Positions 1 to 64,000 of a stretch of DNA of 64,000 bases are shown here, piece by piece. Positions within the stretch are counted from its first letter, which is position 1, and every line of letters starts with the position of its first letter. Both the position numbers and the translations under genes were made by a program. Source of the DNA: Nitrososphaerales archaeon (GTDB lineage Archaea; Thermoproteota; Nitrososphaeria; Nitrososphaerales; JACPRH01); assembly GCA_030745655.1 (NCBI GenBank), contig JASLOE010000002.1, forward strand, positions 38,761 to 102,760, in the 5' to 3' direction. The notes under the pieces are model-generated. The model was not told the origin of the DNA. It did no database searches and saw only the letters and a list, made by a program, of their open reading frames with translations.

Positions 1-514
1 CATTATTTGAGATCACTTCATCTGCAAGAGAAATAATTCTTAGTATTCCTACAGAAATTTCACGTTCGTCTCTTTTTTCAAAAGGTTTCCTTGATTCTGG
101 TGAATCTTTTCTTCTTCTTCCTCTTAGATAATTGTATCTTACTTCTGGGGATCCGTGAATGGCTAGTATCTTGACTTCACCTGCATCTTTGAAGACTTCT
201 ATCTCCTCAATATTTCTAACTCCATCAACTCCAACTACTTTTTTCTTTGATGATAGAATCTTAGGAAGAGTAAGTTGTGCAATTGCTGTCATTCCATTTT
301 TACGTCTCATATCCAACATAACTGAGCCTACATTCTTATCTGTCAACGGGAGGTCTCGTCTAATTGTTTCTTCTCTTACGCCTTGACCCATATTTACTGT
401 ATCATAACCTAAATCTTTCACGATTTCGATAGCTGTAGTTTTTCCTGCACCCGGCATTCCTGTGAAGCATATGATGATTTTTTGATCTTTTATTTTTTTA
501 TCCTTACTTATCAT
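1..514 (-). CDS. P-loop nucleotide kinase-like protein (N-terminal ~171 aa; gene runs off the window start)
   Basis: Own translation of the minus strand from ATG (complement of 512-514): MISKDKKIKDQKIIICFTGMPGAGKTTAIEIVKDLGYDTVNMGQGVREE... It has a Walker A GMPGAGKT and an open frame to position 1. It is not in the ORF track because no stop lies in the window. Confidence 0.6.
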   Translation of the reverse strand, partial: MISKDKKIKDQKIIICFTGMPGAGKTTAIEIVKDLGYDTVNMGQGVREETIRRDLPLTDKNVGSVMLDMRRKNGMTAIAQLTLPKILSSKKKVVGVDGVRNIEEIEVFKDAGEVKILAIHGSPEVRYNYLRGRRRKDSPESRKPFEKRDEREISVGILRIISLADEVISNN

Positions 515-651
515 TTATAGATGACTCATGGTTGTCAGCATCATTTAATATGCTTTAATGTTATTAAAAAATCGAATTAATTTACCAATTAGCATTTGTT
601 GTAGTTAAATAAAACCAGAGAAATTGTAATCTTGAAAGTGATGTCTATAAT

Positions 652-1203
652 ATGCGAGCATTTATTGCTGTAGATCTAGTTGATGAAAATATAAAGATGG
701 ATATTCTAAAGATTCAGAAGGTATTATCTCAATCCGGAAGTGATTTAAAGTCTGTAAAACCACAGAATCTTCATTTCACTATACATTTCCTTGGTGAGAT
801 CAGTGAGCAAGAGGCCACCAATATATCTGGTATACTGAAAGATTTGGATGTTTTGTCATTCGAAATCTCATTTAGAGGTCTTGGGTACTTTCCAAATTCG
901 CGAAGGATTTCTGTAATTTGGGTTGGTGTTGATAATGGTGAAAAAGAATTTGTTGAACTGGCTAACCAGATTGAGAAAAAACTTGTACAAATGAATTATA
1001 GTTCTGACAGAAAATTTTTGCCTCACCTAACTGTCTGTCGTGTAAAAACTGGACGAAATAAAGATCAGTTAATCCATGCAGTTGAGGAATTTAGTGATGT
1101 AGATTTGGGTATGACTATGGTTTCTTCAGTTAAGTTAAAGAAGAGTTTGCTTACTCCAGAAGGTCCTATTTATACTGATATTTATGAAAAAGTTTTGAAA
1201 TAA
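652..1203 (+). CDS. thpR: RNA 2',3'-cyclic phosphodiesterase / 2'-5' RNA ligase (2H phosphoesterase)
   Basis: It carries the two H-x-T/S-x motifs of the 2H family (LHFTIHFLG and PHLTVCRVK). The 183-aa size is typical for LigT/ThpR. Confidence 0.85.
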   Translation: MRAFIAVDLVDENIKMDILKIQKVLSQSGSDLKSVKPQNLHFTIHFLGEISEQEATNISGILKDLDVLSFEISFRGLGYFPNSRRISVIWVGVDNGEKEFVELANQIEKKLVQMNYSSDRKFLPHLTVCRVKTGRNKDQLIHAVEEFSDVDLGMTMVSSVKLKKSLLTPEGPIYTDIYEKVLK

Positions 1204-1314
1204 TTAATATTATGAATTTGGCAATATCTCCAATTTCATAAATGAGCATATCAAATCATCTTTATATTAGATAGTGCGTCCATTGATATTGATCTTCAGT
1301 TAAAGTGAAAAATT

Positions 1315-2703
1315 TTGGTGACTATTGAAAGTATCTTGAAACAGGCCCAACATATGGTTGAACCTAAGTTAATGGAAGAAAAAAATGTTTTGAATATTGC
1401 AGAAGAAGTTAAACAACGAGTTGAAGATACTTCAAAGAGACACCTTATTGTGCATTCTGTTGAAATCGGTGGGTCTGTTGCAAAGGGTACTTGGTTGACC
1501 GATAATGTAGATGTCGATATATTTGTGAAATTTGATTCTACAATTTCTAAAAAACGTCTGGAGGATTTGGGAGTTAAGATTGGACGCGATGCCTTATTAC
1601 CTAACGATAGTTTTCTTAGATATTCCGAACATCCTTATGTTGAAGGGATTATTGATGGTGTTACATTTAATATAGTTCCTTGCTATGATGTAGTGAAAGG
1701 ATCATGGAAAAGTTCAGCAGATAGGTCACCGTATCATACTTCTTTCATGAAGAATCGTTTCAACAAGAGCTTAAAGAATGAAACTAGATTATTGAAAAAA
1801 TTTCTTAAAGTTTTAGGTCTTTATGGGGCAGAGATTAAAGTTAAAGGTTTCAGTGGTTATGTATGTGAGGTTCTTATACTCAAATATGGTTCATTTATTT
1901 CTGTTCTAAAAGCTATGTCTGATCTTGTTGGTGGAGAGATACTGAGTTTGGATGATGTCGATGAAGATATTACTGAAAAATTTGATACTCAGTTAGTAAT
2001 TCTTGATCCTGTTGATAATCGTAGAAATCTAGGAGCAGCAATATCTCCTGTCAATGTGACATCATTTATTATGGCTTCAAGATCCTTTCTTGAAAAACCT
2101 TCAATAATGTTCTTCAAAGATATTCCAGTCTCGAAGATAACAGATAAAGTCAGGAAATCTACTCTTCTTAACCACATTTCTATAGTTATTCTTAGACATG
2201 AGCCTCGTACAGTTGACGTTCTTTGGGGACAATTACATAGAAGCATAGATGGCCTTTCTAAGCAGATATCTAAAGCAGGTTTTAATGTTTTAAGAACTTC
2301 TGCTGCTAGTGATGAAGATTCGACTAGTACCTTCATTTTTTTGTTAGATTCTTTGGTTCTTCCCAAGTCTCAGATTAAGATGGGTCCTAATGTGAATATG
2401 AAAGGTGAAGTTTCAAAGTTTCTAGATAGTAATCTAAAATGGTCTAAATTGACGTGGGTAGGTAATGATCAGCGAATATATATTATGGGTGACAGAAGAT
2501 TTTTAGAGGTTGAAGAATTGCTTTATTCATTACTTGATGATACTGCGAAAGAGTCTGGTGTGGCACCCGGGTTAAAGCGAGCCTTGGAATCGGGGATCGA
2601 AGTTATTTCTGGAAAAAATATTGCTAAATCTGCTAGTGGACGGCAATGGCTTATAGAAGCGTTGTACAGAGTTGTTATTACAGATGAGTTCAGTTTCAGT
2701 TAA
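1315..2703 (+). CDS. cca: CCA-adding enzyme (class I, archaeal-type tRNA nucleotidyltransferase)
   Basis: 462 aa with the nucleotidyltransferase signature VEIGGSVAKGTWL...DVDIFV and an archaeal CCA-type body. The start is TTG 1315 or GTG 1318. Confidence 0.85.
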   Translation: MVTIESILKQAQHMVEPKLMEEKNVLNIAEEVKQRVEDTSKRHLIVHSVEIGGSVAKGTWLTDNVDVDIFVKFDSTISKKRLEDLGVKIGRDALLPNDSFLRYSEHPYVEGIIDGVTFNIVPCYDVVKGSWKSSADRSPYHTSFMKNRFNKSLKNETRLLKKFLKVLGLYGAEIKVKGFSGYVCEVLILKYGSFISVLKAMSDLVGGEILSLDDVDEDITEKFDTQLVILDPVDNRRNLGAAISPVNVTSFIMASRSFLEKPSIMFFKDIPVSKITDKVRKSTLLNHISIVILRHEPRTVDVLWGQLHRSIDGLSKQISKAGFNVLRTSAASDEDSTSTFIFLLDSLVLPKSQIKMGPNVNMKGEVSKFLDSNLKWSKLTWVGNDQRIYIMGDRRFLEVEELLYSLLDDTAKESGVAPGLKRALESGIEVISGKNIAKSASGRQWLIEALYRVVITDEFSFS

Positions 2704-3445
2704 AGTTAACTCTTTATCATCAAAACCATATATCGATATTCTTTGCTATCCTTCTTCAGATAGAAAAGTAGCAACACAAAGAGTGGAAGAGCTCCTTCAA
2801 CTAGGAGTTTCTGAAGTGATTTTTGAGGGTAAAACTAAGATCGGACGATTGGGACTTTTAGGTAAAGGTTGTGTAAGCCTTGCAGTTAAGGCAAAAATGA
2901 ATAATAAAATTCTTGCCTTAAAGATTAGGCGAACTGATGCAAATCGTCCTTCAATGCATAGAGAAGCAGGGCTTCACCGTATTGCAAATCAGGTTGATGT
3001 TGGACCAAAGCTACACAATGTATCTGATAATTTTATTCTTTTAGATTTAGTTATTGAGGATGGGATAGTTGATTGGATTAGAAATCTAAAAGGTCTAGGT
3101 TCTACTGCTCGGTTAAGAAATGTGATTCAAGAAGTATTAAGTCAGGCTTACAAGTTGGATCAAGCAGGACTTGATCATGGTGAATTAAGTAATTTAACGA
3201 AACATGTGTTCGTAGGTGATAAAGTTACCATTATTGACTTTGAGACTGCCAGCCAGAATAGAAGGGTCTCTAATGTTACTTCTTGTGTTCAGAATATATT
3301 CATTGGTGGTCCTCAGGCAAGCAAGGTACGAAGATTTCTTAGACTGAAGAATGTCGAACCAATCATTGATTCTATAAAAAAATATAAAGCTGAACGAAGT
3401 GTGAAGATTTTTGAGTCTTTATTATTAGATCTTAAACTGATTTAA
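2684..3445 (+). CDS. RIO-like atypical Ser/Thr protein kinase
   Basis: It has a glycine loop plus Lys (LGKGCVSLAVKA...ALKIRR), a catalytic-loop-like LDHGELSNLTKHVFV, and IIDFETAS in place of DFG, as in RIO-type kinases. The track ORF starts at 2672. ATG 2684 avoids most of the overlap with cca. Confidence 0.6.
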   Translation: MSSVSVKVNSLSSKPYIDILCYPSSDRKVATQRVEELLQLGVSEVIFEGKTKIGRLGLLGKGCVSLAVKAKMNNKILALKIRRTDANRPSMHREAGLHRIANQVDVGPKLHNVSDNFILLDLVIEDGIVDWIRNLKGLGSTARLRNVIQEVLSQAYKLDQAGLDHGELSNLTKHVFVGDKVTIIDFETASQNRRVSNVTSCVQNIFIGGPQASKVRRFLRLKNVEPIIDSIKKYKAERSVKIFESLLLDLKLI

Positions 3446-3578
3446 TTTAATTGAGCACAGAAACGCTTGTGGCAGTATCTACAGACGAGTTTTCAAACAT
3501 CTTAAGAACTGTATAAAAATATAATTTGGTAATGTAAGACGAAAGAATTAATACAACATATCTGGATTTGAAGATGAA

Positions 3579-3678
3579 GGGGCCGTCGTCTAGGGTTTCG
3601 AATGATTCAACGGACAATATGGTCAAGGATACCAACCCGGGGCGTTGGTGATCCAGGGTTCAAATCCCTGCGGCCCCA
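3579..3678 (+). tRNA. tRNA-Pro (anticodon GGG as read) with a ~24-nt insertion/intron in the D-arm region
   Basis: The 7-bp acceptor stem is perfect (GGGGCCG/CGGCCCC) with discriminator A. The T arm is CAGGG-UUCAAAU-CCCUG and the anticodon stem is CCAAC/GUUGG with loop CCGGGGC. The gene is 100 nt instead of ~76. The surplus lies between GUCUAG and UGGUCAAGGAU in the D loop. No CCA is encoded. Confidence 0.7.
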
Positions 3679-3706
3679 TCAAGAATTTTTTATATTTATT
3701 TGACAT

Positions 3707-4228
3707 TTGTTCTGCATAAGGATTATTAGGTTGAACAGGCATTCTTGTATTGTTAAATTGTCAATTAACGAAACTCTTGATAAATGTCATGGGTTCATCT
3801 TTCGTTTCGAAACTTGGGCTAATGTTAAGGATTCTCTTGTTGAGGCTTATGGCGCAGAAGCTGATTCGGTTCTCTTTAAAGCTGCCATAAATGCTGGTCG
3901 GAGGTCTGCTCATAGACGGCTTGAAGTAGTGAGAGATAAAAAAGAAGCTTTGAAGCTTCTTACAGCTTTTAAAGTGAGTCAGAATTGGGGAAAAATTGTT
4001 TTTTCTAAGATTAATTTCAAAACAAAGAAAGGCACTATCAATATTATAAATTCTTTCGAGGCAAATAAAATTAAATCTCTTAAACCGGTTTGTCACTTTT
4101 TCAAAGGTTATTTGCATGGGTTTCTTTCAGAATTTTTCCAACAAGATATGTGGGTCACTGAAAACATATGCAAGGCTCAAGGAGTACATCAATGTGAATT
4201 TACATTTTATCCAAAAAAGAATAATTGA
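3707..4228 (+). CDS. V4R (4-vinyl-reductase-like) domain protein
   Basis: The C-terminal pattern PVCHFFKGYLHGF...VTENICKAQGVHQCEFTF matches the C..G...G...E..C...G..C.F signature of V4R domains. Only TTG starts are available (3707, 3731, 3758). Confidence 0.55.
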   Translation: MFCIRIIRLNRHSCIVKLSINETLDKCHGFIFRFETWANVKDSLVEAYGAEADSVLFKAAINAGRRSAHRRLEVVRDKKEALKLLTAFKVSQNWGKIVFSKINFKTKKGTINIINSFEANKIKSLKPVCHFFKGYLHGFLSEFFQQDMWVTENICKAQGVHQCEFTFYPKKNN

Positions 4229-4395
4229 ATATGGGATGCGATAAGAATTACATATCTTGACTGAATAGTGTACAAATAACTTATAGAAATATGTAAAATT
4301 AGGTTTTAGTCTTCACTTTATTTGTGTTGCACATTTTCCATAGAATATTCTTGGTGGGGTTAGGTTTGCACCATATTCATGGCAAAACCTTCTTT

Positions 4396-4746
4396 TTAGT
4401 TTAGATGTCTTTTTGAGATTCTTATGATGTTTCTTTTGAGGTTCTTTCCTAGAATCGGTTTAATTTTCTTCTTCCAACTTGTTTTTTGATTTTTGTTTTT
4501 GAAACATAAATCTTTGTGGTCACTATCAATCCACCATCCGATATAATATACACGTGAACTTCTCATACGCCAAATATATAGCGTTCCTAGGTACGTTTTC
4601 TTTGTTCCTCGATAAAATTTAATGCCACATTCTTCCTCAGTCCTTTTATTAGATTGATAAAACTTCTCTGTAGTGCTAGAACTCATGTTTGACTTAACAA
4701 ATTTATAGGTGTCAATAAAAAGGGAAAAAACTTCATTACTATTCAT
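4396..4746 (-). CDS. hypothetical basic protein
   Basis: A 116-aa ORF with protein-like composition (VYYIGWWIDSDHKDLCF) and no recognisable family. Confidence 0.3.
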   Translation of the reverse strand: MNSNEVFSLFIDTYKFVKSNMSSSTTEKFYQSNKRTEEECGIKFYRGTKKTYLGTLYIWRMRSSRVYYIGWWIDSDHKDLCFKNKNQKTSWKKKIKPILGKNLKRNIIRISKRHLN

Positions 4747-5104
4747 TTGATAATAAGTGTGTGTTTATCCTTTTTAATCTTCCTGATGAGACTTAATCCC
4801 ACTTTTAATGATTTTTTTAACGGTCTTTTTCGTGGTTATAATCTTTTAACTATCTGAAAACATATGGATTATAACCGACAAGTGCAGGTTAAGACACATT
4901 TATCATCTTTTTTCTTGGTTTTATTTAATCAAAAAATAAGGTGTTTTTTTTGTGGAATATTAGGGTTAAACACCAGAATTTCAATGGTTTAAAGTGGGGC
5001 TTGGGCACAGGTATGTGACTCCTGCGCACGATGGGATTACATTTATCAGCCTGTCAAGGACTGCCACAATTCCGATGCACTGACTGAAAAAAAAATCCAG
5101 TTAA

Positions 5105-5143
5105 TCATAAAAAAAGAGAGGATTGATCCTTTTTCAGGATCAA
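5105..5143 (-). terminator. hairpin plus oligo-U directly after the PQQ-dehydrogenase-like gene
   Basis: The inverted repeat is TTGATCC (5123-5129) / GGATCAA (5137-5143) with a 7-nt loop. On the minus-strand transcript it is followed by UCCUCUCUUUUUUU. It begins 10 nt after the stop at 5153. Confidence 0.45.
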
Positions 5144-5152
5144 CTTTTTTCC

Positions 5153-7273
5153 TTATTGTTTTCTTTGTGTAAGTACTACTGCTGCAATTACTGAAATAAC
5201 AGCTACAGCTATAGCTGCATATGTCACTGTAGATGATATACCTACTTCTACTTCTGAAGTGACTGAAACAGTGTTTGTAGTTGCGATTGTACTGGTAGAT
5301 ACTGTTGTTGTTGTTGTTGCGCTTGTAACTGTGGTGGTCACTGCCTGTTGTGCACGTTCATTTAATCCAATTGCAATTAGTGTACCTGGTGTAGCTGGGC
5401 TGATTCTATTTCCACCGACACCAAGCATTGCAAATATCTTTTGATTTCCATCAGAGTCTTGACCAGTTGTAACTCCAACTGTTATATCTGAACCTAGGTT
5501 CATTTCACGTAAAAGTTCTCCAGTGTTTTTGTCGAAGTATCGCATGAAACCATCTTTGAAACCTGAGAAGAGTAAGTCAGATGAAACTACCATTTGAGAT
5601 CTTTGTTGATGATGTTCATAGAACCAGGTCCAAAGAACGGCTCCAGTCACGACATCTCGAGCAACTATTGTTGTATTCATTACACTTGAAGTTACACCTG
5701 TACAACTGAAGCAATCAGTTGGATTATCAAATGGTGGTGCACCGGATGTGTGGTCATTTCTTTGTAATGCTGCTGCATAATGGTATAAGGTATTGGTTAC
5801 TGGGTCATAAGACATATCTGTTGCGAAGAGACCGTTACTCCAATGTGGGTAAAGGTTACATGGGTCTCCACAGTATCTGCTACCATCTGGTGCTAACATT
5901 TCTCTCATGTCATAGTGAGAGAGAGGATCCATTTTATGATACTTGATACCACCTTCTGGAAATTCAAGAGTTCCTTCTATACCTATTTGTCCCCATAAAT
6001 ATTGTTCATTTACTACGTCAATTATGTGGATAGGTGAACCATCTGATGCATCAAGTATGTGTAGAAGTCCTTCTTTGCAGCCTTTCATATAGATTTTGCC
6101 GAGTGTTGGATGATCAGCCAAGATACCGCCCCAATTACAGTCATAGTCATAGGGATCTCGAGGCATAGGTTGACTCCACCATATTCGTTGACCAGCATTC
6201 ATATCTATGGCCATTATTGTGCTGCCGTAAAGTCTTGGTCCTGGTGTTTCTCCAATGTATGTGTAAGGTCCTTGATTACCTGTTTGTGTATACATATAGC
6301 CTGTGTCTTCATCGATTACTAGTTCACCCCAGTTAGCTGTTACACCTCCATGGATGCTTGGTGGTTCGTTGGGTTCTGCCCAATCCCACTCAAGGTTTTC
6401 TGGTGCCTGTGCTGCAACTGTGCTACATGGAATATCTCGGAACCAACCGGTATTACATTCCTGTAAAGCCCAGTCTTTTGATAAGACTTGATGAGGAGGG
6501 AAGCTATAGACTCTCCATAGGATATCATGGGTGTCCATATCTACACCTATTGTTGTGTGTCTGAAGTCTCCGTTTGCTAGTACTTGTGAATGTATTACTC
6601 CTGGAAGTACAACGACAAATTGTCGTCCTGCTTCATATGTACCTATGTTTGTTTGGCTTACTGCACCTTGTTGGTAGTCATACATGTTTCCAGGTATGTC
6701 TACACAGAGGTCTTTTACCCAAAAGGATTGTTCACCTGTATCTGCGTTTACACCGTAGAAGTCACATGCTAATCCCATGAAAATTAATGCGTTACCTGTT
6801 TCCCAATATCTGAATCCATGTAAATGTGTTTGAAGGATACCGCCAAAAGCTCCTCCATATCGAATAGGCAGTCTTTCTGATACTTCGTCTACATCAATAT
6901 CATAGGTATATGCCCATAGTCGTTCTCCTGTCTTTGCATCTACTGCATATGTCTTCAGAAAGTTTGTGGTTGTGAATACTTTGCCATCTCTAACTATGGG
7001 TGGAGTGGTAGAGCCTTGTTTTTCTCCTAATATTTGAACTCCTTCTCCTGCTGCATATGATCCTTCAAGTGGAAAAATCCATTTGACTTCAAGATCATTT
7101 ACATTATCTGTGTTTAACTGTGTCTGTGGACTATAGTTATGGCCCCATGAGTCGCCATTGACATAAACCCAATCTTGCGCGGATGTATCTAGAGGTCCTG
7201 CAAATGCCATTGCTGGCAGTATTGTACTGAATGTTAGAATAGTTATTGTTATAATTGTTTTGAAATTAATCAT
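5153..7273 (-). CDS. PQQ-dependent alcohol/sugar dehydrogenase-like beta-propeller, secreted, with C-terminal Thr-rich stalk and TM anchor
   Basis: It has a signal peptide (MINFKTIITITILTFSTILPAMAFA). The N-terminal signature is DWVYVNGDSWGHNYSPQTQLNTDNVNDLEVKW, typical of quinoprotein ADHs. Repeated DAxTGExLW motifs are present (DAKTGERLW, NADTGEQSFW, DVVTGAVLW, DKNTGELL). The C-terminus is TTTVTSATTTTTVSTSTIATT followed by a hydrophobic helix. Confidence 0.75.
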   Translation of the reverse strand: MINFKTIITITILTFSTILPAMAFAGPLDTSAQDWVYVNGDSWGHNYSPQTQLNTDNVNDLEVKWIFPLEGSYAAGEGVQILGEKQGSTTPPIVRDGKVFTTTNFLKTYAVDAKTGERLWAYTYDIDVDEVSERLPIRYGGAFGGILQTHLHGFRYWETGNALIFMGLACDFYGVNADTGEQSFWVKDLCVDIPGNMYDYQQGAVSQTNIGTYEAGRQFVVVLPGVIHSQVLANGDFRHTTIGVDMDTHDILWRVYSFPPHQVLSKDWALQECNTGWFRDIPCSTVAAQAPENLEWDWAEPNEPPSIHGGVTANWGELVIDEDTGYMYTQTGNQGPYTYIGETPGPRLYGSTIMAIDMNAGQRIWWSQPMPRDPYDYDCNWGGILADHPTLGKIYMKGCKEGLLHILDASDGSPIHIIDVVNEQYLWGQIGIEGTLEFPEGGIKYHKMDPLSHYDMREMLAPDGSRYCGDPCNLYPHWSNGLFATDMSYDPVTNTLYHYAAALQRNDHTSGAPPFDNPTDCFSCTGVTSSVMNTTIVARDVVTGAVLWTWFYEHHQQRSQMVVSSDLLFSGFKDGFMRYFDKNTGELLREMNLGSDITVGVTTGQDSDGNQKIFAMLGVGGNRISPATPGTLIAIGLNERAQQAVTTTVTSATTTTTVSTSTIATTNTVSVTSEVEVGISSTVTYAAIAVAVISVIAAVVLTQRKQ

Positions 7274-7541
7274 ATATTTTCAATTTATGCAATTTCCGTA
7301 GTAAATATAAGGTTTTTGTTTACGGTAAAATACAATAAAGAATAGAAATATTCTATTCGATAGATTTGAAAAGATAATTATATTAAATCGTGACTCTTGG
7401 CACACATTTGTGTGTCGAAGTCTTGCCCCCGACACAGTTTTTTTCCTTAGTGTTTTCCACTTGTATTCCACGAAAAAGAATTATTAATACACTTAATTTT
7501 CTTTTTGATTCATTAGTAATGTCTATATAAATATAAATTGA

Positions 7542-8372
7542 ATGAGGTTTCAATTGAATATCCGGCAGCCACTCTTAATATTATCAATAATATTAATCAT
7601 AGGAATAGCGGCAGTTTCAATATTTACGTATAGCCAATCAACAGAAATATCCATTCTATCTGAACAGAAGACTAATCTTGAGTCATATAGAGCAGATCTT
7701 ATGGGTCAGGTAGTTGAACTTCAAGCAGATCTCGCAGAAATTAGTGAAAAAAATCAACAACTAATTCAAGATATTTCAAGCAGAGAAGAATCCATTATTA
7801 CATTGGAAGCTGAGTTGGCAGAAGCAAAAACCCAAATTTCGGAACTTAGTAAACAAATTGATGAATTATTAATACAAATAGAAAATTTAGCTACCCCTAT
7901 TGACCAGCGCCATATAGATCCATTGATATTAGCAACACAAAACTGTGCACAATGTCATACTCAGGTAGTCGAACAAGCACTTGCAGGAGAATCAAACAGC
8001 TATCATAACACTCATTTTAATAATAATCTTCTAAATTTCAATTGTATAGACTGCCATAAAAGCGTCGACATCCAATCTGAATCAGAGGGGCTAAGTCGTG
8101 TGATAGATAATGCAACTTGCAAACTTTGCCATACCACCTTTCCAGATAAGTTATGGATGGATGATACAGATGATGCAAAATCTTTTGCATTGCGATTCCC
8201 TAATTGTGTAGTATGTCATGAAAACTGGGAAAGGCAAATGAAAGATGTAACATTTATAAATTTAGAAGTGATTACAAATAGTGATTGCAGAACCTGTCAT
8301 GTTGACAATGCATTCTTCGTTATTGAGAAGGATCCTATAACCATAGCATGCACAAAATGCCATATAGATTAA
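7542..8372 (+). CDS. membrane-anchored hexahaem c-type cytochrome on a coiled-coil stalk
   Basis: Six CxxCH motifs lie between 7944 and 8366 (CAQCH, CIDCH, CKLCH, CVVCH, CRTCH, CTKCH). An N-terminal TM helix is followed by ~90 aa of heptad-like E/L/Q-rich sequence. Confidence 0.75.
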   Translation: MRFQLNIRQPLLILSIILIIGIAAVSIFTYSQSTEISILSEQKTNLESYRADLMGQVVELQADLAEISEKNQQLIQDISSREESIITLEAELAEAKTQISELSKQIDELLIQIENLATPIDQRHIDPLILATQNCAQCHTQVVEQALAGESNSYHNTHFNNNLLNFNCIDCHKSVDIQSESEGLSRVIDNATCKLCHTTFPDKLWMDDTDDAKSFALRFPNCVVCHENWERQMKDVTFINLEVITNSDCRTCHVDNAFFVIEKDPITIACTKCHID

Positions 8373-8444
8373 ATGAAATAAACCTAATATTAGATGGGTG
8401 TTTAGTATTAATTCGATTGTTGTAATGTAAAATATAAATAATCT

Positions 8445-8765
8445 ATGAATAAGCCTATACTTGTCATCTTGAAAATAGCTTCACGAACTACCTTTAAATT
8501 GGCTGGTATAGTTTTATTGATTGTTGGTCTTTCAGTAGTTATCTATGCTGCTTTCTTCCTTGAGAGTTCTACATATTATATTGAGGCTTGGGATTCTGAC
8601 CAACCAATTTCATCAAGAGGCGAAACTCCGTTTCAACGGTATTTGACTGGATTGTTTGGTGTGTTAACCATTTTTCTAGGATATAAGGCATTAAGGTTTA
8701 TCCCGTATGATGAAAGAGATATTAAGAACGTTACGGAGTTTGACTTAGATCCTGAAAATAATTAA
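8445..8765 (+). CDS. small membrane protein (2 predicted TM helices)
   Basis: A 106-aa ORF with two hydrophobic segments and no recognised family. Confidence 0.4.
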   Translation: MNKPILVILKIASRTTFKLAGIVLLIVGLSVVIYAAFFLESSTYYIEAWDSDQPISSRGETPFQRYLTGLFGVLTIFLGYKALRFIPYDERDIKNVTEFDLDPENN

Positions 8766-9069
8766 TTGTCTGGAAGAGACTCAAATAGGGTATTTTTGAC
8801 AGACAGAACAAATATTAATAATTTTCATATTGACTAATTCAACGTTTTTTCCTTACTGCAGTTGTCTTTGGTTTAATTATGGCTACTTCACAAATCTTCT
8901 ATTGTCACTATGGGATTTTTATCATGCCACAAGTGTTACTTGTTACATTTATGACATCTGCTTTATCTGAATCTGAGTAAATTGCAAGGCAATTTGTACC
9001 TAGTTTCTCATGCTTGTATTTATCTAGATAAACTTAAGCAGTGATAAATAGGTACAGTTTAAGGTATAA

Positions 9070-9101
9070 GTTAACAATTAGGCGTTAACTTTGCTGTTAA
9101 C
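9070..9101. promoter_or_regulatory. cluster of three GTTAAC hexamers (14- and 12-nt spacing); fourth copy at 9240-9245
   Basis: The sequence reads aaGTTAACaattaggcGTTAACtttgctGTTAACtttt, with copies at 9070, 9084 and 9096. It sits inside a 600-bp non-coding gap upstream of the 9365 gene. Confidence 0.3.
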
Positions 9102-9364
9102 TTTTGGGATAAACTATTTCGTGGGTGACTGTTGTGGGTGTCTAGCTGGTCAAAACGACGAATGGGTATGGGTGTCGTAAATTGTCATTACTGTTAATTT
9201 ATTCTATTTTCTATAATAAGATATGAGAGGGGGTAGTAAGTTAACGGAGAGTCTATCTAGATAAAAACGATATTTTAGTTTATCCACTGTAAACAAATAA
9301 CAATATAAAATCCTAAAATAACATACATAAATACAACATTTACTATTTAAAGAATAGAGCAAAA

Positions 9365-9883
9365 ATGGTGGCAGACTTTGTTGATATAGCATTAAGTTTT
9401 TTTCACTTGGTAGGAGCTTTCATCTGGATAGGAACTACACTCTATACAGGGATCATCTTCACACCAGTTTTCAATAAGCTTGAACCACATGTTAGAGAAA
9501 CAATAATTCGAAATCTTGTTCCACAGCAATCTAATATTCTTATCATTGCACTGATTCTCACTGGTCTAACAGGATTGTTGCGTACATTTCGCAGTCCTAT
9601 GTACTCGTATTTTATGACTGACCCTTGGGGTTGGGGTATACTATTAGGTGGTGGTGCTGCTGCTTTAATGGCTCTAATTAGTTTCTTGGTGATTATTCCG
9701 TCTGGCAAAAAGTTATTGGAAACATCTACTGCAGGGTCACCTGAATCTAGTGAGTCTCATCTAAAAAATCCTTCGAGTCAATTGCCTGAAATTGCTAAGT
9801 TACAGACTCGCATCGTGAATGCTTCTATGATAAACTTCGTTTTATCATTTGTTGTAATCTTTGGGATGGCTGTAGCAGGTTAA
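9365..9883 (+). CDS. polytopic membrane protein, CopD-like
   Basis: Four hydrophobic helices. The first helix carries FFHLVGAFIWIGTTLY, resembling the H...a.W.GG motif of CopD-type proteins. This is a weak, motif-only assignment. Confidence 0.45.
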   Translation: MVADFVDIALSFFHLVGAFIWIGTTLYTGIIFTPVFNKLEPHVRETIIRNLVPQQSNILIIALILTGLTGLLRTFRSPMYSYFMTDPWGWGILLGGGAAALMALISFLVIIPSGKKLLETSTAGSPESSESHLKNPSSQLPEIAKLQTRIVNASMINFVLSFVVIFGMAVAG

Positions 9884-10010
9884 ATCTGAATTTCTCAATC
9901 GATTAATCGTTAGTCATTTTATATTAGGTATATCTTAATGTAATCTTGGGTAATTTAAGTGGATTAATACACAAAAGGATTAATTTAAGCTGTATTCTTT
10001 ATGTTGCTTC

Positions 10011-10367
10011 ATGAGTAAAAAAAATGATGCTAAGAAAAAAAATGATGATAAATTAGCTTTGATAATAGTGGGCAGTGTTATTGGTGGAATTATTGTTGGT
10101 GGTGTTGCAGGGGCTCGTCTTGGCTTTGGTTATGGAATTGAGTTGGAACAGGAGAATCAATTGGAGAAATCTCTTGAAGATAAGAAGGCTTTTGCTTCAC
10201 AACTTAAGCTTGTGTTTAATGATAGAATTGAGAATGTATCCTCTGAATTAGTGGGACTATGTAGTGATTCAGAAAATGGGTGTACTCAAAATATTCTTGA
10301 CTCCATGTTAATCGCTTTAGATAATATCAAGGTTGATGAATCTATTATTAATGAATTATTAGAATAA
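10011..10367 (+). CDS. hypothetical membrane-anchored protein
   Basis: 118 aa, with a Lys-rich N-terminus, one Gly-rich TM helix and an acidic tail. Confidence 0.4.
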   Translation: MSKKNDAKKKNDDKLALIIVGSVIGGIIVGGVAGARLGFGYGIELEQENQLEKSLEDKKAFASQLKLVFNDRIENVSSELVGLCSDSENGCTQNILDSMLIALDNIKVDESIINELLE

Positions 10368-10378
10368 TTTTTTTGGTT

Positions 10379-12193
10379 TCAATAGTCCGTAATTGATGGT
10401 AAGGCTTGAGAATTGTTCCTTAGGGCTTCTAGGAAAAATGTTGGGAACAGGTTTCGGTTCTTTTGTACAAATTGCGTGAAATTTGTGTCTAGTATGTATG
10501 TAGTTGCATGATCGTCCTCACTTCTTACACTTCGTCCATATGTTTGAACTAATCTTAATACTGTCTGCCAGTCATACCATTCTCTGTCTCTCTGGAGTTT
10601 TATTTTAGTTCTTTTTTGGGAGAGATCTGGATAGGGAACTTTCATTATGATTTGGAATCTTGACGATTCATCTTTAAGGTCTATTCCTTGATGCAGGCTT
10701 GGAGAAATCAGGACTGATGCGTCACTCGAATCATGTTTTTTCATTAATTCTGTTCTGTTGGAGTTTCCTTCTGTTGTTTTAAGTCGTTTTTTGTTTGGTT
10801 CTGGTATCTTTTGTAATATGTAGTTTGTCTGATTATATGATGTGGTGTGAACAATTCCTCTATCGTATTTGTGATGATGCATTATTCTGTCAATCATTTG
10901 AGTGATCTTGGGTAATGCAGCATTCATAGTTTCACGGTTAAGTTTCGCTGTATTCATTGCAAATATAGGTCTATGTTCTACTGGAAATGTTGATTCTGAT
11001 ATTTGAATGAAACTTGCTTCATTTACTGATATTCCTAATTCAGTGCATAAGCGTTCTTTTGAAAAAACTGTTGCAGACATAAGTAGAATAGAATCAGCTA
11101 CATTGAATAGTGGAAATGTGTAATCACCAACATGTATTGGCTGAAAAGTAATTTCCTCGATTGAGTTATTGCTTAATTTCTTTGAATTGTTAATGACCCA
11201 ATTAGAGGGATTTCTCTTTAAATCATCAATAAAACTTTCTAAATCTTTGAGCATTTCTTTACTTATTGCTGTTTGGTCTTGATCTATTTCCTTATCAGCA
11301 GATAGTGTTGAAAATTCTTTCAAGATATCTTCAATATCATAGAGTACATCTATCCAAGCTGTTGGTTCATCTTCTCCTTTGTCGGGTATGATGAACTCAT
11401 CTTCAGGTCTTATTTGATCATGGAATTTTTTTAATACATTATTTTTAATTGAAAAAGATGAGAATCCTAAAATCTGTTTCTCTAAGTCGTGTACTTCATC
11501 ACATACCAGAAGTTTTCGATGAGGTACATCTGCAGCGTATTTTATTTCGCTCAATAGGAATGGGTAGTTGTATACAGTAATTGGTGCTCTGAAACCTGAC
11601 CATTTTTGGTTATAGTAGATGCAAAGCTTGTTATCTTTTAGTTTCTCACATTTTGAGTTTTTATTGCATTGTTTGCTTTTGTGTGTTTTGTATTCTTCAA
11701 ATGTTGTGTAGTGTGGGCAGTCTTTTAGATTCCAGTCGATTACGCATTTTCCTTTACTTGCTAACGGAAACTTACTTGATGATCCATAAGTTATCTGTAC
11801 TCCCTTTACTTCCTTTGGTATTTCGCAGCGGAAGTTATATTTTCCTTTGACCACTGGGAATCTAAAGTTCTTTGAATATTGATCTTGAAGCTGTTTCGTG
11901 GAAGTTAATATGTGAGCGGATTCTTGATTTCTACTCAGTGCGACCGCTACCGCTGATTTTCCAAAACCAACAGGTGCCTCAAGAATAACAAATTTGGTTG
12001 ATTTTAGCGCATCTTCGATCTTATCGAGAGTTTCCTTCTGGAATGGTCTCATTGAAGGAAAAGGGAAGAAATCTGAAAGTGAAGAACCTGATTTGGAAAT
12101 TACTCCATCTTGTTCCTGATAATCACATCTGGTACAAAAGAATACACCATTTCTAGGTCTTAATCGGTTGTCACACTCAGGGCAAAACTTCAC
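10379..12193 (-). CDS. XPD/Rad3/DinG-family (SF2) helicase with N-terminal RPB9/TFS-like zinc ribbon
   Basis: It has Walker A ILEAPVGFGKSAVA, a DEAH-type box LLVCDEVHDLE and motif VI TYGRSVRSEDDHATTYILD. Six Cys lie between motifs Ia and II (candidate Fe-S domain). The N-terminus is MKFCPECDNRLRPRNGVFFCTRCDY. The start is GTG. Confidence 0.8.
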   Translation of the reverse strand: MKFCPECDNRLRPRNGVFFCTRCDYQEQDGVISKSGSSLSDFFPFPSMRPFQKETLDKIEDALKSTKFVILEAPVGFGKSAVAVALSRNQESAHILTSTKQLQDQYSKNFRFPVVKGKYNFRCEIPKEVKGVQITYGSSSKFPLASKGKCVIDWNLKDCPHYTTFEEYKTHKSKQCNKNSKCEKLKDNKLCIYYNQKWSGFRAPITVYNYPFLLSEIKYAADVPHRKLLVCDEVHDLEKQILGFSSFSIKNNVLKKFHDQIRPEDEFIIPDKGEDEPTAWIDVLYDIEDILKEFSTLSADKEIDQDQTAISKEMLKDLESFIDDLKRNPSNWVINNSKKLSNNSIEEITFQPIHVGDYTFPLFNVADSILLMSATVFSKERLCTELGISVNEASFIQISESTFPVEHRPIFAMNTAKLNRETMNAALPKITQMIDRIMHHHKYDRGIVHTTSYNQTNYILQKIPEPNKKRLKTTEGNSNRTELMKKHDSSDASVLISPSLHQGIDLKDESSRFQIIMKVPYPDLSQKRTKIKLQRDREWYDWQTVLRLVQTYGRSVRSEDDHATTYILDTNFTQFVQKNRNLFPTFFLEALRNNSQALPSITDY

Positions 12194-12400
12194 TGTAAAG
12201 AACCCATCCGGATTGCAATTATCCTAGGTTTAAATCTATTCTTGAGAATTTTTTTGATAATGTGTTTTCTAACATCTGGTTCTTGGTCTAAATTTTATGA
12301 AGTGGCTTATATGGCATTCATTTCAATGTGTTGAGCCTATGACTTCACATAGACTCATTATTGGAGAAAAAAGGTTTTTAGAAATCAAAGATGATTAGTC

Positions 12401-13018
12401 ATGTTTGATGGAAAGATTCCAATTCATTGGTTGCATTCACATGCTTATTGTGAATATCAAATTTTTCTAAAGCATGTTAAAGGTGTAAAGATTGCACCTA
12501 CAGCAGCAATGATGATGGGTGCAAAGCGACATTCCGTTTTGGAGGTTGAGCATAAAGAGAAAGCGACTGAGGAATTGAGTGTTGACGATGCTCTTAAGAA
12601 ATCTAGGGATGAAAAAATTGTTCTTATTGCTCGAGAAGTTCCTGTTGCTTGGTCTCAGCTTAAAGGTAAAATTGATGAGATCCATTTTATGTCTGATCAA
12701 ATAATAATATTGGATGATAAACCTAATACTGTTGCTTGGGATTCGAATAAGGTTCAGGTTTGGGGCTATTGTCTCGCGTTTCAGGAACAGTTTAGACCGA
12801 AGTTACCAATTTCTGCTCTTTTGAGACATAGAGATACTCAAAAAACGATATGGGAAGAAGTGTTTACTGAAGATCATAGAGATACAGTGTTAATTGCTGT
12901 TAATCGGATATCTGGAATTATGATGGGGGAAAAAGAACCTATACCTACTGATAACATTAACAAATGTAGGCGTTGTAGCCTAAGAAATATGTGTGATGGT
13001 AAACGAAATGGGCTTTAA
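12401..13018 (+). CDS. Cas4-like PD-(D/E)XK exonuclease with Fe-S cluster (stand-alone)
   Basis: It has an N-terminal Cys (HAYCEYQIF), GAKRH, IDEIHF...ILDDK, QVWGY and a C-terminal CRRCSLRNMC (C-x2-C-x5-C). This is the canonical Cas4/DUF83 motif order. Confidence 0.8.
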   Translation: MFDGKIPIHWLHSHAYCEYQIFLKHVKGVKIAPTAAMMMGAKRHSVLEVEHKEKATEELSVDDALKKSRDEKIVLIAREVPVAWSQLKGKIDEIHFMSDQIIILDDKPNTVAWDSNKVQVWGYCLAFQEQFRPKLPISALLRHRDTQKTIWEEVFTEDHRDTVLIAVNRISGIMMGEKEPIPTDNINKCRRCSLRNMCDGKRNGL

Positions 13019-13193
13019 CTCAAAATTATCATCTTTTTATTATTACACTATCATTATGAATAGTAACTACTGATTCTAATTTTTCTCTGAAATTGTGAAA
13101 TCACTAATTTTTTTAATTATCTAGAATCTAGTTTTGTTTGAATTTACTAGTGTATGTAATGCTAGCCTCTCAATTGGTTTAGCCTTTACGAAA

Positions 13194-13601
13194 TTATGTT
13201 TTCTGGTAGAACAGCGTTAATCCTAGGAATGCTAATCCAAGTATATGTGCTAATGTGCAAAGTATACAGATTGCTCCTATCTGAAACTCTGCATAAACTA
13301 AAAATGGAATGCTTGACACTCCAATTATAGACCAGGTCAGAAAAATGATTTGTTTGATAGGTCTCTTAAAAGATGCAGCTGATAATATTGTGGCGATTGC
13401 GAACCATGTTAAGCCTAATGCTGCAACTGGAATATCTAGGAATTGAGAGTAACTACTGGATAAAACTGAACTGCAGCTGAATAATGCGTTAAAATCGCAG
13501 CTCGTAGAATCACTGGAAGTTAATGAGATGAGATAAATAGAAAGTACAGTACCTGATGACCCAATACTTGTAAGTAAGACTCGTATGAGTCGTTGATTCA
13601 C
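13194..13601 (-). CDS. vitamin K epoxide reductase (VKOR) family membrane protein
   Basis: It has the loop pattern SCDFNALFSCSSVLSSSYSQFLDIPVAALG and a CxxC (CILC) in the last helix. 135 aa with 4 TM helices. Confidence 0.7.
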   Translation of the reverse strand: MNQRLIRVLLTSIGSSGTVLSIYLISLTSSDSTSCDFNALFSCSSVLSSSYSQFLDIPVAALGLTWFAIATILSAASFKRPIKQIIFLTWSIIGVSSIPFLVYAEFQIGAICILCTLAHILGLAFLGLTLFYQKT

Positions 13602-13608
13602 ATTATTG

Positions 13609-14232
13609 TCAGCTCAGTTTGTTGATCTCAGCAATTAAAGCTGATTTTGTCGTTTCACCCGCAATAGTGTTGGCTAAAGTGCCATCTGAATTGAAGAAGA
13701 GATAAGTTGGTGTACCTGTGACTCCGAAGTGATTGAATATTTTGATTTCTGAATCGAAAACATGGACCATTGTGGATTCATATGTTCTGATGAATTCAGC
13801 TGTGGATGAAATAGTTGCTCCATTTTGAGACCCAGCGACCGACAAGAATATTATTGAATTTTCATATTCTTGATACACTTCATCAATAATAGGTGCCATT
13901 GTTTGACAATGAGAGCACCAACTTAACATAAATTCAAGAACAATGGGGCTCCCGTTTAGGTCTCCTAACTTTAAGGTTGCACCGTTGTATCCATCTTCAG
14001 TTACAATAGGTAATGGTATGTTAAAAATATCTTCTGCAGGAGTAGTGTCTTCGTTAGATATTGATGTGGGATTACCGAAGAAATATAGAAATGTGATGAT
14101 TGCTCCAATAATAAGAATTATGGGGATAATTCTTATTCCATAATAGTAGCTTGCATGTTTATTTTTTGTATGACTTGTGAGTCCTGTATTATTGCGAAAA
14201 ACCTGTCCGCATCTTTTACATTTGTTTTCCAT
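13609..14232 (-). CDS. membrane-anchored TlpA/thioredoxin-like protein with N-terminal C2H2 zinc finger
   Basis: The thioredoxin active site is WCSHCQ. The N-terminal CKRCGQVFRNNTGLTSHTKNKH has C-x2-C-x12-H-x4-H spacing. One TM helix separates the two parts. Confidence 0.75.
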   Translation of the reverse strand: MENKCKRCGQVFRNNTGLTSHTKNKHASYYYGIRIIPIILIIGAIITFLYFFGNPTSISNEDTTPAEDIFNIPLPIVTEDGYNGATLKLGDLNGSPIVLEFMLSWCSHCQTMAPIIDEVYQEYENSIIFLSVAGSQNGATISSTAEFIRTYESTMVHVFDSEIKIFNHFGVTGTPTYLFFNSDGTLANTIAGETTKSALIAEINKLS

Positions 14233-14344
14233 CGCTTATGTCTAACTAATCTTAAATTTAGGGTAATAAAAGATTTTTCCTAATACTTGGGAGTATAAAA
14301 TTTTAGCTTCATTTGGTTTTCTAAAGATATGGTGATATGGTTTC

Positions 14345-14704
14345 TTAAATGCGTTTAACTACAATTCCTATTGCAATGACAGTTATGATTATAGTTATTA
14401 TGATTGTGGTCAGCATTGAGTAATTCTCTTGGTCAATATATTGACCTATTACATTTATGTTCGCATAAAGTAGCATTCCGAGAGAAATTGGAGTAAGTTT
14501 TCTCACCCAATTGTTAAGCCATAATCCGATTCCGGAAGTGATCAATAATATGGCCGTTGAAAATTCTGCGGTTAAATGGAAATATGTACCTTGCCACTCT
14601 GATGCTGGTACTTGATTAGATATTAGGAGAATCGCCCAAAAAACAAATATTGATGTTCCAGTTAGAACACAGTAAATTGAGATTATTTTTTTGATTGGGA
14701 ACAA
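14345..14704 (-). CDS. hypothetical integral membrane protein
   Basis: 119 aa with four hydrophobic helices. Confidence 0.4.
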   Translation of the reverse strand: MFPIKKIISIYCVLTGTSIFVFWAILLISNQVPASEWQGTYFHLTAEFSTAILLITSGIGLWLNNWVRKLTPISLGMLLYANINVIGQYIDQENYSMLTTIIITIIITVIAIGIVVKRI

Positions 14705-14775
14705 ATCATTTGCAATCCTTCAATAAAGGTTTCTTTTGAATCAATAAAAAAAACTATCCAAAAAAATGTTTGTAA

Positions 14776-15246
14776 TTATCCTGCAGCATCTAATGTCATT
14801 GTAATTTCATCACTAGTTATTGTTATTTTTCCTTCTATGAATGCTCTAAATGGGATTCCTGTTCCGTTCATGAAAATAAAATCAATTTCCTTTGTTTCAT
14901 TTTGGTCAAGTTTTCCGATTGAGACTTCGTCTATTAGGACTTCACTGTTGTCTGTGGTTTGTATTTCGGCTTCAACAAATACGTTGTGTGCAGCAGCAGT
15001 ACCGATATTTGTTAGGAAAATCTTTATTGTGGCATTTTCAATTGGTGGTGAAAATGATATTGTTTCAGAATCATATCCACCTGCTTCAAACTTGAAATCT
15101 GGTCCATCTTGGTTTGTATAAAACAGACTAACAAATAATATTGAACCAATAGCTATAACGATTATAATTGAAATTGGAAATATAAGTTTAGTTACCTTTT
15201 TTGGAGGTTTTTCTTCAGATTCAAGTGTGTTTTTCTGAATTGTCAT
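14776..15246 (-). CDS. membrane-anchored extracellular protein (CARDB-like beta-sandwich?)
   Basis: An N-terminal TM anchor is followed by ATIKIFLTNIGTAAAHNVFVEAEI, reminiscent of CARDB domains. Confidence 0.4.
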   Translation of the reverse strand: MTIQKNTLESEEKPPKKVTKLIFPISIIIVIAIGSILFVSLFYTNQDGPDFKFEAGGYDSETISFSPPIENATIKIFLTNIGTAAAHNVFVEAEIQTTDNSEVLIDEVSIGKLDQNETKEIDFIFMNGTGIPFRAFIEGKITITSDEITMTLDAAG

Positions 15247-15746
15247 TAACCTATACCTGATATTGAATTTACAGTATTTATAACAACTTTTGCTGCAACA
15301 TTTCCTGAGCTGATTTCACCATTTTCTATATTTATATTGAAAATGAATTTACTATCTTCTCTGTATGTTTTTAGTGAAAAAATGACCTCAAAGATTTTAT
15401 TTGTTTCTCCTAGTTTACGAGAAGCTGACCAATCAAGTTCAGTAGATAAGTCATTGAAAATGTCTTCGTTATTGTAAAGTAGGTTAATCTTTCTTATTAG
15501 ATGTTCTTCTATTGTGCTTCCTTTGTCGTCTGTTCCCTTAAAATCTTTAACCAATCTAACAGCTAATTTGTTTAGCTCTCTTGTTTCATCATCTATCATT
15601 TCTGAATTGTTTGTGTCTTGCAAAGCAAATAATGTCAAACCAACTATTATGATTGTTGTTCCCAATACAATATATGCAAATTTCTTTTTGTTTCTTTTCC
15701 CACTCATTTCTACATATTTTTCTCCTTTGAAGAAGCGCCTCTTCAT
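15246..15746 (-). CDS. hypothetical membrane-anchored protein
   Basis: 166 aa with one N-terminal TM helix. Its stop abuts the start of the 14776 gene. Confidence 0.4.
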   Translation of the reverse strand: MKRRFFKGEKYVEMSGKRNKKKFAYIVLGTTIIIVGLTLFALQDTNNSEMIDDETRELNKLAVRLVKDFKGTDDKGSTIEEHLIRKINLLYNNEDIFNDLSTELDWSASRKLGETNKIFEVIFSLKTYREDSKFIFNINIENGEISSGNVAAKVVINTVNSISGIG

Positions 15747-15832
15747 TTGTAAATTTTCTTATATAAATAACTTGATAAATTAATGAAGTAAAATGTTTAT
15801 ATTGTAATTATCCCAATTAAAAAATCGATTTT

Positions 15833-16762
15833 TTGTCTTCTGTTGCAGTAAAAGTAGAGGGTTTGGTTAAGATCTATGGAGCAATTCAAGCAGTAAATAA
15901 TATCTCATTTGAAATTAATGAAGGGGAAATCTTTGCATTATTAGGGCCCAATGGAGCTGGGAAGACAACAACTTTAGAGATTCTGCAGTCGCTTCGAAAG
16001 GCAACAAAAGGAAGTGTATGTGTGCTAGGATATGATGTATCAAATAATAAAAATGTTCGGAAACTTAAGAAAGAGTTCGGAGTACTCCCTCAAGATTTTA
16101 ATGCAATCGATAAGCTTACAGTGAAAGAGAATCTATCTGTTATTGCAAAGATGTATGATAAGCATGTGAACCTTGACAAGTTGATTCTGACCCTTGACCT
16201 TGAAGATAAGGCAAATTCAAAATTCGAAGATCTTTCTGGAGGATTAAAGCAAAGACTTGGAATAGCAGGTGCTTTGGTAAATGATCCTAAGATGATCTTC
16301 CTTGATGAACCTACCACAGGACTCGATCCTAGGGCAAGGCGAGATGTTTGGCGAGTGATTGAAGACCTCAAGAAGGAAGGGAAAACTATCTTTCTAACCA
16401 CTCACTATATGGATGAAGCTGAAATACTTGCAGATCGTGTAGCTATTATTCACAAAGGAAAAATTGTTGCAATCGGAGAAACGAAGACCTTGCTTGAAAA
16501 AAATGGAGGCGGTAGAACAGTAATTCTTGAAGATATTCCAGAATCTATAGCCAAAGAAATCAAGAACCGTTTTCCAAAAGCTACAATTGTAGGGACAGAT
16601 GTGAGAATCCAAATCTTGAAGTTGAAAGAGGTGAATGAGATGATTTCATATTTGACAAAGAAAGGCCTAGAGCAATCCCTCCAGATAACGAGACCATCAT
16701 TAGAGAATGTGTTTTTGGAATTAACAGGAGTTCATTTGACAGAGGAAGGAGAATTGGCTTGA
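15833..16762 (+). CDS. ABC transporter ATP-binding protein
   Basis: It has Walker A GPNGAGKTT, signature LSGGLKQR and Walker B IFLDEPTTGLD. Confidence 0.9.
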   Translation: MSSVAVKVEGLVKIYGAIQAVNNISFEINEGEIFALLGPNGAGKTTTLEILQSLRKATKGSVCVLGYDVSNNKNVRKLKKEFGVLPQDFNAIDKLTVKENLSVIAKMYDKHVNLDKLILTLDLEDKANSKFEDLSGGLKQRLGIAGALVNDPKMIFLDEPTTGLDPRARRDVWRVIEDLKKEGKTIFLTTHYMDEAEILADRVAIIHKGKIVAIGETKTLLEKNGGGRTVILEDIPESIAKEIKNRFPKATIVGTDVRIQILKLKEVNEMISYLTKKGLEQSLQITRPSLENVFLELTGVHLTEEGELA

Positions 16763-18033
16763 GAAAAGTAATTGCTGTAGTCGATCTAACTCTTAGGAGT
16801 TGGTTTCGGATAAGATCAGCTGTCTTCTTTTCTATTCTCTTTCCTATAATGCTGCTTTTAATATTCTCTACAGTTTTTGGAGGTGATAACGATCCATCCT
16901 TTAGTCTCTTTGTTCAAAATCTAGATACTGAGGAAGATGGTGAATCCTCAGATATGTCTAAGGTATTCTTGGAGATTCTAAATAGTACTGATGTGTTCAA
17001 TATTTCTGAAATTCCTGCAGATGCTGATGCTAATTCCTTCGCTAAAGATGAGATTGGTCCACTAGGAGGGGTCTATAGAATATTGATAATTCCAGAAGGT
17101 TTTGGGTCAAATATAGTTTTGGGAGCAGTTGGAAACAGGATATCTGTTACACAGAGTACTATTCAGATGCTTCTTCAAGAAGAACGATCTCCAGGAACAC
17201 CTATTCTTGGCCAACAAGAAAAAGAACAGATTGCTGCAGGAGGAGCTGTGTTGGATAATGTCGTCGGAGAGGTTGCTTTGGAAAAAACTCATCTAGTTCT
17301 TGTGTTTGATCCCTCTGACACTTCAGGGCAAGTTGTATATTCTATACTGTTATCCGTTACTGATTCTTTTAGTAATGGTCTTATTGGCGTTGGGGAGAGC
17401 ATATCTTTTGATAGGGAATCTATATCTCAAGATACCTTTAGTGCTGTTGACTATTATCTTCCTGGGCTCATAGGTGCATTCGTCATGAGTACAACTGTTA
17501 TTGGTATAACTAGCCAAAATACAGAGTTCAGAAAAAGGGGAATAATCAAGCGTCTCTCTTTGACTCCATTATCCCGTTCAGAATGGATAATTGGAAGTAT
17601 CTTAGCTCAGACTGTTTTGGCGTTTATTCTTACTTTGATGATGTTTGCGGTTGGATGGGCTGTTCTTGGTGTAACTGCAGTTCCGAATCTTCTTGTTGTT
17701 GCCATGGTTATTGCAGGGGCAATTCAATTTTCTGGTCTTGGCATGCTGATTGCTGGTTTGATTAAAGATATTGAGAGTGCTAATGCAGCGAGTAATGCAA
17801 TAGTCCTTCCTATGATGTTCCTTTCGGGTGCATTCTTCCCGTTAGATTCAGCACCTGAATTTATTCGTATCATTTCAAGTCTGCTCCCGTTAAAATATCT
17901 CATTGATGGTCTTCGTTTCGGACTTATCTCGGGATTTCCTGAGGGTGCAATCATATCCCTTGCAATAACTTTTGGGTTAGCGGTTGTATTCGTTATTATT
18001 GGATCAATTACGACCAAATGGCAAGAGGCCTAA
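16759..18033 (+). CDS. ABC-2 type permease with large extracytoplasmic loop
   Basis: A 4-nt overlap with the ATPase gene. One N-terminal TM helix, a ~200-aa loop, then five C-terminal helices as in ABC-2 exporters. Confidence 0.8.
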   Translation: MRKVIAVVDLTLRSWFRIRSAVFFSILFPIMLLLIFSTVFGGDNDPSFSLFVQNLDTEEDGESSDMSKVFLEILNSTDVFNISEIPADADANSFAKDEIGPLGGVYRILIIPEGFGSNIVLGAVGNRISVTQSTIQMLLQEERSPGTPILGQQEKEQIAAGGAVLDNVVGEVALEKTHLVLVFDPSDTSGQVVYSILLSVTDSFSNGLIGVGESISFDRESISQDTFSAVDYYLPGLIGAFVMSTTVIGITSQNTEFRKRGIIKRLSLTPLSRSEWIIGSILAQTVLAFILTLMMFAVGWAVLGVTAVPNLLVVAMVIAGAIQFSGLGMLIAGLIKDIESANAASNAIVLPMMFLSGAFFPLDSAPEFIRIISSLLPLKYLIDGLRFGLISGFPEGAIISLAITFGLAVVFVIIGSITTKWQEA

Positions 18034-18139
18034 TCATAACATTCTTCGACAAACGCATAATGTGGAACTATTATTCACATATTTATATAGGATATTTTTA
18101 ACCCTCCGATGTTTAATTTTAGGTAAGGAGTGATAAATT

Positions 18140-18238
18140 GTGAGAAGAAATAGAGAAGTTCCTTGTAGTATTTGTAGGAAAATACTTCCTACGCTTATTG
18201 CTCTGAAGGAACATAAAGTAAAGATTCATTCATATTAG
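18140..18238 (+). CDS. 32-aa C2H2 zinc-finger miniprotein (not in ORF track)
   Basis: Own translation gives VRRNREVPCSICRKILPTLIALKEHKVKIHSY*. The spacing is C-x2-C-x12-H-x4-H. The GTG start is preceded by AAGGAGTGAT (SD-like) with a 6-nt spacer. Confidence 0.45.
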   Translation: MRRNREVPCSICRKILPTLIALKEHKVKIHSY

Positions 18239-18465
18239 ATTATAATGTATTTAATTGACATGCGGAATTCCCATATTTATATTATTCTTAATGGAATTAA
18301 AATATCTGGGATATAAAAATATTTGACTATTACTTAAAGGAGTAATGAATGAAATAAATGATATGATGGAAGGAACTGAGATTTTTTTAGTATTTTAGAA
18401 ATAATTTGATAATTATTCTAAACTTTTTTAATTGCTTATTGTTTGTGGTTGTAAAACTGGTTTAT

Positions 18466-19872
18466 ATGCATCTTAATTCTCGTAGTTTTATTCTTTTTGG
18501 ACTTATGATGGGGCTTTTCCTAGCTGCTATTGAAGCTACGGTGGTTACTACAGCTATGCCCAAAGCGGCGTTATCTTTAGGTAATGCTGGGCTTTATAGC
18601 TGGATTTTCACTGCATATATTCTGTCTGCTACTGTTTCAGGTCCTTTTTGGGGTCGTTTGTCTGATACGTATGGTAGACGGTTAACTTATGTGTCTGGTG
18701 TGTTTCTTTTTCTATTGGGATCTGCTCTATCTGGGATATCCCAAGATATGTTTCAGTTGGTTATCTTTAGAGGTATCCAAGGTGTTGGTGGTGGGTCTTT
18801 GCTTACATTGACTTATGCGATTGTTGGTGACCTTTATCGGCTCAGGGAACGAAGTCGGGTTCAGGGGTATCTTAGTTCAGTTTGGGCAATTGCGAGTCTT
18901 CTTGGTCCACCCCTAGGTGGTTTTATTGCTGATAATTTGGATTGGAGGTGGGTTTTCTATGTCAATATTCCTTTTGGTGTGTTGGCCACTATTATTGTGG
19001 CTAAATGGTTAGTTGAGAAAAAGCGAGATGTAGATGGAGGATTAGATATCCCTGGAGTAGTATTGTTCAGTTTATCTGCTTCCTCTTTCTTGATATATTT
19101 GACAGAGTATTCAAGTCTTGGGCAGATTGGTTTTGTTCTTTTGGTTGTATCTGTCGTATCTATGGCTTTCTTTATCAAGGTTGAGTCATCCGCTAAGTCA
19201 CCGCTTATACCTTTCAAATTTATCAAAGATAGAGTGATAGCTATCTCATTGGCATGTACTCTGTTTACAGGTGTCGCATTCTTTGGAACAATAACATATC
19301 TCCCTATTCTTCTTCAATGGGTCATCGGTTTATCTGCATCCAGTTCAGGAATTCTTTTGACACCTACTATTTTGGGTTGGGTTATTTCATCAATAGTTTC
19401 TTCAAGAGTTCTGCCTAGATTGACTTTAAAACCTATAGTGTTGATTGGAGCTAGTTTCATTTCTGTTGGATTAATTCTACTAGTAATATTCCCAACTGAA
19501 GTAATGGTTTCCATCAGTGGCTTTCTTATTGGTCTCGGTATGGGTAGTTCAGTGGCCCCTGTATTGATAGTGGTTCAAACAGTAGTTCACCCTGCATCCC
19601 TTGGTATTGCAACTGCGTTAGTGAGTTTTATGAGAAATCTTGGTGCATCTATTGGTGTAACTTTGATGTGGATTCCAATAAAGATAGCATTGGATAATGC
19701 TGGTTTAACATCTGTATCTCTTATTCCTGAAGGGCAAGGAGCAATTCTTTCATCAGCAATTGGGAATGCATTCATTATCGGATTAGTAGCCATATCAATT
19801 TGTATACTGCTCTATCTTCTATTACCTAAATTAGACTTGGTGGAACGAGATAAAAAAAGGTTCAAAGAATAA
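18466..19872 (+). CDS. MFS transporter (14-TM, DHA2/EmrB-like)
   Basis: It has the MFS loop motif GRLSDTYGRRL and a multi-helix pattern. The track ORF begins at 18406; ATG 18466 is the first plausible start. Confidence 0.85.
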   Translation: MHLNSRSFILFGLMMGLFLAAIEATVVTTAMPKAALSLGNAGLYSWIFTAYILSATVSGPFWGRLSDTYGRRLTYVSGVFLFLLGSALSGISQDMFQLVIFRGIQGVGGGSLLTLTYAIVGDLYRLRERSRVQGYLSSVWAIASLLGPPLGGFIADNLDWRWVFYVNIPFGVLATIIVAKWLVEKKRDVDGGLDIPGVVLFSLSASSFLIYLTEYSSLGQIGFVLLVVSVVSMAFFIKVESSAKSPLIPFKFIKDRVIAISLACTLFTGVAFFGTITYLPILLQWVIGLSASSSGILLTPTILGWVISSIVSSRVLPRLTLKPIVLIGASFISVGLILLVIFPTEVMVSISGFLIGLGMGSSVAPVLIVVQTVVHPASLGIATALVSFMRNLGASIGVTLMWIPIKIALDNAGLTSVSLIPEGQGAILSSAIGNAFIIGLVAISICILLYLLLPKLDLVERDKKRFKE

Positions 19873-20084
19873 TGTTTTGTATCCGTGATTATCTTTAACA
19901 TAAGATATTCGATATCTTATTATTCTTAATTCTTTTCTGTATATATTAAGTCTTGGATTATTGTTGAATAACTCAGTTTAGAATTATATTATTGAATGTT
20001 TAATAAGTGATAACCAGAATTATGGAATAATTTGACTCAATATTATTTTGATGATATTAGGCGAATATGATTTCTTGACAGTGG

Positions 20085-21332
20085 GTGTTTGATTTGAAAT
20101 ATGAATGTCCTAAATGCAATAAACAATATGATGGGAATTACATAATGAAGAATAGATACTGTGAAGATTGTCAGATGCGACTTATCCAACGGAGAGAACA
20201 AGCACCAAGGTTGAAGGTTAAATTACGGAACAATAAAGACCTTGAAATAAGTATATTTGATGTTTGGTCTTTCTTTAAAGAGTTAGATAAGGCAAAACCA
20301 ATGTTTGGTTCAAGAGAATTTCTGGTTACGTGTGTAGTTGAAAATTCAGTTATTATTTTGCCAAAGGATGGACGTAAACGATCAATTGCTTATGCTGAAT
20401 TTCTTAGTGTTTGGTGTGAATATGTTAAGACTAGGTCTGAAAAAGCGGTTGATTATGTTAAGATATCCGGTAATACGCCATATATTTTGACTGTAATTAT
20501 TTTATTTCTTGAAAGTAAGTTGGCTAAAAAGTATCATGATAGTTTCAACCCATTAAAGGAAGCAAGTGAAGATAAGGGGAAAGGGGTTGTTTATCCAAAA
20601 ATTGTGGATGTTTTAGTTAAACGAGAAGGGGCTCTTCATTCTGAGAATGTTGAGTTTGATTCATTAACTGAAAATCGAGATTCAGAAATCTTGCTTGCTA
20701 ATCTCGAAAAGTATCCTCACGCTTTTGTTCTTGCGTCCATATTGCACCGAGAAGTAAGTGCTGCTGATGTTTGGGATATACCTTACAAGTTTATGGAGCG
20801 ACTTGGGTCTTTTGAGTTTCACGATATTCAAAAATTATCTTTAGAAGATGTGAAAAAACTTATGTCTAGTCCATCACCTCTTCATATACACCCAAATGCA
20901 ATGGCTAAATCTCTCTATCTTGGGGTTCAGCATATTCAGGAACGATATTCTGGAAAAACTTCAAAAATTTGGGCAGATATTCCAAGTAGTGTAACTATTG
21001 TTAATCGTTTTAGTCTTTTTTCTGGTGTAAACCATAAAAGTGCAGTTAAGGCTGCAGCAATTCTTGTCCGTAAATTCAAGATTCCGGTTAAAGATAAAAC
21101 TGCACTTGATATTTCTGTTAACAACAAGGTGAAGAGAGTTTTCACTAGACTAGGATTAATATCTAAACATACTTCAGATAATGAAATAATAGAAAAAGCT
21201 CAGGACCTCTATCCACCTTACCCTGGAGTATTTGAATCTCCAATCCAAGAAATCGGGAGAAAATGGTGCAAACCAGTCAATTCGGATTGTATCTCATGTT
21301 ATATGACAAAGTACTGTCCTAAAGTACTCTGA
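20085..21332 (+). CDS. endonuclease III-like (HhH-GPD superfamily) protein with Fe-S loop and N-terminal zinc ribbon
   Basis: The C-terminal C-x6-C-x2-C-x5-C (CKPVNSDCISCYMTKYC, 21267-21317) is the EndoIII/MutY 4Fe-4S spacing. An HhH-like KVKRVFTRLGLIS is present. The N-terminal ribbon is CPKC...CEDC. Confidence 0.6.
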   Translation: MFDLKYECPKCNKQYDGNYIMKNRYCEDCQMRLIQRREQAPRLKVKLRNNKDLEISIFDVWSFFKELDKAKPMFGSREFLVTCVVENSVIILPKDGRKRSIAYAEFLSVWCEYVKTRSEKAVDYVKISGNTPYILTVIILFLESKLAKKYHDSFNPLKEASEDKGKGVVYPKIVDVLVKREGALHSENVEFDSLTENRDSEILLANLEKYPHAFVLASILHREVSAADVWDIPYKFMERLGSFEFHDIQKLSLEDVKKLMSSPSPLHIHPNAMAKSLYLGVQHIQERYSGKTSKIWADIPSSVTIVNRFSLFSGVNHKSAVKAAAILVRKFKIPVKDKTALDISVNNKVKRVFTRLGLISKHTSDNEIIEKAQDLYPPYPGVFESPIQEIGRKWCKPVNSDCISCYMTKYCPKVL

Positions 21333-21548
21333 TATTTTTTCAATACAAACAAAAAATATGATTACAGAGTATATTATCAAGTTGATTGTGATGTTTGATA
21401 ATTCTAGGTTCTTCATTGTCATTGATTAAGTGTGTGGCAAAGAAACCCATTATTGTCAATACTATCTTTTGGTCGTGACCACTTGAATTCAGCAATTATT
21501 GTTCAATAATCTATTTTTCTATTGATTTTTTTTCGTTTTTGTCTCAGT

Positions 21549-21770
21549 TCATTCTGGGTTTATCTTTGAGGCTTTATCGTAACATTTTATTGCTTCGTCT
21601 AGTTTTCCCAGTTTGCCTAGGGCGATTCCTTTATTGTTTAATGCATCAATATCTTTTGGATCTATATCTAGTACTTTGTTATAGCATTTTATTGCTTCTT
21701 CAAACTTTCCAAGTTTATAGAGGTCATATCCTTCTTTGAAGATATCCTTTTTGCTATCAGTAGAAACCAA
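21549..21770 (-). CDS. TPR repeat protein
   Basis: Two clear TPR units (YKLGKFEEAIKCYNKVLDIDP and GKLGKLDEAIKCYDKASKINP). Confidence 0.7.
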   Translation of the reverse strand: MVSTDSKKDIFKEGYDLYKLGKFEEAIKCYNKVLDIDPKDIDALNNKGIALGKLGKLDEAIKCYDKASKINPE

Positions 21771-22033
21771 TTACTCATATACATACGCTATAATTAATAA
21801 AGTATTCATATAAATGAAAAAATGATGAATGTTTTTTCACGTATTGCGTTTATTGAACGAAGATATTGATTCTTTTCTATAACGAACCATTTTGGTGTTG
21901 GCAACTGTATTCTTTTTCAGGTTGTTTATGTTTCAATTATTGATAAAATGAATCTACAGATAATCAAATCGAAGAGAGTACTAATGAATCGTTGATTGTG
22001 TAATACATATATATCAATTTTTTAGATAATCTA

Positions 22034-22528
22034 TTGATATTGACTATCGATGTACTAGCAGAGTTGGAAAATGAACATAAGAAGATCAGAAATACTATGC
22101 TAGATATTGGTGAAAGTTTCGAGAAGGGCAATCTTTTATCAGGTATGAAGTTACTCGGCTCGATTAATGGTCTTGTGGGTGCTCATATGAAGTTTGAGGA
22201 CGATATTTTGTATCCAATGCTAAGGCGTTCGTTTGGTGAAAGTATCGATAGTTTGATTGACGAGCATACTGAAGTTAGGGTTGCAAGTACTCGTCTTGCT
22301 GAAACATTGTCTAACTTTCATTTATCCGAAATGGAACAGATTGTTGAAGGCTGGTGGGATATTATGCCGTTGTTAAACCATGTTGATAATTGTGATACGG
22401 CTTTAAGAAAGATGAAAAAGTTGAGTAAGCAAGAGAATTATAACCTTGGAGAGAAGCTCAGTGAAGCCAGATCTTTAAAAATTCCTATGCTCGCTTGGGC
22501 AAAGGAACTTGATGAGTACCGTTTATAA
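22034..22528 (+). CDS. hemerythrin-like metal-binding domain protein
   Basis: H/E-containing helices (ENEHKKI, HMKFEDDILYP, DEHTEV) are spaced as in HHE cation-binding domains. The start is TTG. Confidence 0.55.
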   Translation: MILTIDVLAELENEHKKIRNTMLDIGESFEKGNLLSGMKLLGSINGLVGAHMKFEDDILYPMLRRSFGESIDSLIDEHTEVRVASTRLAETLSNFHLSEMEQIVEGWWDIMPLLNHVDNCDTALRKMKKLSKQENYNLGEKLSEARSLKIPMLAWAKELDEYRL

Positions 22529-22626
22529 AATTCTGATCACGATAAAGAGAATCTGTTTACAAGCTTCATCTAAATCTATTTTTTGAAAAAAAAGTGATAA
22601 GATATTTATCTAATTTTCTTTTGATT

Positions 22627-23076
22627 TTAGTCTTGGTGTTTCATTTTTCTTAAGTTGGAGATGATTTCTTGCATTTCCTTGAACCTGCTTATTACTGGGA
22701 GGGCATCACTTATTGCTCTAGTTGAAAGAACTCCTATTATTTCATCTTTTTTGCCTTTTACTGGTAACCTTCGTATATGGTTCTTTGACATAATTTCAGC
22801 TGCTGACCACAGAGTTTGATTTTCATCTATCGTTAAAAGTGGTTTAGAAGCAATATCTTTTACAAGAGTTTTGCGAGTATCGAGCTCCTTCATTATGACT
22901 TTAATTAATATGTCTCGTTCAGTAAGCATCCCAGGTTCTCCATCATTTGAAGTTACGATAACGGAACCTATGCCGTGTTCCACCATAATTTCAATAGCTT
23001 TCCTTACTGATATGTTATCTGAAATTTCAGTTTTCTTATGTACCCATTTTGAAACTAGCATCCAATCTTTGCTCAA
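22627..23076 (-). CDS. CBS-pair domain protein
   Basis: Two CBS repeats (VRKAIEIMVEHGIGSVIV and LWSAAEIMSKNHIRRLPV) in 149 aa. Confidence 0.8.
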   Translation of the reverse strand: MSKDWMLVSKWVHKKTEISDNISVRKAIEIMVEHGIGSVIVTSNDGEPGMLTERDILIKVIMKELDTRKTLVKDIASKPLLTIDENQTLWSAAEIMSKNHIRRLPVKGKKDEIIGVLSTRAISDALPVISRFKEMQEIISNLRKMKHQD

Positions 23077-23314
23077 AAACCCATACTCTCCTGATGAAAA
23101 TTAAAGTATAGTGGATATATTTATATCTATTTTCAGATTTCTATCGATCATGATAAAGTTTTGGTTTTATAGGTAGTTCTGGTTAAATTCTGTATATACT
23201 GATTTTCTGAAGTTTTTTCTTCTTCATCCTTTTCCAGTATTATCATCGATGCTGACCCTAATGTATTCTCATAATCATAGTGAAGAGTTTTATATTATTT
23301 GTGTATGTTGGAAT

Positions 23315-24256
23315 ATGATGGTTAGTTCAAGAATTGTGATTGTGAGTCTAGTTGGTGGGCTTCTTGCAATTTTGATTGGTGTTTATATTGTTCCACAGGA
23401 CGGAATTGATGGTGTTGATGTTTCTGATGTTTGTCCCCCCTCATTGACTACTGTTATTGGTAAAGTTTCTGAGGGTGCGCAGAGTGGGAATGTTACTGTC
23501 TATTTTATTGATGCAGGAGTGGGTGATTCGATTTTTGTTGATACTTCAGATAAAGATGTGTTGATTGATGCTGGTGAACGGCATGATGGTGAATTTATTG
23601 CTTCGTTTCTTGTTTCTATTAATGTGACTAAAATAGATTATTTAGTTGCATCACATCCTCATTTTGATCATATTGGTGGTTTAGTGACTGTTATGGAGCG
23701 TTTTTCTAGTTTGGGTATACCTATCCATATGGTTATTGAGAATGGTCAGGACAGAAATACTGATCTTTATCGTGAATTCAAGTCTTATGCAAATGAGATT
23801 GGTGTAACTCTAGCTGAGCGTTGCCAGATTTATCAGTTGGATTCAGAGACAGAGATGGTTATTGTAAGTCCTCCCCAGCCTTTATTATATTCAAATCATT
23901 GTGAAAATAGTATTGTTCAGATGATTAAATTCAGAGATATTTCTTTTCTTTTAGCTGGAGATATTGAATCATTGAGTGAAGCAGAAATTGTTGAATCTGC
24001 GTTAAATATTCAAGCTGAGATCTTAAAAGTGGGTCATCATGGTGGTAGAACTTCTTCTACACCTTCTTTCTTATCAGCTGTTGATCCGGAAGTTGCTGTT
24101 ATAACTGTGGGTACAGAAAATCAGAATGGACATCCTCATCAAGATGTACTTGATCGATTAGAAGATATTGGAGCTAATATTTATCGAACTGACCTTCAAA
24201 GCACAATATCGATAACAACAGATGGTGTAAACTATTCTATAAAAACTAAAAATTAA
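23315..24256 (+). CDS. MBL-fold metallo-hydrolase, ComEC C-terminal-domain-like, membrane anchored
   Basis: It has the H-x-H-x-D-H motif ASHPHFDHIGG, a later KVGHHGG, and an N-terminal TM helix. The track ORF starts at 23249; ATG 23315 precedes the TM segment. Confidence 0.75.
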   Translation: MMVSSRIVIVSLVGGLLAILIGVYIVPQDGIDGVDVSDVCPPSLTTVIGKVSEGAQSGNVTVYFIDAGVGDSIFVDTSDKDVLIDAGERHDGEFIASFLVSINVTKIDYLVASHPHFDHIGGLVTVMERFSSLGIPIHMVIENGQDRNTDLYREFKSYANEIGVTLAERCQIYQLDSETEMVIVSPPQPLLYSNHCENSIVQMIKFRDISFLLAGDIESLSEAEIVESALNIQAEILKVGHHGGRTSSTPSFLSAVDPEVAVITVGTENQNGHPHQDVLDRLEDIGANIYRTDLQSTISITTDGVNYSIKTKN

Positions 24257-24321
24257 TTTTTTCTTTTAAAACGAATCTAATTGATACAAGTTTTCAGTCT
24301 TAAAATATCCAGTTTCATTGA

Positions 24322-24757
24322 AGGGAATTAATTGTTAACAACTTTTTTCTGAAGATTGCTATTAAGATACATATTTTCATTCACCGTCAAACAAATGGAT
24401 CATTAGGAGGAAGTACTGAAGGTGCTGGTGTGCTTCTACTTACATCTAAAGGCCATAAGACAAGAAAAAAGCGAATTACTTCACTTTCATTCATGATGAA
24501 TGGTTCTAACTATGTGATTATTGCTTCAAATGGAGGAATTAAAAAGAACCCCGGTTGGTTTTATAATTTAAAGGAAAATAAGGATGTGACAATTCGTATC
24601 AAGGATATTACCAAAGAAGTAAAAGCTACTATAACAAGTAATGATGAGCGAAATCGACTTTGGCCAATAATTACTGCGTGGGGGTCCAGAGTATGCCAAG
24701 TATCAGGAAAAGACCTCACGTAAAATTCCGATTGTAATCTTAAGTCCAAAAACTTAG
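24322..24757 (+). pseudogene. F420H2-dependent nitroreductase-like (DDN/DUF385 family) gene, frameshifted and without canonical start
   Basis: Frame A reads ...LLLTSKGHKTRKKRITSL...IIASNGGIKKNPGWFYNLKENKDV...ERNRLWPIITAW. After a G5 run (24680-24684) the family-typical tail GPEYAKYQEKTSRKIPIVILSP continues in the +1 frame to a TAG at 24755-24757. The conserved N-terminal part upstream of 24430 is open from 24322 but has no ATG/GTG/TTG. Confidence 0.6.
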
Positions 24758-24777
24758 GTTCTTACTTTATGCTATCT

Positions 24778-26811
24778 TTAAATCAAGAGTTTCTTAAGCG
24801 CAATTACATTTTTTACAGGTCGTTTGCAGCTGTAATTCTGACACACGTATATTGTTGCTTCATTATTTAATGGCAATTTATCTTCTAACATTGGCATTAT
24901 CTTTGTACGCTTATTTTGTTCATCAGGAGAATACGCGACGACTTTATTCGGGATAAGAGTTTGTCTTATCTCCCTAAGCATATCTTTGGATTCACTAAGT
25001 TTACCTGAGATAACTATCTCTTTTGGCTTTCCGGTTAGAAAGTCTAAGGTGCATAACATCTGAGCGAGATGTTCAGGATTTGACTCCAGACTATCCCAGA
25101 ATGTGAGAATAGTTTTCTTTGAGAGTAAACGCATATCATTATCTGATGTAAATTCGCTGATCTTGGCTAAGTTTATAGATGCTACCCCATTTCCAGATAG
25201 AGTTGCACCGTTGTAAGCATCTTTTACTCGTGCGATGATGTCCGTTCTACCTTGCTTTGTTGAGTAGAATCCACCGCCATCTTTATCTGAGAAGAGATCT
25301 ACCATTATCTGGTTCAACTTTAGAGCGGCTTCCAGTTTTGAAATATCAAAGTTTGATTCATAGAGGTCGATTAAACCCATAACCATAAACGCATAGTCTT
25401 CAAGCAGCCCATCTACAGCTGCTTCTCCATCCCTCCATCGTCGATTAAGGTTTTTTCCATCCAGTAAGTTATTGAGAATAAAGTCAGCTGATCCTTCAGC
25501 AGCCTGTAAGTATTGTTCATCATCAAAAATTTGGTATGCTTTCGATAATGCTGAAATCATCAAACCGTTCCAAGAAGTTAAAATTTTGTCATCTGTGGCT
25601 GGTTTAATCCTTTTGTTCCTATGTTTAAGGATAGTTTTTTTTGACTGCTCTAATGATTGCTTAACATCAGGCTCAGATATACTTAGTTCTGAGGCTATTA
25701 TCTTAGGTTCCTTTACAATATGAAGAATGTTATTATTATTCTCAAAGTTTCCTTCTTCTGAAACTCCATAGTGTTTTGAGAATATCTCTGCACTTTGCTT
25801 ATCCAATATTTGGGTAATTTCTTTCTTGTTCCACACATAATAGGTGCCTTCTTCTCCTTCACTTTCTGCATCCTGAGATGAATAGAATCCCCCTTGATCA
25901 CTCCTCATTTCTCTTACTACCCAGTCAAGAGTTTGCTTTGCTATATCGCTGAAAAAGGGGTTCTTAGTAGCTTGCCAAGCTTCAAGATAAACAATGGGAA
26001 GAAGAGCATTATCGTAGAGCATTTTTTCGAAATGTGGAACCCGCCAATGCCGATCAACTGAGTATCTGTGGAAACCTCCTGCTAACTGGTCATTTAAGCC
26101 TCCTTGTGCCATTTTAGTCAATGTCTTAGTCACCATATCTAAAGCTCTGGTCTTTTTGGTTCGGCTATAATACCTGATTAAAAAGAAAAGTAAGGATGGA
26201 GTGGGGAATTTTGGAGCTCCACTGAATCCACCATTAACAGTATCGAACTGAGTAGTAAGGGTGGCGTATGCTGCGTCGAGCGGGAATACCGTTAATTTTC
26301 CTTTGCTGCTTCTAAATTCTTGTGATAAGTTACCAGCTATTTTCTTTGCTGACCCTTCAATTTCATTTCTCTGTTCCTTCCAGAGTTCTTGCATTTTTGC
26401 CAGTATGGTTTTGAAGCTGGGTATTCCATAGCGATCTTCTGGAGGGTAGTATGTCCCACCAAAGAATGGTTGTAAGTCGGGTGTTAGGAATACTGAGAGA
26501 GGCCAGCCACCCTGTCCTGATATAGATATTACAGCTTTCATGTAAACTTCATCTATATCGGGTCTTTCTTCTCTATCTAGTTTGATTGGGATGAAGTTCT
26601 TGTTCAATATTTTGGCTGTTTCTTTGTCTTCAAAACTTTCTCTCTTCATAACGTGGCACCAATGGCATGATGAGTAACCTATGCTGAGAAAGATTGGTCT
26701 TGCCTCAGTTTTTGCTTTTGTAAATGCTTCTTCTCCCCAAGGATACCAGTCTACAGGGTTGGATGCATGTAGAAGCAGATAAGGACTCTTTTCTTTGGAT
26801 AATCGGTTCAT
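24778..26811 (-). CDS. thioredoxin-domain protein, DUF255/YyaL family (N-terminal Trx fold plus six-hairpin glycosidase-like domain)
   Basis: The N-terminal [13 protein letters not shown]...[13 protein letters not shown] signature is present. The 677-aa size is typical of the family. Confidence 0.85.
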
Positions 26812-26881
26812 TGTTAGAATAATAATATATGGTTACAATTAATAGTTTAACTTTTTCTTATTTATGATTTAGATAATGTTA

Positions 26882-27025
26882 TCATATTCTGTCTTGAATA
26901 TATCTTTTAATTCTTGGAAGATGTCTTTTTTGTTTACCGCAAACTTCACAAAATTTTCCTACTATACTTCTTTTCTCACAACAGTTAGAACAAAAAGCAT
27001 AATTCTTGAAATCTACATAAACCAT
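26882..27025 (-). CDS. 47-aa zinc-ribbon miniprotein (not in ORF track)
   Basis: Own translation gives MVYVDFKNYAFCSNCCEKRSIVGKFCEVCGKQKRHLPRIKRYIQDRI*. It has two Cys pairs (CSNC, CEVC) and a basic tail. It lies between two same-strand genes. Confidence 0.4.
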   Translation of the reverse strand: MVYVDFKNYAFCSNCCEKRSIVGKFCEVCGKQKRHLPRIKRYIQDRI

Positions 27026-27091
27026 TATTCTGTTTTACCTATCATTTTTTTTTAGGCAAAATCAAGTATTTTAGTTTATTGTTTTTTTTAT

Positions 27092-28306
27092 TTATTTTCT
27101 TTTTTCAATAGGTTCGTATTTGCAGTTCTCGTCTCCGCAGGACCTTCCAATGTAGGTTGAACTAGGTCTGTAAAGGACTGCTTTGGGCTGGGCTTCTGCA
27201 AATTTTTCTTCGATTATATGTGCTACCCACCCCACCATTCTTTGAACAGCGAATAATGAAGTGAATATCTCAGTATCTATACCGACCATATAGTATACTG
27301 AGGCACTGTAGAGGTCCACATTAGGATGGATATTCCGTTTTTTTAGTTTCAAGAACTCTTTCTTTGTAGTCTCCTCTATCATCTGAGTCATTTCGTACCA
27401 TTTTGGTTCGTTAGTTATTGTTCCAAGTTTTTCAGAAATACCTTTCAGAATAATCGCTCTTGGATCATTTGTTTTATACTGTGCGTGACCCATTCCCATA
27501 ACTAGACCACCTTTGTTGAGTCTTGATTTAACCCAGTTTTCAACTTGATCCAGTTCACCAATTTCTATAAGATCTTTCATTACTCTTGTATTTGCTCCAC
27601 CGTGAAGTATTCCGGAAAGAGTACCGATAGCAGCTGTAACTGCTGCATACATATGGGCTCTTGTTGATGCTACTCCTCGAGCAACGAAAGTTGAGGCATT
27701 GAAAGAATGATCTGCATGAAGAATGAATGCTATATCAATATATTTTGCTATTTCTTCTGTGGGTTTTTCACCGTTTATCATGTATAGAAAGTTGGCTGAG
27801 TGTGAAAGGGTTTTATCCGGTTTGATGTATTCTAGACCATTTCGAATACGGTCCCATGCTGCAATTACAGTTGCTACTTTAGAAATAAGACGGATACCTT
27901 TTCGTCTGTGTGCATCCTTGTCTTCGCTTTCTAAATCAGGATCGTAATCTGCCAATAGAGAAATGGTTGACTGTAAAACATCCATAGATAAAGCCGATGG
28001 TGATCTGGATTTTAGGGTCTGTACAACAAGGTCTGGGATATCCCTTTCATTGGCAAGCTCTACTTTAAACTTTTCAATCTGTTTCTGATTCGGTAAATCT
28101 CCATATAACAAAAGATAAGCTGTTTCTTCAAAACTTGAGTACTTTGCAAGGTCTGTAATGCTGTAACCTCTATATTCCAGCTTTCCATTCTCACCATCAA
28201 CCCCACTAATCATAGTGTCTGCTACATGTATGCCTCTAAGACCAATATTCTTCGTATTGATTTGTCCGTTGTTATCTACTTTTGTTTCAGTCAATCTACG
28301 TCCCAT
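27092..28306 (-). CDS. gltA: citrate synthase
   Basis: It has catalytic-region signatures LHADHSFNAST and GMGHAQYKTNDPR. 404 aa. Confidence 0.9.
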   Translation of the reverse strand: MGRRLTETKVDNNGQINTKNIGLRGIHVADTMISGVDGENGKLEYRGYSITDLAKYSSFEETAYLLLYGDLPNQKQIEKFKVELANERDIPDLVVQTLKSRSPSALSMDVLQSTISLLADYDPDLESEDKDAHRRKGIRLISKVATVIAAWDRIRNGLEYIKPDKTLSHSANFLYMINGEKPTEEIAKYIDIAFILHADHSFNASTFVARGVASTRAHMYAAVTAAIGTLSGILHGGANTRVMKDLIEIGELDQVENWVKSRLNKGGLVMGMGHAQYKTNDPRAIILKGISEKLGTITNEPKWYEMTQMIEETTKKEFLKLKKRNIHPNVDLYSASVYYMVGIDTEIFTSLFAVQRMVGWVAHIIEEKFAEAQPKAVLYRPSSTYIGRSCGDENCKYEPIEKRK

Positions 28307-28559
28307 TATCCCCTAATCTAATCTAAATCCGTAAATATGCCTCTTTTCCCTTTAATTCCTGAATATATCGATACAATGTATGTGATGTTTTATGGTTTTA
28401 AAGGATTAATATGTTTCTCTGATGAGGAAAATCGATCTAAAAAACGCATGTTTATCGATGTTGTTATTTCCTTTTTTCTGTTTTTTGTATTAATTGTATT
28501 TAATTTTTTTCAGTTACTTTAAATATCGTTTACAGATACAACTATGAATTGCCTGTAAT

Positions 28560-31500
28560 TTGTTGCATATATCGAAATCTATCACGTTTTTTAATAATAG
28601 ATTTCTTATATTATGTTTAATTCTTTTTTTATTATCGACAATAGTTTTTCTTCCAATTTCTGCCTATACAAAATCATATAGTAATATACAGAATCTTTCA
28701 TCACTAAATTATCACACGGAAACTGATTTGGGTAATCCTAAGATTGAGTACAAACTTTCTAAGATGTTGAGCGATTCAGAAGAAAATGAGGTTATGGTGT
28801 CGATTGAGCTTGATAGTGATTATGTTCTTCACTCGGGTCTTCTAGAGGTATCTGGTTTTAGGGTGCATAGATTTTATGATAATTTGGTTCAAGGAAATAT
28901 TGATCCCAAAAATATAGAGATTATTGCGGATCTTCCTTTTGTAAATTTTGTTCATGAGCCCATTAGATCTTTTGGTTACAACACCATTAGTGAGGGAGTA
29001 AGTTTTCTGAAAGCTGATATTGCTCAGAGTATTGGTCAAACTGGTAGTGGAGCAAAAGTTGCGGTAATAGATGGTGGCTTTAATATTTCTAATATAGAAA
29101 TATCGCAAAATATTCAGGAATTTAGATCTTTTAGATTTGATGATAGTATTGAAGGAGATAATCCTGCTCATGGCACGGCATGTGCTGAAATTATTGTTGA
29201 TGTGGCACCTGATGTAGAATTATATCTTTTCACTATTGATACAGATCTTGATTTCATTAGTGCTGTAAATTATGCTGTTTCTTTAGGGGTTGATATTATT
29301 TCGATTTCTGTAGGTTTCTATAACTTAGGAGCATATGATGGGTCAAGTAGTGTATCTGAAGTTCTTGAATTAGCTAGGAATTCTGGAGTTTTACCTATTA
29401 CTGCTGCCGGTAATGAAGCGAATAAACATTGGTCAGGTGTTTTTTCAGATAGTGACTTAGATGATTGGCATAATTTCGATGTGAATGATGAAACAAATAG
29501 TTTTGATTTAGATGAAGGAGAAACAGTAATTATCTATTTGAGTTGGAATGATTGGATTTCTAGAACTCAAGATTATGATATTTATCTGTATAAAGATGGG
29601 GAACCAGATTTAGAATTAGTGGATTATTCAAATAATCGACAATCAGGATTTAGAAGGCCTACTGAATCAATATTTTATACGGCAGATTCTACTGATACTT
29701 ACCATATTTCTATATTTAGAGATTCTGCAAATATCAATGTAATGTTTGATTTGTATATTTTAGGTGGTTCAAACCGGGAATATATTGTCTCAAGTGGAAG
29801 TATATCAAATGTTCCTGACTCCAAAGGTTCTTTATCTGTTGGTGCATTAAATTGGGTAACTGGTGATTTAGAATCTTTTAGTTCACGAGGACCAACTGCT
29901 GATGGAAGATTAAAACCTGATATTACTGGGCCAGATGGTGTAAGTACTACTTCATATTCTGGAGGTTTTTTCGGAACATCAGCAGCAGCACCACATGTCG
30001 CAGGTATAGCAGCTTTAATTGTTGGATCCAATCCTTCTATTAGTGCAAATGCGCTTGCATCTATAATAGAAAGTACAGCAGTGGATTTGGGTGATCAGGG
30101 AAAAGACAATCTGTATGGGTCAGGGAAAGCAGAGGCTAAATATTTGACTCTGGATGTTTCGCCGAGGATTGTTTCAATTATTGCTGGAAACGATATTATT
30201 TCACCGCAGTTTCTTCCTAGACAATTCTTGGTGGATGATAGTGTTCAAACCATTTCCTTATCTACAATTTCGGTTACTGAAGATGATTCACGTTTTGTTT
30301 TTAAGAAATGGAGTGATGGAAGTATTTCTCCGGTAGTGGAGCTTTTTTTTGACGGTACTTGGACAAATAAAGTTGCAGAATTTAATGAACAATATCTATT
30401 AACAATACAGTCACAGTATGGAAATCCAGTATCAGAGGATTGGTTTGATGGAGGGGCACAAGCATCATTTTCTATTTCACCATTTTTTGATCATGGAAAT
30501 GGAACAAGACGAGTATTCACTTCTTGGACAGGTGCAGTTACTGGCAGTAATCCTTCAGCATCAATTATTATGAATAGTCCTAAAGTTGTTTCTACTCAAT
30601 GGAAGAAACAGTATGAATTGGTGATTGAGTCCCCTGACCAGTCATCTACTGGTCAGGGTTGGTATGATTCTGGTTCAATGGCATCTTTCTCGGTTATTGA
30701 AGAATCGGTTTCTACTAATGACACTAGGAGAGTTTTTAAGCGTTGGTCAGGTGATTTTATAGGTTCGAATCTTTCAGGTACAATTTTAATGAATTCACCA
30801 AAAACTATTGAATCGATTTGGGATGCGCAGTATTTGCTAAGTATTGATGCGCCCCATCAGGCAGCATTTGTAAGTGGCGGATGGTTTAATCAAGAGGAGA
30901 TCGTGATGATTTCTGGGAAAAATATTTGGAATAACGTATTGAATTCAACAAGAAGTGTAATTCAGTCAATCTTGATCGATGAGAATGAGGTTACTGAAGC
31001 TAGAACAAATGCAGATAATTTTAGTTTGGTAATTATTATGGATCAACCACACAAAGTCCAGATTATTGAAGGGTTACAATTTTTCTTTGACATAAGTGGA
31101 GGTAATAATGTTGAGTTTGAGCCCCCTAGCCCGACAAGAGATAGTTGGTGGGACAATGGACAAAGTATCATGGTAAGTACAGATAATGTTTGGAGAATTA
31201 TCAATGGTGATTCCAGACTTAATCTAATGGCTTACACTTTAGATGGAAATTATGTTGAAATAAGTAGATCTAATGCTTCACGATTCAATTCACCAGAATT
31301 CTTGATGAATGGTCCAAGATCTTTTCATTTCATTTCGGTAAATCAATATCTTTTTGATATTGAAGGAGGGCATCAGGTTCAGTCAACATTATCTCCAACT
31401 TCTGATTATTGGTTTGATGCTGGGGCAATAATTGATGTTTCCAGTCAGTCTTTTTGGTATTTGGATCAAGAAGGATCTCGAATAATTCTTGGTCATTGGC

Positions 31501-33092
31501 AGTTAGACGAAGACGATATTCAAGAGATTCTAAGGTCTGAAGAAGAACGATTTATTGTTGTTGGCATATCGATGAATGCTCCACATAAACTGAGTTTTAT
31601 TAGCATTATTCAATATCATTTAGAAGTTGTTTCAGAACTAAACATACCTTTAGGAAGCGGATGGTATGATGAAGGTGTCACAGCAATTATTGAGGTTCAA
31701 TCGATATCAAAGTATGATAACCAAACTCGACACGTATTTGTATCTTGGAGTGGTGATATAGTATCTGATGAATCAAGCACTACAATTGTTATGAATTCTC
31801 CAATGAAAGCAGAGGCGCAATGGAAAACTCAATACTTTTTTCAGATAAAGTCACGTCTTGATTCTTTTGAGGGTGGTGGATGGTATGATCGAGGTAGTCA
31901 AGCTATTTTCAGAGTTATTGCACCTGTTGAGTGGACAAATAATACTAGAAGCATTTTCACAGGTTGGTCTGGGTTTTTTCAAGGTGATTCCATTGAAGGG
32001 TCAATAATAATCGATTTTCCAACAGTAGTGGAAGCAAATTGGAGAACACAATATCTCTTAGAAGTACTTTCAAGTTTTGGAGAAATATCAGGTGGTGGAT
32101 GGTATAATCGTGGTGAGTTGGTATCTCTTCAGGTTCCAGAAAAAATAGAGCATGAAAATTTTACTCGCCATGTTCCATCTGGTTGGATGGGAGATATAAT
32201 TACAGATGATATGATTGTTGTATTATCCATAACTGAACCATTTCTAGTAGAAGTGAATTGGAGAACCCAATATTATTTAGAAGTAAAATCCAGTATTGGA
32301 GAAACAGATGGTGATGATTGGTATGACCGTGGTGAAATAGCGCATTTTAGTGTTCAATCAGAAATAGATTGGGGAAATCAGACCAGAAGCGTATTTCTAA
32401 AATGGATTGGAGATGTTGAGCTAGTTGAACCTGAAGGTTCATTGATGATCTTATCTCCACAGAAAATATTGGCTCTATGGAAAATTCAATATCTTACTTC
32501 TTTAGTTTTTTTAGATAATGATGCCAATATGGAGATTCTCCCTTCATCAGTTCAATTAATTGGTAGAAACGGTGGAAAGGTTATTCTGCAGGATTTCAAT
32601 TCAATTTGGTTTGATGATCAAGATTTTTCAATTAATGAAATATTGTGGATGGGTGTTGATGTAAAGCAGACAGGGATTCAACCTTTCTTAATTTCTGAAC
32701 CGGGTGAATTGAGAATTCTAACCGAAACATATCCACTTCGAATTATTGTTAGAGACCTTCTTTCTTTTCCTGTATCAGGTGCAAGTATTTTCACTGAATT
32801 TGCTAATGGAACCATTGTCCAAGGGTTTACAGACCAGGCTGGTGAAATCCAATATTCCTTGATCCCTCTTGGTGATTATTCATCCACAATAAAGACATTC
32901 GGGCAGAATGTAAATGTGATTGGAGATGCAAGTATTAATGATGAGTTGAATGTAATGATATCTGTTAGTTTACCAATTTTTATATTGATTGGAGTTTCAA
33001 TAAGCTCAGCGATTGGTGCTTATTATATGGTAAAAATAAGGAAGAATCCGAAAAGGTTCTTAATGATTTCTTTTAGAATTATGTTGAACTAA
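28560..33092 (+). CDS. giant secreted subtilisin-like (S8) serine protease with many repeated beta-rich modules and C-terminal TM anchor
   Basis: It has a signal peptide and the catalytic triad D171 (VAVIDGG, 29070), H204 (AHGTAC, 29169) and S474 (GTSAAAPHVAG, 29979). About 9-10 repeats of a ~75-aa module follow, then a CarboxypepD_reg-like segment and a terminal helix. Confidence 0.85.
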   Translation: MLHISKSITFFNNRFLILCLILFLLSTIVFLPISAYTKSYSNIQNLSSLNYHTETDLGNPKIEYKLSKMLSDSEENEVMVSIELDSDYVLHSGLLEVSGFRVHRFYDNLVQGNIDPKNIEIIADLPFVNFVHEPIRSFGYNTISEGVSFLKADIAQSIGQTGSGAKVAVIDGGFNISNIEISQNIQEFRSFRFDDSIEGDNPAHGTACAEIIVDVAPDVELYLFTIDTDLDFISAVNYAVSLGVDIISISVGFYNLGAYDGSSSVSEVLELARNSGVLPITAAGNEANKHWSGVFSDSDLDDWHNFDVNDETNSFDLDEGETVIIYLSWNDWISRTQDYDIYLYKDGEPDLELVDYSNNRQSGFRRPTESIFYTADSTDTYHISIFRDSANINVMFDLYILGGSNREYIVSSGSISNVPDSKGSLSVGALNWVTGDLESFSSRGPTADGRLKPDITGPDGVSTTSYSGGFFGTSAAAPHVAGIAALIVGSNPSISANALASIIESTAVDLGDQGKDNLYGSGKAEAKYLTLDVSPRIVSIIAGNDIISPQFLPRQFLVDDSVQTISLSTISVTEDDSRFVFKKWSDGSISPVVELFFDGTWTNKVAEFNEQYLLTIQSQYGNPVSEDWFDGGAQASFSISPFFDHGNGTRRVFTSWTGAVTGSNPSASIIMNSPKVVSTQWKKQYELVIESPDQSSTGQGWYDSGSMASFSVIEESVSTNDTRRVFKRWSGDFIGSNLSGTILMNSPKTIESIWDAQYLLSIDAPHQAAFVSGGWFNQEEIVMISGKNIWNNVLNSTRSVIQSILIDENEVTEARTNADNFSLVIIMDQPHKVQIIEGLQFFFDISGGNNVEFEPPSPTRDSWWDNGQSIMVSTDNVWRIINGDSRLNLMAYTLDGNYVEISRSNASRFNSPEFLMNGPRSFHFISVNQYLFDIEGGHQVQSTLSPTSDYWFDAGAIIDVSSQSFWYLDQEGSRIILGHWQLDEDDIQEILRSEEERFIVVGISMNAPHKLSFISIIQYHLEVVSELNIPLGSGWYDEGVTAIIEVQSISKYDNQTRHVFVSWSGDIVSDESSTTIVMNSPMKAEAQWKTQYFFQIKSRLDSFEGGGWYDRGSQAIFRVIAPVEWTNNTRSIFTGWSGFFQGDSIEGSIIIDFPTVVEANWRTQYLLEVLSSFGEISGGGWYNRGELVSLQVPEKIEHENFTRHVPSGWMGDIITDDMIVVLSITEPFLVEVNWRTQYYLEVKSSIGETDGDDWYDRGEIAHFSVQSEIDWGNQTRSVFLKWIGDVELVEPEGSLMILSPQKILALWKIQYLTSLVFLDNDANMEILPSSVQLIGRNGGKVILQDFNSIWFDDQDFSINEILWMGVDVKQTGIQPFLISEPGELRILTETYPLRIIVRDLLSFPVSGASIFTEFANGTIVQGFTDQAGEIQYSLIPLGDYSSTIKTFGQNVNVIGDASINDELNVMISVSLPIFILIGVSISSAIGAYYMVKIRKNPKRFLMISFRIMLN
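30381..32495 (+). repeat. intragenic tandem array of ~75-aa modules (consensus QY.L.v.S..G...G.GWYD.G..a.f.v......TR.vF..WsGd......i.M.sP....a.W..)
   Basis: Protein-level repeats are visible from residue ~608 to 1312. Four well-conserved consecutive copies lie at 31611-32495, with more diverged copies upstream. Confidence 0.6.
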
Positions 33093-33113
33093 GCTTAATT
33101 GGACAGTAATATT

Positions 33114-33704
33114 ATGCAAGATATTGTAGAAAAAACGCTCGAGTTAATGTCTCTTTATGCAAAGAAAGATATTAAGATCCCGGAATCTTTAATAGGAGAT
33201 CTCGGCAAATTTATTATTTGTTCTGAACTTAAACAGAGATTCCCTCAAGCTACTTTGCATTTTAAAGGTGGAACTTATCCCGGTCACGATATTGTCTTAA
33301 ATAAATTAAGAATTCATGTAAAATCGAGGGTAAATCCAGCTCCTAAAAAGACTAAGAGAGGGGAATTAAGGTTTGAAGATTCGCCTAAAATTAGTAAATC
33401 AGTAATTAATGATGAGAAATACAGTATTATCATTTTGATAGTGATCTATACACAAGAGGATTATTCGAAAATTCTTGATCAGAATATATATATTTTTGAT
33501 AAAAAAGATTTCAGGTTTTTCTCTACTGTAAATTTTCGGTCTGGAAAAAGTAAACGTGATTTCACTATCATTAATATTCTTCGTATGACTGGTTCATTGA
33601 CTCCAAAAAATCAGGTAATTTTCGATCATTATAGTGCAAATGAATATCCTGCACTTTTTAGAAACTCTAAGGATAATTGGCAAAAAATATCTTATGAACT
33701 ATGA
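33114..33704 (+). CDS. hypothetical protein with PD-(D/E)XK-like core
   Basis: The arrangement GDLGKFIICSELK...GHDIVLNKLRIHVKS gives an E / D / h-V-K pattern typical of restriction-endonuclease-fold proteins. Motif-level only. Confidence 0.4.
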   Translation: MQDIVEKTLELMSLYAKKDIKIPESLIGDLGKFIICSELKQRFPQATLHFKGGTYPGHDIVLNKLRIHVKSRVNPAPKKTKRGELRFEDSPKISKSVINDEKYSIIILIVIYTQEDYSKILDQNIYIFDKKDFRFFSTVNFRSGKSKRDFTIINILRMTGSLTPKNQVIFDHYSANEYPALFRNSKDNWQKISYEL

Positions 33705-33974
33705 GAAATACTGATATGTTTCAATTCTTTTTTCATATTTTTAAATAAAATCAACTTGTAGATTCAGATCGTTTCAAAAAATATGAGGTCACTTATAAAA
33801 CGGAGGGGATTCCACAGAATATTTGGGCAACGATTATTTTTGTTGCATATACTGAAAGAAAGAATTTCATTATTGGTGACATACTGATTGTGGTGAGGGT
33901 CAACTCGGTATGTTTGCAAGGATAACCATTGAAACACTATAACACTATCGTTTGCAGATTAAACAGATGATGTC

Positions 33975-34452
33975 TTATTCTTGGCTGGATGTATGTATCA
34001 GAAGTTCCACAAGAGCCTCAATTTCACTTGTAGTTAGTGGTTTATCTTGTAAAACAAGTCTCATCGTCACGGATGATGGTTCTGATCCATTCAGATAATT
34101 TGTGAGTAGTTCTTTATCCCCTTTGAAATCTGGTATATCCTGAAACCAGTTTGGAGGCTTAAGAAAAGCTACTGATAAATCTGGACCTATATTAACTCCG
34201 CTAATCCCCATTGATGTGAGGCTGTGGCAATCACTACAAGGAATCCCTTGATTAGATAGTGGTTGATCTCCATTAAAATATGAAAGTCCAGTATCAACAA
34301 GAGCTTGTAGATTGGCTTCTTCTTGCTCAATATTTGAAAGTTCATCTTGCTCATTGTATGGAGATAATGCAAAAATTGCAGTAACCCCAACTATGAAAGC
34401 TATAATTATGCCAATGATAATGTAATTGTTTATCTTAGAGAACTTCTTTCAC
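33975..34452 (-). CDS. membrane-anchored class I (monohaem) c-type cytochrome; N-terminus disrupted or non-canonically initiated
   Basis: Own translation is open from 34448: KKFSKINNYIIIGIIIAFIVGVTAIFALS...NQGIPCSDCHSLTSMGISGVNIGPDLS...SSVTMRLVLQDKPLTTSEIEALVELL. The CxxCH lies at 34224-34238, followed by GPDL and a distal Met. There is no ATG/GTG/TTG in frame before the TM helix. A GTG at 34452-34450 is one nucleotide out of frame. The track splits this gene into 33975-34211 plus a wrong-frame ORF. Confidence 0.6.
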
Positions 34453-34645
34453 CTATCCTAGATAATTAGAAATTTCCATATAATATTAATGACTGCATTA
34501 AAATTAGTTATTTTACCTTGTACATATTATTACAAGCTTAGACTAATTGTTGTTTAATTGATGGGTATGGTAAGTGTTCTCCAATGCATGTTCTAAGTTC
34601 TTCTCTAGTTAAAATAGTCATTTCCAGCAAATAAAGAAAATCTTC

Positions 34646-34667
34646 TCAAATTTAAACTTTCAAAACT
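34646..34667 (+). promoter_or_regulatory. 22-nt motif TCAAATTTAAACTTTCAAAACT, copy 1 (about 100 nt upstream of the UvrD-nuclease gene)
   Basis: It is identical to 38459-38480. It contains a TATA-like TTTAAA and is followed by a related CGAAAAC / CGAAAC. Confidence 0.5.
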
Positions 34668-34746
34668 TCGAAAACGTAATTGAACTGTAAAATATTAAAA
34701 CTGAAAAAAGATAAATAACATCTAGAGTTTTTTTCTATTTAGATCT

Positions 34747-37740
34747 ATGAGTCAAATTGCCCTAAATAATGATTTGAATCCGCAGCAGAAAGAAGCTGTA
34801 TTCACTTCAGAAGGGCCTACTATTATCATTGCTGGAGCAGGAAGTGGAAAAACAAGAGTTGTTACAAACAAAATAATTAATCTAATCAATAATGGAATTA
34901 ACCCAGAAAATATTCTTGCATTGACATTTACTGATAAAGCAGCAGCTGAAATGTACGACAGAATTTATGAGATCGTAGCAATTCATAGTGATCTAACAGT
35001 TTCTACATTTCATTCATTCTGCAAGGAAATTATTTCGGAGAATATCATTGATTTAAAACTTAATGCTAATTTCAAAATAATGGAAAGTACTGTTCAGTTA
35101 GTCTGGTTTATAAAAAATATTGATTCTTTTGGGATGGAATTTGTTGAAGTGGGTAATCAACCAACTACTCTTGTAAATGGAATAATGAAAACAATCTCGA
35201 AATTCAAAGATGAATGTATTTCAGTTGAAAAACTCGAAAAATATCTCATTCAAAAAGATTCTGAAGATTTAGATGACGAAACCCAAGAACAGATTAATTA
35301 TTTAAAAGATATTTTTAAAGCTTACAAATCTTATGAGATTTACAAATCAAAAAATAATATGATTGATTTCGGAGATATGCTCTTTAAGATATGCGAATTG
35401 CTAAAGAGCAAGCCACTTATTCTTAAGAAATATCAAAATAGATTCAAGTATATTCTTGTAGATGAATTCCAGGACACTAATTATGTCCAGCTCCAGATTG
35501 TTAATTTACTTGCTTGTGAACATAAGAATATCACAGTAGTTGGAGATGATGATCAGAGTATCTATCGTTTCAGAGGAGCATATTTAACAAATATCGCTGA
35601 ATTTAAGAGGTTATATCCAAAATATAAAGAGATATTTTTAGAGCAAAATTATAGGAGTACTAAAAAAATTCTTAATGTGGCGAATCAACTTATTTCAAAT
35701 AAACCGGATAGAATCACAAAGAAATTATTCACTGAGAATGACGATGGTGATTATGTGGTTATTGCAGAATGTAAAACAGATGAAGATCAAGCAAATTATC
35801 TTTTAAAGGAGATTAACAAGTTAACAAAGGACAATGAGTTCAACGATATTGCAATTTTAACGAGAGCAAAAAAAGATGTACAACCGATTATTGAATTATT
35901 TGATAAACACAAAATTCCATATGAATTTGTAGGGAATTTAAATTTCTTTAAAGAGCCTATTGTTAAAGATATTATTGCATATATGAGGTTGGCCTTAGAT
36001 CCAATTAATGCAAATGCGGAGGTCGTACGAATACTTAATCGAGATGTATTTGCTATAACACCTACTGAGATAGGTAAATTCTCACGATTTGCACATTATA
36101 AAAAGATAAGTCTTTTCGAGGCGTTCAATAGTTTAAAATACATAGCTGTAAATGAGAATAAATTTACTTATGTGAAGAACAAAATCAACGAATTAATAAG
36201 TTCTAAAACAAAACTGAAACTTAATGAGTTCATTGATAAAATATTATTTGAACTCGATTTTTACAAATATGAGGTAAGTATTGGTAATGAAAGAAATCTT
36301 GCTTTGTTAAATCAATTCCATAAGTTAGCCATAGATTATCACAAATTATATGATAAAGATGAGCTAGATAGCCTTGTTGAGTTTATCGAATATGCCTCAA
36401 ATTTTGAGGTTAAGGAGCATTATGAACCAATAAAAAATGTAGTTCAAATTATGACGATACACACTGCTAAAGGTAAAGAATTCCCAATTGTATTCATACC
36501 CAATTTAGTTAAAGGAAAATTTCCTCCTAGAAATAGAAGTGATAAATTTGTGATTCCTAACGACTTGAGTGATGAAATTAAAACTAATTTAGATGAAAAG
36601 GAAATCCGTATCCAGGAAGAAAGAAGATTATTCTATGTGGCAATAACAAGAGCTGAAAAAAGACTTTACCTGACTTATGCATTGCGATATGGTGGTAATG
36701 TAAAAGATTCAATAGTAAGTCCATATCTTGAAGAAATAGAATATCAAAATAATGTTAACTCTAAATTCAAAGAAATAGAACTGGACCCTATTGAAATAAA
36801 AGAAGAATCTGTTAAAGAACAAATTAAACAAAAATTCATCAAAGAAATAATATCTGATTTAATTAGAACTGATTACGCGAAAATTATCCCAAAAATTATG
36901 ATTTTAGATAAGGTTGAAGGGAATGATCCGAAAGATCTCTTGAAAGTAACAGAGCCTGAGTATGAAGATATACTTACGCAAATTAAGAATGATGAATTGG
37001 ATATAGAAAAAGAATTGGATAAAGAACCAACTTTTTCAGTTTCTCAGTTTAATACATACAATAGATGTCCCAGGGTCTATAAATATAGCTATGTATACAA
37101 AATTCCAAGCCCATCTAAATCATATTTTGATTTTGGAGGAACAATTCATTCAGTAATAAGAGATTTATCAAAGAAGATTAATGATGAAGAAAAAGTTGGC
37201 ATAAATGTAGCATTAGAATTGCTTGAGGCCCATTGGCAGAATGAAGGATACACTACTGAACTTGCAGAAAAACAAGCAAAAGATGAAGCAAAAAGTATTC
37301 TCAAGTCCTTCTTAGTCGAACAATCAAAGATGACCTCAGAAATAGTGGGTATAGAAAAAAAATTCACTATTTCAATTGATGGTCATGCTGTACTAGGATT
37401 TATTGATAGAATCGATAAAGAAGGTGATGATTACACAATTATTGACTATAAAACTGCTAAAACTTCTTTATCAGAAAATAAGTTAAGAGAAGATTTTCAA
37501 CTCTTAACATATGATATGGCAGTTCAGACTTTATTTGGGAAAAGGCCTAAGAAAGTTGGTTTATGGTTCTTGAGAACAAACAAAAAAGTTATGATAGAAC
37601 CAAAAGATGAAGATATTGAGAAAATTAAAATTCAAATCCTGAAAACAATCGAAGGAATTATGGGGGAAAATTTTGAGCCTACTCCAGGTTGGGTTTGCAA
37701 AAATTGTGATTATAAATTAATTTGTGATGCACAGAAATAG
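34747..37740 (+). CDS. UvrD/PcrA-type SF1 helicase fused to a C-terminal Cas4-type Fe-S PD-(D/E)XK nuclease (AddA/AddB-like hybrid)
   Basis: Helicase motifs are AGAGSGKT, LTFTDKAAAEM, VDEFQDTN, VGDDDQSIYRFRGA, QNYRST, IHTAKGKEFP and EERRLFYVAITRAE. Nuclease motifs are NRCPRVYKY, GGTIH, IDRID...IIDYKT, QLLTY and CKNCDYKLIC. Confidence 0.85.
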   Translation: MSQIALNNDLNPQQKEAVFTSEGPTIIIAGAGSGKTRVVTNKIINLINNGINPENILALTFTDKAAAEMYDRIYEIVAIHSDLTVSTFHSFCKEIISENIIDLKLNANFKIMESTVQLVWFIKNIDSFGMEFVEVGNQPTTLVNGIMKTISKFKDECISVEKLEKYLIQKDSEDLDDETQEQINYLKDIFKAYKSYEIYKSKNNMIDFGDMLFKICELLKSKPLILKKYQNRFKYILVDEFQDTNYVQLQIVNLLACEHKNITVVGDDDQSIYRFRGAYLTNIAEFKRLYPKYKEIFLEQNYRSTKKILNVANQLISNKPDRITKKLFTENDDGDYVVIAECKTDEDQANYLLKEINKLTKDNEFNDIAILTRAKKDVQPIIELFDKHKIPYEFVGNLNFFKEPIVKDIIAYMRLALDPINANAEVVRILNRDVFAITPTEIGKFSRFAHYKKISLFEAFNSLKYIAVNENKFTYVKNKINELISSKTKLKLNEFIDKILFELDFYKYEVSIGNERNLALLNQFHKLAIDYHKLYDKDELDSLVEFIEYASNFEVKEHYEPIKNVVQIMTIHTAKGKEFPIVFIPNLVKGKFPPRNRSDKFVIPNDLSDEIKTNLDEKEIRIQEERRLFYVAITRAEKRLYLTYALRYGGNVKDSIVSPYLEEIEYQNNVNSKFKEIELDPIEIKEESVKEQIKQKFIKEIISDLIRTDYAKIIPKIMILDKVEGNDPKDLLKVTEPEYEDILTQIKNDELDIEKELDKEPTFSVSQFNTYNRCPRVYKYSYVYKIPSPSKSYFDFGGTIHSVIRDLSKKINDEEKVGINVALELLEAHWQNEGYTTELAEKQAKDEAKSILKSFLVEQSKMTSEIVGIEKKFTISIDGHAVLGFIDRIDKEGDDYTIIDYKTAKTSLSENKLREDFQLLTYDMAVQTLFGKRPKKVGLWFLRTNKKVMIEPKDEDIEKIKIQILKTIEGIMGENFEPTPGWVCKNCDYKLICDAQK

Positions 37741-37782
37741 TATAAATTGTTGGATGTAGCCATTTAGAGAGTGATGAAATAA

Positions 37783-38448
37783 ATGATTGAAACTGGATAT
37801 GATTTAATTCCTAAGCCTATTCTGGAATATGTGAAAAATAGAAATAAAAAAAGACCAATAATTCCTCACAAATATCATGTCTCAAGTATAGTTGGTTGTT
37901 TAGTTAAAGAATATTATAGAAGAACAATAGGTGGAGAGATAATTGCTATTCCAGCTCTTCTTAATATGCTCAGAGGAACACTTTTTGATGAAGTATTCAC
38001 ACCATTATTTGAAAAGAATCAGAAAAGATATGATGTAACTAGAGGAAAAATTACTTTGACAGGGCAATATGATTTTGTTTGGGATGGAAGTTTATGGGAT
38101 TTGAAGATACCTAAATCGGTTTTTTTTAGAAAAGAGTCTGGTGCAGGACCCCATTATATCAATCAAGGAAAAACGTATTTGGCTTTTGCACATTATCATG
38201 GAGATTTATTAGATGTAAATAAAATACGAATATTGATGATAGCAGGTGACGGAGTTGTTCGTGAAACAGTTGAAGGGGACGATGAAAATATAATGAATAC
38301 TATGTTTGCTAGGGCTTCTGCTGTAGATGAGGATTTAGCTAGAAAAAAGATTAAAAATATTCTTCAATTCTCTGTTCCTGAAGAATCTTGGGAGTGTGGT
38401 TCACAAATCTGTTTTTACGGAGAGATGTGTCCATATAAAAAAAATTGA
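37783..38448 (+). CDS. Cas4/AddB-nuclease-like PD-(D/E)XK protein with C-terminal Cys cluster
   Basis: It has SSIVGCLVKEYY, RGTLFDE, YDFVWDGSLWDLK, NQGKTY and a C-terminal ECGSQICFYGEMCPY. It begins 42 nt after the helicase-nuclease gene. Confidence 0.65.
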   Translation: MIETGYDLIPKPILEYVKNRNKKRPIIPHKYHVSSIVGCLVKEYYRRTIGGEIIAIPALLNMLRGTLFDEVFTPLFEKNQKRYDVTRGKITLTGQYDFVWDGSLWDLKIPKSVFFRKESGAGPHYINQGKTYLAFAHYHGDLLDVNKIRILMIAGDGVVRETVEGDDENIMNTMFARASAVDEDLARKKIKNILQFSVPEESWECGSQICFYGEMCPYKKN

Positions 38449-38458
38449 TAAAATAATA

Positions 38459-38480
38459 TCAAATTTAAACTTTCAAAACT
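38459..38480 (+). promoter_or_regulatory. 22-nt motif TCAAATTTAAACTTTCAAAACT, copy 2 (about 95-115 nt upstream of the beta-CASP gene)
   Basis: An exact 22/22 repeat of 34646-34667 in the same orientation and at a similar distance from the downstream start. Confidence 0.5.
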
Positions 38481-38573
38481 GCACGAAACACTATTTTGCT
38501 CCATTCATCAAGTGTCTTCAATTCTGTTTTTTTGTATAAACATATTATGTAGTTTTTGTTGTTGTTGGTTACT

Positions 38574-39968
38574 ATGAATGTTAAGTTGTTGGGTGGAGAT
38601 GGGGAGATTGGTGGAAACAAAATTCTTGTTGAGCATAAAGGCACTAGGATTTTTCTGGATTTCGGTATGAGTTTTAAGCAGGCTGGAAAGTTTTTTTCTG
38701 AGTATGTTCAGCCGCGTAAATGTTCATCTTTACAAGATTTTTTTGAGATGGGTTTGTTGCCTGAGTTGGATGGAGTTTACCGAGAAGATTATCTTAAACA
38801 TATGGGTAAACAAAAAGAGAAGAGAAGTATTGATGGTGTTTTCTTAAGTCATGCGCATGCAGACCATGCATGGTATATCCATTTTTTGAGGATTGATATA
38901 CCAATTTTTTGTAGTAAAACAACAAAGGTTATTCTTCAGGTGTTAGAGGAGACAGGTAGCGGCTCGATTTCTGACCTAGTTTCTGCTTGCGATACTTTCG
39001 TTTTTTATCGAAACAACAAAGGTGAATTAAAAAGGGCTTCCAGAAAAAAGAGTGAGTTTGTTCATGATCGAGATTTCACGATATTGGAGCCTGGAAAGAA
39101 AGTGTCTGTAGGGACTTTGGAGGTTGAGATGGTTCCTGTTGATCATTCATTGCCTGGTGCATGTGGGTACATTGTTTATTCTGATGAAGGGAACCTTGTT
39201 TATACTGGTGACATCCGGTTTCATGGTTCACATCAGAAGCTTAGTGAAGATTTTGTTGTGAAAGCAAAACAAGCAAAACCAAAAATTTTGATTTCTGAGG
39301 GGACAAGAATAGATACTGACAAGAAAGATAGTGAAGCAGGAGTTAAAGCAAAGATTTCTGATCTTATTTCTGATGCTGAGGGGTTGGTGTTTGTTGAACA
39401 TCCTGTGAGGGATTTGGATAGAATAAATACAATGTATGAGTCAGCGAAAGCTAATGGTAGGGAGTTTGTGGCTAATCTTAAGCTTGCTTATCTTGTTCAA
39501 AGTTTAGGGGATCTTTGTCCGTTTAAGTTAGATGATGTTAAGATTCTTGTTCCGAAGAAGAGTTGGGGTCTAATTGGTAAAGAAGATATTGATCCTGATC
39601 TTATTGAACAAGATTACAATAAATGGGAAAGAGACTTTATAGACAGAGACAACTCAATAATTTACAGTGAACTTAAAGAGAATCCCAGTAAATATGTTGT
39701 CTCTATGAGTATGTGGGAAATAAACCAGTTATCCGACATAAATCCAAAGAACGCTGTATGGATCAAATCATCATGTGAACCATTCGATGAAGAAATGAAG
39801 ATAGATGAAAAACGAAAAAAGAATTGGTTAAGACACTACAAAATCAAAGAATATTCTGCTCACGCATCAGGGCACGCATCAGGTGACAAAATAAGGGAAA
39901 TGATCAAGGAAATAAACCCTGAGAAGGTAATTCCCATCCACACAGAAAACCCTGAAATGTATAATTAA
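38574..39968 (+). CDS. metallo-beta-lactamase / beta-CASP family nuclease
   Basis: MBL motifs are FLDFG, SHAHADHAWY, PVDHSLPGA and YTGDIRF. Beta-CASP motifs are A (LISEGTR), B (HASGHAS) and C (IPIHTE). The track ORF starts at TTG 38556; ATG 38574 gives MNVKLLGGDGEIGGNKILVE. Confidence 0.75.
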   Translation: MNVKLLGGDGEIGGNKILVEHKGTRIFLDFGMSFKQAGKFFSEYVQPRKCSSLQDFFEMGLLPELDGVYREDYLKHMGKQKEKRSIDGVFLSHAHADHAWYIHFLRIDIPIFCSKTTKVILQVLEETGSGSISDLVSACDTFVFYRNNKGELKRASRKKSEFVHDRDFTILEPGKKVSVGTLEVEMVPVDHSLPGACGYIVYSDEGNLVYTGDIRFHGSHQKLSEDFVVKAKQAKPKILISEGTRIDTDKKDSEAGVKAKISDLISDAEGLVFVEHPVRDLDRINTMYESAKANGREFVANLKLAYLVQSLGDLCPFKLDDVKILVPKKSWGLIGKEDIDPDLIEQDYNKWERDFIDRDNSIIYSELKENPSKYVVSMSMWEINQLSDINPKNAVWIKSSCEPFDEEMKIDEKRKKNWLRHYKIKEYSAHASGHASGDKIREMIKEINPEKVIPIHTENPEMYN

Positions 39969-40130
39969 TTGTTTTTATTCATCTCGGTATTGGTTCAAGA
40001 ATATGATTATATCATACATTTGTATGATTAATGATTTAATATTGAAATTATTACGAATAACGGAATAAAATTTACTAATTCGTGATGTTATTATGCTGAA
40101 TGAAACATATTTATGTTATAATCATGCTAT

Positions 40131-40433
40131 ATGTTAAGAAATTCTTTGACTAATACTATTATTGTTAAGCGGAGGCCTTTGGAACATTATTTTTTATCTA
40201 TTTTCTCTCTTATTCTTAATGAAGAAAAAGAAATAATTCTTAAATCATATGGAAGTTCAATAGGAACAGCCATCGATATTGTTAATCTTCTGACTGGGAA
40301 AATCCTTCCAAATTTCTTCAATGTTACCTTAGAGTCCTCAATTAGCAATATTGATGTATTTGGAGGGAATCTTGATATGAACAAGTCGAGTAATAAAATA
40401 TCTGTTATTAAAATAATATTAAAAGTGAGATAA
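40131..40433 (+). CDS. divergent Alba-like nucleic-acid-binding protein
   Basis: 100 aa. The pattern NTIIVKRRPLEHY...EEKEIILKSYGSSIGTAIDIVNLL...ISVIKIILKV follows the Alba layout (K..P...Y ... e-i-l-k-G-..I..A-i-d-i-v). It is a divergent member. Confidence 0.5.
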   Translation: MLRNSLTNTIIVKRRPLEHYFLSIFSLILNEEKEIILKSYGSSIGTAIDIVNLLTGKILPNFFNVTLESSISNIDVFGGNLDMNKSSNKISVIKIILKVR

Positions 40434-41462
40434 ATGGAAATAATTGATATTTGTACACTTGAAACATTGCTTAGTGCAGTGCAAATAAGAAATAAAACTT
40501 TGAATCTTTTCACCACTATTGGCTCTGAAGATATACAACTTTGCTCAATAAATCTAGATGATAACGAACTCAAAGTTAATGAAGAACTCTTAATTACGGA
40601 AGTAAATGATAAGAGATCAAGACTTCTTTCAGATAGTAATTCTAGAATGGTTAACGCATTAATGAGGTCTGCTCTCTTGAAACCTAATTTAAATAAATTC
40701 AGATTGCAAATTTCTCAGTGGGATGATGTTATTTTTGGGTTAGACACAAATATATTTTATACATGTACAATTACTTCATCTATTCTTGATGATTTACTAA
40801 AAATTCCATCCGGTGATTTTATTGATACTCCTGATTGGATGACTTTTGTGTTTAGCAAGGTGGGTATGGGAGAGATAGAAAATAGGGCTGGTCATTCTCA
40901 TAATCCAACAAATAGAAGGCAATGTTTAAGGGCCATACAAGAAATTATGATGATAAATAGAAGCAAAGATTTGGAGGGAATCTCATTACTTCTTACAGGT
41001 TCAATCCCACCTGAAATTGATTATTCTACCAGTACAACTAATACAGTTAGAGACTCAACAATTAGGGAACAGTTTAGATCATTCCTAAAAACAATCGATT
41101 TTCATAAAGGAAGCTACTTTCTCACACAAGATTTCAATAGTGCAGTTTTAGCTGAAGCTGAAGGTTTGAAGAGTTTATACATCCAGAAACCTAATCTTCC
41201 AGAACAAGCTATAGATTTTCATACAAGTGACAAAGTTAATGTTTCTGAAGTACTTTACGAGTTGGCAGTATCTTTCCAACCACTTATTCTTAAAATGGAT
41301 GGTCTTGAACTTGAATTCTTTAGTGAATGGTCTGGAAAAAACCTCAATTCTTGGGAAAACTGGATGATGGGAATCAAATGGCGCAAAGACGATATAAAAC
41401 TTAATGAAGAAATCCAAAAACTAAAAAAACAAGAAATCAACCAAAAAATATGTGCCGGTTAG
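40434..41462 (+). CDS. PIN-domain nuclease-like protein with N- and C-terminal extensions
   Basis: The ATG directly follows the Alba-like stop (TAAATG). The four acidic positions are spaced as in PIN domains: FGLDTNIF (D104), GEIEN (E147), VRDSTI (D207) and LTQDFN (D233). Confidence 0.5.
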   Translation: MEIIDICTLETLLSAVQIRNKTLNLFTTIGSEDIQLCSINLDDNELKVNEELLITEVNDKRSRLLSDSNSRMVNALMRSALLKPNLNKFRLQISQWDDVIFGLDTNIFYTCTITSSILDDLLKIPSGDFIDTPDWMTFVFSKVGMGEIENRAGHSHNPTNRRQCLRAIQEIMMINRSKDLEGISLLLTGSIPPEIDYSTSTTNTVRDSTIREQFRSFLKTIDFHKGSYFLTQDFNSAVLAEAEGLKSLYIQKPNLPEQAIDFHTSDKVNVSEVLYELAVSFQPLILKMDGLELEFFSEWSGKNLNSWENWMMGIKWRKDDIKLNEEIQKLKKQEINQKICAG

Positions 41463-41637
41463 GATAACTTAAAGAAAAGACATGTACATTGGTTAGAAAA
41501 ATGACGCGAAATAAGTGGGAATTATTAAAAAAATATGTGATTGGAAAGCGTTGAAAGTTTCTTTAGATGCTGATATAATCCATGAATAAACTAGTGGTTC
41601 ATTTTAGGAATCTTCTCTTTTTGTGATTTGAAGGAAA

Positions 41638-42978
41638 ATGACAGTTTCCTTTGATGAATTGGAAAAAATTAAGCCTTTATTGAGAGAATATGTTGAGCAA
41701 AGTCCAAAGAGTGTTGAACGCCAATGGGAGTCTCCCATTGAGATTTCACAGCGTCCTTTTCATCGTTATGCTGGAAAGGAGAGCCAGAAGATTGCTCATT
41801 TTTTACTTATGTTTGCTGCAGTTGACACGGCAGAGCTTGTTACAATGCCTGAAAATGCAAGAGCCTTACTGAAGTACCTTTATGGTTCTTTAAGTGATGA
41901 CTATTTTAAACCGAGTCAAATTGACCTCTTCAGTAAGCATATTCAAGACTTTAGCAATCACTATAATCTAGGTTCATCATATGAGCAAATTCCGGAAATT
42001 CTTGATTCAATAAACCATTTTGTTCAAGAGAATGCGAAAGGAGACCTAGTCAGTTATGCAAAGAAGTTTGCTACACCTGAAGAAATGGTAAAAGAAGTTG
42101 GTAATAATATTCCATACATAGGAGGATCACGCCTTGATCATGTACGGATGTACATGCGATGGATGGTGCGGGCCCCTCCTGATCTTGAGATTTTCAAAAA
42201 CTTTTCAAGTAAACAACTGCAGATTCCACTTACATCATTTATGCGAAACATTGCAGTCTGTCTAGGTATATGCTCAAAAGCAATTGCTGATTGGGATCAC
42301 CCTCAGGAAATTGATCAAGAAAGAAAACGGCTAACACAGTTTGCATTAGAACTTTTTCCAGAAGACCCTGCAAAAATTGATTACCCATTCTTTATGTTAG
42401 GCAGATGGATTAGAGACCAAAACTTGAGTTTGCAATTCCTGAGAAACTGGCTTCAATTCCTAAAAAAAACATATGTCAAACTTCAAAGACCTCCAATCAC
42501 GTTCAATGCTTCCAAGATACGACAAGAATCTACTTTTGAAAAAAGAGTAAGAGAAGAACTTGAAAAATTTCAGTTCATGTTTTCATTTGAACCGCTCAAA
42601 TTCACTTTGTCAAATAAAAAGGGAGAACCGCAGAACTATACCCCTGACTTCATTCTACCTCGATGTCGAAAACAAAGAAAAATAGTCATATTAGAACCTC
42701 ACGGAATCTGGACACCTAAACAAAAAAGGAAGTTCCAATTAGGTAGTAAGACTTCCTACTTTTGGGCTTTTCCTTCAGAGATAAATATTGATGAGATAAA
42801 GTTTGTCAACAAACTTCGTTTATTTATGAAACTGTATAGTAAAATGTATTACTCAATTCTTATAGTCCCATCCGATGTAAAATACCGGGTTGAAAACTAT
42901 CCAAACATATGCAATGAAATATATGAAGGTGAAGACATACCAAAAATGCTTTTTGATTTACAGAAGAATATGAAATAA
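41638..42978 (+). CDS. fusion of a DUF2400 (TIGR02757)-like, HhH-glycosylase-related domain with a C-terminal PD-(D/E)XK-like domain
   Basis: The N-terminal ~270 aa reads RMYMRWMVRAPPDLEIFKNFSSKQLQIPLTSFMRNIAVCLGI...ADWDHP...LFPEDPAKIDYPFFMLGRW. This matches my recollection of the DUF2400 signature (FLRWMVR...PLDTHv...LgL...DP.KyDfaLf.lG). The C-terminal part has FEKRVREELE...YTPDFILP...IVILEPHGIW. Confidence 0.5.
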   Translation: MTVSFDELEKIKPLLREYVEQSPKSVERQWESPIEISQRPFHRYAGKESQKIAHFLLMFAAVDTAELVTMPENARALLKYLYGSLSDDYFKPSQIDLFSKHIQDFSNHYNLGSSYEQIPEILDSINHFVQENAKGDLVSYAKKFATPEEMVKEVGNNIPYIGGSRLDHVRMYMRWMVRAPPDLEIFKNFSSKQLQIPLTSFMRNIAVCLGICSKAIADWDHPQEIDQERKRLTQFALELFPEDPAKIDYPFFMLGRWIRDQNLSLQFLRNWLQFLKKTYVKLQRPPITFNASKIRQESTFEKRVREELEKFQFMFSFEPLKFTLSNKKGEPQNYTPDFILPRCRKQRKIVILEPHGIWTPKQKRKFQLGSKTSYFWAFPSEINIDEIKFVNKLRLFMKLYSKMYYSILIVPSDVKYRVENYPNICNEIYEGEDIPKMLFDLQKNMK

Positions 42979-43229
42979 ATTTTACGTGCTATTATCAATC
43001 ACCTACATTTTCTTCGTCTGGTTGGTGTATATTATCAAAATATTGTACTATCTTCTTTTTCTAGAAAAAAGTAAGTATTATTTTCTTTTAAAGTCTGGAT
43101 AATTTTGGTTCTTATTGTTTTTCGCTATTTTGATATGATGTAACGAAAATATGTGGTTTCATAATATATGTTTAATAATATCCAAAGATTTTATTTAATT
43201 CTAATTTGAATGCTCCTCCTTCTAAAGAA

Positions 43230-44201
43230 ATGAAGTTAGAAATTAGCTTAAGTGACTCTAGAGCTATAGAAATTGTTGAGAATATTCCTGCTGATAAAAG
43301 AGATGAGGTTATTGAGAAGTATATTATTCTTGGAGAAATGGTGTCTTCTCATGCATCAATCACAACACGAAAGGAGGCTGTAGCGGACTTTTTTGAACCA
43401 TTAAACATGGATATGCAAAAACTGTTGACGAATCAACATGCAGAGTTAAACACAGGTATGCGAGAACTGTTGACGAACCAATATACAGAGTTAACGAACC
43501 AGCGTACAGAGTTAAGCACGATAAGAGAGCAATTACAACGTATTATCCCAACAGTAACGACATCTGTTAAGAAAGGCGAAATAACTGTTGATGCTATATT
43601 CCAAAGTCTTCAAGAACGTTTCTTGGACGACTCGTTTGAGGATGTCTCAGCTACTGCAAAGTATTCAGATATTCTTGCAACTACAAGTACAAAGACTCCC
43701 GTATTGATAGAAATCAAAGATTACAAGAATAAAGTTCCTTCTGATGAGATTGATAAATTTTGGAGAGATTTAGAGAGACGTGGCGCCCGTTACGGGATAT
43801 TTGTTTCGATGCATTCTGGGATAACAAAGTGCTCTGGTTCAATTAATATTAAGACTGAAATGAATAGAACTGCCGTATTTGTTGTTAACTGTGAATTAAA
43901 TTGGGTTGGACATATTTTTGCTTTTCAGATGATTAAGAAATTATCAGAAATAGAGTCTGTAAAGAAGAAGGAACTTAAAGGCCAAGAACTAGGTAACGTC
44001 ATAACAAAAATAAATAGTAAGTGCAAGCAACTTCAAAAAGACGTAGAAATTCTCAATGAAATTACTCAAATTGCAGATCGTCTCAAAACATCCAATACAA
44101 ACAAACTTGATGAACTTATAGATCTTGCGAATAAACACAAAAGATCTCTCAATGAACAGATTGAAGAAATACTTGATGAAATAAAGAATGTGGAATTATG
44201 A
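43230..44201 (+). CDS. coiled-coil protein with central restriction-endonuclease-like (D...E-I-K) core, RmuC-like architecture
   Basis: It has a repetitive LLTNQ.AEL region, then SDILATTSTKTPVLIEIKDYKNKVPSDEIDKF...YGIFVS, and a C-terminal coiled coil. The track ORF starts at TTG 43206. Confidence 0.45.
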   Translation: MKLEISLSDSRAIEIVENIPADKRDEVIEKYIILGEMVSSHASITTRKEAVADFFEPLNMDMQKLLTNQHAELNTGMRELLTNQYTELTNQRTELSTIREQLQRIIPTVTTSVKKGEITVDAIFQSLQERFLDDSFEDVSATAKYSDILATTSTKTPVLIEIKDYKNKVPSDEIDKFWRDLERRGARYGIFVSMHSGITKCSGSINIKTEMNRTAVFVVNCELNWVGHIFAFQMIKKLSEIESVKKKELKGQELGNVITKINSKCKQLQKDVEILNEITQIADRLKTSNTNKLDELIDLANKHKRSLNEQIEEILDEIKNVEL

Positions 44202-44255
44202 TCAATACATTCCAATAAAGTAAAATGAAAAGCGTCTAAAGAAAAAATTACATAT

Positions 44256-44714
44256 TTGGTGATTATTTTTAGAGAATACGAAAAATACGAAAAGTTAGGA
44301 ATTTCAATAAATGAACTTATCTCAATAAATGAAATGTTGAAAATTCCTGAGAATAAAAATACTTCTAATGCGACAGAGAAACGGAAAAAATATGTTGAAG
44401 AGGCAATATCATGGAAATGCGGAAAAGACCAACAAAACAGAATAATCACGATTGTTTATGATATTGATGGACATGGAACAGCTGTTGCAGTGGGAAAGCC
44501 AGGCAAAGAAGCAGATAAAAATTATAAGGGATTTAGAAATTATAAAACAGGATTGAAAGGAAATAATCCTAATGATATGAATCCGCATATTTTACTCCAA
44601 CATTATAGTCTGGATCTGCAAAAATACAATCAAATTTCTCACCTTTTTTTATCAACTTGGGCATTACATCTAAAACATCTCCACAGATTACACCATCTAA
44701 CATTTCATCTCTGA
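44256..44714 (+). CDS. hypothetical ORF; only the first ~105 codons look protein-like
   Basis: The N-terminal part (EYEKYEKLGISINEL...IVYDIDGHGTAVAVGKPGKEADKNYKGF) has plausible composition. The 3' third is antisense to the methyltransferase fragment and is probably not coding. Confidence 0.25.
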   Translation: MVIIFREYEKYEKLGISINELISINEMLKIPENKNTSNATEKRKKYVEEAISWKCGKDQQNRIITIVYDIDGHGTAVAVGKPGKEADKNYKGFRNYKTGLKGNNPNDMNPHILLQHYSLDLQKYNQISHLFLSTWALHLKHLHRLHHLTFHL

Positions 44715-44766
44715 TTCTTTGAATATCTGTAGTTTTCGAACCTTGTTTTGACATGTTTATCAGCAA
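44569..44766 (-). pseudogene. N-terminal fragment of an N6/N4 DNA methyltransferase (truncated after motif IV)
   Basis: The 65-aa ORF contains ...DGVICGDVLDVMPKLIKKGEKFDCIFADPDYNVGVKY. This is the GD...l..lp...vDli.tDPPYN layout with DPPY changed to DPDY. A stop follows 9 codons later, and none of the three downstream frames continues a methylase. Confidence 0.55.
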
Positions 44767-45052
44767 ATTAGTTAATGAACATCTTAATGTCTCTGGAATA
44801 TGTTATTAAGTTTCTTTCATAAACGTTAAGTGAACTATTTATGTAACACTATTCATAACAAGGATAATAATAAGTCAAAATAATGAATAATGCAAAAGAA
44901 TCTTATAATTTAATCTTAATGAAAAATAAACCACTAAAATATCTTCTTCTAAAAACGCTTTAATCAAGGTTTTTCAGTGTTCTAAAACTTGTACAGTTAG
45001 TTCTAATCACTGGTTTAATACCTTAATCTATGTATGCATATTGCGGCGGTAA

Positions 45053-46927
45053 ATGATGGAAAAAAATGCGGTATTGGCGGTAATATTGGTGACATCTTTA
45101 GTGGTGTCAGTGGTACTTATTCTTGATACAGTGGAGAGTCCTGAAATAGAAGCTTATGGACTTAAGACCTTCAACTCTATGTTTGAGCTTGATTCCTATA
45201 TAGAGAAAGGATTCAATAATCCAAAGAATAGAGGCCCAATTTTTATGGAAGTTGCTATGGAGGATGTAGCTGCTTCTCCTGGTGCAGTAAGTGAATTTAG
45301 TGAAACCAACATTCAAGTTGCAGGTGTAGATGAAGCAGATATAGTAAAGACCGACGGAAAATACATTTACTTTGTAACAGGCAATAGTCTCCTTATCATA
45401 AACGCTTACCCAGCAGATCAGATGCAGCTTATCTCAAATACAACAGTAGACGGAAGAATAACCGGACTCTATGTCAACCAAGACAGAATAGTGATATTCC
45501 AAGAAAACAGTGTTTGGTTTGGTAATCCAAGAATCCAAGAAGATGTAGAAGTTGGAATAGCTATAGAACCAGGTTTCGCATCTTATGTAGATGGATTCCA
45601 CATCAAAGTCTACGACATAACCAAGAAAACACATCCAGAACTTGTCCGTGACGTCTCAATGAATGGAACCTACATCAACTCACGAATGATTGACAATTGG
45701 GTATACGTTATAGCTGACCAATCAGCAATATATTGGCTACAGGAAGAATACAAAGTTGTTCTACCTGCTATAGATGATAACGGGGAACCCAAAGTAGTTC
45801 CTGTAAGAGAAATCCATTACTCAGACAACGACGATATAGCAGCAGCTTACACTATGATAATTGCAGTTAACATCCAAGACGAAACAGAAGAAACAGAAAT
45901 GAAAGTAATGTTATCTGGTTTTGCAACCACACTATATGTCTCACAAAGAAACATCTATGTGGTAACCCCTGACTGGGGCTGGTGGTCAAACGAAGGAAAA
46001 ACAGTTATCCACCGAATCGCAATAAACAAAGGAACAATAGCTGTAGAAGCATCAGGCTCTGTTCCAGGTAGAGTTCTCAATCAGTACTCACTTGACGAAT
46101 ATGAAAACCACATGCGAATAGCAACAACTTCAAGCTCATCCGATATGGAAAGATCAGAGTTCAGCAACAATGTTTACGTTCTTAACCAAGAAATGGAGAT
46201 AGTTGGCACACTTGAAGATCTTGCCCCAGGAGAACAAATCTTTTCAGCACGATTTATAGGGGCAAAAGGATATCTTGTAACCTTCAGAAATATAGACCCA
46301 CTATTCACAATAGATCTCAGTGACCCACAAGCACCAACAGTTCTTGGCCAACTCAAGATCCCAGGATTCAGCAACTACCTGCACCCATTTGATGAAAACC
46401 ACATAATCGGTATAGGAAAAGACGCGATCCCAGCAAAAGATAGAGACTTCGCTTGGTACCAGGGAGTAAAAATCTCTCTCTTCAACATAGCTGACCCAGA
46501 CAACCCGATTCAAGTGAGTACCTTCCTGATAGGTGACCGAGGAACAGAATCACCGATCCTATACGATCCACACGCACTACTTTTCGACTCAAGAACAGGC
46601 CTCATGATCTTCCCGGTACTTGAAGCAAAAATCAACCCAGCAAAATACCCACAAGGAATACCTCCAGAAACATACGGTGAACACATATTCCAAGGAGTAT
46701 ACGCACTCAACATAGATGCAACCACAGGAATAACCCTCATGGGAACACTAACCCACATAACAGACCCAGATGTTTTCATTAAAAGTGGCTACTACATGTA
46801 TTCTCCAAGCGAAATAATAAGAAGCCTATACATCGACGATATACTCTACACAATCTCAAATAACAAAATATCTGCAAACAACATAGACACACTTGAAGAA
46901 CTAGCGACTATATCCCTAGCAGAATAA
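45053..46927 (+). CDS. secreted beta-propeller domain protein (COG4880 / Beta_propel family)
   Basis: An N-terminal TM/signal segment and the family signature TNIQVAGVDEADIVKTDGKYIYFV. 624 aa. Confidence 0.7.
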   Translation: MMEKNAVLAVILVTSLVVSVVLILDTVESPEIEAYGLKTFNSMFELDSYIEKGFNNPKNRGPIFMEVAMEDVAASPGAVSEFSETNIQVAGVDEADIVKTDGKYIYFVTGNSLLIINAYPADQMQLISNTTVDGRITGLYVNQDRIVIFQENSVWFGNPRIQEDVEVGIAIEPGFASYVDGFHIKVYDITKKTHPELVRDVSMNGTYINSRMIDNWVYVIADQSAIYWLQEEYKVVLPAIDDNGEPKVVPVREIHYSDNDDIAAAYTMIIAVNIQDETEETEMKVMLSGFATTLYVSQRNIYVVTPDWGWWSNEGKTVIHRIAINKGTIAVEASGSVPGRVLNQYSLDEYENHMRIATTSSSSDMERSEFSNNVYVLNQEMEIVGTLEDLAPGEQIFSARFIGAKGYLVTFRNIDPLFTIDLSDPQAPTVLGQLKIPGFSNYLHPFDENHIIGIGKDAIPAKDRDFAWYQGVKISLFNIADPDNPIQVSTFLIGDRGTESPILYDPHALLFDSRTGLMIFPVLEAKINPAKYPQGIPPETYGEHIFQGVYALNIDATTGITLMGTLTHITDPDVFIKSGYYMYSPSEIIRSLYIDDILYTISNNKISANNIDTLEELATISLAE

Positions 46928-47045
46928 TTGCTCTTTCTCCACCTTTTTTCTAGGGTTTATTTTAACTACGGTAGAATAAGTTTTTGAAGATTTAAATGAA
47001 ATGGATTTTTATTTATCTCTAAAATTACATGGTGGATTGAAGGAG

Positions 47046-47732
47046 ATGAATAGACTTCGGTCAGTTTTCTTGTTTATTGCAGTTCTAATACTTTCTATGC
47101 AGTTAAGTTCTGCAAACATGCATGAATGGGAGTCAAAGCCACAAATAGTTTGGGTAGATAACGCTCAAGGTGAAACTGTCCTAATAATAACATTCGACTT
47201 CTCAGAAAAGTCGGATCCTCCTTCAAATACCCTATACCCAAGTAAGTTTCAGATCCGGACATCACTCAACGGAGTCGATTGGACAGAACTTGACCCCATA
47301 AATATCTCGCCCAGACCCACAACTACTTTCTTTAATGTAACATATAATCTTGGAAGCGAAAGTAAACCACTCCATGTTCAAGCTCGCTTGGAGGAAAATA
47401 TCCCCAATGTTCATGGCGGATGGAGTGAATGGTCTGAAACCTTTACCGTTGTACCAGGTGATACTCCAAATGGAGGCGCTGCTCAAGTAGAGAATACGGT
47501 AACCAAAACTGTCACAACAACATCTACGAGTACTCAGCTTACTACAACTACCGTTACTAGAGTTACCACGAATCTCTTGACAACGACCCTTAGAGAGACC
47601 CTTACAAAGACGACGACATCCACCTTTACGGATGAAGTTCCTATAACCGGATCCTCTGACTTAACTCTGCTTGGTGCAGGAATCGCTATAGCAGGTATCG
47701 CTATTGCCATTGCCCTTACAAGACGGAAGTAA
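47046..47732 (+). CDS. secreted protein with Thr-rich stalk and C-terminal TM anchor
   Basis: A signal peptide after ATG 47046, a beta-rich domain, a T-rich tract at 47496-47630 and a terminal LLGAGIAIAGIAIAIALTRRK. Confidence 0.5.
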   Translation: MNRLRSVFLFIAVLILSMQLSSANMHEWESKPQIVWVDNAQGETVLIITFDFSEKSDPPSNTLYPSKFQIRTSLNGVDWTELDPINISPRPTTTFFNVTYNLGSESKPLHVQARLEENIPNVHGGWSEWSETFTVVPGDTPNGGAAQVENTVTKTVTTTSTSTQLTTTTVTRVTTNLLTTTLRETLTKTTTSTFTDEVPITGSSDLTLLGAGIAIAGIAIAIALTRRK

Positions 47733-47797
47733 CATTATTCCCTAGCCTACATATACACGTCCAACTATATACAAAGTATCATCATATGTAATTGAAC

Positions 47798-48259
47798 TTA
47801 ATTTTTTATAACTTCAATATTTGTCAGTGGGTATTTGCAATGATACTTTGGAACACGTTCTGATTGCATATATCTTTCTTCTATTGTGTTTGCTTTAATA
47901 AAAAATTGTTCCTGAATAGCATAATGACGATTTGACAAAGAAGCCCCTCTGCCCTCTTGATATTCAGCCCGTAAATATACAAACATTTCAATATCAACAA
48001 AATGGTCTTCATACCCAGAATTTGTTAAGGTAAAATAAGCTTCACACTTATCGGAAGATTCAATAATTGTTACATCTGAAATCGATATTGAATTTACTCC
48101 AAATATTGAATTCGATATTATTGGGGCAATGATTATTATGGATGCCACAATGATGATTACTATACCTAAAACACTGAATACAAAACGCTTCTCATCTTTA
48201 TTTTTCTTGACACTATCTGAATTTTCAAGTGGGGGTAATGAAAAAGAATAATGAAACAT
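47798..48259 (-). CDS. hypothetical membrane-anchored protein
   Basis: 153 aa with one TM helix and no family recognised. Confidence 0.4.
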   Translation of the reverse strand: MFHYSFSLPPLENSDSVKKNKDEKRFVFSVLGIVIIIVASIIIIAPIISNSIFGVNSISISDVTIIESSDKCEAYFTLTNSGYEDHFVDIEMFVYLRAEYQEGRGASLSNRHYAIQEQFFIKANTIEERYMQSERVPKYHCKYPLTNIEVIKN

Positions 48260-48412
48260 TCTTTACTTATCACGTTGATTTAGTGGTTTTATTTAACTGT
48301 AAATAATAAGGTTTCTAGCTTCTTTTAATTTTGGAACCATCAGAAGTATTAATATTGCCTAAAGTAAATTCTTCAGGAAATATATCTGAAAATCATCTGT
48401 TTAGATCAACAT

Positions 48413-49117
48413 CTATTCTTTATTCTGAATATTTTCTTTCTTGTTATTCTTCTTATAAAGAATTAATGATCCAACTGCAGTTATGCCTACAATGATTGCA
48501 ACAATTATGGGTATGGTCCAATTAGTAGATGAAGGCAGTAAATCCGAAATATCATTCACTAAGTCATTTGGATCGAGAAATTGTCCAAGATACATTTTAC
48601 TAACTGTTAGATCGGTATCTAAAAGATACATGAACATTCCATGAGAAAATAGTCCTTCTACAGTTTTCTCATATGTTAATCCAAGAGATTCAACTGCATC
48701 CTTAATTTCGTGTTCATCTTGAGATCCAAGAAACTTCCAATTAGAAAGGTCTGCTTTATGAAATAATGCGTAATCTTTCAATATTTCCGGTGTATCTTCA
48801 ATATCAAAAGAAATCGTTACAAACATCACATCATCTTTTAAGGTCTCACCCAACATTTCTTGTGCTTGCCTTATCTTTGTAGTTTGAAGGGGGCATACGT
48901 CTGGACATTTTGTGTACATAAAAGAAATTACTATTACTTTTCCATGAGCACTTTCAAGATTAAATGTATCTCCGTTATGATCTGTTAATTCAATGTTAGG
49001 AATAGCTTCTCCAATCTCAAGAATTTTAACTGGATCTTCTCTTTCATGTGCCAAGATTGGCATTAAGAATATTCCAAATAAGATTAGTATCAAAAAAGAA
49101 TAAATAATCTTTTGCAT
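48413..49117 (-). CDS. SCO1/SenC family copper chaperone / thiol-disulfide oxidoreductase with C-terminal TM anchor
   Basis: It has FMYTKCPDVCP (CxxxC), a downstream His (FSHGMFMYLLD) and a signal peptide. Confidence 0.8.
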   Translation of the reverse strand: MQKIIYSFLILILFGIFLMPILAHEREDPVKILEIGEAIPNIELTDHNGDTFNLESAHGKVIVISFMYTKCPDVCPLQTTKIRQAQEMLGETLKDDVMFVTISFDIEDTPEILKDYALFHKADLSNWKFLGSQDEHEIKDAVESLGLTYEKTVEGLFSHGMFMYLLDTDLTVSKMYLGQFLDPNDLVNDISDLLPSSTNWTIPIIVAIIVGITAVGSLILYKKNNKKENIQNKE

Positions 49118-49362
49118 AATCCAAAATAATCTCCAATTAACTTAGATAATAAAGTTTTTAGTTAGCTCCAACATCCTGGAAACATTTCTCAATAATTCTA
49201 CTGTGAAAGGTTGTTCCAAGAAATTGAGATATCTAAATTGCAACCAGACCTTCCACCAGGATGTAGTGTGGCATTTATCTTCCACAAAGTAAACAAATCA
49301 AAATAGGTCTTTACGATAATGACCCTGTTAACTTAAATAACAAAGTTCCAGCACGGATATGT

Positions 49363-49423
49363 GGCGGGTAAGTGGAGTCACCTCCACCCGTTCCGCCTAA
49401 CAAACCCCGGTGTAGTGAGGTGA
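49363..49423 (+). promoter_or_regulatory. structured GC-rich 5' leader of queT-queC with SD and upstream anti-SD copy
   Basis: An outer helix GGCGG (49363-67) / CCGCC (49393-97) encloses the hairpin GTGGAG-TCAC-CTCCAC (49372-49387). CACCTCC can alternatively pair with the SD GTGAGGTGA (49415-49423), which lies 7 nt before the GTG start at 49431. Confidence 0.4.
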
Positions 49424-49430
49424 AAATTAA

Positions 49431-49904
49431 GTGGAAAAATGGGAAATAGCCTTAGGTTCAACTCTAGCTGCTCTATATATTATTCTTGTAGTGGGACTAG
49501 GTCCACTTAGTTATCTCCAGATTCAGTTCCGTGCAGCCAACATACTTCTAGGTATAATTCCTATAGCAGGCCTTCCTGCAGTCTTCGGAATTACATTAGG
49601 TGTTTTAGTGGGTAACATATCGAGTCCACTTGGACCAATTGATATGCTAAGTGTAATTCCAACATTCTTCGGATGTTTAACAATATATTATTTGAGAAAA
49701 GTAAGTGTTTTAGCTGGACTTACAGTGTACACTGTAATAATATCACTTTGGGTTGCATTCATACTTCAATATGTACTGGGTCTTCCTTACTTGATCACTT
49801 TTCTCTATCTACTTATTGGAGTAGGTGTGGTAACAATAGGTTTAGGCTACATACTTTATAAAACACTCCTCAAATTTGGAGGCGAGAAACTATGGCATCG
49901 ATAG
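49431..49904 (+). CDS. queT: queuosine/archaeosine precursor transporter QueT-like membrane protein
   Basis: 157 aa with 5 TM helices. LQIQFRAANILLG...GNISSPLGPIDMLSVIPTF resembles the QueT (DUF988) pattern. It overlaps queC by 13 nt. Confidence 0.6.
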   Translation: MEKWEIALGSTLAALYIILVVGLGPLSYLQIQFRAANILLGIIPIAGLPAVFGITLGVLVGNISSPLGPIDMLSVIPTFFGCLTIYYLRKVSVLAGLTVYTVIISLWVAFILQYVLGLPYLITFLYLLIGVGVVTIGLGYILYKTLLKFGGEKLWHR

Positions 49905-50548
49905 AGAAAATTGTTTTAGTTTTATCTGGAGGAGCGGACAGTAGCACATTAGCATACTTGACCAAGTCTCAAGGACACGACATTTATCCAATCAGTTTCA
50001 ACTACGGTCAGATTGCAAGCAAAGAAACCAATAGTGCAGAAATAATCGCTAAAAATTTAGGGACAACAGCAAAAGTGATAGATGTATCCACTCTAAAACA
50101 GATATTTGGAGGGTCAACTGTCCTTATGGACAAAAGCATGGCTATGCCAGCCCAATTCGAAAGCAAAGTAATTGTCCCATTCAGAAATGCCATCTTTCTA
50201 TCAATAGCCGTAGCATACGCAATCACAATTGGAGCAAAAAAAATAATTTATGGTGCTCACAAATCTGATTCACCATTCTACCCAGACTGCAGAAAAGAGT
50301 TTGTTGATGCATTTCAGGACGCAGCAAAACTCGGAACAGATGAAGATATTACAATTGAGAACCCATTCTATAACTTCTCAAAGGCAGATATAATTCGAAA
50401 AGGTACGACTCTAAAAGTACCATATGAAATTACATGGAGTTGCTACTTAGAAGAAGAGCAGCACTGTGGAGCATGTGAATCGTGCAACAACAGAAAGAAT
50501 GCATTCAAAGAAGCGCAAATATCTGACCCAACTAAATATTCAACTTAA
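49892..50548 (+). CDS. queC: 7-cyano-7-deazaguanine (preQ0) synthase
   Basis: It has the PP-loop LVLSGGADSS and the C-terminal zinc site SCY...HCGACESCNNRKNAF. Confidence 0.9.
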   Translation: MASIEKIVLVLSGGADSSTLAYLTKSQGHDIYPISFNYGQIASKETNSAEIIAKNLGTTAKVIDVSTLKQIFGGSTVLMDKSMAMPAQFESKVIVPFRNAIFLSIAVAYAITIGAKKIIYGAHKSDSPFYPDCRKEFVDAFQDAAKLGTDEDITIENPFYNFSKADIIRKGTTLKVPYEITWSCYLEEEQHCGACESCNNRKNAFKEAQISDPTKYST

Positions 50549-50675
50549 TCTACACTTATTCTTACTTTGAGGCGTAAAAACCAGTAGAAAACAACCGCGC
50601 ACCATACGTATTACAGAAAAACTTTGGTGAAGAAAGGCTTAATTATAAAGCAATTATTCTAAGAATCATATAAGA

Positions 50676-50867
50676 ATGCCTCGCAAGAGTACGAAAACTC
50701 CAATGCAAACTAAAACTTCTGATATAGACAATACCCTTAAACAAAAACAAGATCGAAGAATCGAATTAAGAAAAAAAATTCAACATCTTGAAGAGCTTGA
50801 AACTGAATCTCAATGTGACGATTGCTTAATCCTTGGTTCATGTCCTTTCCATGAAAACATCAAATAG
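50676..50867 (+). CDS. small basic coiled-coil protein with C-terminal Cys3-His knuckle
   Basis: 63 aa. The C-terminus is CDDCLILGSCPFH. Confidence 0.4.
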   Translation: MPRKSTKTPMQTKTSDIDNTLKQKQDRRIELRKKIQHLEELETESQCDDCLILGSCPFHENIK

Positions 50868-51068
50868 AACCCACATATACTGAGTATCGAAAATTAATGG
50901 CCTAGAAATCCATTTTTATTTAACAAATTATCGTTAGCACTAATAAACAAAAAGAAATACTTGAATCTTCAAGAAGACATTCAAGAGCATTGTTCATCAA
51001 GAATCAATTTCTATATGCTGCAGTGGAAAACGGTTTAAATAATCGACCAAATAATCTCAAAGATAAGT

Positions 51069-51770
51069 TTGTCATCAAGTAAACGTTCTAATATTTTTAA
51101 TCGTTCAACATTAACACAGTTTTCTCTGGTGATATTGATAGTGATAATTGTAGGATTGATACTTTTCAGCTACCCTGATCCGTATGCACCACTTCGTCCT
51201 CAGGAACAATACAGTCTTTTTGCCAGAACGGTACTTGTTACAGACGCAGACGGTTTAGGAAATAATGTTACATATCTAGTTGGTGGGGTAGAAATAAAAA
51301 TGGATCTTGTAACATCAAGTGGTCTACGTTACGCATTAAGCATAGAAACGAACTCATCTGGTGTAGCTGTAATCAACATAACTTCCGGTTACTACCGAAT
51401 ATCAGTTTCTGATTGGTGGAGTGGATATATATTGTTAAATAAACAAACTACCATAAATATCACAAAACATGATTTTACACAACAACCTTCATCCTTGGAT
51501 ATCTTTTCATTATCTAGAAACTGGACAATCTCTGCAGGTGCTATACTTGAAGCATCATACGAGAATAAAGCAGGAATTCCAATTGAAATAGATTCTGTAA
51601 TTATCGCCAATGAAAAGATTTTCAGACCACGTCAAGGGGTCGAACCAGCATCTGAGTGGCGAGGTACATACACAGTCCCAAACAATGTATCTGTCCCATG
51701 GTCTGCAGCTAACAAATCTCTGATGGTAACCCTAAAGATATCATACACTGAGGTGAGCATTCATCATTGA
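51069..51770 (+). CDS. membrane-anchored extracellular protein (first gene of the MoxR cluster)
   Basis: 233 aa with an N-terminal TM helix and a beta-rich body. The start is TTG. Confidence 0.45.
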   Translation: MSSSKRSNIFNRSTLTQFSLVILIVIIVGLILFSYPDPYAPLRPQEQYSLFARTVLVTDADGLGNNVTYLVGGVEIKMDLVTSSGLRYALSIETNSSGVAVINITSGYYRISVSDWWSGYILLNKQTTINITKHDFTQQPSSLDIFSLSRNWTISAGAILEASYENKAGIPIEIDSVIIANEKIFRPRQGVEPASEWRGTYTVPNNVSVPWSAANKSLMVTLKISYTEVSIHH

Positions 51771-52179
51771 TCTATTCGGTCTAACAACACTACTGAAACC
51801 ATACCTTCCAATCCTAGTCTTCATCATATCTACAATATTAGTGACAGAAATTATTCTACTTAAAACCGATATTTTTAGCAGAAGCTGGCATGGTTCCCAA
51901 GTAGGTTGGAAATCTAAACAGAATAAGAAAGTTAATCGAACTTTGGGATGGATCATATTGATCTATAAGTCCCTCGGTTTCACCTTCAAACCCTCTAGTA
52001 CTATTCGGGAAGTCATAAATGATATCATACCCAATATCCCAAGCCAGAGTGAAAACCTCAATTTTATCTTACATTCTCTAGAAGATCACATCTACGGAGG
52101 TTCAAAAATAGAGCACGATGACTTTATTTATCACAAAAAATGGGTTATGTTTGCAAAGGAACATACTAAATCAAGATAA
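51754..52179 (+). CDS. DUF4129-like protein
   Basis: The C-terminal ...PSSTIREVINDIIPNIPSQSENLNFILHSLEDHIYGGSKIEHDDF... matches the T.rE....l......L..l....e...YGg layout of DUF4129. The track ORF starts at GTG 51841. An upstream in-frame GTG 51754 would add the expected TM helix (LPILVFIISTILVTEIILL). Confidence 0.5.
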
Positions 52180-52195
52180 GGAATATTTTCACCAA

Positions 52196-53182
52196 ATGAC
52201 AAAAATAAAAAAAATTGAAGATATACAAACGCTATCTGAAGATATAAAGACTGAAATTCGTCGATTTGTAGTTGGATATGAAGATATATCTAATGACCTT
52301 ATAATTACGCTTCTTTGTGGAGGACACGTTCTCTTAGAAGGAATCCCGGGTATAGCTAAAACATATCTTGCAAAGGCCTTTTCAGGATCCTTAAGCCTAT
52401 CTATGAAACGAATTCAAGCTACACCAGACCTTATGCCAGCCGATATAGTCGGGACCAGAATCTATAATCCAAAAACCCTGGAATTCGAATTTAGACATGG
52501 TCCAATATTCTCAAATTTAGCAGTCGTAGACGAAATAAGTAGAGCCCCACCAAAAACTCAATCAGCTCTTCTTGAAGCAATGCAAGAAAGACAAGTTACA
52601 GTAGATGGTTTCACCTTAAATCTAAAAGAACCATTTATGGTAATCGCCACAAAGAACCCAATAGAATTTGAGGGAACTTTCCCTCTACCAGAAGCACAAC
52701 TCGACAGATTTCTCATGAGACCCCTAATGACCTATCCTGGAAAGAAGGAGGAAGTCGAGATTCTTAGTATGAAAAATATTAAGGGTGATGTGATGGATGT
52801 AAAACCTGCTGCAGAAGCTTCTGCGATACTTTCTGCTCAAAAACTAATGCATAAAGATGTACAGGTTAGTGATGGAATCCTAGACTACATCGCCGAAATA
52901 GTCCGTAACACAAGAAAGCATCCAAAAGTTATGCTTGGTGGCAGCCCTCGAGGCTCGGTAGCACTACTTTATGCGGCGAAAGGATATGCAATAATCACTG
53001 AAGGACGGTCTTTTGTTGTTCCAGATGACGTGAAAGCTGTAGCCTTTAATGTGCTCAATCACAGATTGATAGTCAGACCGAATATCCTCATCGAATCGCC
53101 AGAAGTTAAGGAAGATTGGAGTTACAAAATTCTTCAAGAAATTATTCATGAGGCGATCGAGCAAGCAGTAGTTCCAGTATGA
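52196..53182 (+). CDS. moxR: MoxR-family AAA+ ATPase
   Basis: It has HVLLEGIPGIAKT (Walker A) and VVDEISRAPPKTQSALLEAMQERQVT (Walker B / MoxR signature). ATG 52196 gives a typical 328 aa. Confidence 0.9.
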   Translation: MTKIKKIEDIQTLSEDIKTEIRRFVVGYEDISNDLIITLLCGGHVLLEGIPGIAKTYLAKAFSGSLSLSMKRIQATPDLMPADIVGTRIYNPKTLEFEFRHGPIFSNLAVVDEISRAPPKTQSALLEAMQERQVTVDGFTLNLKEPFMVIATKNPIEFEGTFPLPEAQLDRFLMRPLMTYPGKKEEVEILSMKNIKGDVMDVKPAAEASAILSAQKLMHKDVQVSDGILDYIAEIVRNTRKHPKVMLGGSPRGSVALLYAAKGYAIITEGRSFVVPDDVKAVAFNVLNHRLIVRPNILIESPEVKEDWSYKILQEIIHEAIEQAVVPV

Positions 53183-53189
53183 TTAGAAG

Positions 53190-54413
53190 TTGAAAAAACA
53201 TCTAAACATCTTGCTAAGTCTAATATTATTGTTACTAGTTTCAAGCTTCACTCTTTTACCTGAAATCACATTGGCCGTTCTTGCTGTTTACCTTGCGATA
53301 GTTCTGGATATTTTGATCTTCAGATTTACCGGGTCATTAAGACGATTCACAGTCCATCGCAAAGTTGGAAAACACCAGTTGATGGTGGGTGAAAATGTTT
53401 CAGTATCCCTCCAAGTGAAATATGAAGGTTCTTTCCCGATTATAGGTTCTCTAGGTTTTGGATGCAAAAGCCTAGGGCTCAACTTTGGTACAGGACTGAT
53501 GACCTTCAAATCCTCTGAAGAAAACATTCATCGTTATTCTTTTACAGCTAAACGAAGAGGGGCACACATTATTTCGCCAACTGAGCTCAATATTAAAGAT
53601 TGGCTGATGTTATCTGACCAAAAAGTCAATACAACAAGTCAAGATGATATCCTAGTTTTACCTAAAATTTACCCAATACGTTCCAATGTTTTAGGAACAT
53701 CAGGAGCACGTGTTAGAGGATTAACCACCTCAGGGAATGAGGGACGGAGTAGCGAGATATGGGGTATGCGTGAATATCAGCCATGGGACGAATATAAAAT
53801 GATATCTTGGAAGTCTATGGCTAAACATCCAGATCAAACTCCTATGACTAAGATCACCGTGGGAGAGGTTGGGTCACCTGTTACGGTTATCGTCGACGTA
53901 GGGGCTGATATGAGCACTCTCAACGGTGAATTCGAGAATCTAGACGTTGCTGCAGACTTAGCTGCATCAATTTGTTACAGTCTGATAAATGATGGTACTA
54001 AAACAGGATTAATATTTTACGATAATAGATTCTCAAAAGTTATTAAACCCGATAAAAACACAAACCACCTAATATCAATCCTCCACCATCTTGCTCTGGT
54101 AAAATCTTCGAAGAGAAACTTCAACATGACAAACCTTGTAAAAGAGAATCTTCCAACAGATTTTGGGAAGACTTTCGTATTGATACTTGGACGAATCGAA
54201 GGTATGACAGACATATTCGCCAACGCACTTTCTAAGTTGAAACAACACCACCAAATAATCATTATAATGATTCATAATGAAGACTCTAAATCTTACATCG
54301 AAAAACTTCAACTTACATCTAAACAAATAGGTGTCCCCACTTTTCTAGCCACATCCACAACAATTCCTGAAACCTTACTTACATTGGAGAAGACAGTTGT
54401 TGCCACAATTTAG
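53190..54413 (+). CDS. DUF58 domain protein (MoxR partner, vWA-like)
   Basis: Two N-terminal TM helices and the signature GMREYQPWDEYKMISWKSMAK. It lies immediately downstream of moxR. Confidence 0.8.
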   Translation: MKKHLNILLSLILLLLVSSFTLLPEITLAVLAVYLAIVLDILIFRFTGSLRRFTVHRKVGKHQLMVGENVSVSLQVKYEGSFPIIGSLGFGCKSLGLNFGTGLMTFKSSEENIHRYSFTAKRRGAHIISPTELNIKDWLMLSDQKVNTTSQDDILVLPKIYPIRSNVLGTSGARVRGLTTSGNEGRSSEIWGMREYQPWDEYKMISWKSMAKHPDQTPMTKITVGEVGSPVTVIVDVGADMSTLNGEFENLDVAADLAASICYSLINDGTKTGLIFYDNRFSKVIKPDKNTNHLISILHHLALVKSSKRNFNMTNLVKENLPTDFGKTFVLILGRIEGMTDIFANALSKLKQHHQIIIIMIHNEDSKSYIEKLQLTSKQIGVPTFLATSTTIPETLLTLEKTVVATI

Positions 54414-55260
54414 TAATCCCAGAGAATTTCTTCCAGTCATCGCAATAATACCTATAATGCTTATCGTTTCCAATCAGACTGTTGCAACAAGTCTACTTAA
54501 CACAGCGGAAACTATATCCTTCCAAATCTGGTTAACACTAATCGGCTCATATCTTATAATACGAAAAGGTAACTACATAACAAAGATAAAGTGGGTTTTA
54601 ATCCAAGTAGTACTTGAAATATCGCTTCTAGGGATGCCTTTTGCATACCCAATCTACCTAATAGCAACAGAAGCTAATCCAATCGAGTTCGAAGGAGTTT
54701 TCCTAGCTTACATTACTTTTGCTCTTCTCACATCGATTTACATGCTCTTCACTCGAAAAAATCTAGGTGGGGTAGGAAAAATAGGTGCTTTTCTCTTTGC
54801 ATACATATTCGCGTTGATGATTTATGCAGGTGCTGTAGCAGGTCAACAGATCGGTGTACCCTTCCTTGTTACCGTTGCCATTGACCAACTTTTCAGAGTG
54901 GCCATAATAACAGGTTACCCAGCATATGTTGTTTTACCTCCAGCAGAAATCTATATCAGAGCATCTATGACTCTAGCGATTCCTGTGATGATATTTCTGT
55001 CACTGTCATCAGAATTATCGAAATCAAATGCAGAAGAAACAGCACAAAAAAGTGGTGTAAACCTTATCTCAGATCTTAGACCAGCTATACTTCTTCTCAC
55101 ATTTGCAGCAGTATTAGCCTTGGCTCTAACTTTACCTCTATCTCTCTGGCTTGTTACATCGAATAGACAGCTAATCACGATAATACCTGCATTGAGTATC
55201 GCAGCAATAGTTATGCTGGTCATTCTTATCTCGGAGGGAAGAGAAAATAAAATCCGTTAA
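54397..55260 (+). CDS. polytopic membrane protein of the MoxR cluster
   Basis: 287 aa with about 8 hydrophobic helices. It overlaps the DUF58 gene by 17 nt. Confidence 0.5.
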   Translation: MLPQFSNPREFLPVIAIIPIMLIVSNQTVATSLLNTAETISFQIWLTLIGSYLIIRKGNYITKIKWVLIQVVLEISLLGMPFAYPIYLIATEANPIEFEGVFLAYITFALLTSIYMLFTRKNLGGVGKIGAFLFAYIFALMIYAGAVAGQQIGVPFLVTVAIDQLFRVAIITGYPAYVVLPPAEIYIRASMTLAIPVMIFLSLSSELSKSNAEETAQKSGVNLISDLRPAILLLTFAAVLALALTLPLSLWLVTSNRQLITIIPALSIAAIVMLVILISEGRENKIR

Positions 55261-55273
55261 CATCATTCTTCTG

Positions 55274-56977
55274 ATGCTTTCGTTAACCATCATTTTACCT
55301 CTCTTGAATGCACAAATAGACCAACCTATAGCGGAAAAGACAGTGGATGTACTTGGTCTTATAGGATTTAAACAAGGAGAAGAGATGATACCTATTAATG
55401 GAACATCAATACCACTAAATATTAACGATACAGTCTGGCTATTAGCATTAAGCGACTTATCATTGGAATATGGCCCAATGGATAGAAACGTAATGAATAA
55501 TGTACAAGTCTCTGCAGGAAAAGAGATATCTCTTAGACCAGAGGTGATAAAATGCTGCGATACCGCTGTAAAATATCGACTAAAAATTACATCCCAATCA
55601 ATATTTCATTTTGGAAGCTTCGAGGAAGCCAGCTTACTATACGTCGGCAACGATGAATCTCGTACCGTAACTCCTTCTTTATCGTTAGGACCAGATTCGG
55701 TTCGGATAAAACTAGATGGTTTATCGCAGGGGTCTTCAACCCAATTAGCTTTACTGAAACCTGGAACAGAGCAAAATAATGCGTCTGGACGATACGGTGC
55801 AATTCAATACCGAAGTGTAGTCAAACCGCAATCCACGTTACAAATACTATATGATCCGAACATAATTGGAGGTGGGATTGAACCAACAGTACACTTTATG
55901 TTGATAAGCTCAAGGACGTTTATGAGTGAAACTATTGATTCTGAGAACATAATGAGAATGTATAAAGATGGTATAGTTGCTTCAACCAAGGTGAAGGTCA
56001 ATAGGACCGCTAACGTTACTATACCGGTTAATATCGATCTCTCATTATTGGGTGAACCAGGGACTGGAGGAGATACTCCACTTCAATTTGGTTTACATTT
56101 TCTATACATCCATATTGAAGGCGAAAAAATGTTTCCGAGAGAACAAGGCGAAAATATGGAGGCTGATAATGTTGCTGGTATTTATCTAGGAGTTGGTGGA
56201 GGTGATACCATCACAACTGGAGTGTTCCTCCCAATATATGTCCTGAAAAACGATGGATATACTCTGATTGATCAAACACAGTCTTCTGAAGGTGTGATAA
56301 CTCTCTCTTTGTCAAAAGTAATTCAGAATAAGATAATTGCAGTAGCTACCCCAATAATAAATGGAGTTACATCATCACTCTATTCATCTGAATTGATGAT
56401 ACAAATGACAGAAATAGCATTTTACGACGGAGATCAACTGGTCAGTAATTATGAGCTTACTTTTGAACCCAATCTACAGTCAACTCAACTCGGGGGAGTA
56501 ACTTATGTATTGGGAGAAACTTTAGGTGGCACAACACTTCTCACCCAAGTAAAAGTATTCAATTTCACGTTACCCAACTTTGAAGTAAATGGAGAAGGCC
56601 GTAATGAAATAGGTTTCTCAGAAATTCTCAATTTAACCTCCAAACTTAATCAAGTTAAAGTGTCCACCATAAACGACCTTGGAGAACCCTTGTCAAATGG
56701 ATGGGTAACCGTTGAAAAAGGACGTGAACAATATAGATACTCAGCGGGTCCATCTAAAACATTAAGAATCCCATCTGGAACTTACACTATCAAACTTATT
56801 GTAGGGGAAAACATTGAAGAAGAGAAAACCATTACAATTGACTCTTATCAAACAATAACTTTGACTGCAAACACTATTCAGACATTAGACTTAATCCTTC
56901 TTGCTATAATATTGATCGAAATACCTGCAGTAGCTATACTTGGAATAATGATTATCAGAAGTAATAATTACCCATAG
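55274..56977 (+). CDS. large extracellular protein with C-terminal CarboxypepD_reg-like domain and TM anchor
   Basis: 567 aa with a signal-like N-terminus. GWVTVEKGREQYRYSAGPSKTLRIPSGTYTIKLIVGE is present, followed by a terminal hydrophobic helix. Confidence 0.5.
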   Translation: MLSLTIILPLLNAQIDQPIAEKTVDVLGLIGFKQGEEMIPINGTSIPLNINDTVWLLALSDLSLEYGPMDRNVMNNVQVSAGKEISLRPEVIKCCDTAVKYRLKITSQSIFHFGSFEEASLLYVGNDESRTVTPSLSLGPDSVRIKLDGLSQGSSTQLALLKPGTEQNNASGRYGAIQYRSVVKPQSTLQILYDPNIIGGGIEPTVHFMLISSRTFMSETIDSENIMRMYKDGIVASTKVKVNRTANVTIPVNIDLSLLGEPGTGGDTPLQFGLHFLYIHIEGEKMFPREQGENMEADNVAGIYLGVGGGDTITTGVFLPIYVLKNDGYTLIDQTQSSEGVITLSLSKVIQNKIIAVATPIINGVTSSLYSSELMIQMTEIAFYDGDQLVSNYELTFEPNLQSTQLGGVTYVLGETLGGTTLLTQVKVFNFTLPNFEVNGEGRNEIGFSEILNLTSKLNQVKVSTINDLGEPLSNGWVTVEKGREQYRYSAGPSKTLRIPSGTYTIKLIVGENIEEEKTITIDSYQTITLTANTIQTLDLILLAIILIEIPAVAILGIMIIRSNNYP

Positions 56978-57060
56978 ATATTTTCAGTATGATGTTTATT
57001 TTTCAAGACCAAATTTTATCCGATTTTGGATAATGAAGATTATCCGTAATAATTGAAAAA

Positions 57061-58209
57061 TCAATCAAGTGACGATATAGCTATGCCGTCAGGTCCATCG
57101 CCCACTTCAATGATTCCAACAACTTCGAGTTTATCGAGATCTATAATTGATATGTAGTTTGTTGCTAAGTTTGAAATGTAGGCGAAGTTTTCATTTGTGT
57201 GAAACGCGATCATTATTGGTCTAGGACCTACCTGTAGAGTCACTATAACTTCTGTTGTTGTAGCGTTTAAAATTGAAACTTCATTAGTATTGAAATGTGA
57301 TATGAGAATTAGTTTTTGATCAGGTGTGATTGATATTCGAATAGGTCTTCCACCCATTTCATCAATCGTATCTATGATTTGTCTAGTATCTGTATCGATA
57401 ATCGATATAGTCCCCGAACCTTGATTAGCAACATAAAGAATTTTTCCGTCTAGACTCAATGCTAACCCTTCTGGGCCTTCATCAACAATGATGGTATCTA
57501 CAACTGTGTTACTTGAAATATCTAAAACTGAAACCGAGTTAGAAGCAATATTTGTAACATAAGCGAATGTATCGGTAGAATCTATCACTATCATGTGAGG
57601 TGCTATTCCAACATTAATAGCTGCGATTCTTTCATTATTTTCAGTATTGAAAACCCAGACCTGTTGAGGATTATCCACCGTCACATAGAGATACTTGCCA
57701 TTTTGGGTTAATGCCAACCCATGAGGATAGTTGCCAGTTGGCATTATTGCAATTGTATCAAGAGTTTCTATATCCACTACCGAAACCATCCTGCTTCCAG
57801 CAACAGCCACATACAAAAGAGGGCGAGTAGGGTGAAGAACAACCTCATGAGGATTATCCCCTACATCGAAAGTTGAAACAACCTCTCCAGTCCCGAGATC
57901 TACTATGTAGATATCGTCGGATTGCTGATGAGCTACATAAGCAAAAGGTCCACCACTTTCATCAATTATAGAATTAACTGTAATTGTTCTAGTTATAGTG
58001 GCAGTTGTAGTTGCCGTTGTGGTGACTGTAATTATAGAAGAATTGGTGGATGTTACTGTAGTTGTACCGAAAACTGTTTGGACCATTGTCTCCGTTTTAG
58101 TAATCGTCTCAATTTTGGTACTCGGTACAGGAGTCATTCCAATCATCCAAACTAGACCGGATAATAAAATTATTATTGTAACAACTAATCCTATGTGAAC
58201 TTTATCCAT
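57061..58209 (-). CDS. YVTN-family beta-propeller repeat protein with N-terminal anchor and Thr-rich stalk
   Basis: It has ~40-aa repeats with YVAVAGS, YVTVDN, YVTNIASN, YVANQGSG and YISNLATN. The N-terminal TM helix is followed by TTTATTTATITRT. Confidence 0.75.
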   Translation of the reverse strand: MDKVHIGLVVTIIILLSGLVWMIGMTPVPSTKIETITKTETMVQTVFGTTTVTSTNSSIITVTTTATTTATITRTITVNSIIDESGGPFAYVAHQQSDDIYIVDLGTGEVVSTFDVGDNPHEVVLHPTRPLLYVAVAGSRMVSVVDIETLDTIAIMPTGNYPHGLALTQNGKYLYVTVDNPQQVWVFNTENNERIAAINVGIAPHMIVIDSTDTFAYVTNIASNSVSVLDISSNTVVDTIIVDEGPEGLALSLDGKILYVANQGSGTISIIDTDTRQIIDTIDEMGGRPIRISITPDQKLILISHFNTNEVSILNATTTEVIVTLQVGPRPIMIAFHTNENFAYISNLATNYISIIDLDKLEVVGIIEVGDGPDGIAISSLD

Positions 58210-58349
58210 TTTAATTAAATTGATAATATTGATACATATTATTTAAACAACTTCTCTTTAGCTTATCTGAGTAATAAAATGTCTGAAAATGAATTATACA
58301 CAAACTTAATACTGCAAGAATGCCTCATCAAACAAAGGTAACTTGTTAA

Positions 58350-59081
58350 ATGTGTCGAATGCTAGCTATGATTAGCTTAAAACCACTTAATGCCAATTAC
58401 CTAGATGATTTTAGAAGACTCGCAGAAACAGGAAAAGTAAAAAGTGATCACAAAACTTCTGGGCATAAAGATGGTTGGGGAATCGTACATATCGATAAAG
58501 TACCAACTGATCTTGGCCATAAGGCATTGCATGAAGATGGACCCGTTGAAGCCAACGCTTCAACATCCAAAGGATATGAGAAAGTTTATGGAAATATAAA
58601 AAAAGAGCGAATGAATGGTATCTTTCTATCACATTTAAGAAAAGCCTCTTCAGGCAAAAAAGTTAGAGAAAACACTCCACCATTTATTGAAGATGATTGG
58701 GTATTTTCACATAATGGGAACATCTATGGTCTTGGGAATGAACAATTTAGTGACAGCAGGATCTTCTTCAAAATGCTTGTAGAAAAAATTACTGAAACAC
58801 GGGATTTACAGAAAGGTATCTATGAAGTAATTAACAAGATTAAAGAGAATTATGAATATGATTCATTAACCTTTCTTTTATCCAACAACAACACCCTTTG
58901 CGCCTACCGAGATTTTGCCAAAGAAGATGATTATTACACGATTAAATATGCAATAACAAAAGACTCAACACTAATATTAGTTCAAGAAGAAATCTGGAAC
59001 TTAAACTGGAACACTGTACCTAATGAAAGTCTAATTATCGTGAATAATGATTTGAGGATATTGGGTCCATTAAAAATCTAA
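58350..59081 (+). CDS. class II (Ntn) glutamine amidotransferase-like protein
   Basis: The N-terminal MCRMLA provides the Cys2 nucleophile. HKDGWG and FSHNGNIY motifs are present. Confidence 0.7.
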   Translation: MCRMLAMISLKPLNANYLDDFRRLAETGKVKSDHKTSGHKDGWGIVHIDKVPTDLGHKALHEDGPVEANASTSKGYEKVYGNIKKERMNGIFLSHLRKASSGKKVRENTPPFIEDDWVFSHNGNIYGLGNEQFSDSRIFFKMLVEKITETRDLQKGIYEVINKIKENYEYDSLTFLLSNNNTLCAYRDFAKEDDYYTIKYAITKDSTLILVQEEIWNLNWNTVPNESLIIVNNDLRILGPLKI

Positions 59082-59191
59082 TTTATTGTAGTTTAAAGAA
59101 CAGAAGAAAATACTGCCAAACAGATAAAGTAAATTATGTGAATCTCGGAATATTATCTGCAATTAATGAAGATACTTTATTTTCAAGCACA

Positions 59192-59779
59192 TCATACTTT
59201 TCTGAATTCATCTAATACATTCGATAATTGATTTGAGTCTAGGAGACCAACTCGACTATACGCTATAACTCCAAATCTATCAACCACAAAAGTCGTAGGC
59301 AAAAGCTCTACTTCAAATGAAGAAAAAATGTCGTCCTCATCTAAGATAAACGTCCAATCAGCACAATATTTTGATTTAAAATCGATTACATCATTGACTG
59401 TCCCATTACCTTCAATTGCAATTGAAAGAAAAACCACGTCTTCATTCGCATAAAGATTGTGAAGCTCAATCAAGTCTCCCATCTCCCAAATACACGAAGC
59501 ACACCAAGTTCCCATAAAATTTAGTAAAACAACTTTACCTTGAAGGGCTGAAAGACTGAAGTTGTCTCCAAAGACATCTGACTGCGAAATCTCAGGTGCA
59601 TTTTCACCAACTTCAAGCAAAGTAGAAAGCGAAATCTCTTCTAAATCAGATGGTGCTGAAGGAGCTTCAGAACAAACCTGAGGACTAACATCTAGATAAA
59701 AAAAAGAATAGCCAATAACAAAAACCCCGATTACAGCCACAGAAATAATACTCAAAAGAAGAATTTGTTTATTTTTCAT
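59192..59779 (-). CDS. TlpA/ResA-like membrane-anchored thioredoxin
   Basis: It has an N-terminal TM helix and the active site GTWCASC. Confidence 0.8.
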   Translation of the reverse strand: MKNKQILLLSIISVAVIGVFVIGYSFFYLDVSPQVCSEAPSAPSDLEEISLSTLLEVGENAPEISQSDVFGDNFSLSALQGKVVLLNFMGTWCASCIWEMGDLIELHNLYANEDVVFLSIAIEGNGTVNDVIDFKSKYCADWTFILDEDDIFSSFEVELLPTTFVVDRFGVIAYSRVGLLDSNQLSNVLDEFRKV

Positions 59780-59950
59780 TAACGCTAATCAACTCATTCC
59801 CATTTATATTAACTACTTTGCATATCCTAAATCTCTTTACCATTCTAGAAATCGATAGATAGAATGTTGTGAGACCCTTAATATGTTTCTAAGTATCAAA
59901 TAATCATTGATGCTGTATGTAATGATTCATTCCACAATATTCTTAGTATC

Positions 59951-61081
59951 TTAAAGTTTCTTTATTTTTGCAGCGATTGCTTCACCCATATCGCTTGTGC
60001 CAGCTTTTCCACCGAGATCATATGTTTTGACTTTTCCTTCCTTTAAAACCTCGGTAACTGCTTGCTCCAATTTGTCAGCTGAACTTCGTAAGCCAATATC
60101 TTCCAGTAGTAATCCTCCTGAAAGTATTGTAGCTACTGGGTTTGCTCTATTCATCCCTTTATACTTTGGTGCTGAGCCATGGATTGGCTCAAACATAGAG
60201 GTGCCTTCAGGATTAATGTTTCCACCTGCAGCAAAACCCAGTCCTCCTTGTATCATTGCTCCAAGGTCAGAGATTACATCTCCAAACAAATTAGGTGTAA
60301 CTGCAACCTGATACCACTCAGGATTCTTTACAAACCACATGTTTGTAGCATCAACAAACGTGAAATCAGTATCTATTCTAGGGTAATCTTGGGCAACCTC
60401 AGAGAATATTTTTCGCCACATACCATACATGTGAGTTATAACATTGGCTTTATCCACAGATGTAACTTTTGTTCTGTTGTGGTCAACTGCGTAATCAAAA
60501 GCATATTTCACTATTCTCTTTATACCTCCTCTCGTTAGAACTCCAAGCTGAAACGCAACTTCATCAGCATCTGTTTCAACATCTATCCCAAATTTCACAT
60601 CATATGTCTCACGAATCAGGTCAAGTTTAGTATGGCTCTTACCTTTATCTACCTTAGCGCCTAACCCAACATAGAAGTCCTCAGTATTCTCTCTTACAAC
60701 AGTGAAATTGATATCTTTAGATGTCTTATTCTTCAAAGGTGTCTCAACACCTTCGTATAGTTTTACAGGTCGAAGATTCACATACTGATCCATATAGAAC
60801 CGCAATCTCAAAAGAATACCTAACTCGAGAATTCCAGGCTCAATTCTATCGTCACCGAGAGCCCCAAGATAAATCGCTTTATACTTCTTCAGCTCCTTTA
60901 AAGTATCTTCACCAATCAACTCTCCTGTCTTAAGATAATGATCAGCACCGTGAGGATATTCTATCCATTCAACATCAAACCCATCTACCTCGCTTACAGC
61001 ATCAATTACTTTTCTACCTTCTTCAATTATCTCGGCGCCAATACCATCACCAGGAATCACTGGAATTTTATACGTGGTCAA
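59951..61081 (-). CDS. beta-decarboxylating dehydrogenase (3-isopropylmalate / tartrate / isocitrate dehydrogenase family)
   Basis: It has [35 protein letters not shown] and EPIHGSAP. The substrate cannot be assigned by eye. Confidence 0.85.
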
Positions 61082-61144
61082 TTAGTTTCACTACTCAACA
61101 CAGAAAAACTGGGTCTCTATAAGTTTTAGCCGTAAAATATAAAA

Positions 61145-62278
61145 TTATATGGCAGATGGCTTTGCAAGGAATGTTGACATCTCAGGGTCTATTCTTTCTT
61201 GATTTATGCTCATAGATTCAACCACCAAATCATTATACAGCTTTAAAGCCTCTTGGTCCTCATTTACTCCAACTACAACTGCAATACCGCTTGATAATAT
61301 ACTGATAATAATTTCATCATCATAATTGAACGTAACTCCAAGCCTTCCTTGAACACTTATCTTGAAACCTTTCTTCTTCATCTTCCCAGTCAAAATTTGG
61401 ATATCCAAATTCAAATTTTCTCTAGGTGTTATGGTGAGTGTTCTCTTACCGTGCTCACGTCCACAAAGCTCTTTCACAAGTTTTCTCGGAATCGATTTTG
61501 GAGACTCTGTTTTTTTATTCCCACACGTCAAACATGCTTCTTGCCTAGAAATATCTATTTGATCAAAACTCAAGTCTTTAACGTCAAAGTAAACTAAACG
61601 CCCAGCTAATTTAGGTGCTTTTCCAATAAGAATGCGTACAGTTTCAGAAACTTGAATACTTCCAATAATGGAAAGAATCGATGGATGTACACCTTCTACT
61701 CCGCATTTCGGAAGTTGGTCATCATCAAGGTTTGGCGCAAAACATTCAACACAAGGTGATTTACCTGGAATTATTGTCGTTGATGAACCTATGGTTTCTA
61801 TTGCTGCACCATAAATATACGGAATACCTTCAGCAATACACGCTCGATTTACTAAATATCGAGTTTCTATAGAATCAAGTCCATCTACAACAACATCCAT
61901 GCCCTTCACAATATCTTCTACACTATCTTCGTTAACAGATACCGTTAATGCCTCAATATTGAGATTAGGATTTATCGCCTTCAACTTCTTTTCAGCAACC
62001 TCGGCTTTTGGATAACCAATGTCATACAAATTATAGAGAGTCTGTCTGTGAAGATTAGAAATCTCGATTACATCTCTATCAATGATCCTAAGTGTACCAA
62101 CCCCCATTGCTGTGAGCTGTTGAGCTATAGGTGACCCTAAACCTCCAACACCAATTATGCAGACTTTTCCTTCACGAAGTTTAATTTGACCCTTATATCC
62201 TATTTCATCAAGAACAATCTGTCGCGAATATCGCTCCTTTTCTTCATCCGTAAAAGACAAGCCTTCATCCTCCACCAA
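61145..62278 (-). CDS. E1-like adenylyltransferase (ThiF/MoeB/UbaA family) with ~120-aa C-terminal extension
   Basis: It has YSRQI, the nucleotide loop IIGVGGLGSPIAQQL, IIDRDVIEISNLHRQ and the zinc pairs CVEC / CLTC. No rhodanese signature is present in the extension. Confidence 0.85.
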   Translation of the reverse strand: MVEDEGLSFTDEEKERYSRQIVLDEIGYKGQIKLREGKVCIIGVGGLGSPIAQQLTAMGVGTLRIIDRDVIEISNLHRQTLYNLYDIGYPKAEVAEKKLKAINPNLNIEALTVSVNEDSVEDIVKGMDVVVDGLDSIETRYLVNRACIAEGIPYIYGAAIETIGSSTTIIPGKSPCVECFAPNLDDDQLPKCGVEGVHPSILSIIGSIQVSETVRILIGKAPKLAGRLVYFDVKDLSFDQIDISRQEACLTCGNKKTESPKSIPRKLVKELCGREHGKRTLTITPRENLNLDIQILTGKMKKKGFKISVQGRLGVTFNYDDEIIISILSSGIAVVVGVNEDQEALKLYNDLVVESMSINQERIDPEMSTFLAKPSAI

Positions 62279-62546
62279 CAGCTGGAAGAAGCATTACAAT
62301 ATCCCCATCATTCAACTTTGTTTCAAAGTTTGATAGAAATCTGATGTTTTTTCCGTTCACATAAAAATTCAATAAACGTTTGGGTTTACCTGTTGGGTCA
62401 AGAATTCTTCTCTCAAATTCTGATCCATACTTTGAAACCAATAAGGAAACTGCATCACCTACAGTTGCTGCATCTACTTCTATTTCCCTAATTCCTCCAG
62501 TAATGCTTGCAAGAACCCCTGGAACTGTAAATTTGATTTTTGCCAC
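62265..62546 (-). CDS. MoaD/ThiS-family ubiquitin-like sulfur-carrier/SAMP-like protein
   Basis: 93 aa ending ...DGDIVMLLPAVGGG. It overlaps the E1 gene by 14 nt and starts 6 nt after the thrC-like stop. Confidence 0.8.
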   Translation of the reverse strand: MAKIKFTVPGVLASITGGIREIEVDAATVGDAVSLLVSKYGSEFERRILDPTGKPKRLLNFYVNGKNIRFLSNFETKLNDGDIVMLLPAVGGG

Positions 62547-62552
62547 ACAACA

Positions 62553-63776
62553 TCACCTAGAAAGAATTGGTGCTAAAGATTGAATATCCGGTTCAACAAC
62601 AATGGGTTTTGGTAACTGACTTGAAATAGCTTCAGGAGTCTTTAAACCGTTTCCTGTGATATAGCAAACAACATTTTCGTCACGATCAATATTTCCATCA
62701 TCAATAAGTCTCTTCAAAACTGCAATTGAAACACCGCCTGCAGGTTCAGTGTATATCCCTTCACTCTTTGCAAGAAGCCTAATTCCATCTCTAATTTCTT
62801 GATCTACCGGATCCTCAGCGAACCCTTTTGAGTCCTTTATCGTATTCAATGCATATATTCCGTCACCAGGGTCTCCAATCGCCAGACTCTTAGCTAAAGT
62901 TCTAGGTGTTTCAATAGGTGTAATGAAATCTTTCCCTTTCTTTATAGCATCAACTATGGGTGCGCAACCCGCTCCTTGTGCAGCCGTAATCTTGGTGTTA
63001 CAATCATCTAAAAGCCCAACTTTCACCAACTCATCAAAACCTTTCTTTATCGCACAAAGAAGTGCACCACTTGCTGTAGGAACAATAACATGGTCAGGTG
63101 CTTTCCAACCGAGTTGCTCAGCAACTTCAAAACCGAGAGTCTTTGATCCCTCTACATAATAAGACCTAATATTTACATTAACTACTCCTATTTTATACAT
63201 GTCTGCAGCCTGTGTAAGCATCCGGTTAGCATCATCATAGGTTCCTTTTACTGCAACAACCTGTGCGCCATAAGCAGAAGCCTGAACAATCTTGTTAGGC
63301 TCGATGTCAGAAGGAACAAAAATGTAGCAAGGTAACTGGGCTCTAGCAGCATGAGCTGCTGTTGCTGCTGCAAGATTTCCTGTAGAAGGGCAACCTACAG
63401 CATTCAAGTTAAACTCCAACGACTTGGATACAGCAACTGTTGCAGGTCTATCCTTAAAAGAGAAACTTGGATTTACCGAATCATTCTTTATGAAAAGATT
63501 TTTCAAACCCAATCTTTCACCAAGCCCAATACTCCTCTGCAGTGGTGTAAAACCAGCTCCAAGATCCACAGCTTTACCAGGGTCATTAAGTGGGAGAAGC
63601 TCAATATACCTCCAGAGACTCTTAACTCTATCAGTGAAAGAATTGGGAGCCAAATCAATACTATCATAATCATAAACAGTATCTAAAGGCCCAAAACACT
63701 CATCACAAATATGTCTCAATGTCGGTGTGTATTCTTCATTACATTCTCTGCAAACTAATTTAGATACTTCACCCAT
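62553..63776 (-). CDS. threonine synthase-family PLP enzyme (ThrC, or a MetM-like paralogue) with N-terminal zinc ribbon
   Basis: The PLP-lysine motif is NPSFSFKDRPA. The N-terminal ribbon is CRECNEEY...CDEC. 407 aa. Confidence 0.85.
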   Translation of the reverse strand: MGEVSKLVCRECNEEYTPTLRHICDECFGPLDTVYDYDSIDLAPNSFTDRVKSLWRYIELLPLNDPGKAVDLGAGFTPLQRSIGLGERLGLKNLFIKNDSVNPSFSFKDRPATVAVSKSLEFNLNAVGCPSTGNLAAATAAHAARAQLPCYIFVPSDIEPNKIVQASAYGAQVVAVKGTYDDANRMLTQAADMYKIGVVNVNIRSYYVEGSKTLGFEVAEQLGWKAPDHVIVPTASGALLCAIKKGFDELVKVGLLDDCNTKITAAQGAGCAPIVDAIKKGKDFITPIETPRTLAKSLAIGDPGDGIYALNTIKDSKGFAEDPVDQEIRDGIRLLAKSEGIYTEPAGGVSIAVLKRLIDDGNIDRDENVVCYITGNGLKTPEAISSQLPKPIVVEPDIQSLAPILSR

Positions 63777-63871
63777 TGCTTTTCGACTCTACTATTAAAG
63801 TCGACAAAATTCAGGTATAAATAGTTTAATGACAAATATATTAATATATGAATATTTACTGTGTGTTCTTT

Positions 63872-64000
63872 TTAGATGCGTCTTATTAGATCCAGCATTT
63901 TTTTATCTCCTATCTTTTCAATGGCTGAAACCTTGAACTCACTCAACATCTCCTTAGAATACCCCTCATCCATATATTCAGATGCTTGTAATGCCATCTC
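63872..64000 (-). CDS. C-terminal 42 codons of an unidentified gene running off the window end
   Basis: Own translation of the minus strand gives EMALQASEYMDEGYSKEMLSEFKVSAIEKIGDKKMLDLIRRI*, with the stop at 63872-63874. Confidence 0.3.
   Translation of the reverse strand, partial: EMALQASEYMDEGYSKEMLSEFKVSAIEKIGDKKMLDLIRRI

Follow-up and report, generated by a model that had tools for sequence, protein, structure and literature searches.

Gene Content of the Locus

The window analyzed here, a stretch of 64,000 nucleotides from a marine ammonia-oxidising Nitrosopumilales archaeon, contains a genuine cluster of DNA/RNA-cutting genes at 33.1–44.8 kb (Table 1). Seven nuclease, helicase or nucleic-acid-binding genes follow one another, a run far above chance expectation, and the island is flanked by ordinary cellular genes. 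The open reading frames were located where a first-pass annotation of the sequence had placed them, all on the plus strand. No CRISPR array, cas1, cas2, tRNA or Rfam match was detected within the window, and no integrase, capsid or replication gene at 33–45 kb. PADLOC models returned a generic UvrD core as their sole match.

Table 1. Features of the island, in window positions.
Feature	Position	Strand	Basis or remark
201-aa ORF, no assigned function	33099..33704	+	constant flank
Stop-to-stop frame, 157 codons	33975..34448	-	transmembrane helix, then one CSDCH motif
39-nt direct repeat, left copy	34629..34667	+	repeat family D3; 22 nt exact, TATA-like TTTAAA
UvrD (SF1) helicase fused to Cas4-type Fe-S PD-(D/E)XK nuclease	34747..37740	+	UvrD-helicase, UvrD_C, PDDEXK_1
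Stand-alone Cas4-family nuclease, 221 aa	37783..38448	+	family profile vs. Cas4 structures
39-nt direct repeat, right copy	38442..38480	+	~94 nt upstream of the MBL start codon
Beta-CASP metallo-beta-lactamase (MBL) nuclease	38574..39968	+	MBL + RMMBL, RNase J-like; best solved relative 2az4
Divergent Alba-like nucleic-acid-binding protein	40131..40433	+	Alba 29.9 bits, cut-off 25; abuts next gene
PIN-like nuclease, extra N- and C-terminal domains	40434..41462	+	motifs, AlphaFold model, Foldseek
DUF2400 + C-terminal T7-endonuclease-I-like PD-(D/E)XK domain	41638..42978	+	YTPDF...ILEPH in nuclease domain
Mrr_cat-type nuclease core (D...EIK)	43206..44201	+	Mrr_cat 25.4 bits, cut-off 21
152-aa ORF, no assigned function	44256..44714	+	first ~108 codons kept in L048
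65-codon stub, N6/N4 DNA methyltransferase N-terminus-like	44569..44766	-	weak; remainder of gene absent

Profile and structure searches confirmed the UvrD-Cas4, solo Cas4, beta-CASP, Alba, PIN-like, DUF2400-fusion and D...EIK (Mrr_cat) calls of the first-pass annotation. The UvrD-Cas4 protein scored 67 bits against the cas4 model TIGR00372 (cut-off 65), and its CxxCx5C motif is intact in the sequence, as is every helicase and nuclease motif. AddA and RecB were rejected as identities for this protein, with equivalog scores far under the cut-offs (185 vs. 708 bits and 162 vs. 696 bits). The solo Cas4 itself scores under Pfam thresholds, and its clade is small (81 representatives) and divergent. 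Its family profile matched Cas4 structures 4ic1 (E 5e-19) and 4r5q (E 5e-7), PDDEXK_1 was found in 22 and Cas_Cas4 in 13 of 35 relatives, and the protein also matched phrog_1706. Invariant or nearly invariant in the family are Cys39, Asp97, Lys108 (in DLK), QxxxY, Cys205, Cys210 and Cys216.

Besides an RMMBL domain, the beta-CASP protein carries HxHxDH, SAHAS as motif B and IPIHTE as a His-containing motif C. Orthology to RNase J or aCPSF1 was rejected (93 bits against a 400-bit cut-off and 30 against 580, respectively). The DUF2400 domain has an HhH-GPD/OGG-like glycosylase fold, nearest the queuine-salvage enzyme DUF2419; in Foldseek, its model matched DUF2419 at E 6e-5 and the M. jannaschii 8-oxoguanine glycosylase at E 2e-3. 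The Alba domain of fused relatives matched Sso10b/Alba structures at E 1e-7. The PIN-like protein holds the invariant motifs GLDTN, EIE and TxD, and its AlphaFold model (pLDDT 87) matched SiRe_0806 and the SMG6 PIN domain in Foldseek. The allele in the window is shortened by a TGG-to-TAG change at 41460–41462, giving 342 aa vs. 355–356 aa in relatives. The Mrr-type core has a tandem-repeat segment with 15-aa units and a coiled-coil tail as its flanks.

Other early assignments fared less well. The 201-aa ORF had been read as a PD-(D/E)XK-like protein starting at 33114, but it had no match in Pfam, NCBIfam, PADLOC, PHROGs or solved structures. The proposed antisense cytochrome c gene amounts to a single CSDCH motif in a frame that matches no Pfam family, and the sole canonical start of that frame lies downstream of the motif and would yield a 78-aa product. 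The methyltransferase relic does resemble the N-terminus of an N6_N4 methyltransferase, but weakly (39 residues, 41% identity, E 0.003), and its motif is DPDY, not DPPY/F. The tail of the 152-aa ORF overlaps this stub antisense.

Comparison with Related Loci

Alignment with related contigs showed that the island is variable accessory DNA, with sub-blocks present or absent among strains 92–99% identical in nucleotide sequence. The comparison loci are all metagenome assemblies, among which an occasional chimeric contig is possible; the key junctions recur in independent samples. In L047 (96% nucleotide identity), S8 protease, 201-aa ORF, CXXCH gene, MBL and DUF2400 follow one another without a gap, and window positions 34669–38441 and 39957–41564 are missing. 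This one contig, on which the arrangement without UvrD rests, has one copy of the direct repeat, with 34668 joined to 38442. In the window, the 22-mer of the repeat occurs at these two sites only (chance expectation, 0.01 matches). The 39-nt direct repeats thus bound a 3.8-kb insertion/deletion holding UvrD-Cas4 and the solo Cas4, just upstream of the beta-CASP gene. Because the 201-aa ORF and the CXXCH gene are both kept beside S8 in L047, even though UvrD-Cas4 is absent there, they were assigned to the constant flank.

A 1.6-kb insert of Alba and the PIN-like nuclease separates the beta-CASP gene from the DUF2400 gene. The resident core consists, in order, of the beta-CASP nuclease, the DUF2400-endonuclease, the Mrr-type nuclease and the 152-aa ORF, and the same order is found in L048, whose match ends at 44595 inside the methyltransferase stub; other relatives resume at 44869. 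L035 and L036 have Alba, PIN-like and beta-propeller genes in succession and lack 41503–44868; in both, Mrr lies on the other side and the DUF2400 gene is absent. Junctions keep stubs of lost genes, exemplified by a 60-nt MBL stub and a 52-aa DUF2400 C-terminus stub in L036. L002 is identical through 39956 and then carries GH92/GT2 genes absent from the window, and several contigs end at cassette junctions. Orthologues of the Mrr-type gene occupy the same hotspot in L048 (78%) and L036 (91%). Rather than forming a single new system, the block is made up of at least four gene cassettes that can move separately. Neither an integrase nor a tRNA nor a viral relative was found that would explain how they move.

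GC content was 0.28–0.33 in the two inserts (0.298 in the UvrD-Cas4 gene, 0.277 in the Alba gene), compared with 0.364 ± 0.028 for other window genes. The core genes are host-like at 0.35–0.37.

Conserved Gene Pairs

Conserved, uncharacterised gene pairs make up two of the cassettes, and the first-pass annotation had singled out neither pair. The beta-CASP and DUF2400-nuclease genes form a resident pair with a real linkage: in ~11 of ~19 distinct lineages of Nitrososphaeria and Bathyarchaeia, MBL lies upstream of the DUF2400-nuclease gene at a distance of 94 bp to 3.6 kb. The paired MBL orthologues share 41–94% identity, and another beta-CASP protein takes their place in L063. The DUF2400-nuclease family extends broadly over at least 319 clusters, and many members are solitary among metabolic genes. 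Other lineages add a HAD phosphatase to the group. We know of no description of the DUF2400 and T7-endonuclease-I-like fusion, or of its pairing with a beta-CASP nuclease.

The linkage of Alba and the PIN-like gene, the second insert, is likewise real, as the two form one fused protein in at least four protein clusters of relatives; relatives of the pair lie in defence-type neighbourhoods elsewhere. No comparable link ties the solo Cas4 to UvrD-Cas4 in relatives, where Cas4 homologues of 79–82% identity occur alone and UvrD-Cas4 orthologues have unrelated neighbours.

Functional Interpretation

We favor the reading that 33.1–44.8 kb is probably a strain-variable, defence-island-like recombination hotspot of self-contained nucleic-acid-targeting cassettes in a marine Nitrosopumilales chromosome. 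The defence-island character already suspected from the first pass was supported by the accessory, strain-variable and partly low-GC nature of the block, by its stubs of lost genes, and by the company of its relatives elsewhere, which includes restriction-modification, Dnd, GmrSD, TIR, HEPN and toxin-antitoxin genes. In such a setting, UvrD-Cas4 may serve restriction-type defence as an accessory helicase-nuclease that unwinds and degrades DNA, and the solo Cas4 is a predicted 5'-3' single-strand DNA exonuclease. To our knowledge, no member of the UvrD-Cas4 fusion family has been biochemically characterised. Alba would bind nucleic acid on behalf of a putative Mg-dependent PIN-like endonuclease, and the Mrr-type protein may be a modification-dependent nuclease. 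The DUF2400 domain is predicted to flip out and recognise an unusual (modified or damaged) base, at which the fused endonuclease-I-like domain would cut; the beta-CASP partner would then degrade or trim the product. For both conserved pairs we infer a role in either defence or repair, and both are worth testing.

Accessory DNA repair, rather than immunity, is unlikely yet a live alternative. UvrD-Cas4 and Cas4 would then resect double-strand breaks in an AddAB-like manner, and the glycosylase-fold nuclease, the beta-CASP exonuclease and (elsewhere) the HAD phosphatase would act in lesion excision or crosslink unhooking. The OGG/EndoIII-like fold of the DUF2400 domain, the width of its family, which is partly stand-alone in Bathyarchaeia, and the host-like GC of the core genes suit repair, but the presence or absence of genes between such closely related strains and the decayed MBL and DUF2400 stubs of L036 do not. 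Similarly, UvrD-Cas4 orthologues adjoin SbcCD in two Bathycorpusculum genomes (L010, L013), yet in L011 and L012 the gene is split over several reading frames, and the solo Cas4 is unlinked from it in relatives. The MBL/HAD/DUF2400 group of L040 lies near NurA, HerA, a NucS-like (NucS_C) gene and a PDDEXK/Exo5 protein, but restriction, TIR, HEPN or toxin-antitoxin neighbours are found in most loci.

A joint arrival of the nucleases on an integrated mobile element or provirus, of which the block would be a remnant, is very improbable. The cassettes move separately and not as a single unit, 33–45 kb is devoid of the integrase, tRNA, capsid and replication genes noted above, and the Cas4, PIN-like, DUF2400 and MBL proteins had no relatives in IMG/VR. 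These observations stand against the two low-GC segments, the direct repeats around one of them, the integrases near DUF2400-nuclease genes in L037 and L040, and the location of one UvrD-Cas4 orthologue on a viral-classed contig (L126). Despite the single strand, tight packing and nuclease-related content that had suggested it, the first-pass view of one integrated, undescribed defence or processing system of eight genes is already contradicted and scarcely credible, as close relatives carry UvrD-Cas4, solo Cas4 and Alba-PIN each without the others, L047 lacks both inserts, L035 and L036 lack DUF2400 and have Mrr displaced, and L002 has everything after MBL replaced.

Comparison with Known Systems

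The composition had also been taken as undescribed as a whole; the UvrD-Cas4 fusion, however, is a described family (PMC5704561). This family (pfam12705 branch; Hudaiberdiev et al. 2017, PMC5704561) shares the architecture seen here, in which a Cas4-like Fe-S nuclease comes after an SF1 UvrD helicase. Its 58% orthologue in L126 has a type III Mod methyltransferase nearby. Members occur in bacteria and mesophilic archaea, alone or in non-conserved defence contexts, and the fusions have been tied to type III restriction-modification and to multiple defence systems as components (PMC5704561). In the window, no restriction-modification genes are adjacent, and the neighbour is a solo Cas4. This Cas4 shares the RecB-type motifs and four-cysteine cluster of known solo Cas4 proteins outside CRISPR-cas loci (4ic1, 4r5q) but differs in coming from its small divergent clade. 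AddAB, AdnAB and RecBCD likewise combine a UvrD-like motor fused to a RecB-family nuclease with a second RecB-family nuclease gene, whereas the second protein here is 221 aa long, has no helicase-like body and is unlinked from UvrD-Cas4 in relatives.

The PIN-like gene resembles the PIN-domain effectors of VapBC toxin-antitoxin pairs and the CARF-PIN accessory proteins that belong to type III CRISPR, such as ST0035 (PMC6546367): it is abutted or overlapped by a small nucleic-acid-binding gene upstream, and its PIN acidic motifs are invariant. The structure closest to the PIN-like protein is Sulfolobus SiRe_0806 bound to cA4, with a TM-score of only 0.48. In contrast to both systems, the partner here is Alba, which has no known antitoxin fold and is fused in relatives, the PIN-like protein is 342–355 aa long with extra domains, no CARF domain was seen, and type III cas genes are absent nearby.

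The Mrr-type protein has the Mrr_cat catalytic core of type IV restriction endonucleases above the Pfam cut-off, but carries the repeat segment and coiled-coil tail instead of the Mrr N-terminal DNA-binding domain. The DUF2400 domain model shares its fold with DUF2419/Qng1 (queuosine-5'-monophosphate glycosylase) and archaeal/human OGG, a fold-level likeness at only 11–14% sequence identity; unlike these enzymes, it shares its polypeptide with a T7-endonuclease-I-like nuclease and has a beta-CASP nuclease as its partner. That nuclease has MBL and beta-CASP motifs and RMMBL in common with RNase J, aCPSF1/2 and EF2904 (2az4), the closest solved sequence, and differs from RNase J and aCPSF in having a DNA-type nuclease as its conserved partner.

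Mosaic structure of the nuclease gene cluster

The nuclease genes at 33.1-44.8 kb are independent cassettes assembled at a hotspot, not one novel system. This was seen by nucleotide comparison with the contigs of close relatives (L numbers denote contigs or loci of relatives), in which the breakpoints recur. The first-pass annotation had read the block as a candidate for one undescribed system with the look of a defence island. Its nuclease-region ORFs were present as described, on the + strand, and profile searches bore out most of its domain calls (UvrD plus Cas4 nuclease, MBL, Alba, DUF2400 plus nuclease, Mrr_cat). The observation was largely right and the interpretation half right: the region does look like a defence island, but the relatives' contigs contradict a single system. 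PADLOC, one of the checks proposed, recognised nothing among the window ORFs but a generic UvrD core.

Contig L047 is 92-98% identical to the window over three aligned blocks and carries the S8 protease, the 201-aa ORF, the CXXCH gene, MBL and DUF2400-nuclease in uninterrupted order, without UvrD-Cas4 and solo Cas4 and without Alba and PIN-like. A 39-nt direct repeat bounds the first of these gaps in the window, and L047 has one copy of it. An exact 22-mer of the repeat occurs only at those two window sites, with 0.01 chance matches expected. The repeat holds a TATA-like TTTAAA approximately 80-95 nt upstream of the UvrD-Cas4 and MBL start codons and is probably a duplicated MBL promoter region.

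Features of the window and of the block, with gene GC content
Feature	Position	Strand	GC	Remark
XPD/Rad3-like helicase	10379-12193	-		DEAD_2, Helicase_C_2
S8 protease gene internal repeats	32026-32116, 32245-32335			91 nt, diverged, 77% identity
201-aa ORF	33099-33704	+
CXXCH frame	33975-34448	-
39-nt direct repeat	34629-34667, 38442-38480			bounds first L047 gap
First segment absent from L047	34669-38441			UvrD-Cas4, solo Cas4
UvrD-Cas4	34747-37740	+	0.298
Solo Cas4	37783-38448	+	0.321
MBL (beta-CASP)	38574-39968	+	0.370
Second segment absent from L047	39957-41564			Alba, PIN-like
Alba	40131-40433	+	0.277
PIN-like	40434-41462	+	0.327
PIN-like TGG-to-TAG codon	41460-41462	+
Segment absent from L035/L036	41503-44868
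DUF2400-nuclease	41638-42978	+	0.360
Mrr-type gene	43206-44201	+	0.348
Tandem repeat in Mrr-type gene	43401-43515			45 nt, 2.1 copies
Methyltransferase stub	44569-44766	-
QueT/QueC	49431-50548
Window's other genes			0.364 +/- 0.028

Further contigs showed the same cassettes in other combinations. L046, from another sample, has the same MBL-to-DUF2400 junction as L047, and L048 carries MBL, DUF2400-nuclease (87% protein identity), Mrr and a 152-aa ORF. L035 and L036 are 85% identical in nucleotides over the Alba/PIN-like cassette, with the order Alba, PIN-like, beta-propeller; the Mrr gene and a PC4-like gene are located upstream in L036. Also upstream of Alba in L036 are a 60-nt stub of the MBL 3' end (1834-1893) and a 52-codon ORF corresponding to the C-terminus of a divergent DUF2400-nuclease (1546-1704), and these look like scars of earlier cassette loss.

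L002 is 99.8% identical to the window up to 39956 and then continues into GH92 and glycosyltransferase genes absent from the window, and several further contigs end at these junctions. Several relatives match for 26-37 nt past 39956 before diverging, so that the post-MBL junctions are close but not identical. The differing junctions rule out one precise recombination site at the MBL end and point away from a single site-specific system, towards recombination events, illegitimate or by short homology, that recurred. The GC values of the genes agree with the mosaic picture. The locus is a hotspot at which nuclease cassettes are exchanged between near-identical strains, and it illustrates that densely packed nuclease genes may belong to several independent modules.

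The window comes from the chromosome of a marine ammonia oxidiser of the Nitrosopumilales and is low in GC (~35%); proteins identical to its own are encoded on contigs of marine metagenomes. The closest genome relatives of the UvrD-type protein were in Nitrosopumilales, Nitrososphaerota and Bathyarchaeia. The flanks consist of ordinary cellular genes: citrate synthase, a thioredoxin-domain protein, the S8 protease, beta-propeller proteins, SCO1, QueT/QueC, MoxR/DUF58, transporters and the XPD-like helicase, an ordinary repair gene beyond the block. The 3' part of the S8 protease gene (1510 aa) contains internal repeats that correspond to repeated ~70-aa modules seen in translation. No tRNA, Rfam match or CRISPR array was found in the window. 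A viral origin was rejected: searches of IMG/VR gave no relatives of the Cas4, PIN-like, DUF2400 or MBL proteins, and the UvrD nuclease domain gave only generic phage Cas4-like matches and one orthologue.

The MBL and DUF2400-nuclease pair

MBL matched the Lactamase_B_2 and RMMBL profiles, and the motifs HAHADH, SAHAS and IPIHTE were read from its sequence, following the published beta-CASP definition. The protein is weakly RNase J-like, with EF2904 as the nearest solved protein; orthology to RNase J or aCPSF1 was excluded by its scores (TIGR00649, 92.7 vs. a cut-off of 400; TIGR03675, 29.8 vs. 580).

Its neighbour combines a DUF2400 domain with a C-terminal domain matching T7 endonuclease I. 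The model of the DUF2400 domain (pLDDT 86.8) has the HhH-GPD glycosylase fold (probability about 1.0) and is nearest to DUF2419, a queuine-salvage enzyme, followed by M. jannaschii Ogg, hOGG1 and EndoIII; D243 and D248 are invariant. The C-terminal profile matched endonuclease I structures (E 1e-3) and phrog_945 (E 4e-8). K392 is invariant outside the two nuclease motifs of this domain.

The pairing was counted over ~19 distinct lineages in which the DUF2400 protein has 42% identity or more and the upstream flank is long enough. In about 10 of these, DUF2400-nuclease has an MBL orthologue (41-94% identical) on its upstream side, at a distance of 94 bp to 3.6 kb, and in L063 a different beta-CASP protein of 603 aa lies 106 bp upstream. 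The genes are in tandem in Nitrosopumilales; in other Nitrososphaeria and Bathyarchaeia they are often divergent with a HAD hydrolase gene between them. Stand-alone DUF2400-nucleases form a more distant 416-aa clade and include some others. The company of the pair is of two types. Defence-type neighbours are GmrSD, an Mrr_cat/NA-iREase1 protein and HEPN in L042, TIR, Cas1 fragments and an integrase in L037, and RmuC and an integrase in L040; repair-type neighbours are NurA, HerA and a NucS-like gene, also in L040.

A base-flipping fold, an endonuclease-I-like domain and a beta-CASP partner together suggest recognition of an unusual base, cleavage and degradation: the DUF2400 fold would recognise the base, the fused domain would cut and the partner would degrade. 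The target may be modified viral DNA, which would make this restriction, or damaged DNA, which would make it repair. In the window, QueT/QueC, which transport and synthesise 7-deazaguanine precursors, are encoded 5-6 kb downstream of DUF2400-nuclease. A link to the queuine-salvage-like fold was rejected, as Que genes are absent near the pair in other lineages, and the proximity is probably coincidence. Published literature on DUF2400 yielded nothing useful.

The Alba and PIN-like pair

Profile searches confirmed the Alba family assignment at 40131. The PIN-like protein (342 aa) had no Pfam match, and we identify it as PIN-like from the invariant motifs of its family (GLDTN, EIE, TxD), a confident predicted model (pLDDT 86.9, pTM 0.88) and structural matches, in agreement with the earlier PIN call. 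The best match was SiRe_0806 of Sulfolobus islandicus, crystallised with cA4 (E 2e-7, TM 0.48, ~350 columns), followed by the SMG6 PIN domain. Literature on SiRe_0806, which is described here by its PDB title, yielded nothing useful.

The family comprises ~30 clusters. Every PIN-like member has a small Alba-like gene abutting or overlapping upstream, and at least four clusters contain single Alba-PIN fusion proteins. Beyond the L035/L036 hotspot arrangements, all Alba-PIN neighbourhoods seen contain defence-type genes, as does the window. One has a Panacea-domain pair with an SNF2/SMC/Dnd-like cluster; another has Cas4, SNF2, NOV_C, a methyltransferase, PIN and PLD; a third has ResIII, a large methyltransferase and UvrD. 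In L030 (9083-16920), from a Nitrososphaeria genome, Alba-PIN is beside a SocA_Panacea-domain gene pair and a cluster of PDDEXK, SNF2 helicase, SMC, Dnd-associated and PAPS reductase genes, and this cluster is a candidate phosphorothioation-type system.

In the window, a TGG-to-TAG change drops the last ~13 residues of the PIN-like protein, including a nearly invariant C-terminal L..R motif. This site is read through in the near-identical L003 and L004 and in all relatives, which encode 355-356 aa, so the window may carry an impaired allele, one that varies within the population.

The UvrD-Cas4 fusion and the solo Cas4

UvrD-Cas4 has an SF1 UvrD/PcrA core at its N-terminus (UvrD-helicase E 8e-79, UvrD_C E 2e-56), in which GSGKT, DEFQD and the later helicase motifs are intact as read from the sequence. 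Its C-terminus is a PDDEXK_1/Cas4 nuclease (PDDEXK_1 E 6e-37; TIGR00372 cas4 67.2 bits vs. a cut-off of 65), and the Fe-S cysteines C...CxxCx5C are invariant in alignment A4.

The solo Cas4, taken as a single sequence, had no Pfam match; this was resolved by widening the family to 81 representatives with an exhaustive HMMER search. The family profile matched the Cas4 structures 4ic1 (E 5e-19) and 4r5q (E 5e-7), and among 35 relatives PDDEXK_1 was matched by 22 and Cas_Cas4 by 13. D97, K108, Y132, C210 and C216 are invariant in these 35, and C39, Q128 and C205 nearly so, which retains the Cas4 set of an N-terminal Cys, D, DxK, QxxxY and three C-terminal Cys. The second Cas4-like nuclease of the earlier reading is therefore assigned to the Cas4 family. 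When a small alignment of Cas4 was compared, profile to profile, with the nuclease domain of UvrD-Cas4 and with the PDDEXK neighbours in L040 and L042, no match was significant. Regarding CRISPR adaptation, the window contains neither a CRISPR array nor cas genes.

Neither protein showed a conserved gene linkage. Homologues of the solo Cas4 at 79-82% identity are encoded alone, one of them beside HNH and N6_N4 methyltransferase genes, and the neighbours of UvrD-Cas4 orthologues are varied and unrelated: SbcCD in two Bathycorpusculum, an AAA_15/DUF3696 ATPase in L008 and a PLD-type protein in L012. The Bathycorpusculum orthologues (L010, 4893-9079; L013, 4168-8369) are convergent with an SbcC/SbcD (Rad50/Mre11-like) pair, a hint that the protein serves repair in that lineage. 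In L008 (8027-12958) the orthologue follows an AAA_15/AAA_21/DUF3696 ATPase and a 144-aa ORF, a layout that recalls Gabija-type or OLD-type ATPase-helicase pairs. Orthologues broken into 2-4 reading frames (L011, 3726-6460; L012, 10095-12852) are likely pseudogenes or assembly frameshifts.

The Mrr-type gene and minor reading frames

The nuclease call at 43206 was upheld by an Mrr_cat match at residues 154-204 (25.4 bits vs. a cut-off of 21). There was no Mrr_N match; a repeat segment and a coiled coil flank the domain. The tandem repeat encodes 15-aa units LLTNQ..., and it is exactly here that L036 and L048 differ (299-331 aa), which makes the repeat region strain-variable.

Three other readings fared less well. 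A PD-(D/E)XK nuclease in the 201-aa ORF found no support in any profile library or solved structures. The supposed cytochrome c is a single CSDCH motif behind a transmembrane helix, with no Pfam match; no ATG, GTG or TTG lies upstream of the motif in this frame, which is either a decayed gene or one whose start is unusual. In ammonia-oxidising archaea, haem-c proteins would be unexpected. The methyltransferase relic stood as a 39-residue alignment within 65 codons, and its motif is a degenerate DPDY, not DPPY/F. The complete AdoMet-binding/catalytic domain is absent, and no further homology was found downstream in any frame.

Significance and comparison with known systems

Few cells in the ocean are as abundant as those of ammonia-oxidising archaea, which mostly lack CRISPR; their means of resisting viruses are poorly understood. 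The new content of the block is its two conserved, uncharacterised pairs, and the family of the UvrD-Cas4 cassette is already described. That both conserved modules are undescribed archaeal immune or genome-surveillance systems is a tentative reading that we consider rather unlikely. Under it, the beta-CASP protein and the DUF2400/endonuclease-I-like fusion, in some lineages with a HAD phosphatase, would detect an unusual base, for instance a viral DNA modification of the 7-deazaguanine or another type, and destroy any nucleic acid bearing it. Alba and PIN-like would act as a nuclease effector that is guided by Alba and confined to Nitrososphaeria. A first functional context for DUF2400, a family almost without literature, would come from the first pair, which joins a glycosylase fold with a structure-specific nuclease; the second would extend the role of Alba beyond chromatin and RNA binding.

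Gabija sets GajA, an OLD-type ATPase-TOPRIM nuclease, beside the UvrD-like GajB; it was ruled out because PADLOC matched GajB-type or DRT helicase models with the UvrD protein alone and none of the other ORFs. In AddAB, a large AddB (about 1,100 aa) is adjacent to and co-inherited with AddA. The solo Cas4 is no obligate AddB-like partner: it has 221 aa, its 79-82% identical homologues lack a UvrD gene nearby, and UvrD-Cas4 orthologues occur without it. VapBC pairs a compact PIN toxin of ~130 aa with a small upstream antitoxin in separate genes, whereas the PIN-like protein has 342-355 aa with extra domains and at least four relatives are Alba-PIN fusions, which does not fit a toxin-antitoxin pair of this type. 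In Sulfolobales, CARF-PIN proteins serve type III CRISPR as accessory effectors (PMC6546367). The PIN-like protein gave no Pfam or sequence match to a CARF domain, the five Alba-PIN neighbourhoods seen contained no cas genes that would link them to type III, and its likeness to cA4-bound SiRe_0806 is a global one (TM 0.48).

The remaining comparisons are at the level of domains. Mrr, a modification-dependent type IV restriction enzyme, has an N-terminal winged-helix DNA-binding domain that the window protein lacks. HhH-GPD glycosylases use a catalytic Asp, with a Lys if bifunctional; DUF2400 matches them at the level of the fold. T7 endonuclease I-like nucleases carry PDF...ExK, and DUF2400-nuclease conserves the first motif as YTPDF but has E-P-H in place of E-x-K. 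UvrD-Cas4 proteins typically lie with type III restriction-modification or Dcm/Vsr genes or stand alone; the window copy has no adjacent restriction-modification gene, and the orthologue in L126 is near a type III Mod methyltransferase gene. These fusions were described as a monophyletic family of bacteria and mesophilic archaea, most often adjoining genes for type III restriction-modification and with a proposed accessory part in several defence systems (PMC5704561), and in its domains and motifs the window protein fits this family.

Follow-up and report, generated by a model that had tools for sequence, protein, structure and literature searches.

An archaeal fusion of a DUF2400 domain with a T7 endonuclease I-like domain as a candidate endonuclease for non-canonical DNA bases

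In END nucleases an inactive EndoIII/Ogg-like sensor domain ('iEndoIII') and a nuclease form one protein (Yee et al., bioRxiv 2025, PMC12191111). The nuclease partner is a PLD, a NucS-like PD-DExK or an McrB domain, the proteins restrict phages with hypermodified DNA, and the reader has been tested as the specificity determinant (PMC12191111). HhH glycosylases also defend against phages with 7-deazaguanine DNA (bioRxiv 10.1101/2025.10.29.685425). Bacterial examples of a dead glycosylase joined to a nuclease were thus reported in 2025, with neither the two domains nor the archaeal hosts considered here.

The protein analysed here, P0001 (446 aa), is encoded in a 64,000-nucleotide stretch of DNA from a Nitrososphaerales archaeon (the window). 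As in the END nucleases, a single polypeptide carries an HhH glycosylase-like domain without the catalytic residue and a predicted DNA nuclease domain. END nucleases have no co-encoded methyltransferase and lie in defence islands; no methyltransferase gene adjoins P0001 in the window, and its relatives often have defence genes nearby, though repair genes as well. END-Mag, a NucS-like PD-DExK domain with iEndoIII, is from its description an especially close analogue. By contrast with the EndoIII/Ogg-type END sensor (PF00730/PF21790), the P0001 sensor is a DUF2400 domain (PF09674) with Qng1 as its nearest solved fold, and its nuclease is T7 endonuclease I-like with an E-P-H motif rather than PLD or NucS-like. 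P0001 has its sensor at the N terminus and END-PaCF1 at the C terminus. The hosts of the P0001 family are archaea. A preliminary description of the locus held that the fusion was not known as a characterised protein. This stands for the pairing of DUF2400 with a T7 endonuclease I-like domain, of which we found no description in the literature, but not for the general design, which the END nucleases share (PMC12191111).

Domain architecture of P0001

The gene and its features are as follows.

41638..42978, + strand: whole gene of the DUF2400/endonuclease I-like nuclease fusion P0001, 446 aa, stop codon included
41638..42483, + strand: DUF2400 domain, residues 1–282, HhH-superfamily glycosylase fold, presumed base reader (Pfam, Foldseek, VIA, ESM Atlas)
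42232..42234, + strand: codon of Thr199, at the catalytic Asp position of HhH glycosylases (alignment A5, hhalign)
42484..42975, + strand: PD-(D/E)XK nuclease domain, T7 endonuclease I-like, residues 283–446 (profile, Pfam, VIA)
42538..42540, + strand: Glu301 of the S-x-x-E motif, aligned to the first acidic residue of T7 endonuclease I
42646..42648, + strand: Asp337 of YTPDF, the PD of PD-(D/E)XK
42694..42702, + strand: Glu353-Pro354-His355, (D/E)-x-K motif with His for Lys, aligned to E-T-K of T7 endonuclease I

The reading frame starts with ATG and is open, and stop codons are abundant on the opposite strand. Full-length homologues are 45–97% identical, and the AF2 model has a mean pLDDT of 85.8. 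More than 300 homologues share the two-domain architecture, so P0001 is the product of a conserved gene rather than of a fortuitous open reading frame.

The motifs MRWMVR, DWDHP and FPEDPAKIDYPFFMLGRW, from which the N-terminal two-thirds had been assigned to DUF2400, are all present in P0001, and the assignment is confirmed by Pfam. PF09674 matches residues 111–255 (profile positions 80–223; E 1.2e-14, 55.4 bits) above its gathering cut-off of 25 bits, and a PF09674 genome search scores the protein at 56.3 bits. The TIGR02757 score of 52.9 bits is far below the equivalog cut-off of 139.2; P0001 is related to this equivalog and is not a member of it. The Pfam search gave no match to PF00730.

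Structure comparisons with the P0001 model point to the HhH superfamily and not to an unrelated helical family. Foldseek ranks Qng1 first (E 1e-4, probability 1.00), followed by Ogg, EndoIII and MutY. VIA gives Qng1 a Z score of 13.2 over 234 aligned residues, ahead of EndoIII (11.5 and 11.0), Ogg (11.4) and MutY (9.1–9.4); AGOG is also among the matches, and these four span Z 9–11.5, the alignments with HhH glycosylases covering 190–236 residues. The ESM Atlas assigns the N-terminal domain to a DUF2400 cluster, and its second row is an EndoIII cluster. Residues 1–282 are thus predicted to fold into the two helical lobes typical of HhH-superfamily DNA glycosylases, in line with the earlier suggestion that DUF2400 is glycosylase-related.

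Qng1 (DUF2419; PDB 7u07), a queuosine-5'-monophosphate glycosylase of HhH-glycosylase architecture, has a free nucleotide as its substrate and works with Asp231 and Lys199 (PMC9881137). P0001 is 8–12% identical to it in sequence, and differs in having Thr at the Asp position and a DNA nuclease domain. That the closest solved fold of the model is a 7-deazaguanine (queuosine) nucleotide glycosylase may hint at the target base, as a lead and nothing more. The fold is also that of the EndoIII/MutY/Ogg HhH-GPD enzymes, but P0001 lacks their catalytic Asp and the Fe–S cluster, and no GhG hairpin or Lys is recognisable in it. The site expected for the HhH hairpin carries RxxPDL(x)I(F/W) and was left unaligned by both hhalign runs, and no conserved Lys was seen there.

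Canonical DUF2400/TIGR02757 proteins, found in bacteria, Bacteroides phages and archaea, are single domains of about 230–270 aa. Comparison proteins from phage records and the Pfam genome search read PLD (IPLDAH in phage P0122, LPLDRN in the archaeal stand-alone protein L015) where P0001 has PLT, in an IPLTSF at 42223–42240 of the window. The preliminary description had noted PLTSF at a PLDTH-like position, and the change proves to sit on the residue aligned to the catalytic Asp of EndoIII. The column of Thr199 in alignment A5 holds Asp in stand-alone, Fe–S-type and phage DUF2400 and Thr in all fused members. Thr is present in 118 of 118 database homologues and 76 of 76 genome loci with the endonuclease I-like fusion, and Asp is retained in P0122, L015, L011, L013 and L014. 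The last three belong to a second archaeal DUF2400 fusion family, which has a 4-Cys cluster and a different nuclease-like C terminus. This is a clean natural experiment, with Asp in the stand-alone, phage and Fe–S-type proteins and Thr in every fusion to an endonuclease I-like domain that was checked.

Mapping of Thr199 draws on sequence and profile alignments together with secondary-structure position. Direct hhalign comparison of the fused family with EndoIII is non-significant (probability 0.5%), although the register of the catalytic Asp is identical, so the mapping is usable only through the Asp-retaining DUF2400 proteins with the Cys cluster. These place the DUF2400 Asp on the Asp of EndoIII PVDTH (probability 61%, E 8e-5), and the 4-Cys cluster of this one subfamily aligns with the EndoIII Fe–S cluster. 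By these alignments, the conserved Asp of DUF2400 corresponds to the catalytic Asp of EndoIII. It is the only family-invariant residue that the fused proteins have lost: W175, R178, P181, D182, W219, P241, D243, P244 and D248 (P0001 numbering) are invariant also when canonical DUF2400 proteins are included. Retention of these residues with replacement of the catalytic Asp suggests that the domain probably binds DNA or a base without excising it. Loss of the Asp is not proof of inactivity, because TAG is an HhH-superfamily glycosylase that works without a catalytic Asp.

The C-terminal region reads S-T-F-E301, Y-T-P-D337-F and I-L-E353-P-H355-G. It is the only part of P0001 for which a family profile matches a solved structure, aligning motif on motif with T7 endonuclease I chains (E 8e-4 to 3e-3). 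The S-x-x-E, YTPDF and E-x-(K/H)-G motifs of that enzyme (PF05367; PDB 1m0d, 2pfj) are in register. The Pfam match to Phage_endo_I (PF05367; E 1e-3 to 4e-3, 17.1–19 bits) is under the gathering cut-off of 29.1, and 12 of 57 relatives of the domain match this family. Unlike T7 endonuclease I, which is a free-standing swapped dimer, the P0001 domain is fused to a reader and has His for the catalytic Lys. A further difference is an extra β-hairpin, at about residues 362–377, in the ~440-aa subfamily to which the window protein belongs.

Glu301 reaches at least 90% conservation in alignments A1, A3 and A4. Asp337 does so in A4 and shows no exception in A1 and A3. Among the sequences in which the pattern could be located, 117 of the 118 database homologues and 75 of the 76 loci from genomes read E-P-H, and stand-alone relatives share the His with a conservation of at least 90%. 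There is a precedent for a His-using PD-(D/E)XK enzyme in BsoBI (by its structure-entry title), but the exchange of Lys for His could equally have altered or abolished activity.

The isolated nuclease domain was modelled with a pLDDT of 88.4. Its VIA matches include Can2 (Z 8.7–8.9), Bax1 (8.5–8.7), VC1899 (8.3) and PspGI (8.1), then I-Bth0305I (8.0–8.1) and Vsr (7.8), with Hjc resolvases among the weaker fold matches. These PD-(D/E)XK scores of 7.8–8.9 are moderate and CheY-like folds reach 6–7.5, so the sequence motif bears part of the assignment. Foldseek gave no match for the isolated domain at E ≤ 1e-3. T7 endonuclease I is absent from the VIA lists, and the link to it therefore comes from the sequence profiles. 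Taken with the T7 endonuclease I-like motif set, the fold matches indicate that residues 283–446 have a PD-(D/E)XK nuclease fold, with the α-β-β-β-α-β core and acidic residues on its second and third strands, as had been proposed from the motifs.

Distribution and gene neighbourhood

The DUF2400/endonuclease I-like fusion family is archaeal and mostly found in the Bathyarchaeia. Within the window's order it is present in 3 of 61 genomes, one copy being cut by a contig end and one being a remnant with two in-frame TGA codons. The search found no copy in the other 58 genomes, among them 41 with a completeness of at least 90%. Each of the 26 genomes searched for it, that of the window among them, has an ordinary gene of EndoIII type (HhH-GPD). 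Short stand-alone relatives of residues 100–285 were sought through a word index, with no hits. A sister subfamily of 416 aa occurs in 10 of the 16 genomes from one Bathyarchaeia family, and its synteny is stable in 54–55 of 81 loci, a pattern that looks more like that of a housekeeping gene than of a defence gene. Between congeneric genomes a 1.6-kb indel directly upstream of the fusion marks local plasticity.

One neighbour recurs:

38556..39968, + strand: beta-CASP metallo-beta-lactamase nuclease, recurrent neighbour and possible partner (Pfam Lactamase_B_2 and RMMBL)

Orthologues of this protein (40–68% identity) are encoded 0.1–3.5 kb from the fusion in four loci (L001, L133, L134 and L136), and one directly adjoins it in the congeneric genome G001. 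Two families without the fusion (f4 and f7, 0 of 5 genomes each) have the beta-CASP orthologue in 5 of 5 genomes each, indicating that it is independent of the fusion. A HAD hydrolase gene is divergently adjacent to the fusion in four loci. In the window, an Mrr_cat gene is next door to P0001 and a UvrD plus Cas4-like helicase-nuclease is nearby.

Of 12 loci of the ~440-aa subfamily, 8 have defence or mobile genes in the vicinity, and repair genes occur nearby as well. The neighbours include GmrSD, Mrr plus NA-iREase1 and HEPN genes, or TIR, Cas1 fragments and an integrase. Elsewhere they are XcyI R-M, HNH and DUF4365, or OLD, HD and BsuBI R-M, or a BglII-like gene with an integrase. Integrases are near the fusion in four loci. 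Repair neighbours in some loci are NucS-like (NucS_C) proteins and, in two loci, Mre11–Rad50–HerA–NurA.

No PADLOC model matches P0001, and among its neighbours only generic UvrD/GajB-type models were assigned, to the helicase. One fixed multi-gene defence system is unsupported, because no neighbour is present in all loci and the beta-CASP gene also occurs without the fusion. No cognate methyltransferase adjoins P0001 in the window. The 'dead methyltransferase' that the preliminary description placed next to it (44569–44766) is in fact 1.6 kb away with another gene between, and was dropped as evidence because its Pfam hits are weak and to non-DNA methyltransferases (E 0.008–0.07). A queT–queC pair was considered as a link to 7-deazaguanine and is treated as coincidence, since it is 6.5 kb away, belongs to ordinary tRNA archaeosine/queuosine precursor metabolism and was not seen in the other loci.

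Proposed function and alternatives

The reading that we prefer, with a probability of roughly one half, is that P0001 is a one-chain endonuclease for non-canonical DNA bases, most likely with a Type-IV-like restriction role. The DUF2400 domain would bind DNA and flip out or dock an unusual base without excising it. The T7 endonuclease I-like domain would then cut the backbone by hydrolysis close to that base, its acidic triad of E301, D337 and E353 being predicted to bind metal with His355 at the usual Lys site. In the cell this would amount to methyltransferase-independent, Type-IV-like restriction of viral DNA with modified bases, making P0001 an archaeal counterpart to the END nucleases of bacteria, with both the sensor family and the nuclease family differing from theirs. 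Modification-dependent restriction or lesion-specific cleavage had been suggested for P0001 at the outset; we infer such a function too, and the END nucleases provide a precedent by analogy (PMC12191111).

Housekeeping DNA repair is unlikely, but it is the alternative to be taken most seriously. The disabled glycosylase domain would find a damaged base in the cell's own DNA and the nuclease would nick beside the lesion, an alternative excision repair of the kind performed by Endo V, EndoQ, NucS/EndoMS or UVDE, after which the beta-CASP nuclease encoded nearby, the UvrD-type helicase-nuclease or both would resect the DNA. The gene neighbourhoods fit this: the beta-CASP orthologue recurs beside the fusion in the window, G001 and the four loci named above, the HAD gene adjoins it divergently in four, and NucS_C proteins, Mre11/Rad50/HerA/NurA or, in the window, UvrD with the Cas4-like nuclease are close by. 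In Bathyarchaeia the 416-aa subfamily is common and keeps its synteny, and the structural neighbours of the nuclease domain include Vsr, a mismatch-specific repair nickase. Against repair are the 58 of 61 genomes of the order in which the fusion was not found, most of them at least 90% complete, the EndoIII-type gene in every genome searched, and the many loci flanked by R-M systems, OLD, GmrSD, TIR or integrases; the beta-CASP gene, moreover, occurs independently of the fusion. We regard defence as more likely than repair. In a separate reading, which we consider doubtful, the fusion, the beta-CASP nuclease next to it and, in other genomes, a HAD phosphatase would make up one conserved archaeal module for incision and resection, whose dead DUF2400 domain reads a particular non-canonical purine, for example of 7-deazaguanine type, as the Qng1-like fold may hint.

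Two further alternatives turn on the chemistry of the domains. An active bifunctional base-excision enzyme, which is quite improbable, would remove a labile base, such as a cationic alkylated one, in the Asp-free manner of TAG, or would use D182, D243 or D248 as the catalytic acid, with the fused nuclease processing the abasic site. Several acidic residues do stay invariant in the DUF2400 domain, and in the Asp-retaining fusion family DUF2400 domains that look active are likewise paired with nucleases. D182, D243 and D248 are, however, just as invariant in Asp-containing DUF2400 proteins, so they are family-wide structural or binding residues rather than compensatory ones, and the absolute switch to Thr, confined to the clade fused to endonuclease I-like domains, is the pattern expected for lost chemistry and kept binding. 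Slightly less probable still is a structure-specific nuclease that resolves junctions or flaps and comes from a mobile element or a virus-derived module, the helical domain then serving only for non-specific DNA binding or oligomerization. At the sequence level the nuclease domain has a single relative in the PDB, T7 endonuclease I, and this is a Holliday-junction resolvase; Hjc resolvases are among the weaker fold matches and integrases lie near four loci. Yet the DUF2400-invariant pocket residues are all conserved over hundreds of sequences, which argues for recognition of a specific ligand, no consistent set of mobile-element genes accompanies the fusion, and its chromosomal position is stable in the Bathyarchaeia.

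On the preferred reading of P0001 as a modified-base endonuclease, the principle of a dead glycosylase as a modified-base sensor extends to archaea, to another sensor family and to another nuclease family, which suggests that this design arose repeatedly. DUF2400/TIGR02757, a family without a published function, gains a concrete and testable placement as an HhH-superfamily glycosylase family. If the module with the beta-CASP nuclease were real, DUF2400 as a whole would be an unrecognised glycosylase or reader family for such bases in bacteria, phages and archaea. To our knowledge, DNA modifications in viruses of the Bathyarchaeia and Nitrososphaeria are largely uncharacterised. Were the target base to be identified, the enzyme could become a tool for modification-dependent restriction and could report on the modifications carried by these viral DNAs.

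Domain architecture of the fusion protein

The fusion gene is an uninterrupted open reading frame of 446 codons with an ATG start (window 41638-42978, forward strand), with stop codons throughout the reverse strand, and is set apart from its neighbours by AT-rich spacers of 175 and 227 bp. Its host is an archaeal metagenome-assembled genome (0.9 Mb, 89% complete), which by its relatives and by the sources named for the homologues belongs with Nitrososphaeria/Bathyarchaeia-type archaea. The protein, P0001, is encoded in identical form on 15 metagenomic contigs, of marine and other origin; its NCBI name is 'DUF2400 family protein', nothing more. The preliminary description proposed a fusion of DUF2400 with a PD-(D/E)XK domain, and both are found in this one reading frame.

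Pfam DUF2400 matches P0001 residues 111-255 above its cut-off (E 1.2e-14), and the protein falls below the equivalog cut-off of TIGR02757. The best PDB match of its AlphaFold2 model (mean pLDDT 85.8, with 27 homologues in the input) in Foldseek is the queuosine-nucleotide glycosylase Qng1/DUF2419 (E 1e-4), followed by Ogg, EndoIII, MutY/MUTYH, NTHL1, AGOG and MagIII. VIA, which is independent of Foldseek, gives Qng1 a Z of 13.2 over 234 residues (rmsd 4.1) and EndoIII, Ogg, NTHL1 and MutY values of 9-11.5; an ESM Atlas shape search returns the DUF2400 cluster first and the Endonuclease III cluster next. On these three sets of matches, residues 1-282 are, as modelled, an HhH-superfamily glycosylase fold, bearing out the preliminary description of DUF2400 as glycosylase-related. 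A literature search found no functional account of DUF2400 or TIGR02757.

For the C-terminal domain, a family profile matched only T7 endonuclease I among solved structures (E 8e-4 to 3e-3), with S-x-x-E301 on S-x-x-E, YTPD337F on YTPDF and E353-P-H355-G on E-T-K-G. Modelled alone (pLDDT 88.4), the domain has PD-(D/E)XK nucleases as its top structural neighbours (Z of 8.7-8.9 for Can2, 8.5-8.7 for Bax1, 8.3 for VC1899, 8.1 for PspGI, 8.0-8.1 for I-Bth0305I and 7.8 for Vsr), with Hjc, XisH and several restriction enzymes scoring lower; Foldseek alone gives weak matches. With Z values this moderate, and CheY-like folds close behind, the motif alignment carries weight. When 1.8 billion representatives were searched exhaustively with a profile, only 220 proteins had the domain, comprising fused archaeal proteins and stand-alone proteins of 120-310 aa. 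Across 57 proteins with the domain (12 of which match Pfam Phage_endo_I), conservation is 90% or more at each of E, PDF, E and His. With the His so widely shared, the E-P-H form of the (D/E)-x-K motif is a family trait, not a lesion of the P0001 copy.

The catalytic position in DUF2400 proteins

An Asp just past the HhH element is the critical residue of Qng1 (D231; PMC9881137), as it is of HhH glycosylases. DUF2400 proteins with an Asp were assembled from three sources.

Asp-type DUF2400 proteins and their motifs
Phocaeicola phage TIGR02757 protein: IPLDAH
L015, a stand-alone archaeal protein of 269 aa: LPLDRN
L011, L013 and L014, a second archaeal fusion family: SLDLG/SLDKG

In a joint alignment, one column is Asp in all of these proteins, Thr199 in P0001 and Thr in every relative fused to the endonuclease-I-like domain; a pattern count finds Thr there in 118/118 database homologues and 76/76 genome loci. 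The Asp-type profile matches that of EndoIII from this archaeon's relatives (probability 61%, E 8e-5), setting the DUF2400 Asp onto the catalytic Asp of PVDTH. The fused family compared with EndoIII directly gives the identical register, a match that alone is not significant. Since Thr is universal in fused members while W175, R178, P181, D182, W219, P241, D243, P244 and D248 are invariant, canonical DUF2400 proteins included, the pattern is typical of a domain whose chemistry has gone and whose binding pocket remains, although this does not prove inactivity.

In the second archaeal fusion family (412-463 aa), the Asp is retained at the catalytic position (SLD), and the profile alignment sets a C-x8-C-x2-C-x5-C cluster onto the EndoIII Fe-S cluster. 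The C-terminal domain of this family is unlike that of P0001, with a pattern (D...E-V-E...IGQxxxY) that recalls NucS/RecB-type PD-(D/E)XK nucleases, and the family would be an independent glycosylase-nuclease fusion.

Members of the second archaeal fusion family
L011:1072-2307, reverse
L013:353-1657, forward
L014:189-1577, reverse

Canonical Asp-containing TIGR02757/DUF2400 proteins are also encoded by Phocaeicola phage PV4-TP1 (L010:5965-6675) and six further Bacteroides/Phocaeicola phage records, the carriers being Bacteroides phages of ~71-74 kb (LoVEphage group). Their neighbours include DNA methyltransferase, radical-SAM and PAPS-reductase-like genes, which suggests a role related to DNA modification in phages.

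Distribution and gene neighbourhoods

More than 300 homologues fall into two subfamilies, one of ~440 aa (45-97% identity to P0001, with an additional β-hairpin in the nuclease domain) and one of ~416 aa (~35% identity); one metagenome-assembled genome has both (L052 and L128). Nearly all of the 122 loci in species-representative genomes are from Bathyarchaeia. The gene occurs in 3/61 genomes of the window's own order: the window genome, a congener whose copy is truncated where its contig stops, and a same-family genome with a 3' remnant (G004:C133:2361-2618; residues 361-445, 60% amino acid identity, two in-frame TGA) that points to decay or loss. DUF2400 itself is found in 15/301 genomes of a phylum sample, mostly from two families (10/16 and 3/4).

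Features in the window
20085-21332, forward: 415-aa ORF
38556-39968, forward: β-CASP metallo-β-lactamase nuclease
39957-41564: Alba and abutting 342-aa gene
44569-44766, reverse: 65-aa ORF
49431-50548, forward: queT (QueT transporter) and queC

Upstream of the fusion gene lie a fusion of a UvrD-type helicase with a Cas4-like nuclease, a 221-aa protein, the β-CASP nuclease, Alba and the 342-aa protein; downstream is an Mrr_cat protein. The Alba pair is a 1.6-kb indel absent from the congeneric genome G001, where the β-CASP gene abuts the fusion gene (only ~26 bp between them in the alignment), and it looks like an inserted two-gene cassette. The 65-aa ORF, previously described as a decapitated DNA methyltransferase, gives weak Pfam matches only (Cons_hypoth95, E 0.008; Methyltransf_3, E 0.07), which do not sustain that assignment. 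The 415-aa ORF, 20 kb upstream, matches HhH-GPD below threshold over residues 217-378 (E 3.7e-4), and the congener shows the match just as weakly; it may be a second divergent glycosylase-like protein. Chance probably explains why queT and queC, which belong to 7-deazaguanine precursor metabolism, lie 6.5 kb downstream of a gene encoding a Qng1-like fold.

Twelve loci of the 440-aa subfamily were inspected. β-CASP orthologues (40-68% identity) lie within 3.5 kb of the fusion gene in six; this orthogroup (L001:2973-4439, L133:5726-7120, L134:10160-11743, L136:1191-2585 and the window gene) recurs beside it in Bathyarchaeia and Nitrososphaeria-type genomes, and occurs also in genomes without the fusion. 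In four loci an immediate neighbour is a divergently oriented HAD hydrolase (61-72% identity among three compared). Defence or mobile genes in these loci include GmrSD, Mrr+NA-iREase1, HEPN, TIR, Cas1 fragments, OLD, HNH, DUF4365 and integrases, together with XcyI and BsuBI restriction-modification systems; NucS-like proteins and Mre11-Rad50-HerA-NurA occur there as well. Synteny is stable in the 416-aa Bathyarchaeial subfamily: a ~119-aa HExxH protein (HEFYHH; a weak Peptidase_M78/ImmA-like lead) lies directly downstream, with a convergent Prok-JAB gene, an arrangement (L058:11276-11632, forward, and 11632-12141, reverse) seen in 54-55/81 loci; at L003, the last 4 bp of the fusion gene also belong to the downstream gene as called. 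Both partner genes are absent from the window.

Precedent and interpretation

The published END nucleases join an inactive EndoIII/Ogg-like domain, which sets specificity, to a PLD or NucS-like PD-DExK nuclease, and restrict phages with hypermodified DNA (PMC12191111); HhH glycosylases are also reported as a defence against 7-deazaguanine phages (bioRxiv 10.1101/2025.10.29.685425). P0001 differs from END nucleases in its sensor, which is DUF2400 and nearest to Qng1, in its endonuclease-I-like nuclease with E-P-H, in domain order and in host domain.

Repair-type genes among the neighbours and the stability of the Bathyarchaeial subfamily favour a housekeeping role in lesion incision, which we consider a tentative possibility. 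It is unlikely that the domain with Thr199 is a still-active glycosylase working with an AP-processing nuclease, and less likely still that the protein is a structure-specific nuclease. Both the domains and the logic of the earlier proposal, a base-recognition module joined to a nuclease, find support, and from these we infer the function. DUF2400 would act as a reader whose catalytic residue has been removed, beside an apparently competent nuclease domain and no methyltransferase; because of these features and its accessory distribution, P0001 may, at roughly even odds (about 0.5), be a one-protein endonuclease for non-canonical bases with a role in defence.

Follow-up and report, generated by a model that had tools for sequence, protein, structure and literature searches.

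A conserved leader with mutually exclusive hairpin and pseudoknot pairings upstream of queT in Bathyarchaeia and Nitrososphaerota, a candidate archaeal 7-deazaguanine riboswitch

In bacteria, queT and queC are established targets of preQ1 riboswitches (PMC11625349, PMC5372724). The best comparable class among these, preQ1-I, is defined as an H-type pseudoknot whose A-rich loop L3 lies in the minor groove of helix P1. Its ligand is paired by a cytosine that immediately precedes the P1 3' strand, as part of UC in type I and of AC in types II and III, and the binding pocket is completed by a U in L1 and an A in L3 (PMC11625349). The archaeal TGT inserts preQ0 (PMC5372724). According to a census from 2017, TPP and fluoride riboswitches are essentially the only recurrent riboswitches in archaea (PMC5473149), and a review of the preQ1 family from 2024 does not mention archaea (PMC11625349). 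No description of an archaeal riboswitch for preQ1, preQ0 or archaeosine, or of one associated with QueT, was found in the literature searched; as subscription journals were mostly not covered, this absence is not proof.

The window analysed here is a stretch of 64,000 nucleotides from a Nitrososphaerales archaeon (contig JASLOE010000002.1 of assembly GCA_030745655.1), in which a GC-rich leader precedes the gene pair queT-queC (Table 1). An initial annotation, made from the sequence alone, had described this leader as an outer helix, an inner hairpin, a tail and a Shine-Dalgarno (SD) sequence in front of the queT start. All of these coordinates agree with the sequence, and all pairs proposed are canonical. 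The contrast in composition to which the annotation had pointed is likewise real: positions 49350-49409 have a G + C content of 0.60, while the flanks lie at about 0.25-0.40. On its upstream side the locus borders on a divergent SCO1/SenC gene, and no ORF of 50 or more amino acids is present on the opposite strand here. The SD motif GAGGUGA ends 7 nt 5' of the queT GTG. As laid out below, we regard it as probable that this leader represents an undescribed riboswitch class that turns translation off on sensing preQ0 (7-cyano-7-deazaguanine) or another 7-deazaguanine very similar to it.

Table 1. Features of the queT-queC leader and its surroundings, in positions of the window.
Feature	Position	Strand	Remarks
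TATA-like box TTAAATAA	49333-49340	+	centred about 27 nt 5' of G49363
P1 5' strand GGCGG	49363-49367	+	partner 49393-97; outermost pair covaries
Start of L1, GUAA (consensus GUGA)	49368-49371	+	G and U near-invariant and unpaired (alignments A1 and A3)
P2 hairpin GUGGAG-UCAC-CUCCAC	49372-49387	+	arms 49372-77 and 49382-87, loop 49378-81; anti-SD strand occupied
Pseudoknot 5' strand (anti-SD strand) UCACCUCCACCCG	49378-49390	+	overlaps loop and 3' arm of P2
L2 (UU)	49391-49392	+	abuts the P1 3' strand on its 5' side
P1 3' strand CCGCC	49393-49397	+	supported by pairing and covariation counts
L3 UAACAAACCC	49398-49407	+	A-rich, then C-rich; invariant core AAA-(C/U/A)-C-(C/A) (columns of A1)
Tail TAACAAACCCCGG	49398-49410		
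Pseudoknot 3' strand CGGUGUAGUGAGGUGA	49408-49423	+	contains the SD GAGGUGA at 49417-23
queT SD region GTGAGGTGA	49415-49423		near-duplicate of the P2 5' arm
queT	49431-49904	+	GTG start, 157 aa; PF06177, 2.2e-19
queC	49892-50548	+	218 aa; PF06508, 2.9e-64; 13-nt overlap with the end of queT

With respect to known RNA families, a search with Rfam 15 (cmscan, E ≤ 10) returned no match in positions 48800-49800 of the window, nor in 15 diverse copies of the element from other genomes (40 kb in total), and thus none to any preQ1 family. Together with the lack of a published description of such an archaeal element in the literature searched, this is in line with the remark of the initial annotation that preQ1-class riboswitches are not known to be established in archaea.

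The same element of about 60 nt recurs in archaeal MAGs of Bathyarchaeia and Nitrososphaerota, where more than 150 distinct leaders contain it. A BLAST comparison of the 91-nt leader with 60 relatives revealed that its central portion of about 60 nt is 85-90% identical in five other families of the order. A 20-base IUPAC pattern derived from these copies occurs in at least 120 stretches in species-representative genomes, and among the matches listed about 108 are archaeal and show the flanking consensus GGCGGGUGAGUGG ... GGAGG in full, the archaeal matches being MAGs labelled Bathyarchaeia/Bathyarchaeota, Nitrososphaerota/Nitrososphaerales or Thaumarchaeota. Twelve bacterial matches, again among those listed, were discarded as chance occurrences in GC-rich DNA, as the flanking consensus is absent from them.

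By covariance model (R1), one copy of the element is found in the genome to which the window belongs. In a sample of the class the element is present in 16 of 151 genomes, with none in the 80 genomes of a large family of complete 1.1-1.8-Mb genomes, six of nine in a second family and nine of ten in a third. In a sample of the phylum 31 of 151 genomes were matched, 27 of the 151 at E below 1e-6. Of the 74 genomes with QueT in the phylum sample, 47 lack the element, and at 18 QueT loci from motif-negative families the model reached a best E of only 1.5 even with its filters switched off.

At two of these 18 element-negative QueT loci a second conserved leader of about 105 nt was met, which we call motif B. 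It is located upstream of queT or of genes for Vut_1/YhhQ-type transporters in MAGs of Hecatellales, Methanomethylicia, Nezhaarchaeales and Bathyarchaeia, has no match in Rfam and is rare, being found in two of the 151 genomes of the phylum sample. Among nine sequences, 16 of its 28 predicted pairs are compensatory, and it shares with the main element a GGCGGG-NNGAG...U-CCGCC hairpin and a UUAC(C/U)CC tail.

That the main element is structured beyond chance follows from conservation and covariation and not from folding energy, the single-sequence fold of the 106-nt region being no better than that of dinucleotide shuffles (z = -0.46). Comparative support exists for three helices, namely P1, P2 and a long-range helix of 10-13 bp (10 bp across the family, 13 bp in the window). 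In a MAFFT alignment that was not fitted to any structure (A1), 96.2% of the cells of P1 and P2 are paired, compared to 43-73% in slid controls, and 27 cells show a double change as opposed to 3.2 in shuffles (0/500). Covariation is seen in the outermost pair of P1 (GC 60, AU 11, GU 6, CG 3, UA 3, UG 3) and, in A1, in the second pair of P2 (UA 91, GC 13, CG 4, AU 1); pair 8-41 of P1 (G5-C) is GC in 88 rows and never varies. The orthologous leaders, the collection of which the initial annotation had proposed as a check alongside the Rfam search, are thus found to retain these helices and to covary in them, as judged from column counts against shuffles.

In the long-range helix, the strand 5'-CCUCCACCCG-3' pairs with 5'-CGG-n-GU-n-GGAGG-3', which is composed of the end of the tail, the linker and the SD. 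For P1 plus this pseudoknot helix, 96.8% of the cells are paired and 80 cells are double changes, compared to 19.4 in shuffles. The alignment behind these counts was fitted to this helix and is biased towards it, and related leader sequences are not independent of each other. Of the seven SD-helix pairs present throughout the family, five are compensatory, and compensating variants comprise UUCCGAC:GUCGGAA, CUCCCA:UGGGAG, CCACC:GGUGG, CCUCCCA:UGGGAGG and CCUCCGC:GCGGAGG. When, as an independent check, the partner strands of 18 sequence types were swapped, the native duplexes turned out to be more stable on average (-14.0 kcal/mol) than the swapped ones (-12.6 +/- 0.46 kcal/mol; z = -3.0, 43/20000).

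Not all tests were positive. A crude partner-swap test for P2 was not significant (z = -0.3) because many registers allow its G-rich arm to pair with the C-rich strand, and the support for P2 therefore lies in the column counts. RNAalifold applied to A1 yielded only a 3-bp helix CCG:CGG at -0.44 kcal/mol, since a nested predictor cannot cope with helices that cross or compete. Two variants (L193 and L194) lack the CGG of the tail. As to the inner helix, an alternative pairing GGGUG:CACCC was also considered and rejected, being broken by GGGG:CCCC and GAGG:CCUC variants.

The two partners of the C-rich strand compete. Positions 49382-87 are at the same time the 3' arm of P2 and the centre of the anti-SD strand, with four to six nucleotides shared, and because the same nucleotides are used, P2 and the long-range helix cannot coexist. 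Moreover, the base that follows CCUCC, at position 6 of the strand, covaries with its partner in P2 as well as with that in the long-range helix. The mutually exclusive anti-SD pairings suggested by the initial annotation are hence both conserved and both marked by compensatory changes. The SD/anti-SD alternative as such is real, but only part of the helix had been recognised: in the window, 49378-90 and 49408-23 form 13 canonical pairs which bury GAGGUGA. Similarly, the tail said to resemble that of preQ1-I indeed provides an A-rich L3 after P1, but it is more than decoration, as its CGG and the linker pair with the strand 3' of the anti-SD.

P1 and the long-range helix, as deduced from the sequences, are predicted to constitute an H-type pseudoknot. 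In the window P2 alone amounts to -8.5 kcal/mol and P1 plus P2 to -18.1 kcal/mol, as compared to -7.6 kcal/mol for P1 plus -13.9 kcal/mol for the long-range helix, pseudoknot penalties excluded; the two states are therefore roughly isoenergetic.

The nucleotides left unpaired in the pseudoknot are almost invariant across two archaeal classes. Family-wide, L1 in the pseudoknot state consists of GU(G/A)A plus the 5' arm of P2; its first five bases read GTGAG in 99 of 135 distinct leaders, and its length varies from 6 to 15 nt. L2 is UU in 122 and AU in 13 of the 135 leaders and never contains a C. L3 is 10 nt long in 85 of the 135 and comprises a variable A/U stretch followed by an invariant AAA(C/U/A)C(C/A).

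A switch operated by preQ0 or a near relative might work as follows. The mRNA would start a few nucleotides 5' of P1, and the C-rich strand in the P1 loop would have two partners at its disposal. In the absence of ligand it would join the G-rich start of the loop in P2, by inference the ON alternative, so that the SD would be free and queT-queC translated. In the presence of ligand it would instead form a helix, of 13 bp in the window, with the CGG of the tail, the GU of the linker and the SD, which would then be hidden. L1 (GU..), L2 (UU) and the terminal part of the A/C-rich L3 would converge at the junction of P1 and the pseudoknot, where the ligand might stack and thereby stabilise the knot. 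In preQ1-I, SAM-II and similar RNAs, the ligand is held at this junction. It is because the near-invariant, unpaired GU of L1, UU of L2 and A/C run of L3 meet there that we infer the pocket to be placed at this site and the knot to be the OFF state. The sequence data show the conservation, the three helices with the mutual exclusion of P2 and the knot, the location between a promoter-like box and the SD, and the link to que genes. Small-molecule binding itself, like the identity of the ligand, its site and the OFF direction, remains an inference, as there are no binding or expression data.

The resemblance to preQ1-I raises the question of whether the element might simply be a divergent but true member of that class, sharing its ancestry but with L1/P2 expanded, and with the first C of CCGCC, following a U, serving as the specificity base in front of a P1 of only 4 bp. 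Topology and order of the elements are indeed shared, as are the target genes. The 'UC' before a 4-bp P1 would fit the type I rule, and with G5-C being invariant this register cannot be excluded. However, no match to RF00522 was obtained at E ≤ 10, neither in the 1-kb region of the window nor in the 15 diverse copies; the second helix comprises 10-13 bp instead of 3-4; L1 measures 6-15 nt and harbours an alternative hairpin; and the base before the P1 3' strand is always U in the register of maximal pairing. Membership in preQ1-I is thus unlikely, though it cannot be dismissed.

The position of the element in the transcript as well as the genes that follow it are in line with translational control by an OFF riboswitch. 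In 145 distinct upstream regions the A + T content peaks (0.85) at -31 to -28 from the first base of P1, and TATA-like 8-mers in these leaders are centred at -26 to -33. The element is hence located a few nucleotides 3' of a TATA-like box and directly 5' of the SD and start codon, its 3' end being the SD itself and the start codon following 5-10 nt beyond in nearly all copies. From the usual spacing of archaeal TATA boxes, transcription in the window is predicted to start at about 49360-49364, i.e., at the foot of P1, which is an inference without a map of transcription start sites.

Downstream ORFs were walked for 150 non-identical leaders and clustered, and cluster representatives were named with Pfam and NCBIfam. 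The first downstream gene codes for QueT in 119 leaders, for a QueE-like radical-SAM protein in ten (best matches are QueE models at about 1e-30, below the equivalog cut-offs), for an ECF-S-like multi-pass membrane protein of about 240 aa (memX) in seven and for QueC in three, and four further leaders precede QueT or QueE once an alternative start or reading frame is taken. All leaders with a callable ORF (144/144) are therefore followed by queT, queE, queC or the ECF-S-like membrane gene. Downstream of memX there is usually a 95-aa ORF and then QueC; compared with the QueT profile, MemX shows no more than a 24-residue N-terminal similarity at a probability of 7%. In the phylum sample every strong RNA match lies directly upstream of the QueT gene of the respective genome. 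The element also precedes queE and queE-(GAT-)queC operons, and the operons carrying it contain transporter or biosynthesis genes only.

The general criteria for a riboswitch, namely a conserved structured leader, a single metabolic regulon and an expression platform, are accordingly fulfilled, and sequestration of the SD has the support of covariation. The translational 7-deazapurine riboswitch platform which the initial annotation had suggested is upheld with respect to its pairings and its exclusive association with que genes (more than 140 leaders), while for ligand binding there are no data.

The same architecture could in principle be operated by a protein or a tRNA, if a protein of the que pathway or of tRNA modification, such as the archaeal TGT, shifted the balance between P2 and the pseudoknot without any small molecule. 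Archaeal TGT recognises a structured G-containing loop, and TGT is encoded in the genome studied here; the near-invariant unpaired bases seen across two archaeal classes could equally well mark a protein site, and natural archaeal riboswitches are rare (PMC5473149). Yet the operons examined contain no candidate regulator gene that accompanies the element. Furthermore, bases clustered at the junction, an A-rich L3 and an SD within the knot are the architecture of small-molecule pseudoknot riboswitches, and the bacterial counterparts of this regulon are ligand-binding RNAs, so that we consider a protein- or tRNA-operated leader improbable.

If the element is a riboswitch for a 7-deazaguanine, the gene content of its hosts should be informative about which one. 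The genome of the window (89% complete) encodes TGT with a 528-aa open frame, QueT and QueC, and QueD, QueE and QueF were not detected in it. Among the strong motif-bearing genomes of the phylum sample, QueD is found in four of 26 and QueC in 12 of 26, and not one of these genomes has a match to the QueF family. The element thus resides mainly in salvage-type genomes that are unable to make preQ1. In turn, a family with the complete de novo pathway (QueC 19/19, QueD 19/19) has neither QueT nor the element. Since preQ1 is not synthesised and the archaeal TGT inserts preQ0, preQ0 is the most economical candidate. The link to a preQ1-class ligand drawn by the initial annotation holds insofar as the regulon is that of the que genes, but preQ0 is likelier than preQ1, given that motif-bearing genomes yielded no QueF.

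These data also leave some room for a riboswitch with a different ligand, be it CDG (7-carboxy-7-deazaguanine), archaeosine base, bacterial preQ1 or queuine, or a guanine-type purine. QueD is lacking in 22 of the 26 motif-bearing genomes, and in about half of them queC lies next to queT in the absence of the de novo pathway. Such queT-queC pairs without QueD and QueE hint at an import of CDG or another precursor, and CDG therefore remains a rival ligand; a U instead of a C at the preQ1-I specificity position points in the same direction. On the other hand, the element also occurs before queE and queE-(GAT-)queC operons, the end product of which, preQ0, is the natural feedback signal there, and preQ1 is not made in these genomes as far as the absence of QueF can tell. 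We therefore give little credence to another ligand. Very improbable, finally, is a ligand-independent structure inherited with queT, i.e., a constitutive translation damper, an mRNA-stability element or an RNA thermometer: SD-masking helices can act as thermometers and several host MAGs are from hot springs according to their record titles, but the element is linked to four functionally related gene families in differing operon orders, its unpaired positions are conserved far beyond the needs of a helix, and it is found in MAGs from soil, peat and sediment as well as in thermal ones.

Taking the preQ0-sensing OFF riboswitch as the preferred reading, the evidence also leans, if only slightly, towards a more far-reaching one: a fourth, archaea-specific class of 7-deazaguanine riboswitches, tuned to preQ0 and widespread in Bathyarchaeia and non-ammonia-oxidising Nitrososphaerota, which would control salvage transporters by means of a long, ligand-stabilised pseudoknot that buries the SD and has a built-in anti-anti-SD hairpin as its competitor. 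If this is true, a single aptamer core might have been wired to two expression platforms, one in the main element and the other in motif B. If validated, the element would add an archaeal riboswitch class with hundreds of representatives where natural ones are scarce, and a natural case of control by SD masking in archaea. It would also offer a handle on how archaeosine precursors are managed in uncultured Bathyarchaeia and their relatives, apparently mostly by salvage, and a compact preQ0-responsive part for archaeal genetics.

Among described riboswitches, the small H-type pseudoknots of SAM-II, SAM-V and fluoride likewise sequester the SD in a ligand-stabilised pseudoknot but are unrelated in sequence and regulon and without an Rfam match here. 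PreQ1-III (RF02680) shares the 7-deazaguanine regulon, the leader position, a pseudoknot and SD/anti-SD pairing. However, its model has no match in the archaeal element, and its SD, in a helix of its own, is more than 40 Å away from the pocket (PMC11625349), whereas the archaeal SD helix would stack directly on the presumed pocket junction. PreQ1-II (RF01054, the COG4708/queT motif), as known from Lactobacillus rhamnosus and Streptococcus pneumoniae, is also found upstream of queT, buries its whole SD in a helix of the pseudoknot and has a further hairpin in the knot region (PMC11625349). Again there is no model match, and preQ1-II folds as an HLout pseudoknot with P1-P4, is about 80 nt long as compared to about 60 nt and is restricted to Bacillota; moreover, its P4 hairpin coexists with the SD-containing P3, whereas hairpin and knot of the archaeal element exclude each other.

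The closest relative in design is preQ1-I (RF00522), as represented by the queT leader of Thermoanaerobacter tengcongensis and the queC leader of Bacillus subtilis. Both have an H-type pseudoknot with a 5-bp P1, an A-rich L3 and a 3' tail paired with nucleotides of the P1 loop, and both combine an SD in the second helix with targets of the queT/queC type and a translational OFF logic (PMC11625349), which in the archaeal case is inferred. In addition to the lack of a match to the RF00522 covariance model, the archaeal element differs in the position of the specificity cytosine, which is a U in 135 of 135 leaders in the register of maximal pairing, in the bulges of its longer second helix, and in an L3 that ends in an invariant C-run. 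Furthermore, the minimal preQ1-I of about 34 nt with an L1 of 1-2 nt contrasts with the archaeal core of about 60 nt with its long L1 and competing hairpin, and the likely ligand is preQ0. The archaeal element is accordingly best described as working like preQ1-I, with membership in that class undemonstrated, and if its function is validated the comparison could tell whether this pseudoknot design has two origins or is ancient.

In the genome to which the window belongs (89% complete), queT-queC and TGT are present, and neither QueD, QueE nor QueF was detected. Across the phylum sample of 151 genomes, QueD is absent from 22 of the 26 genomes bearing the main element, and QueC is retained in 12. 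Taken together, this que gene content suggests that CDG or preQ0 is salvaged in the motif-bearing genomes and not made by de novo synthesis.

The first gene behind seven main-element leaders codes for an unnamed multi-pass membrane protein of about 240 aa, the usual gene order being this gene, then a 95-aa ORF and then queC. The protein, possibly a new 7-deazaguanine S component, has no match in Pfam or NCBIfam; in the Atlas feature search it lies near Bathyarchaeota 'ECF transporter S component' clusters (scores 0.91-0.93). Three neighbouring ORFs of the window (153-243 aa) also belong to no Pfam or NCBIfam family.

Within the main element, the first base of loop L2 and the end of loop L3 change jointly in both alignments of the leaders (A1, a MAFFT alignment, and A3): L2 UU occurs with an L3 end of CCC (91), ACC (16) or UCC (15), and L2 AU with UCA, UCC or CCA in 12 of 13. 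This joint variation does not follow Watson-Crick pairing; it may stem from a tertiary contact or be an effect of lineage. In two divergent copies (L193 and L194), P1, the AAACCCC stretch and the pairing of anti-SD with SD (AGGGAGG) are retained, and since AAAA stands in place of the tail CGG, the CCG:CGG segment of the pseudoknot helix is dispensable in them.

The main element went undetected in 47 of the 74 QueT-bearing genomes of the phylum sample. Of 18 QueT loci sampled from motif-negative families (L199-L216), 16 have no structured leader in common in their upstream regions, and the remaining two carry a second conserved que leader of about 105 nt, motif B, which is found in 2/151 genomes of the phylum sample and has no match in Rfam. 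Its P1, GGCGG/CCGCC, is closed over a loop of 8 nt, G-NN-GAGCU. Further downstream, GGAG/GGGG/UGGG is the pairing partner of the tail UUAC(C/U)CC, and between the two strands lies a stem-loop whose loop is GGAUGA. Next come the invariant GAAAUCAACC and then an anti-SD:SD hairpin. Among nine sequences, 16 of 28 pairs are compensatory. The hosts are MAGs of Hecatellales, Methanomethylicia, Nezhaarchaeales and Bathyarchaeia, and the downstream genes are queT or of Vut_1/YhhQ type.

Coordinates of the features discussed, by window or individual leader/locus sequence
Feature	Sequence	Position	Strand
queT-queC	window	49431-50548	
First L2 base	window	49391	
L3 end	window	49405-07	
ORF without family	window	47001-47732	+
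ORF without family	window	47798-48259	-
ORF without family	window	51069-51770	+
Divergent main element	L193	1501-1562	+
Divergent main element	L194	1502-1563	-
Unnamed membrane protein	L012	1558-2277	+
Unnamed membrane protein	L051	5724-6557	-
Unnamed membrane protein	L093, L097, L148, L149		
Motif B (genome G238)	L214	253-360	+
Motif B (genome G276)	L207		-
Motif B	L217-L228		
Amidotransferase-QueC fusion	L064	3723-5192	-

One of the operons headed by queE has as its second gene a 489-aa fusion of a glutamine amidotransferase with QueC (GATase_7 + QueC), a domain arrangement known in Crenarchaeota as an alternative archaeosine synthase.
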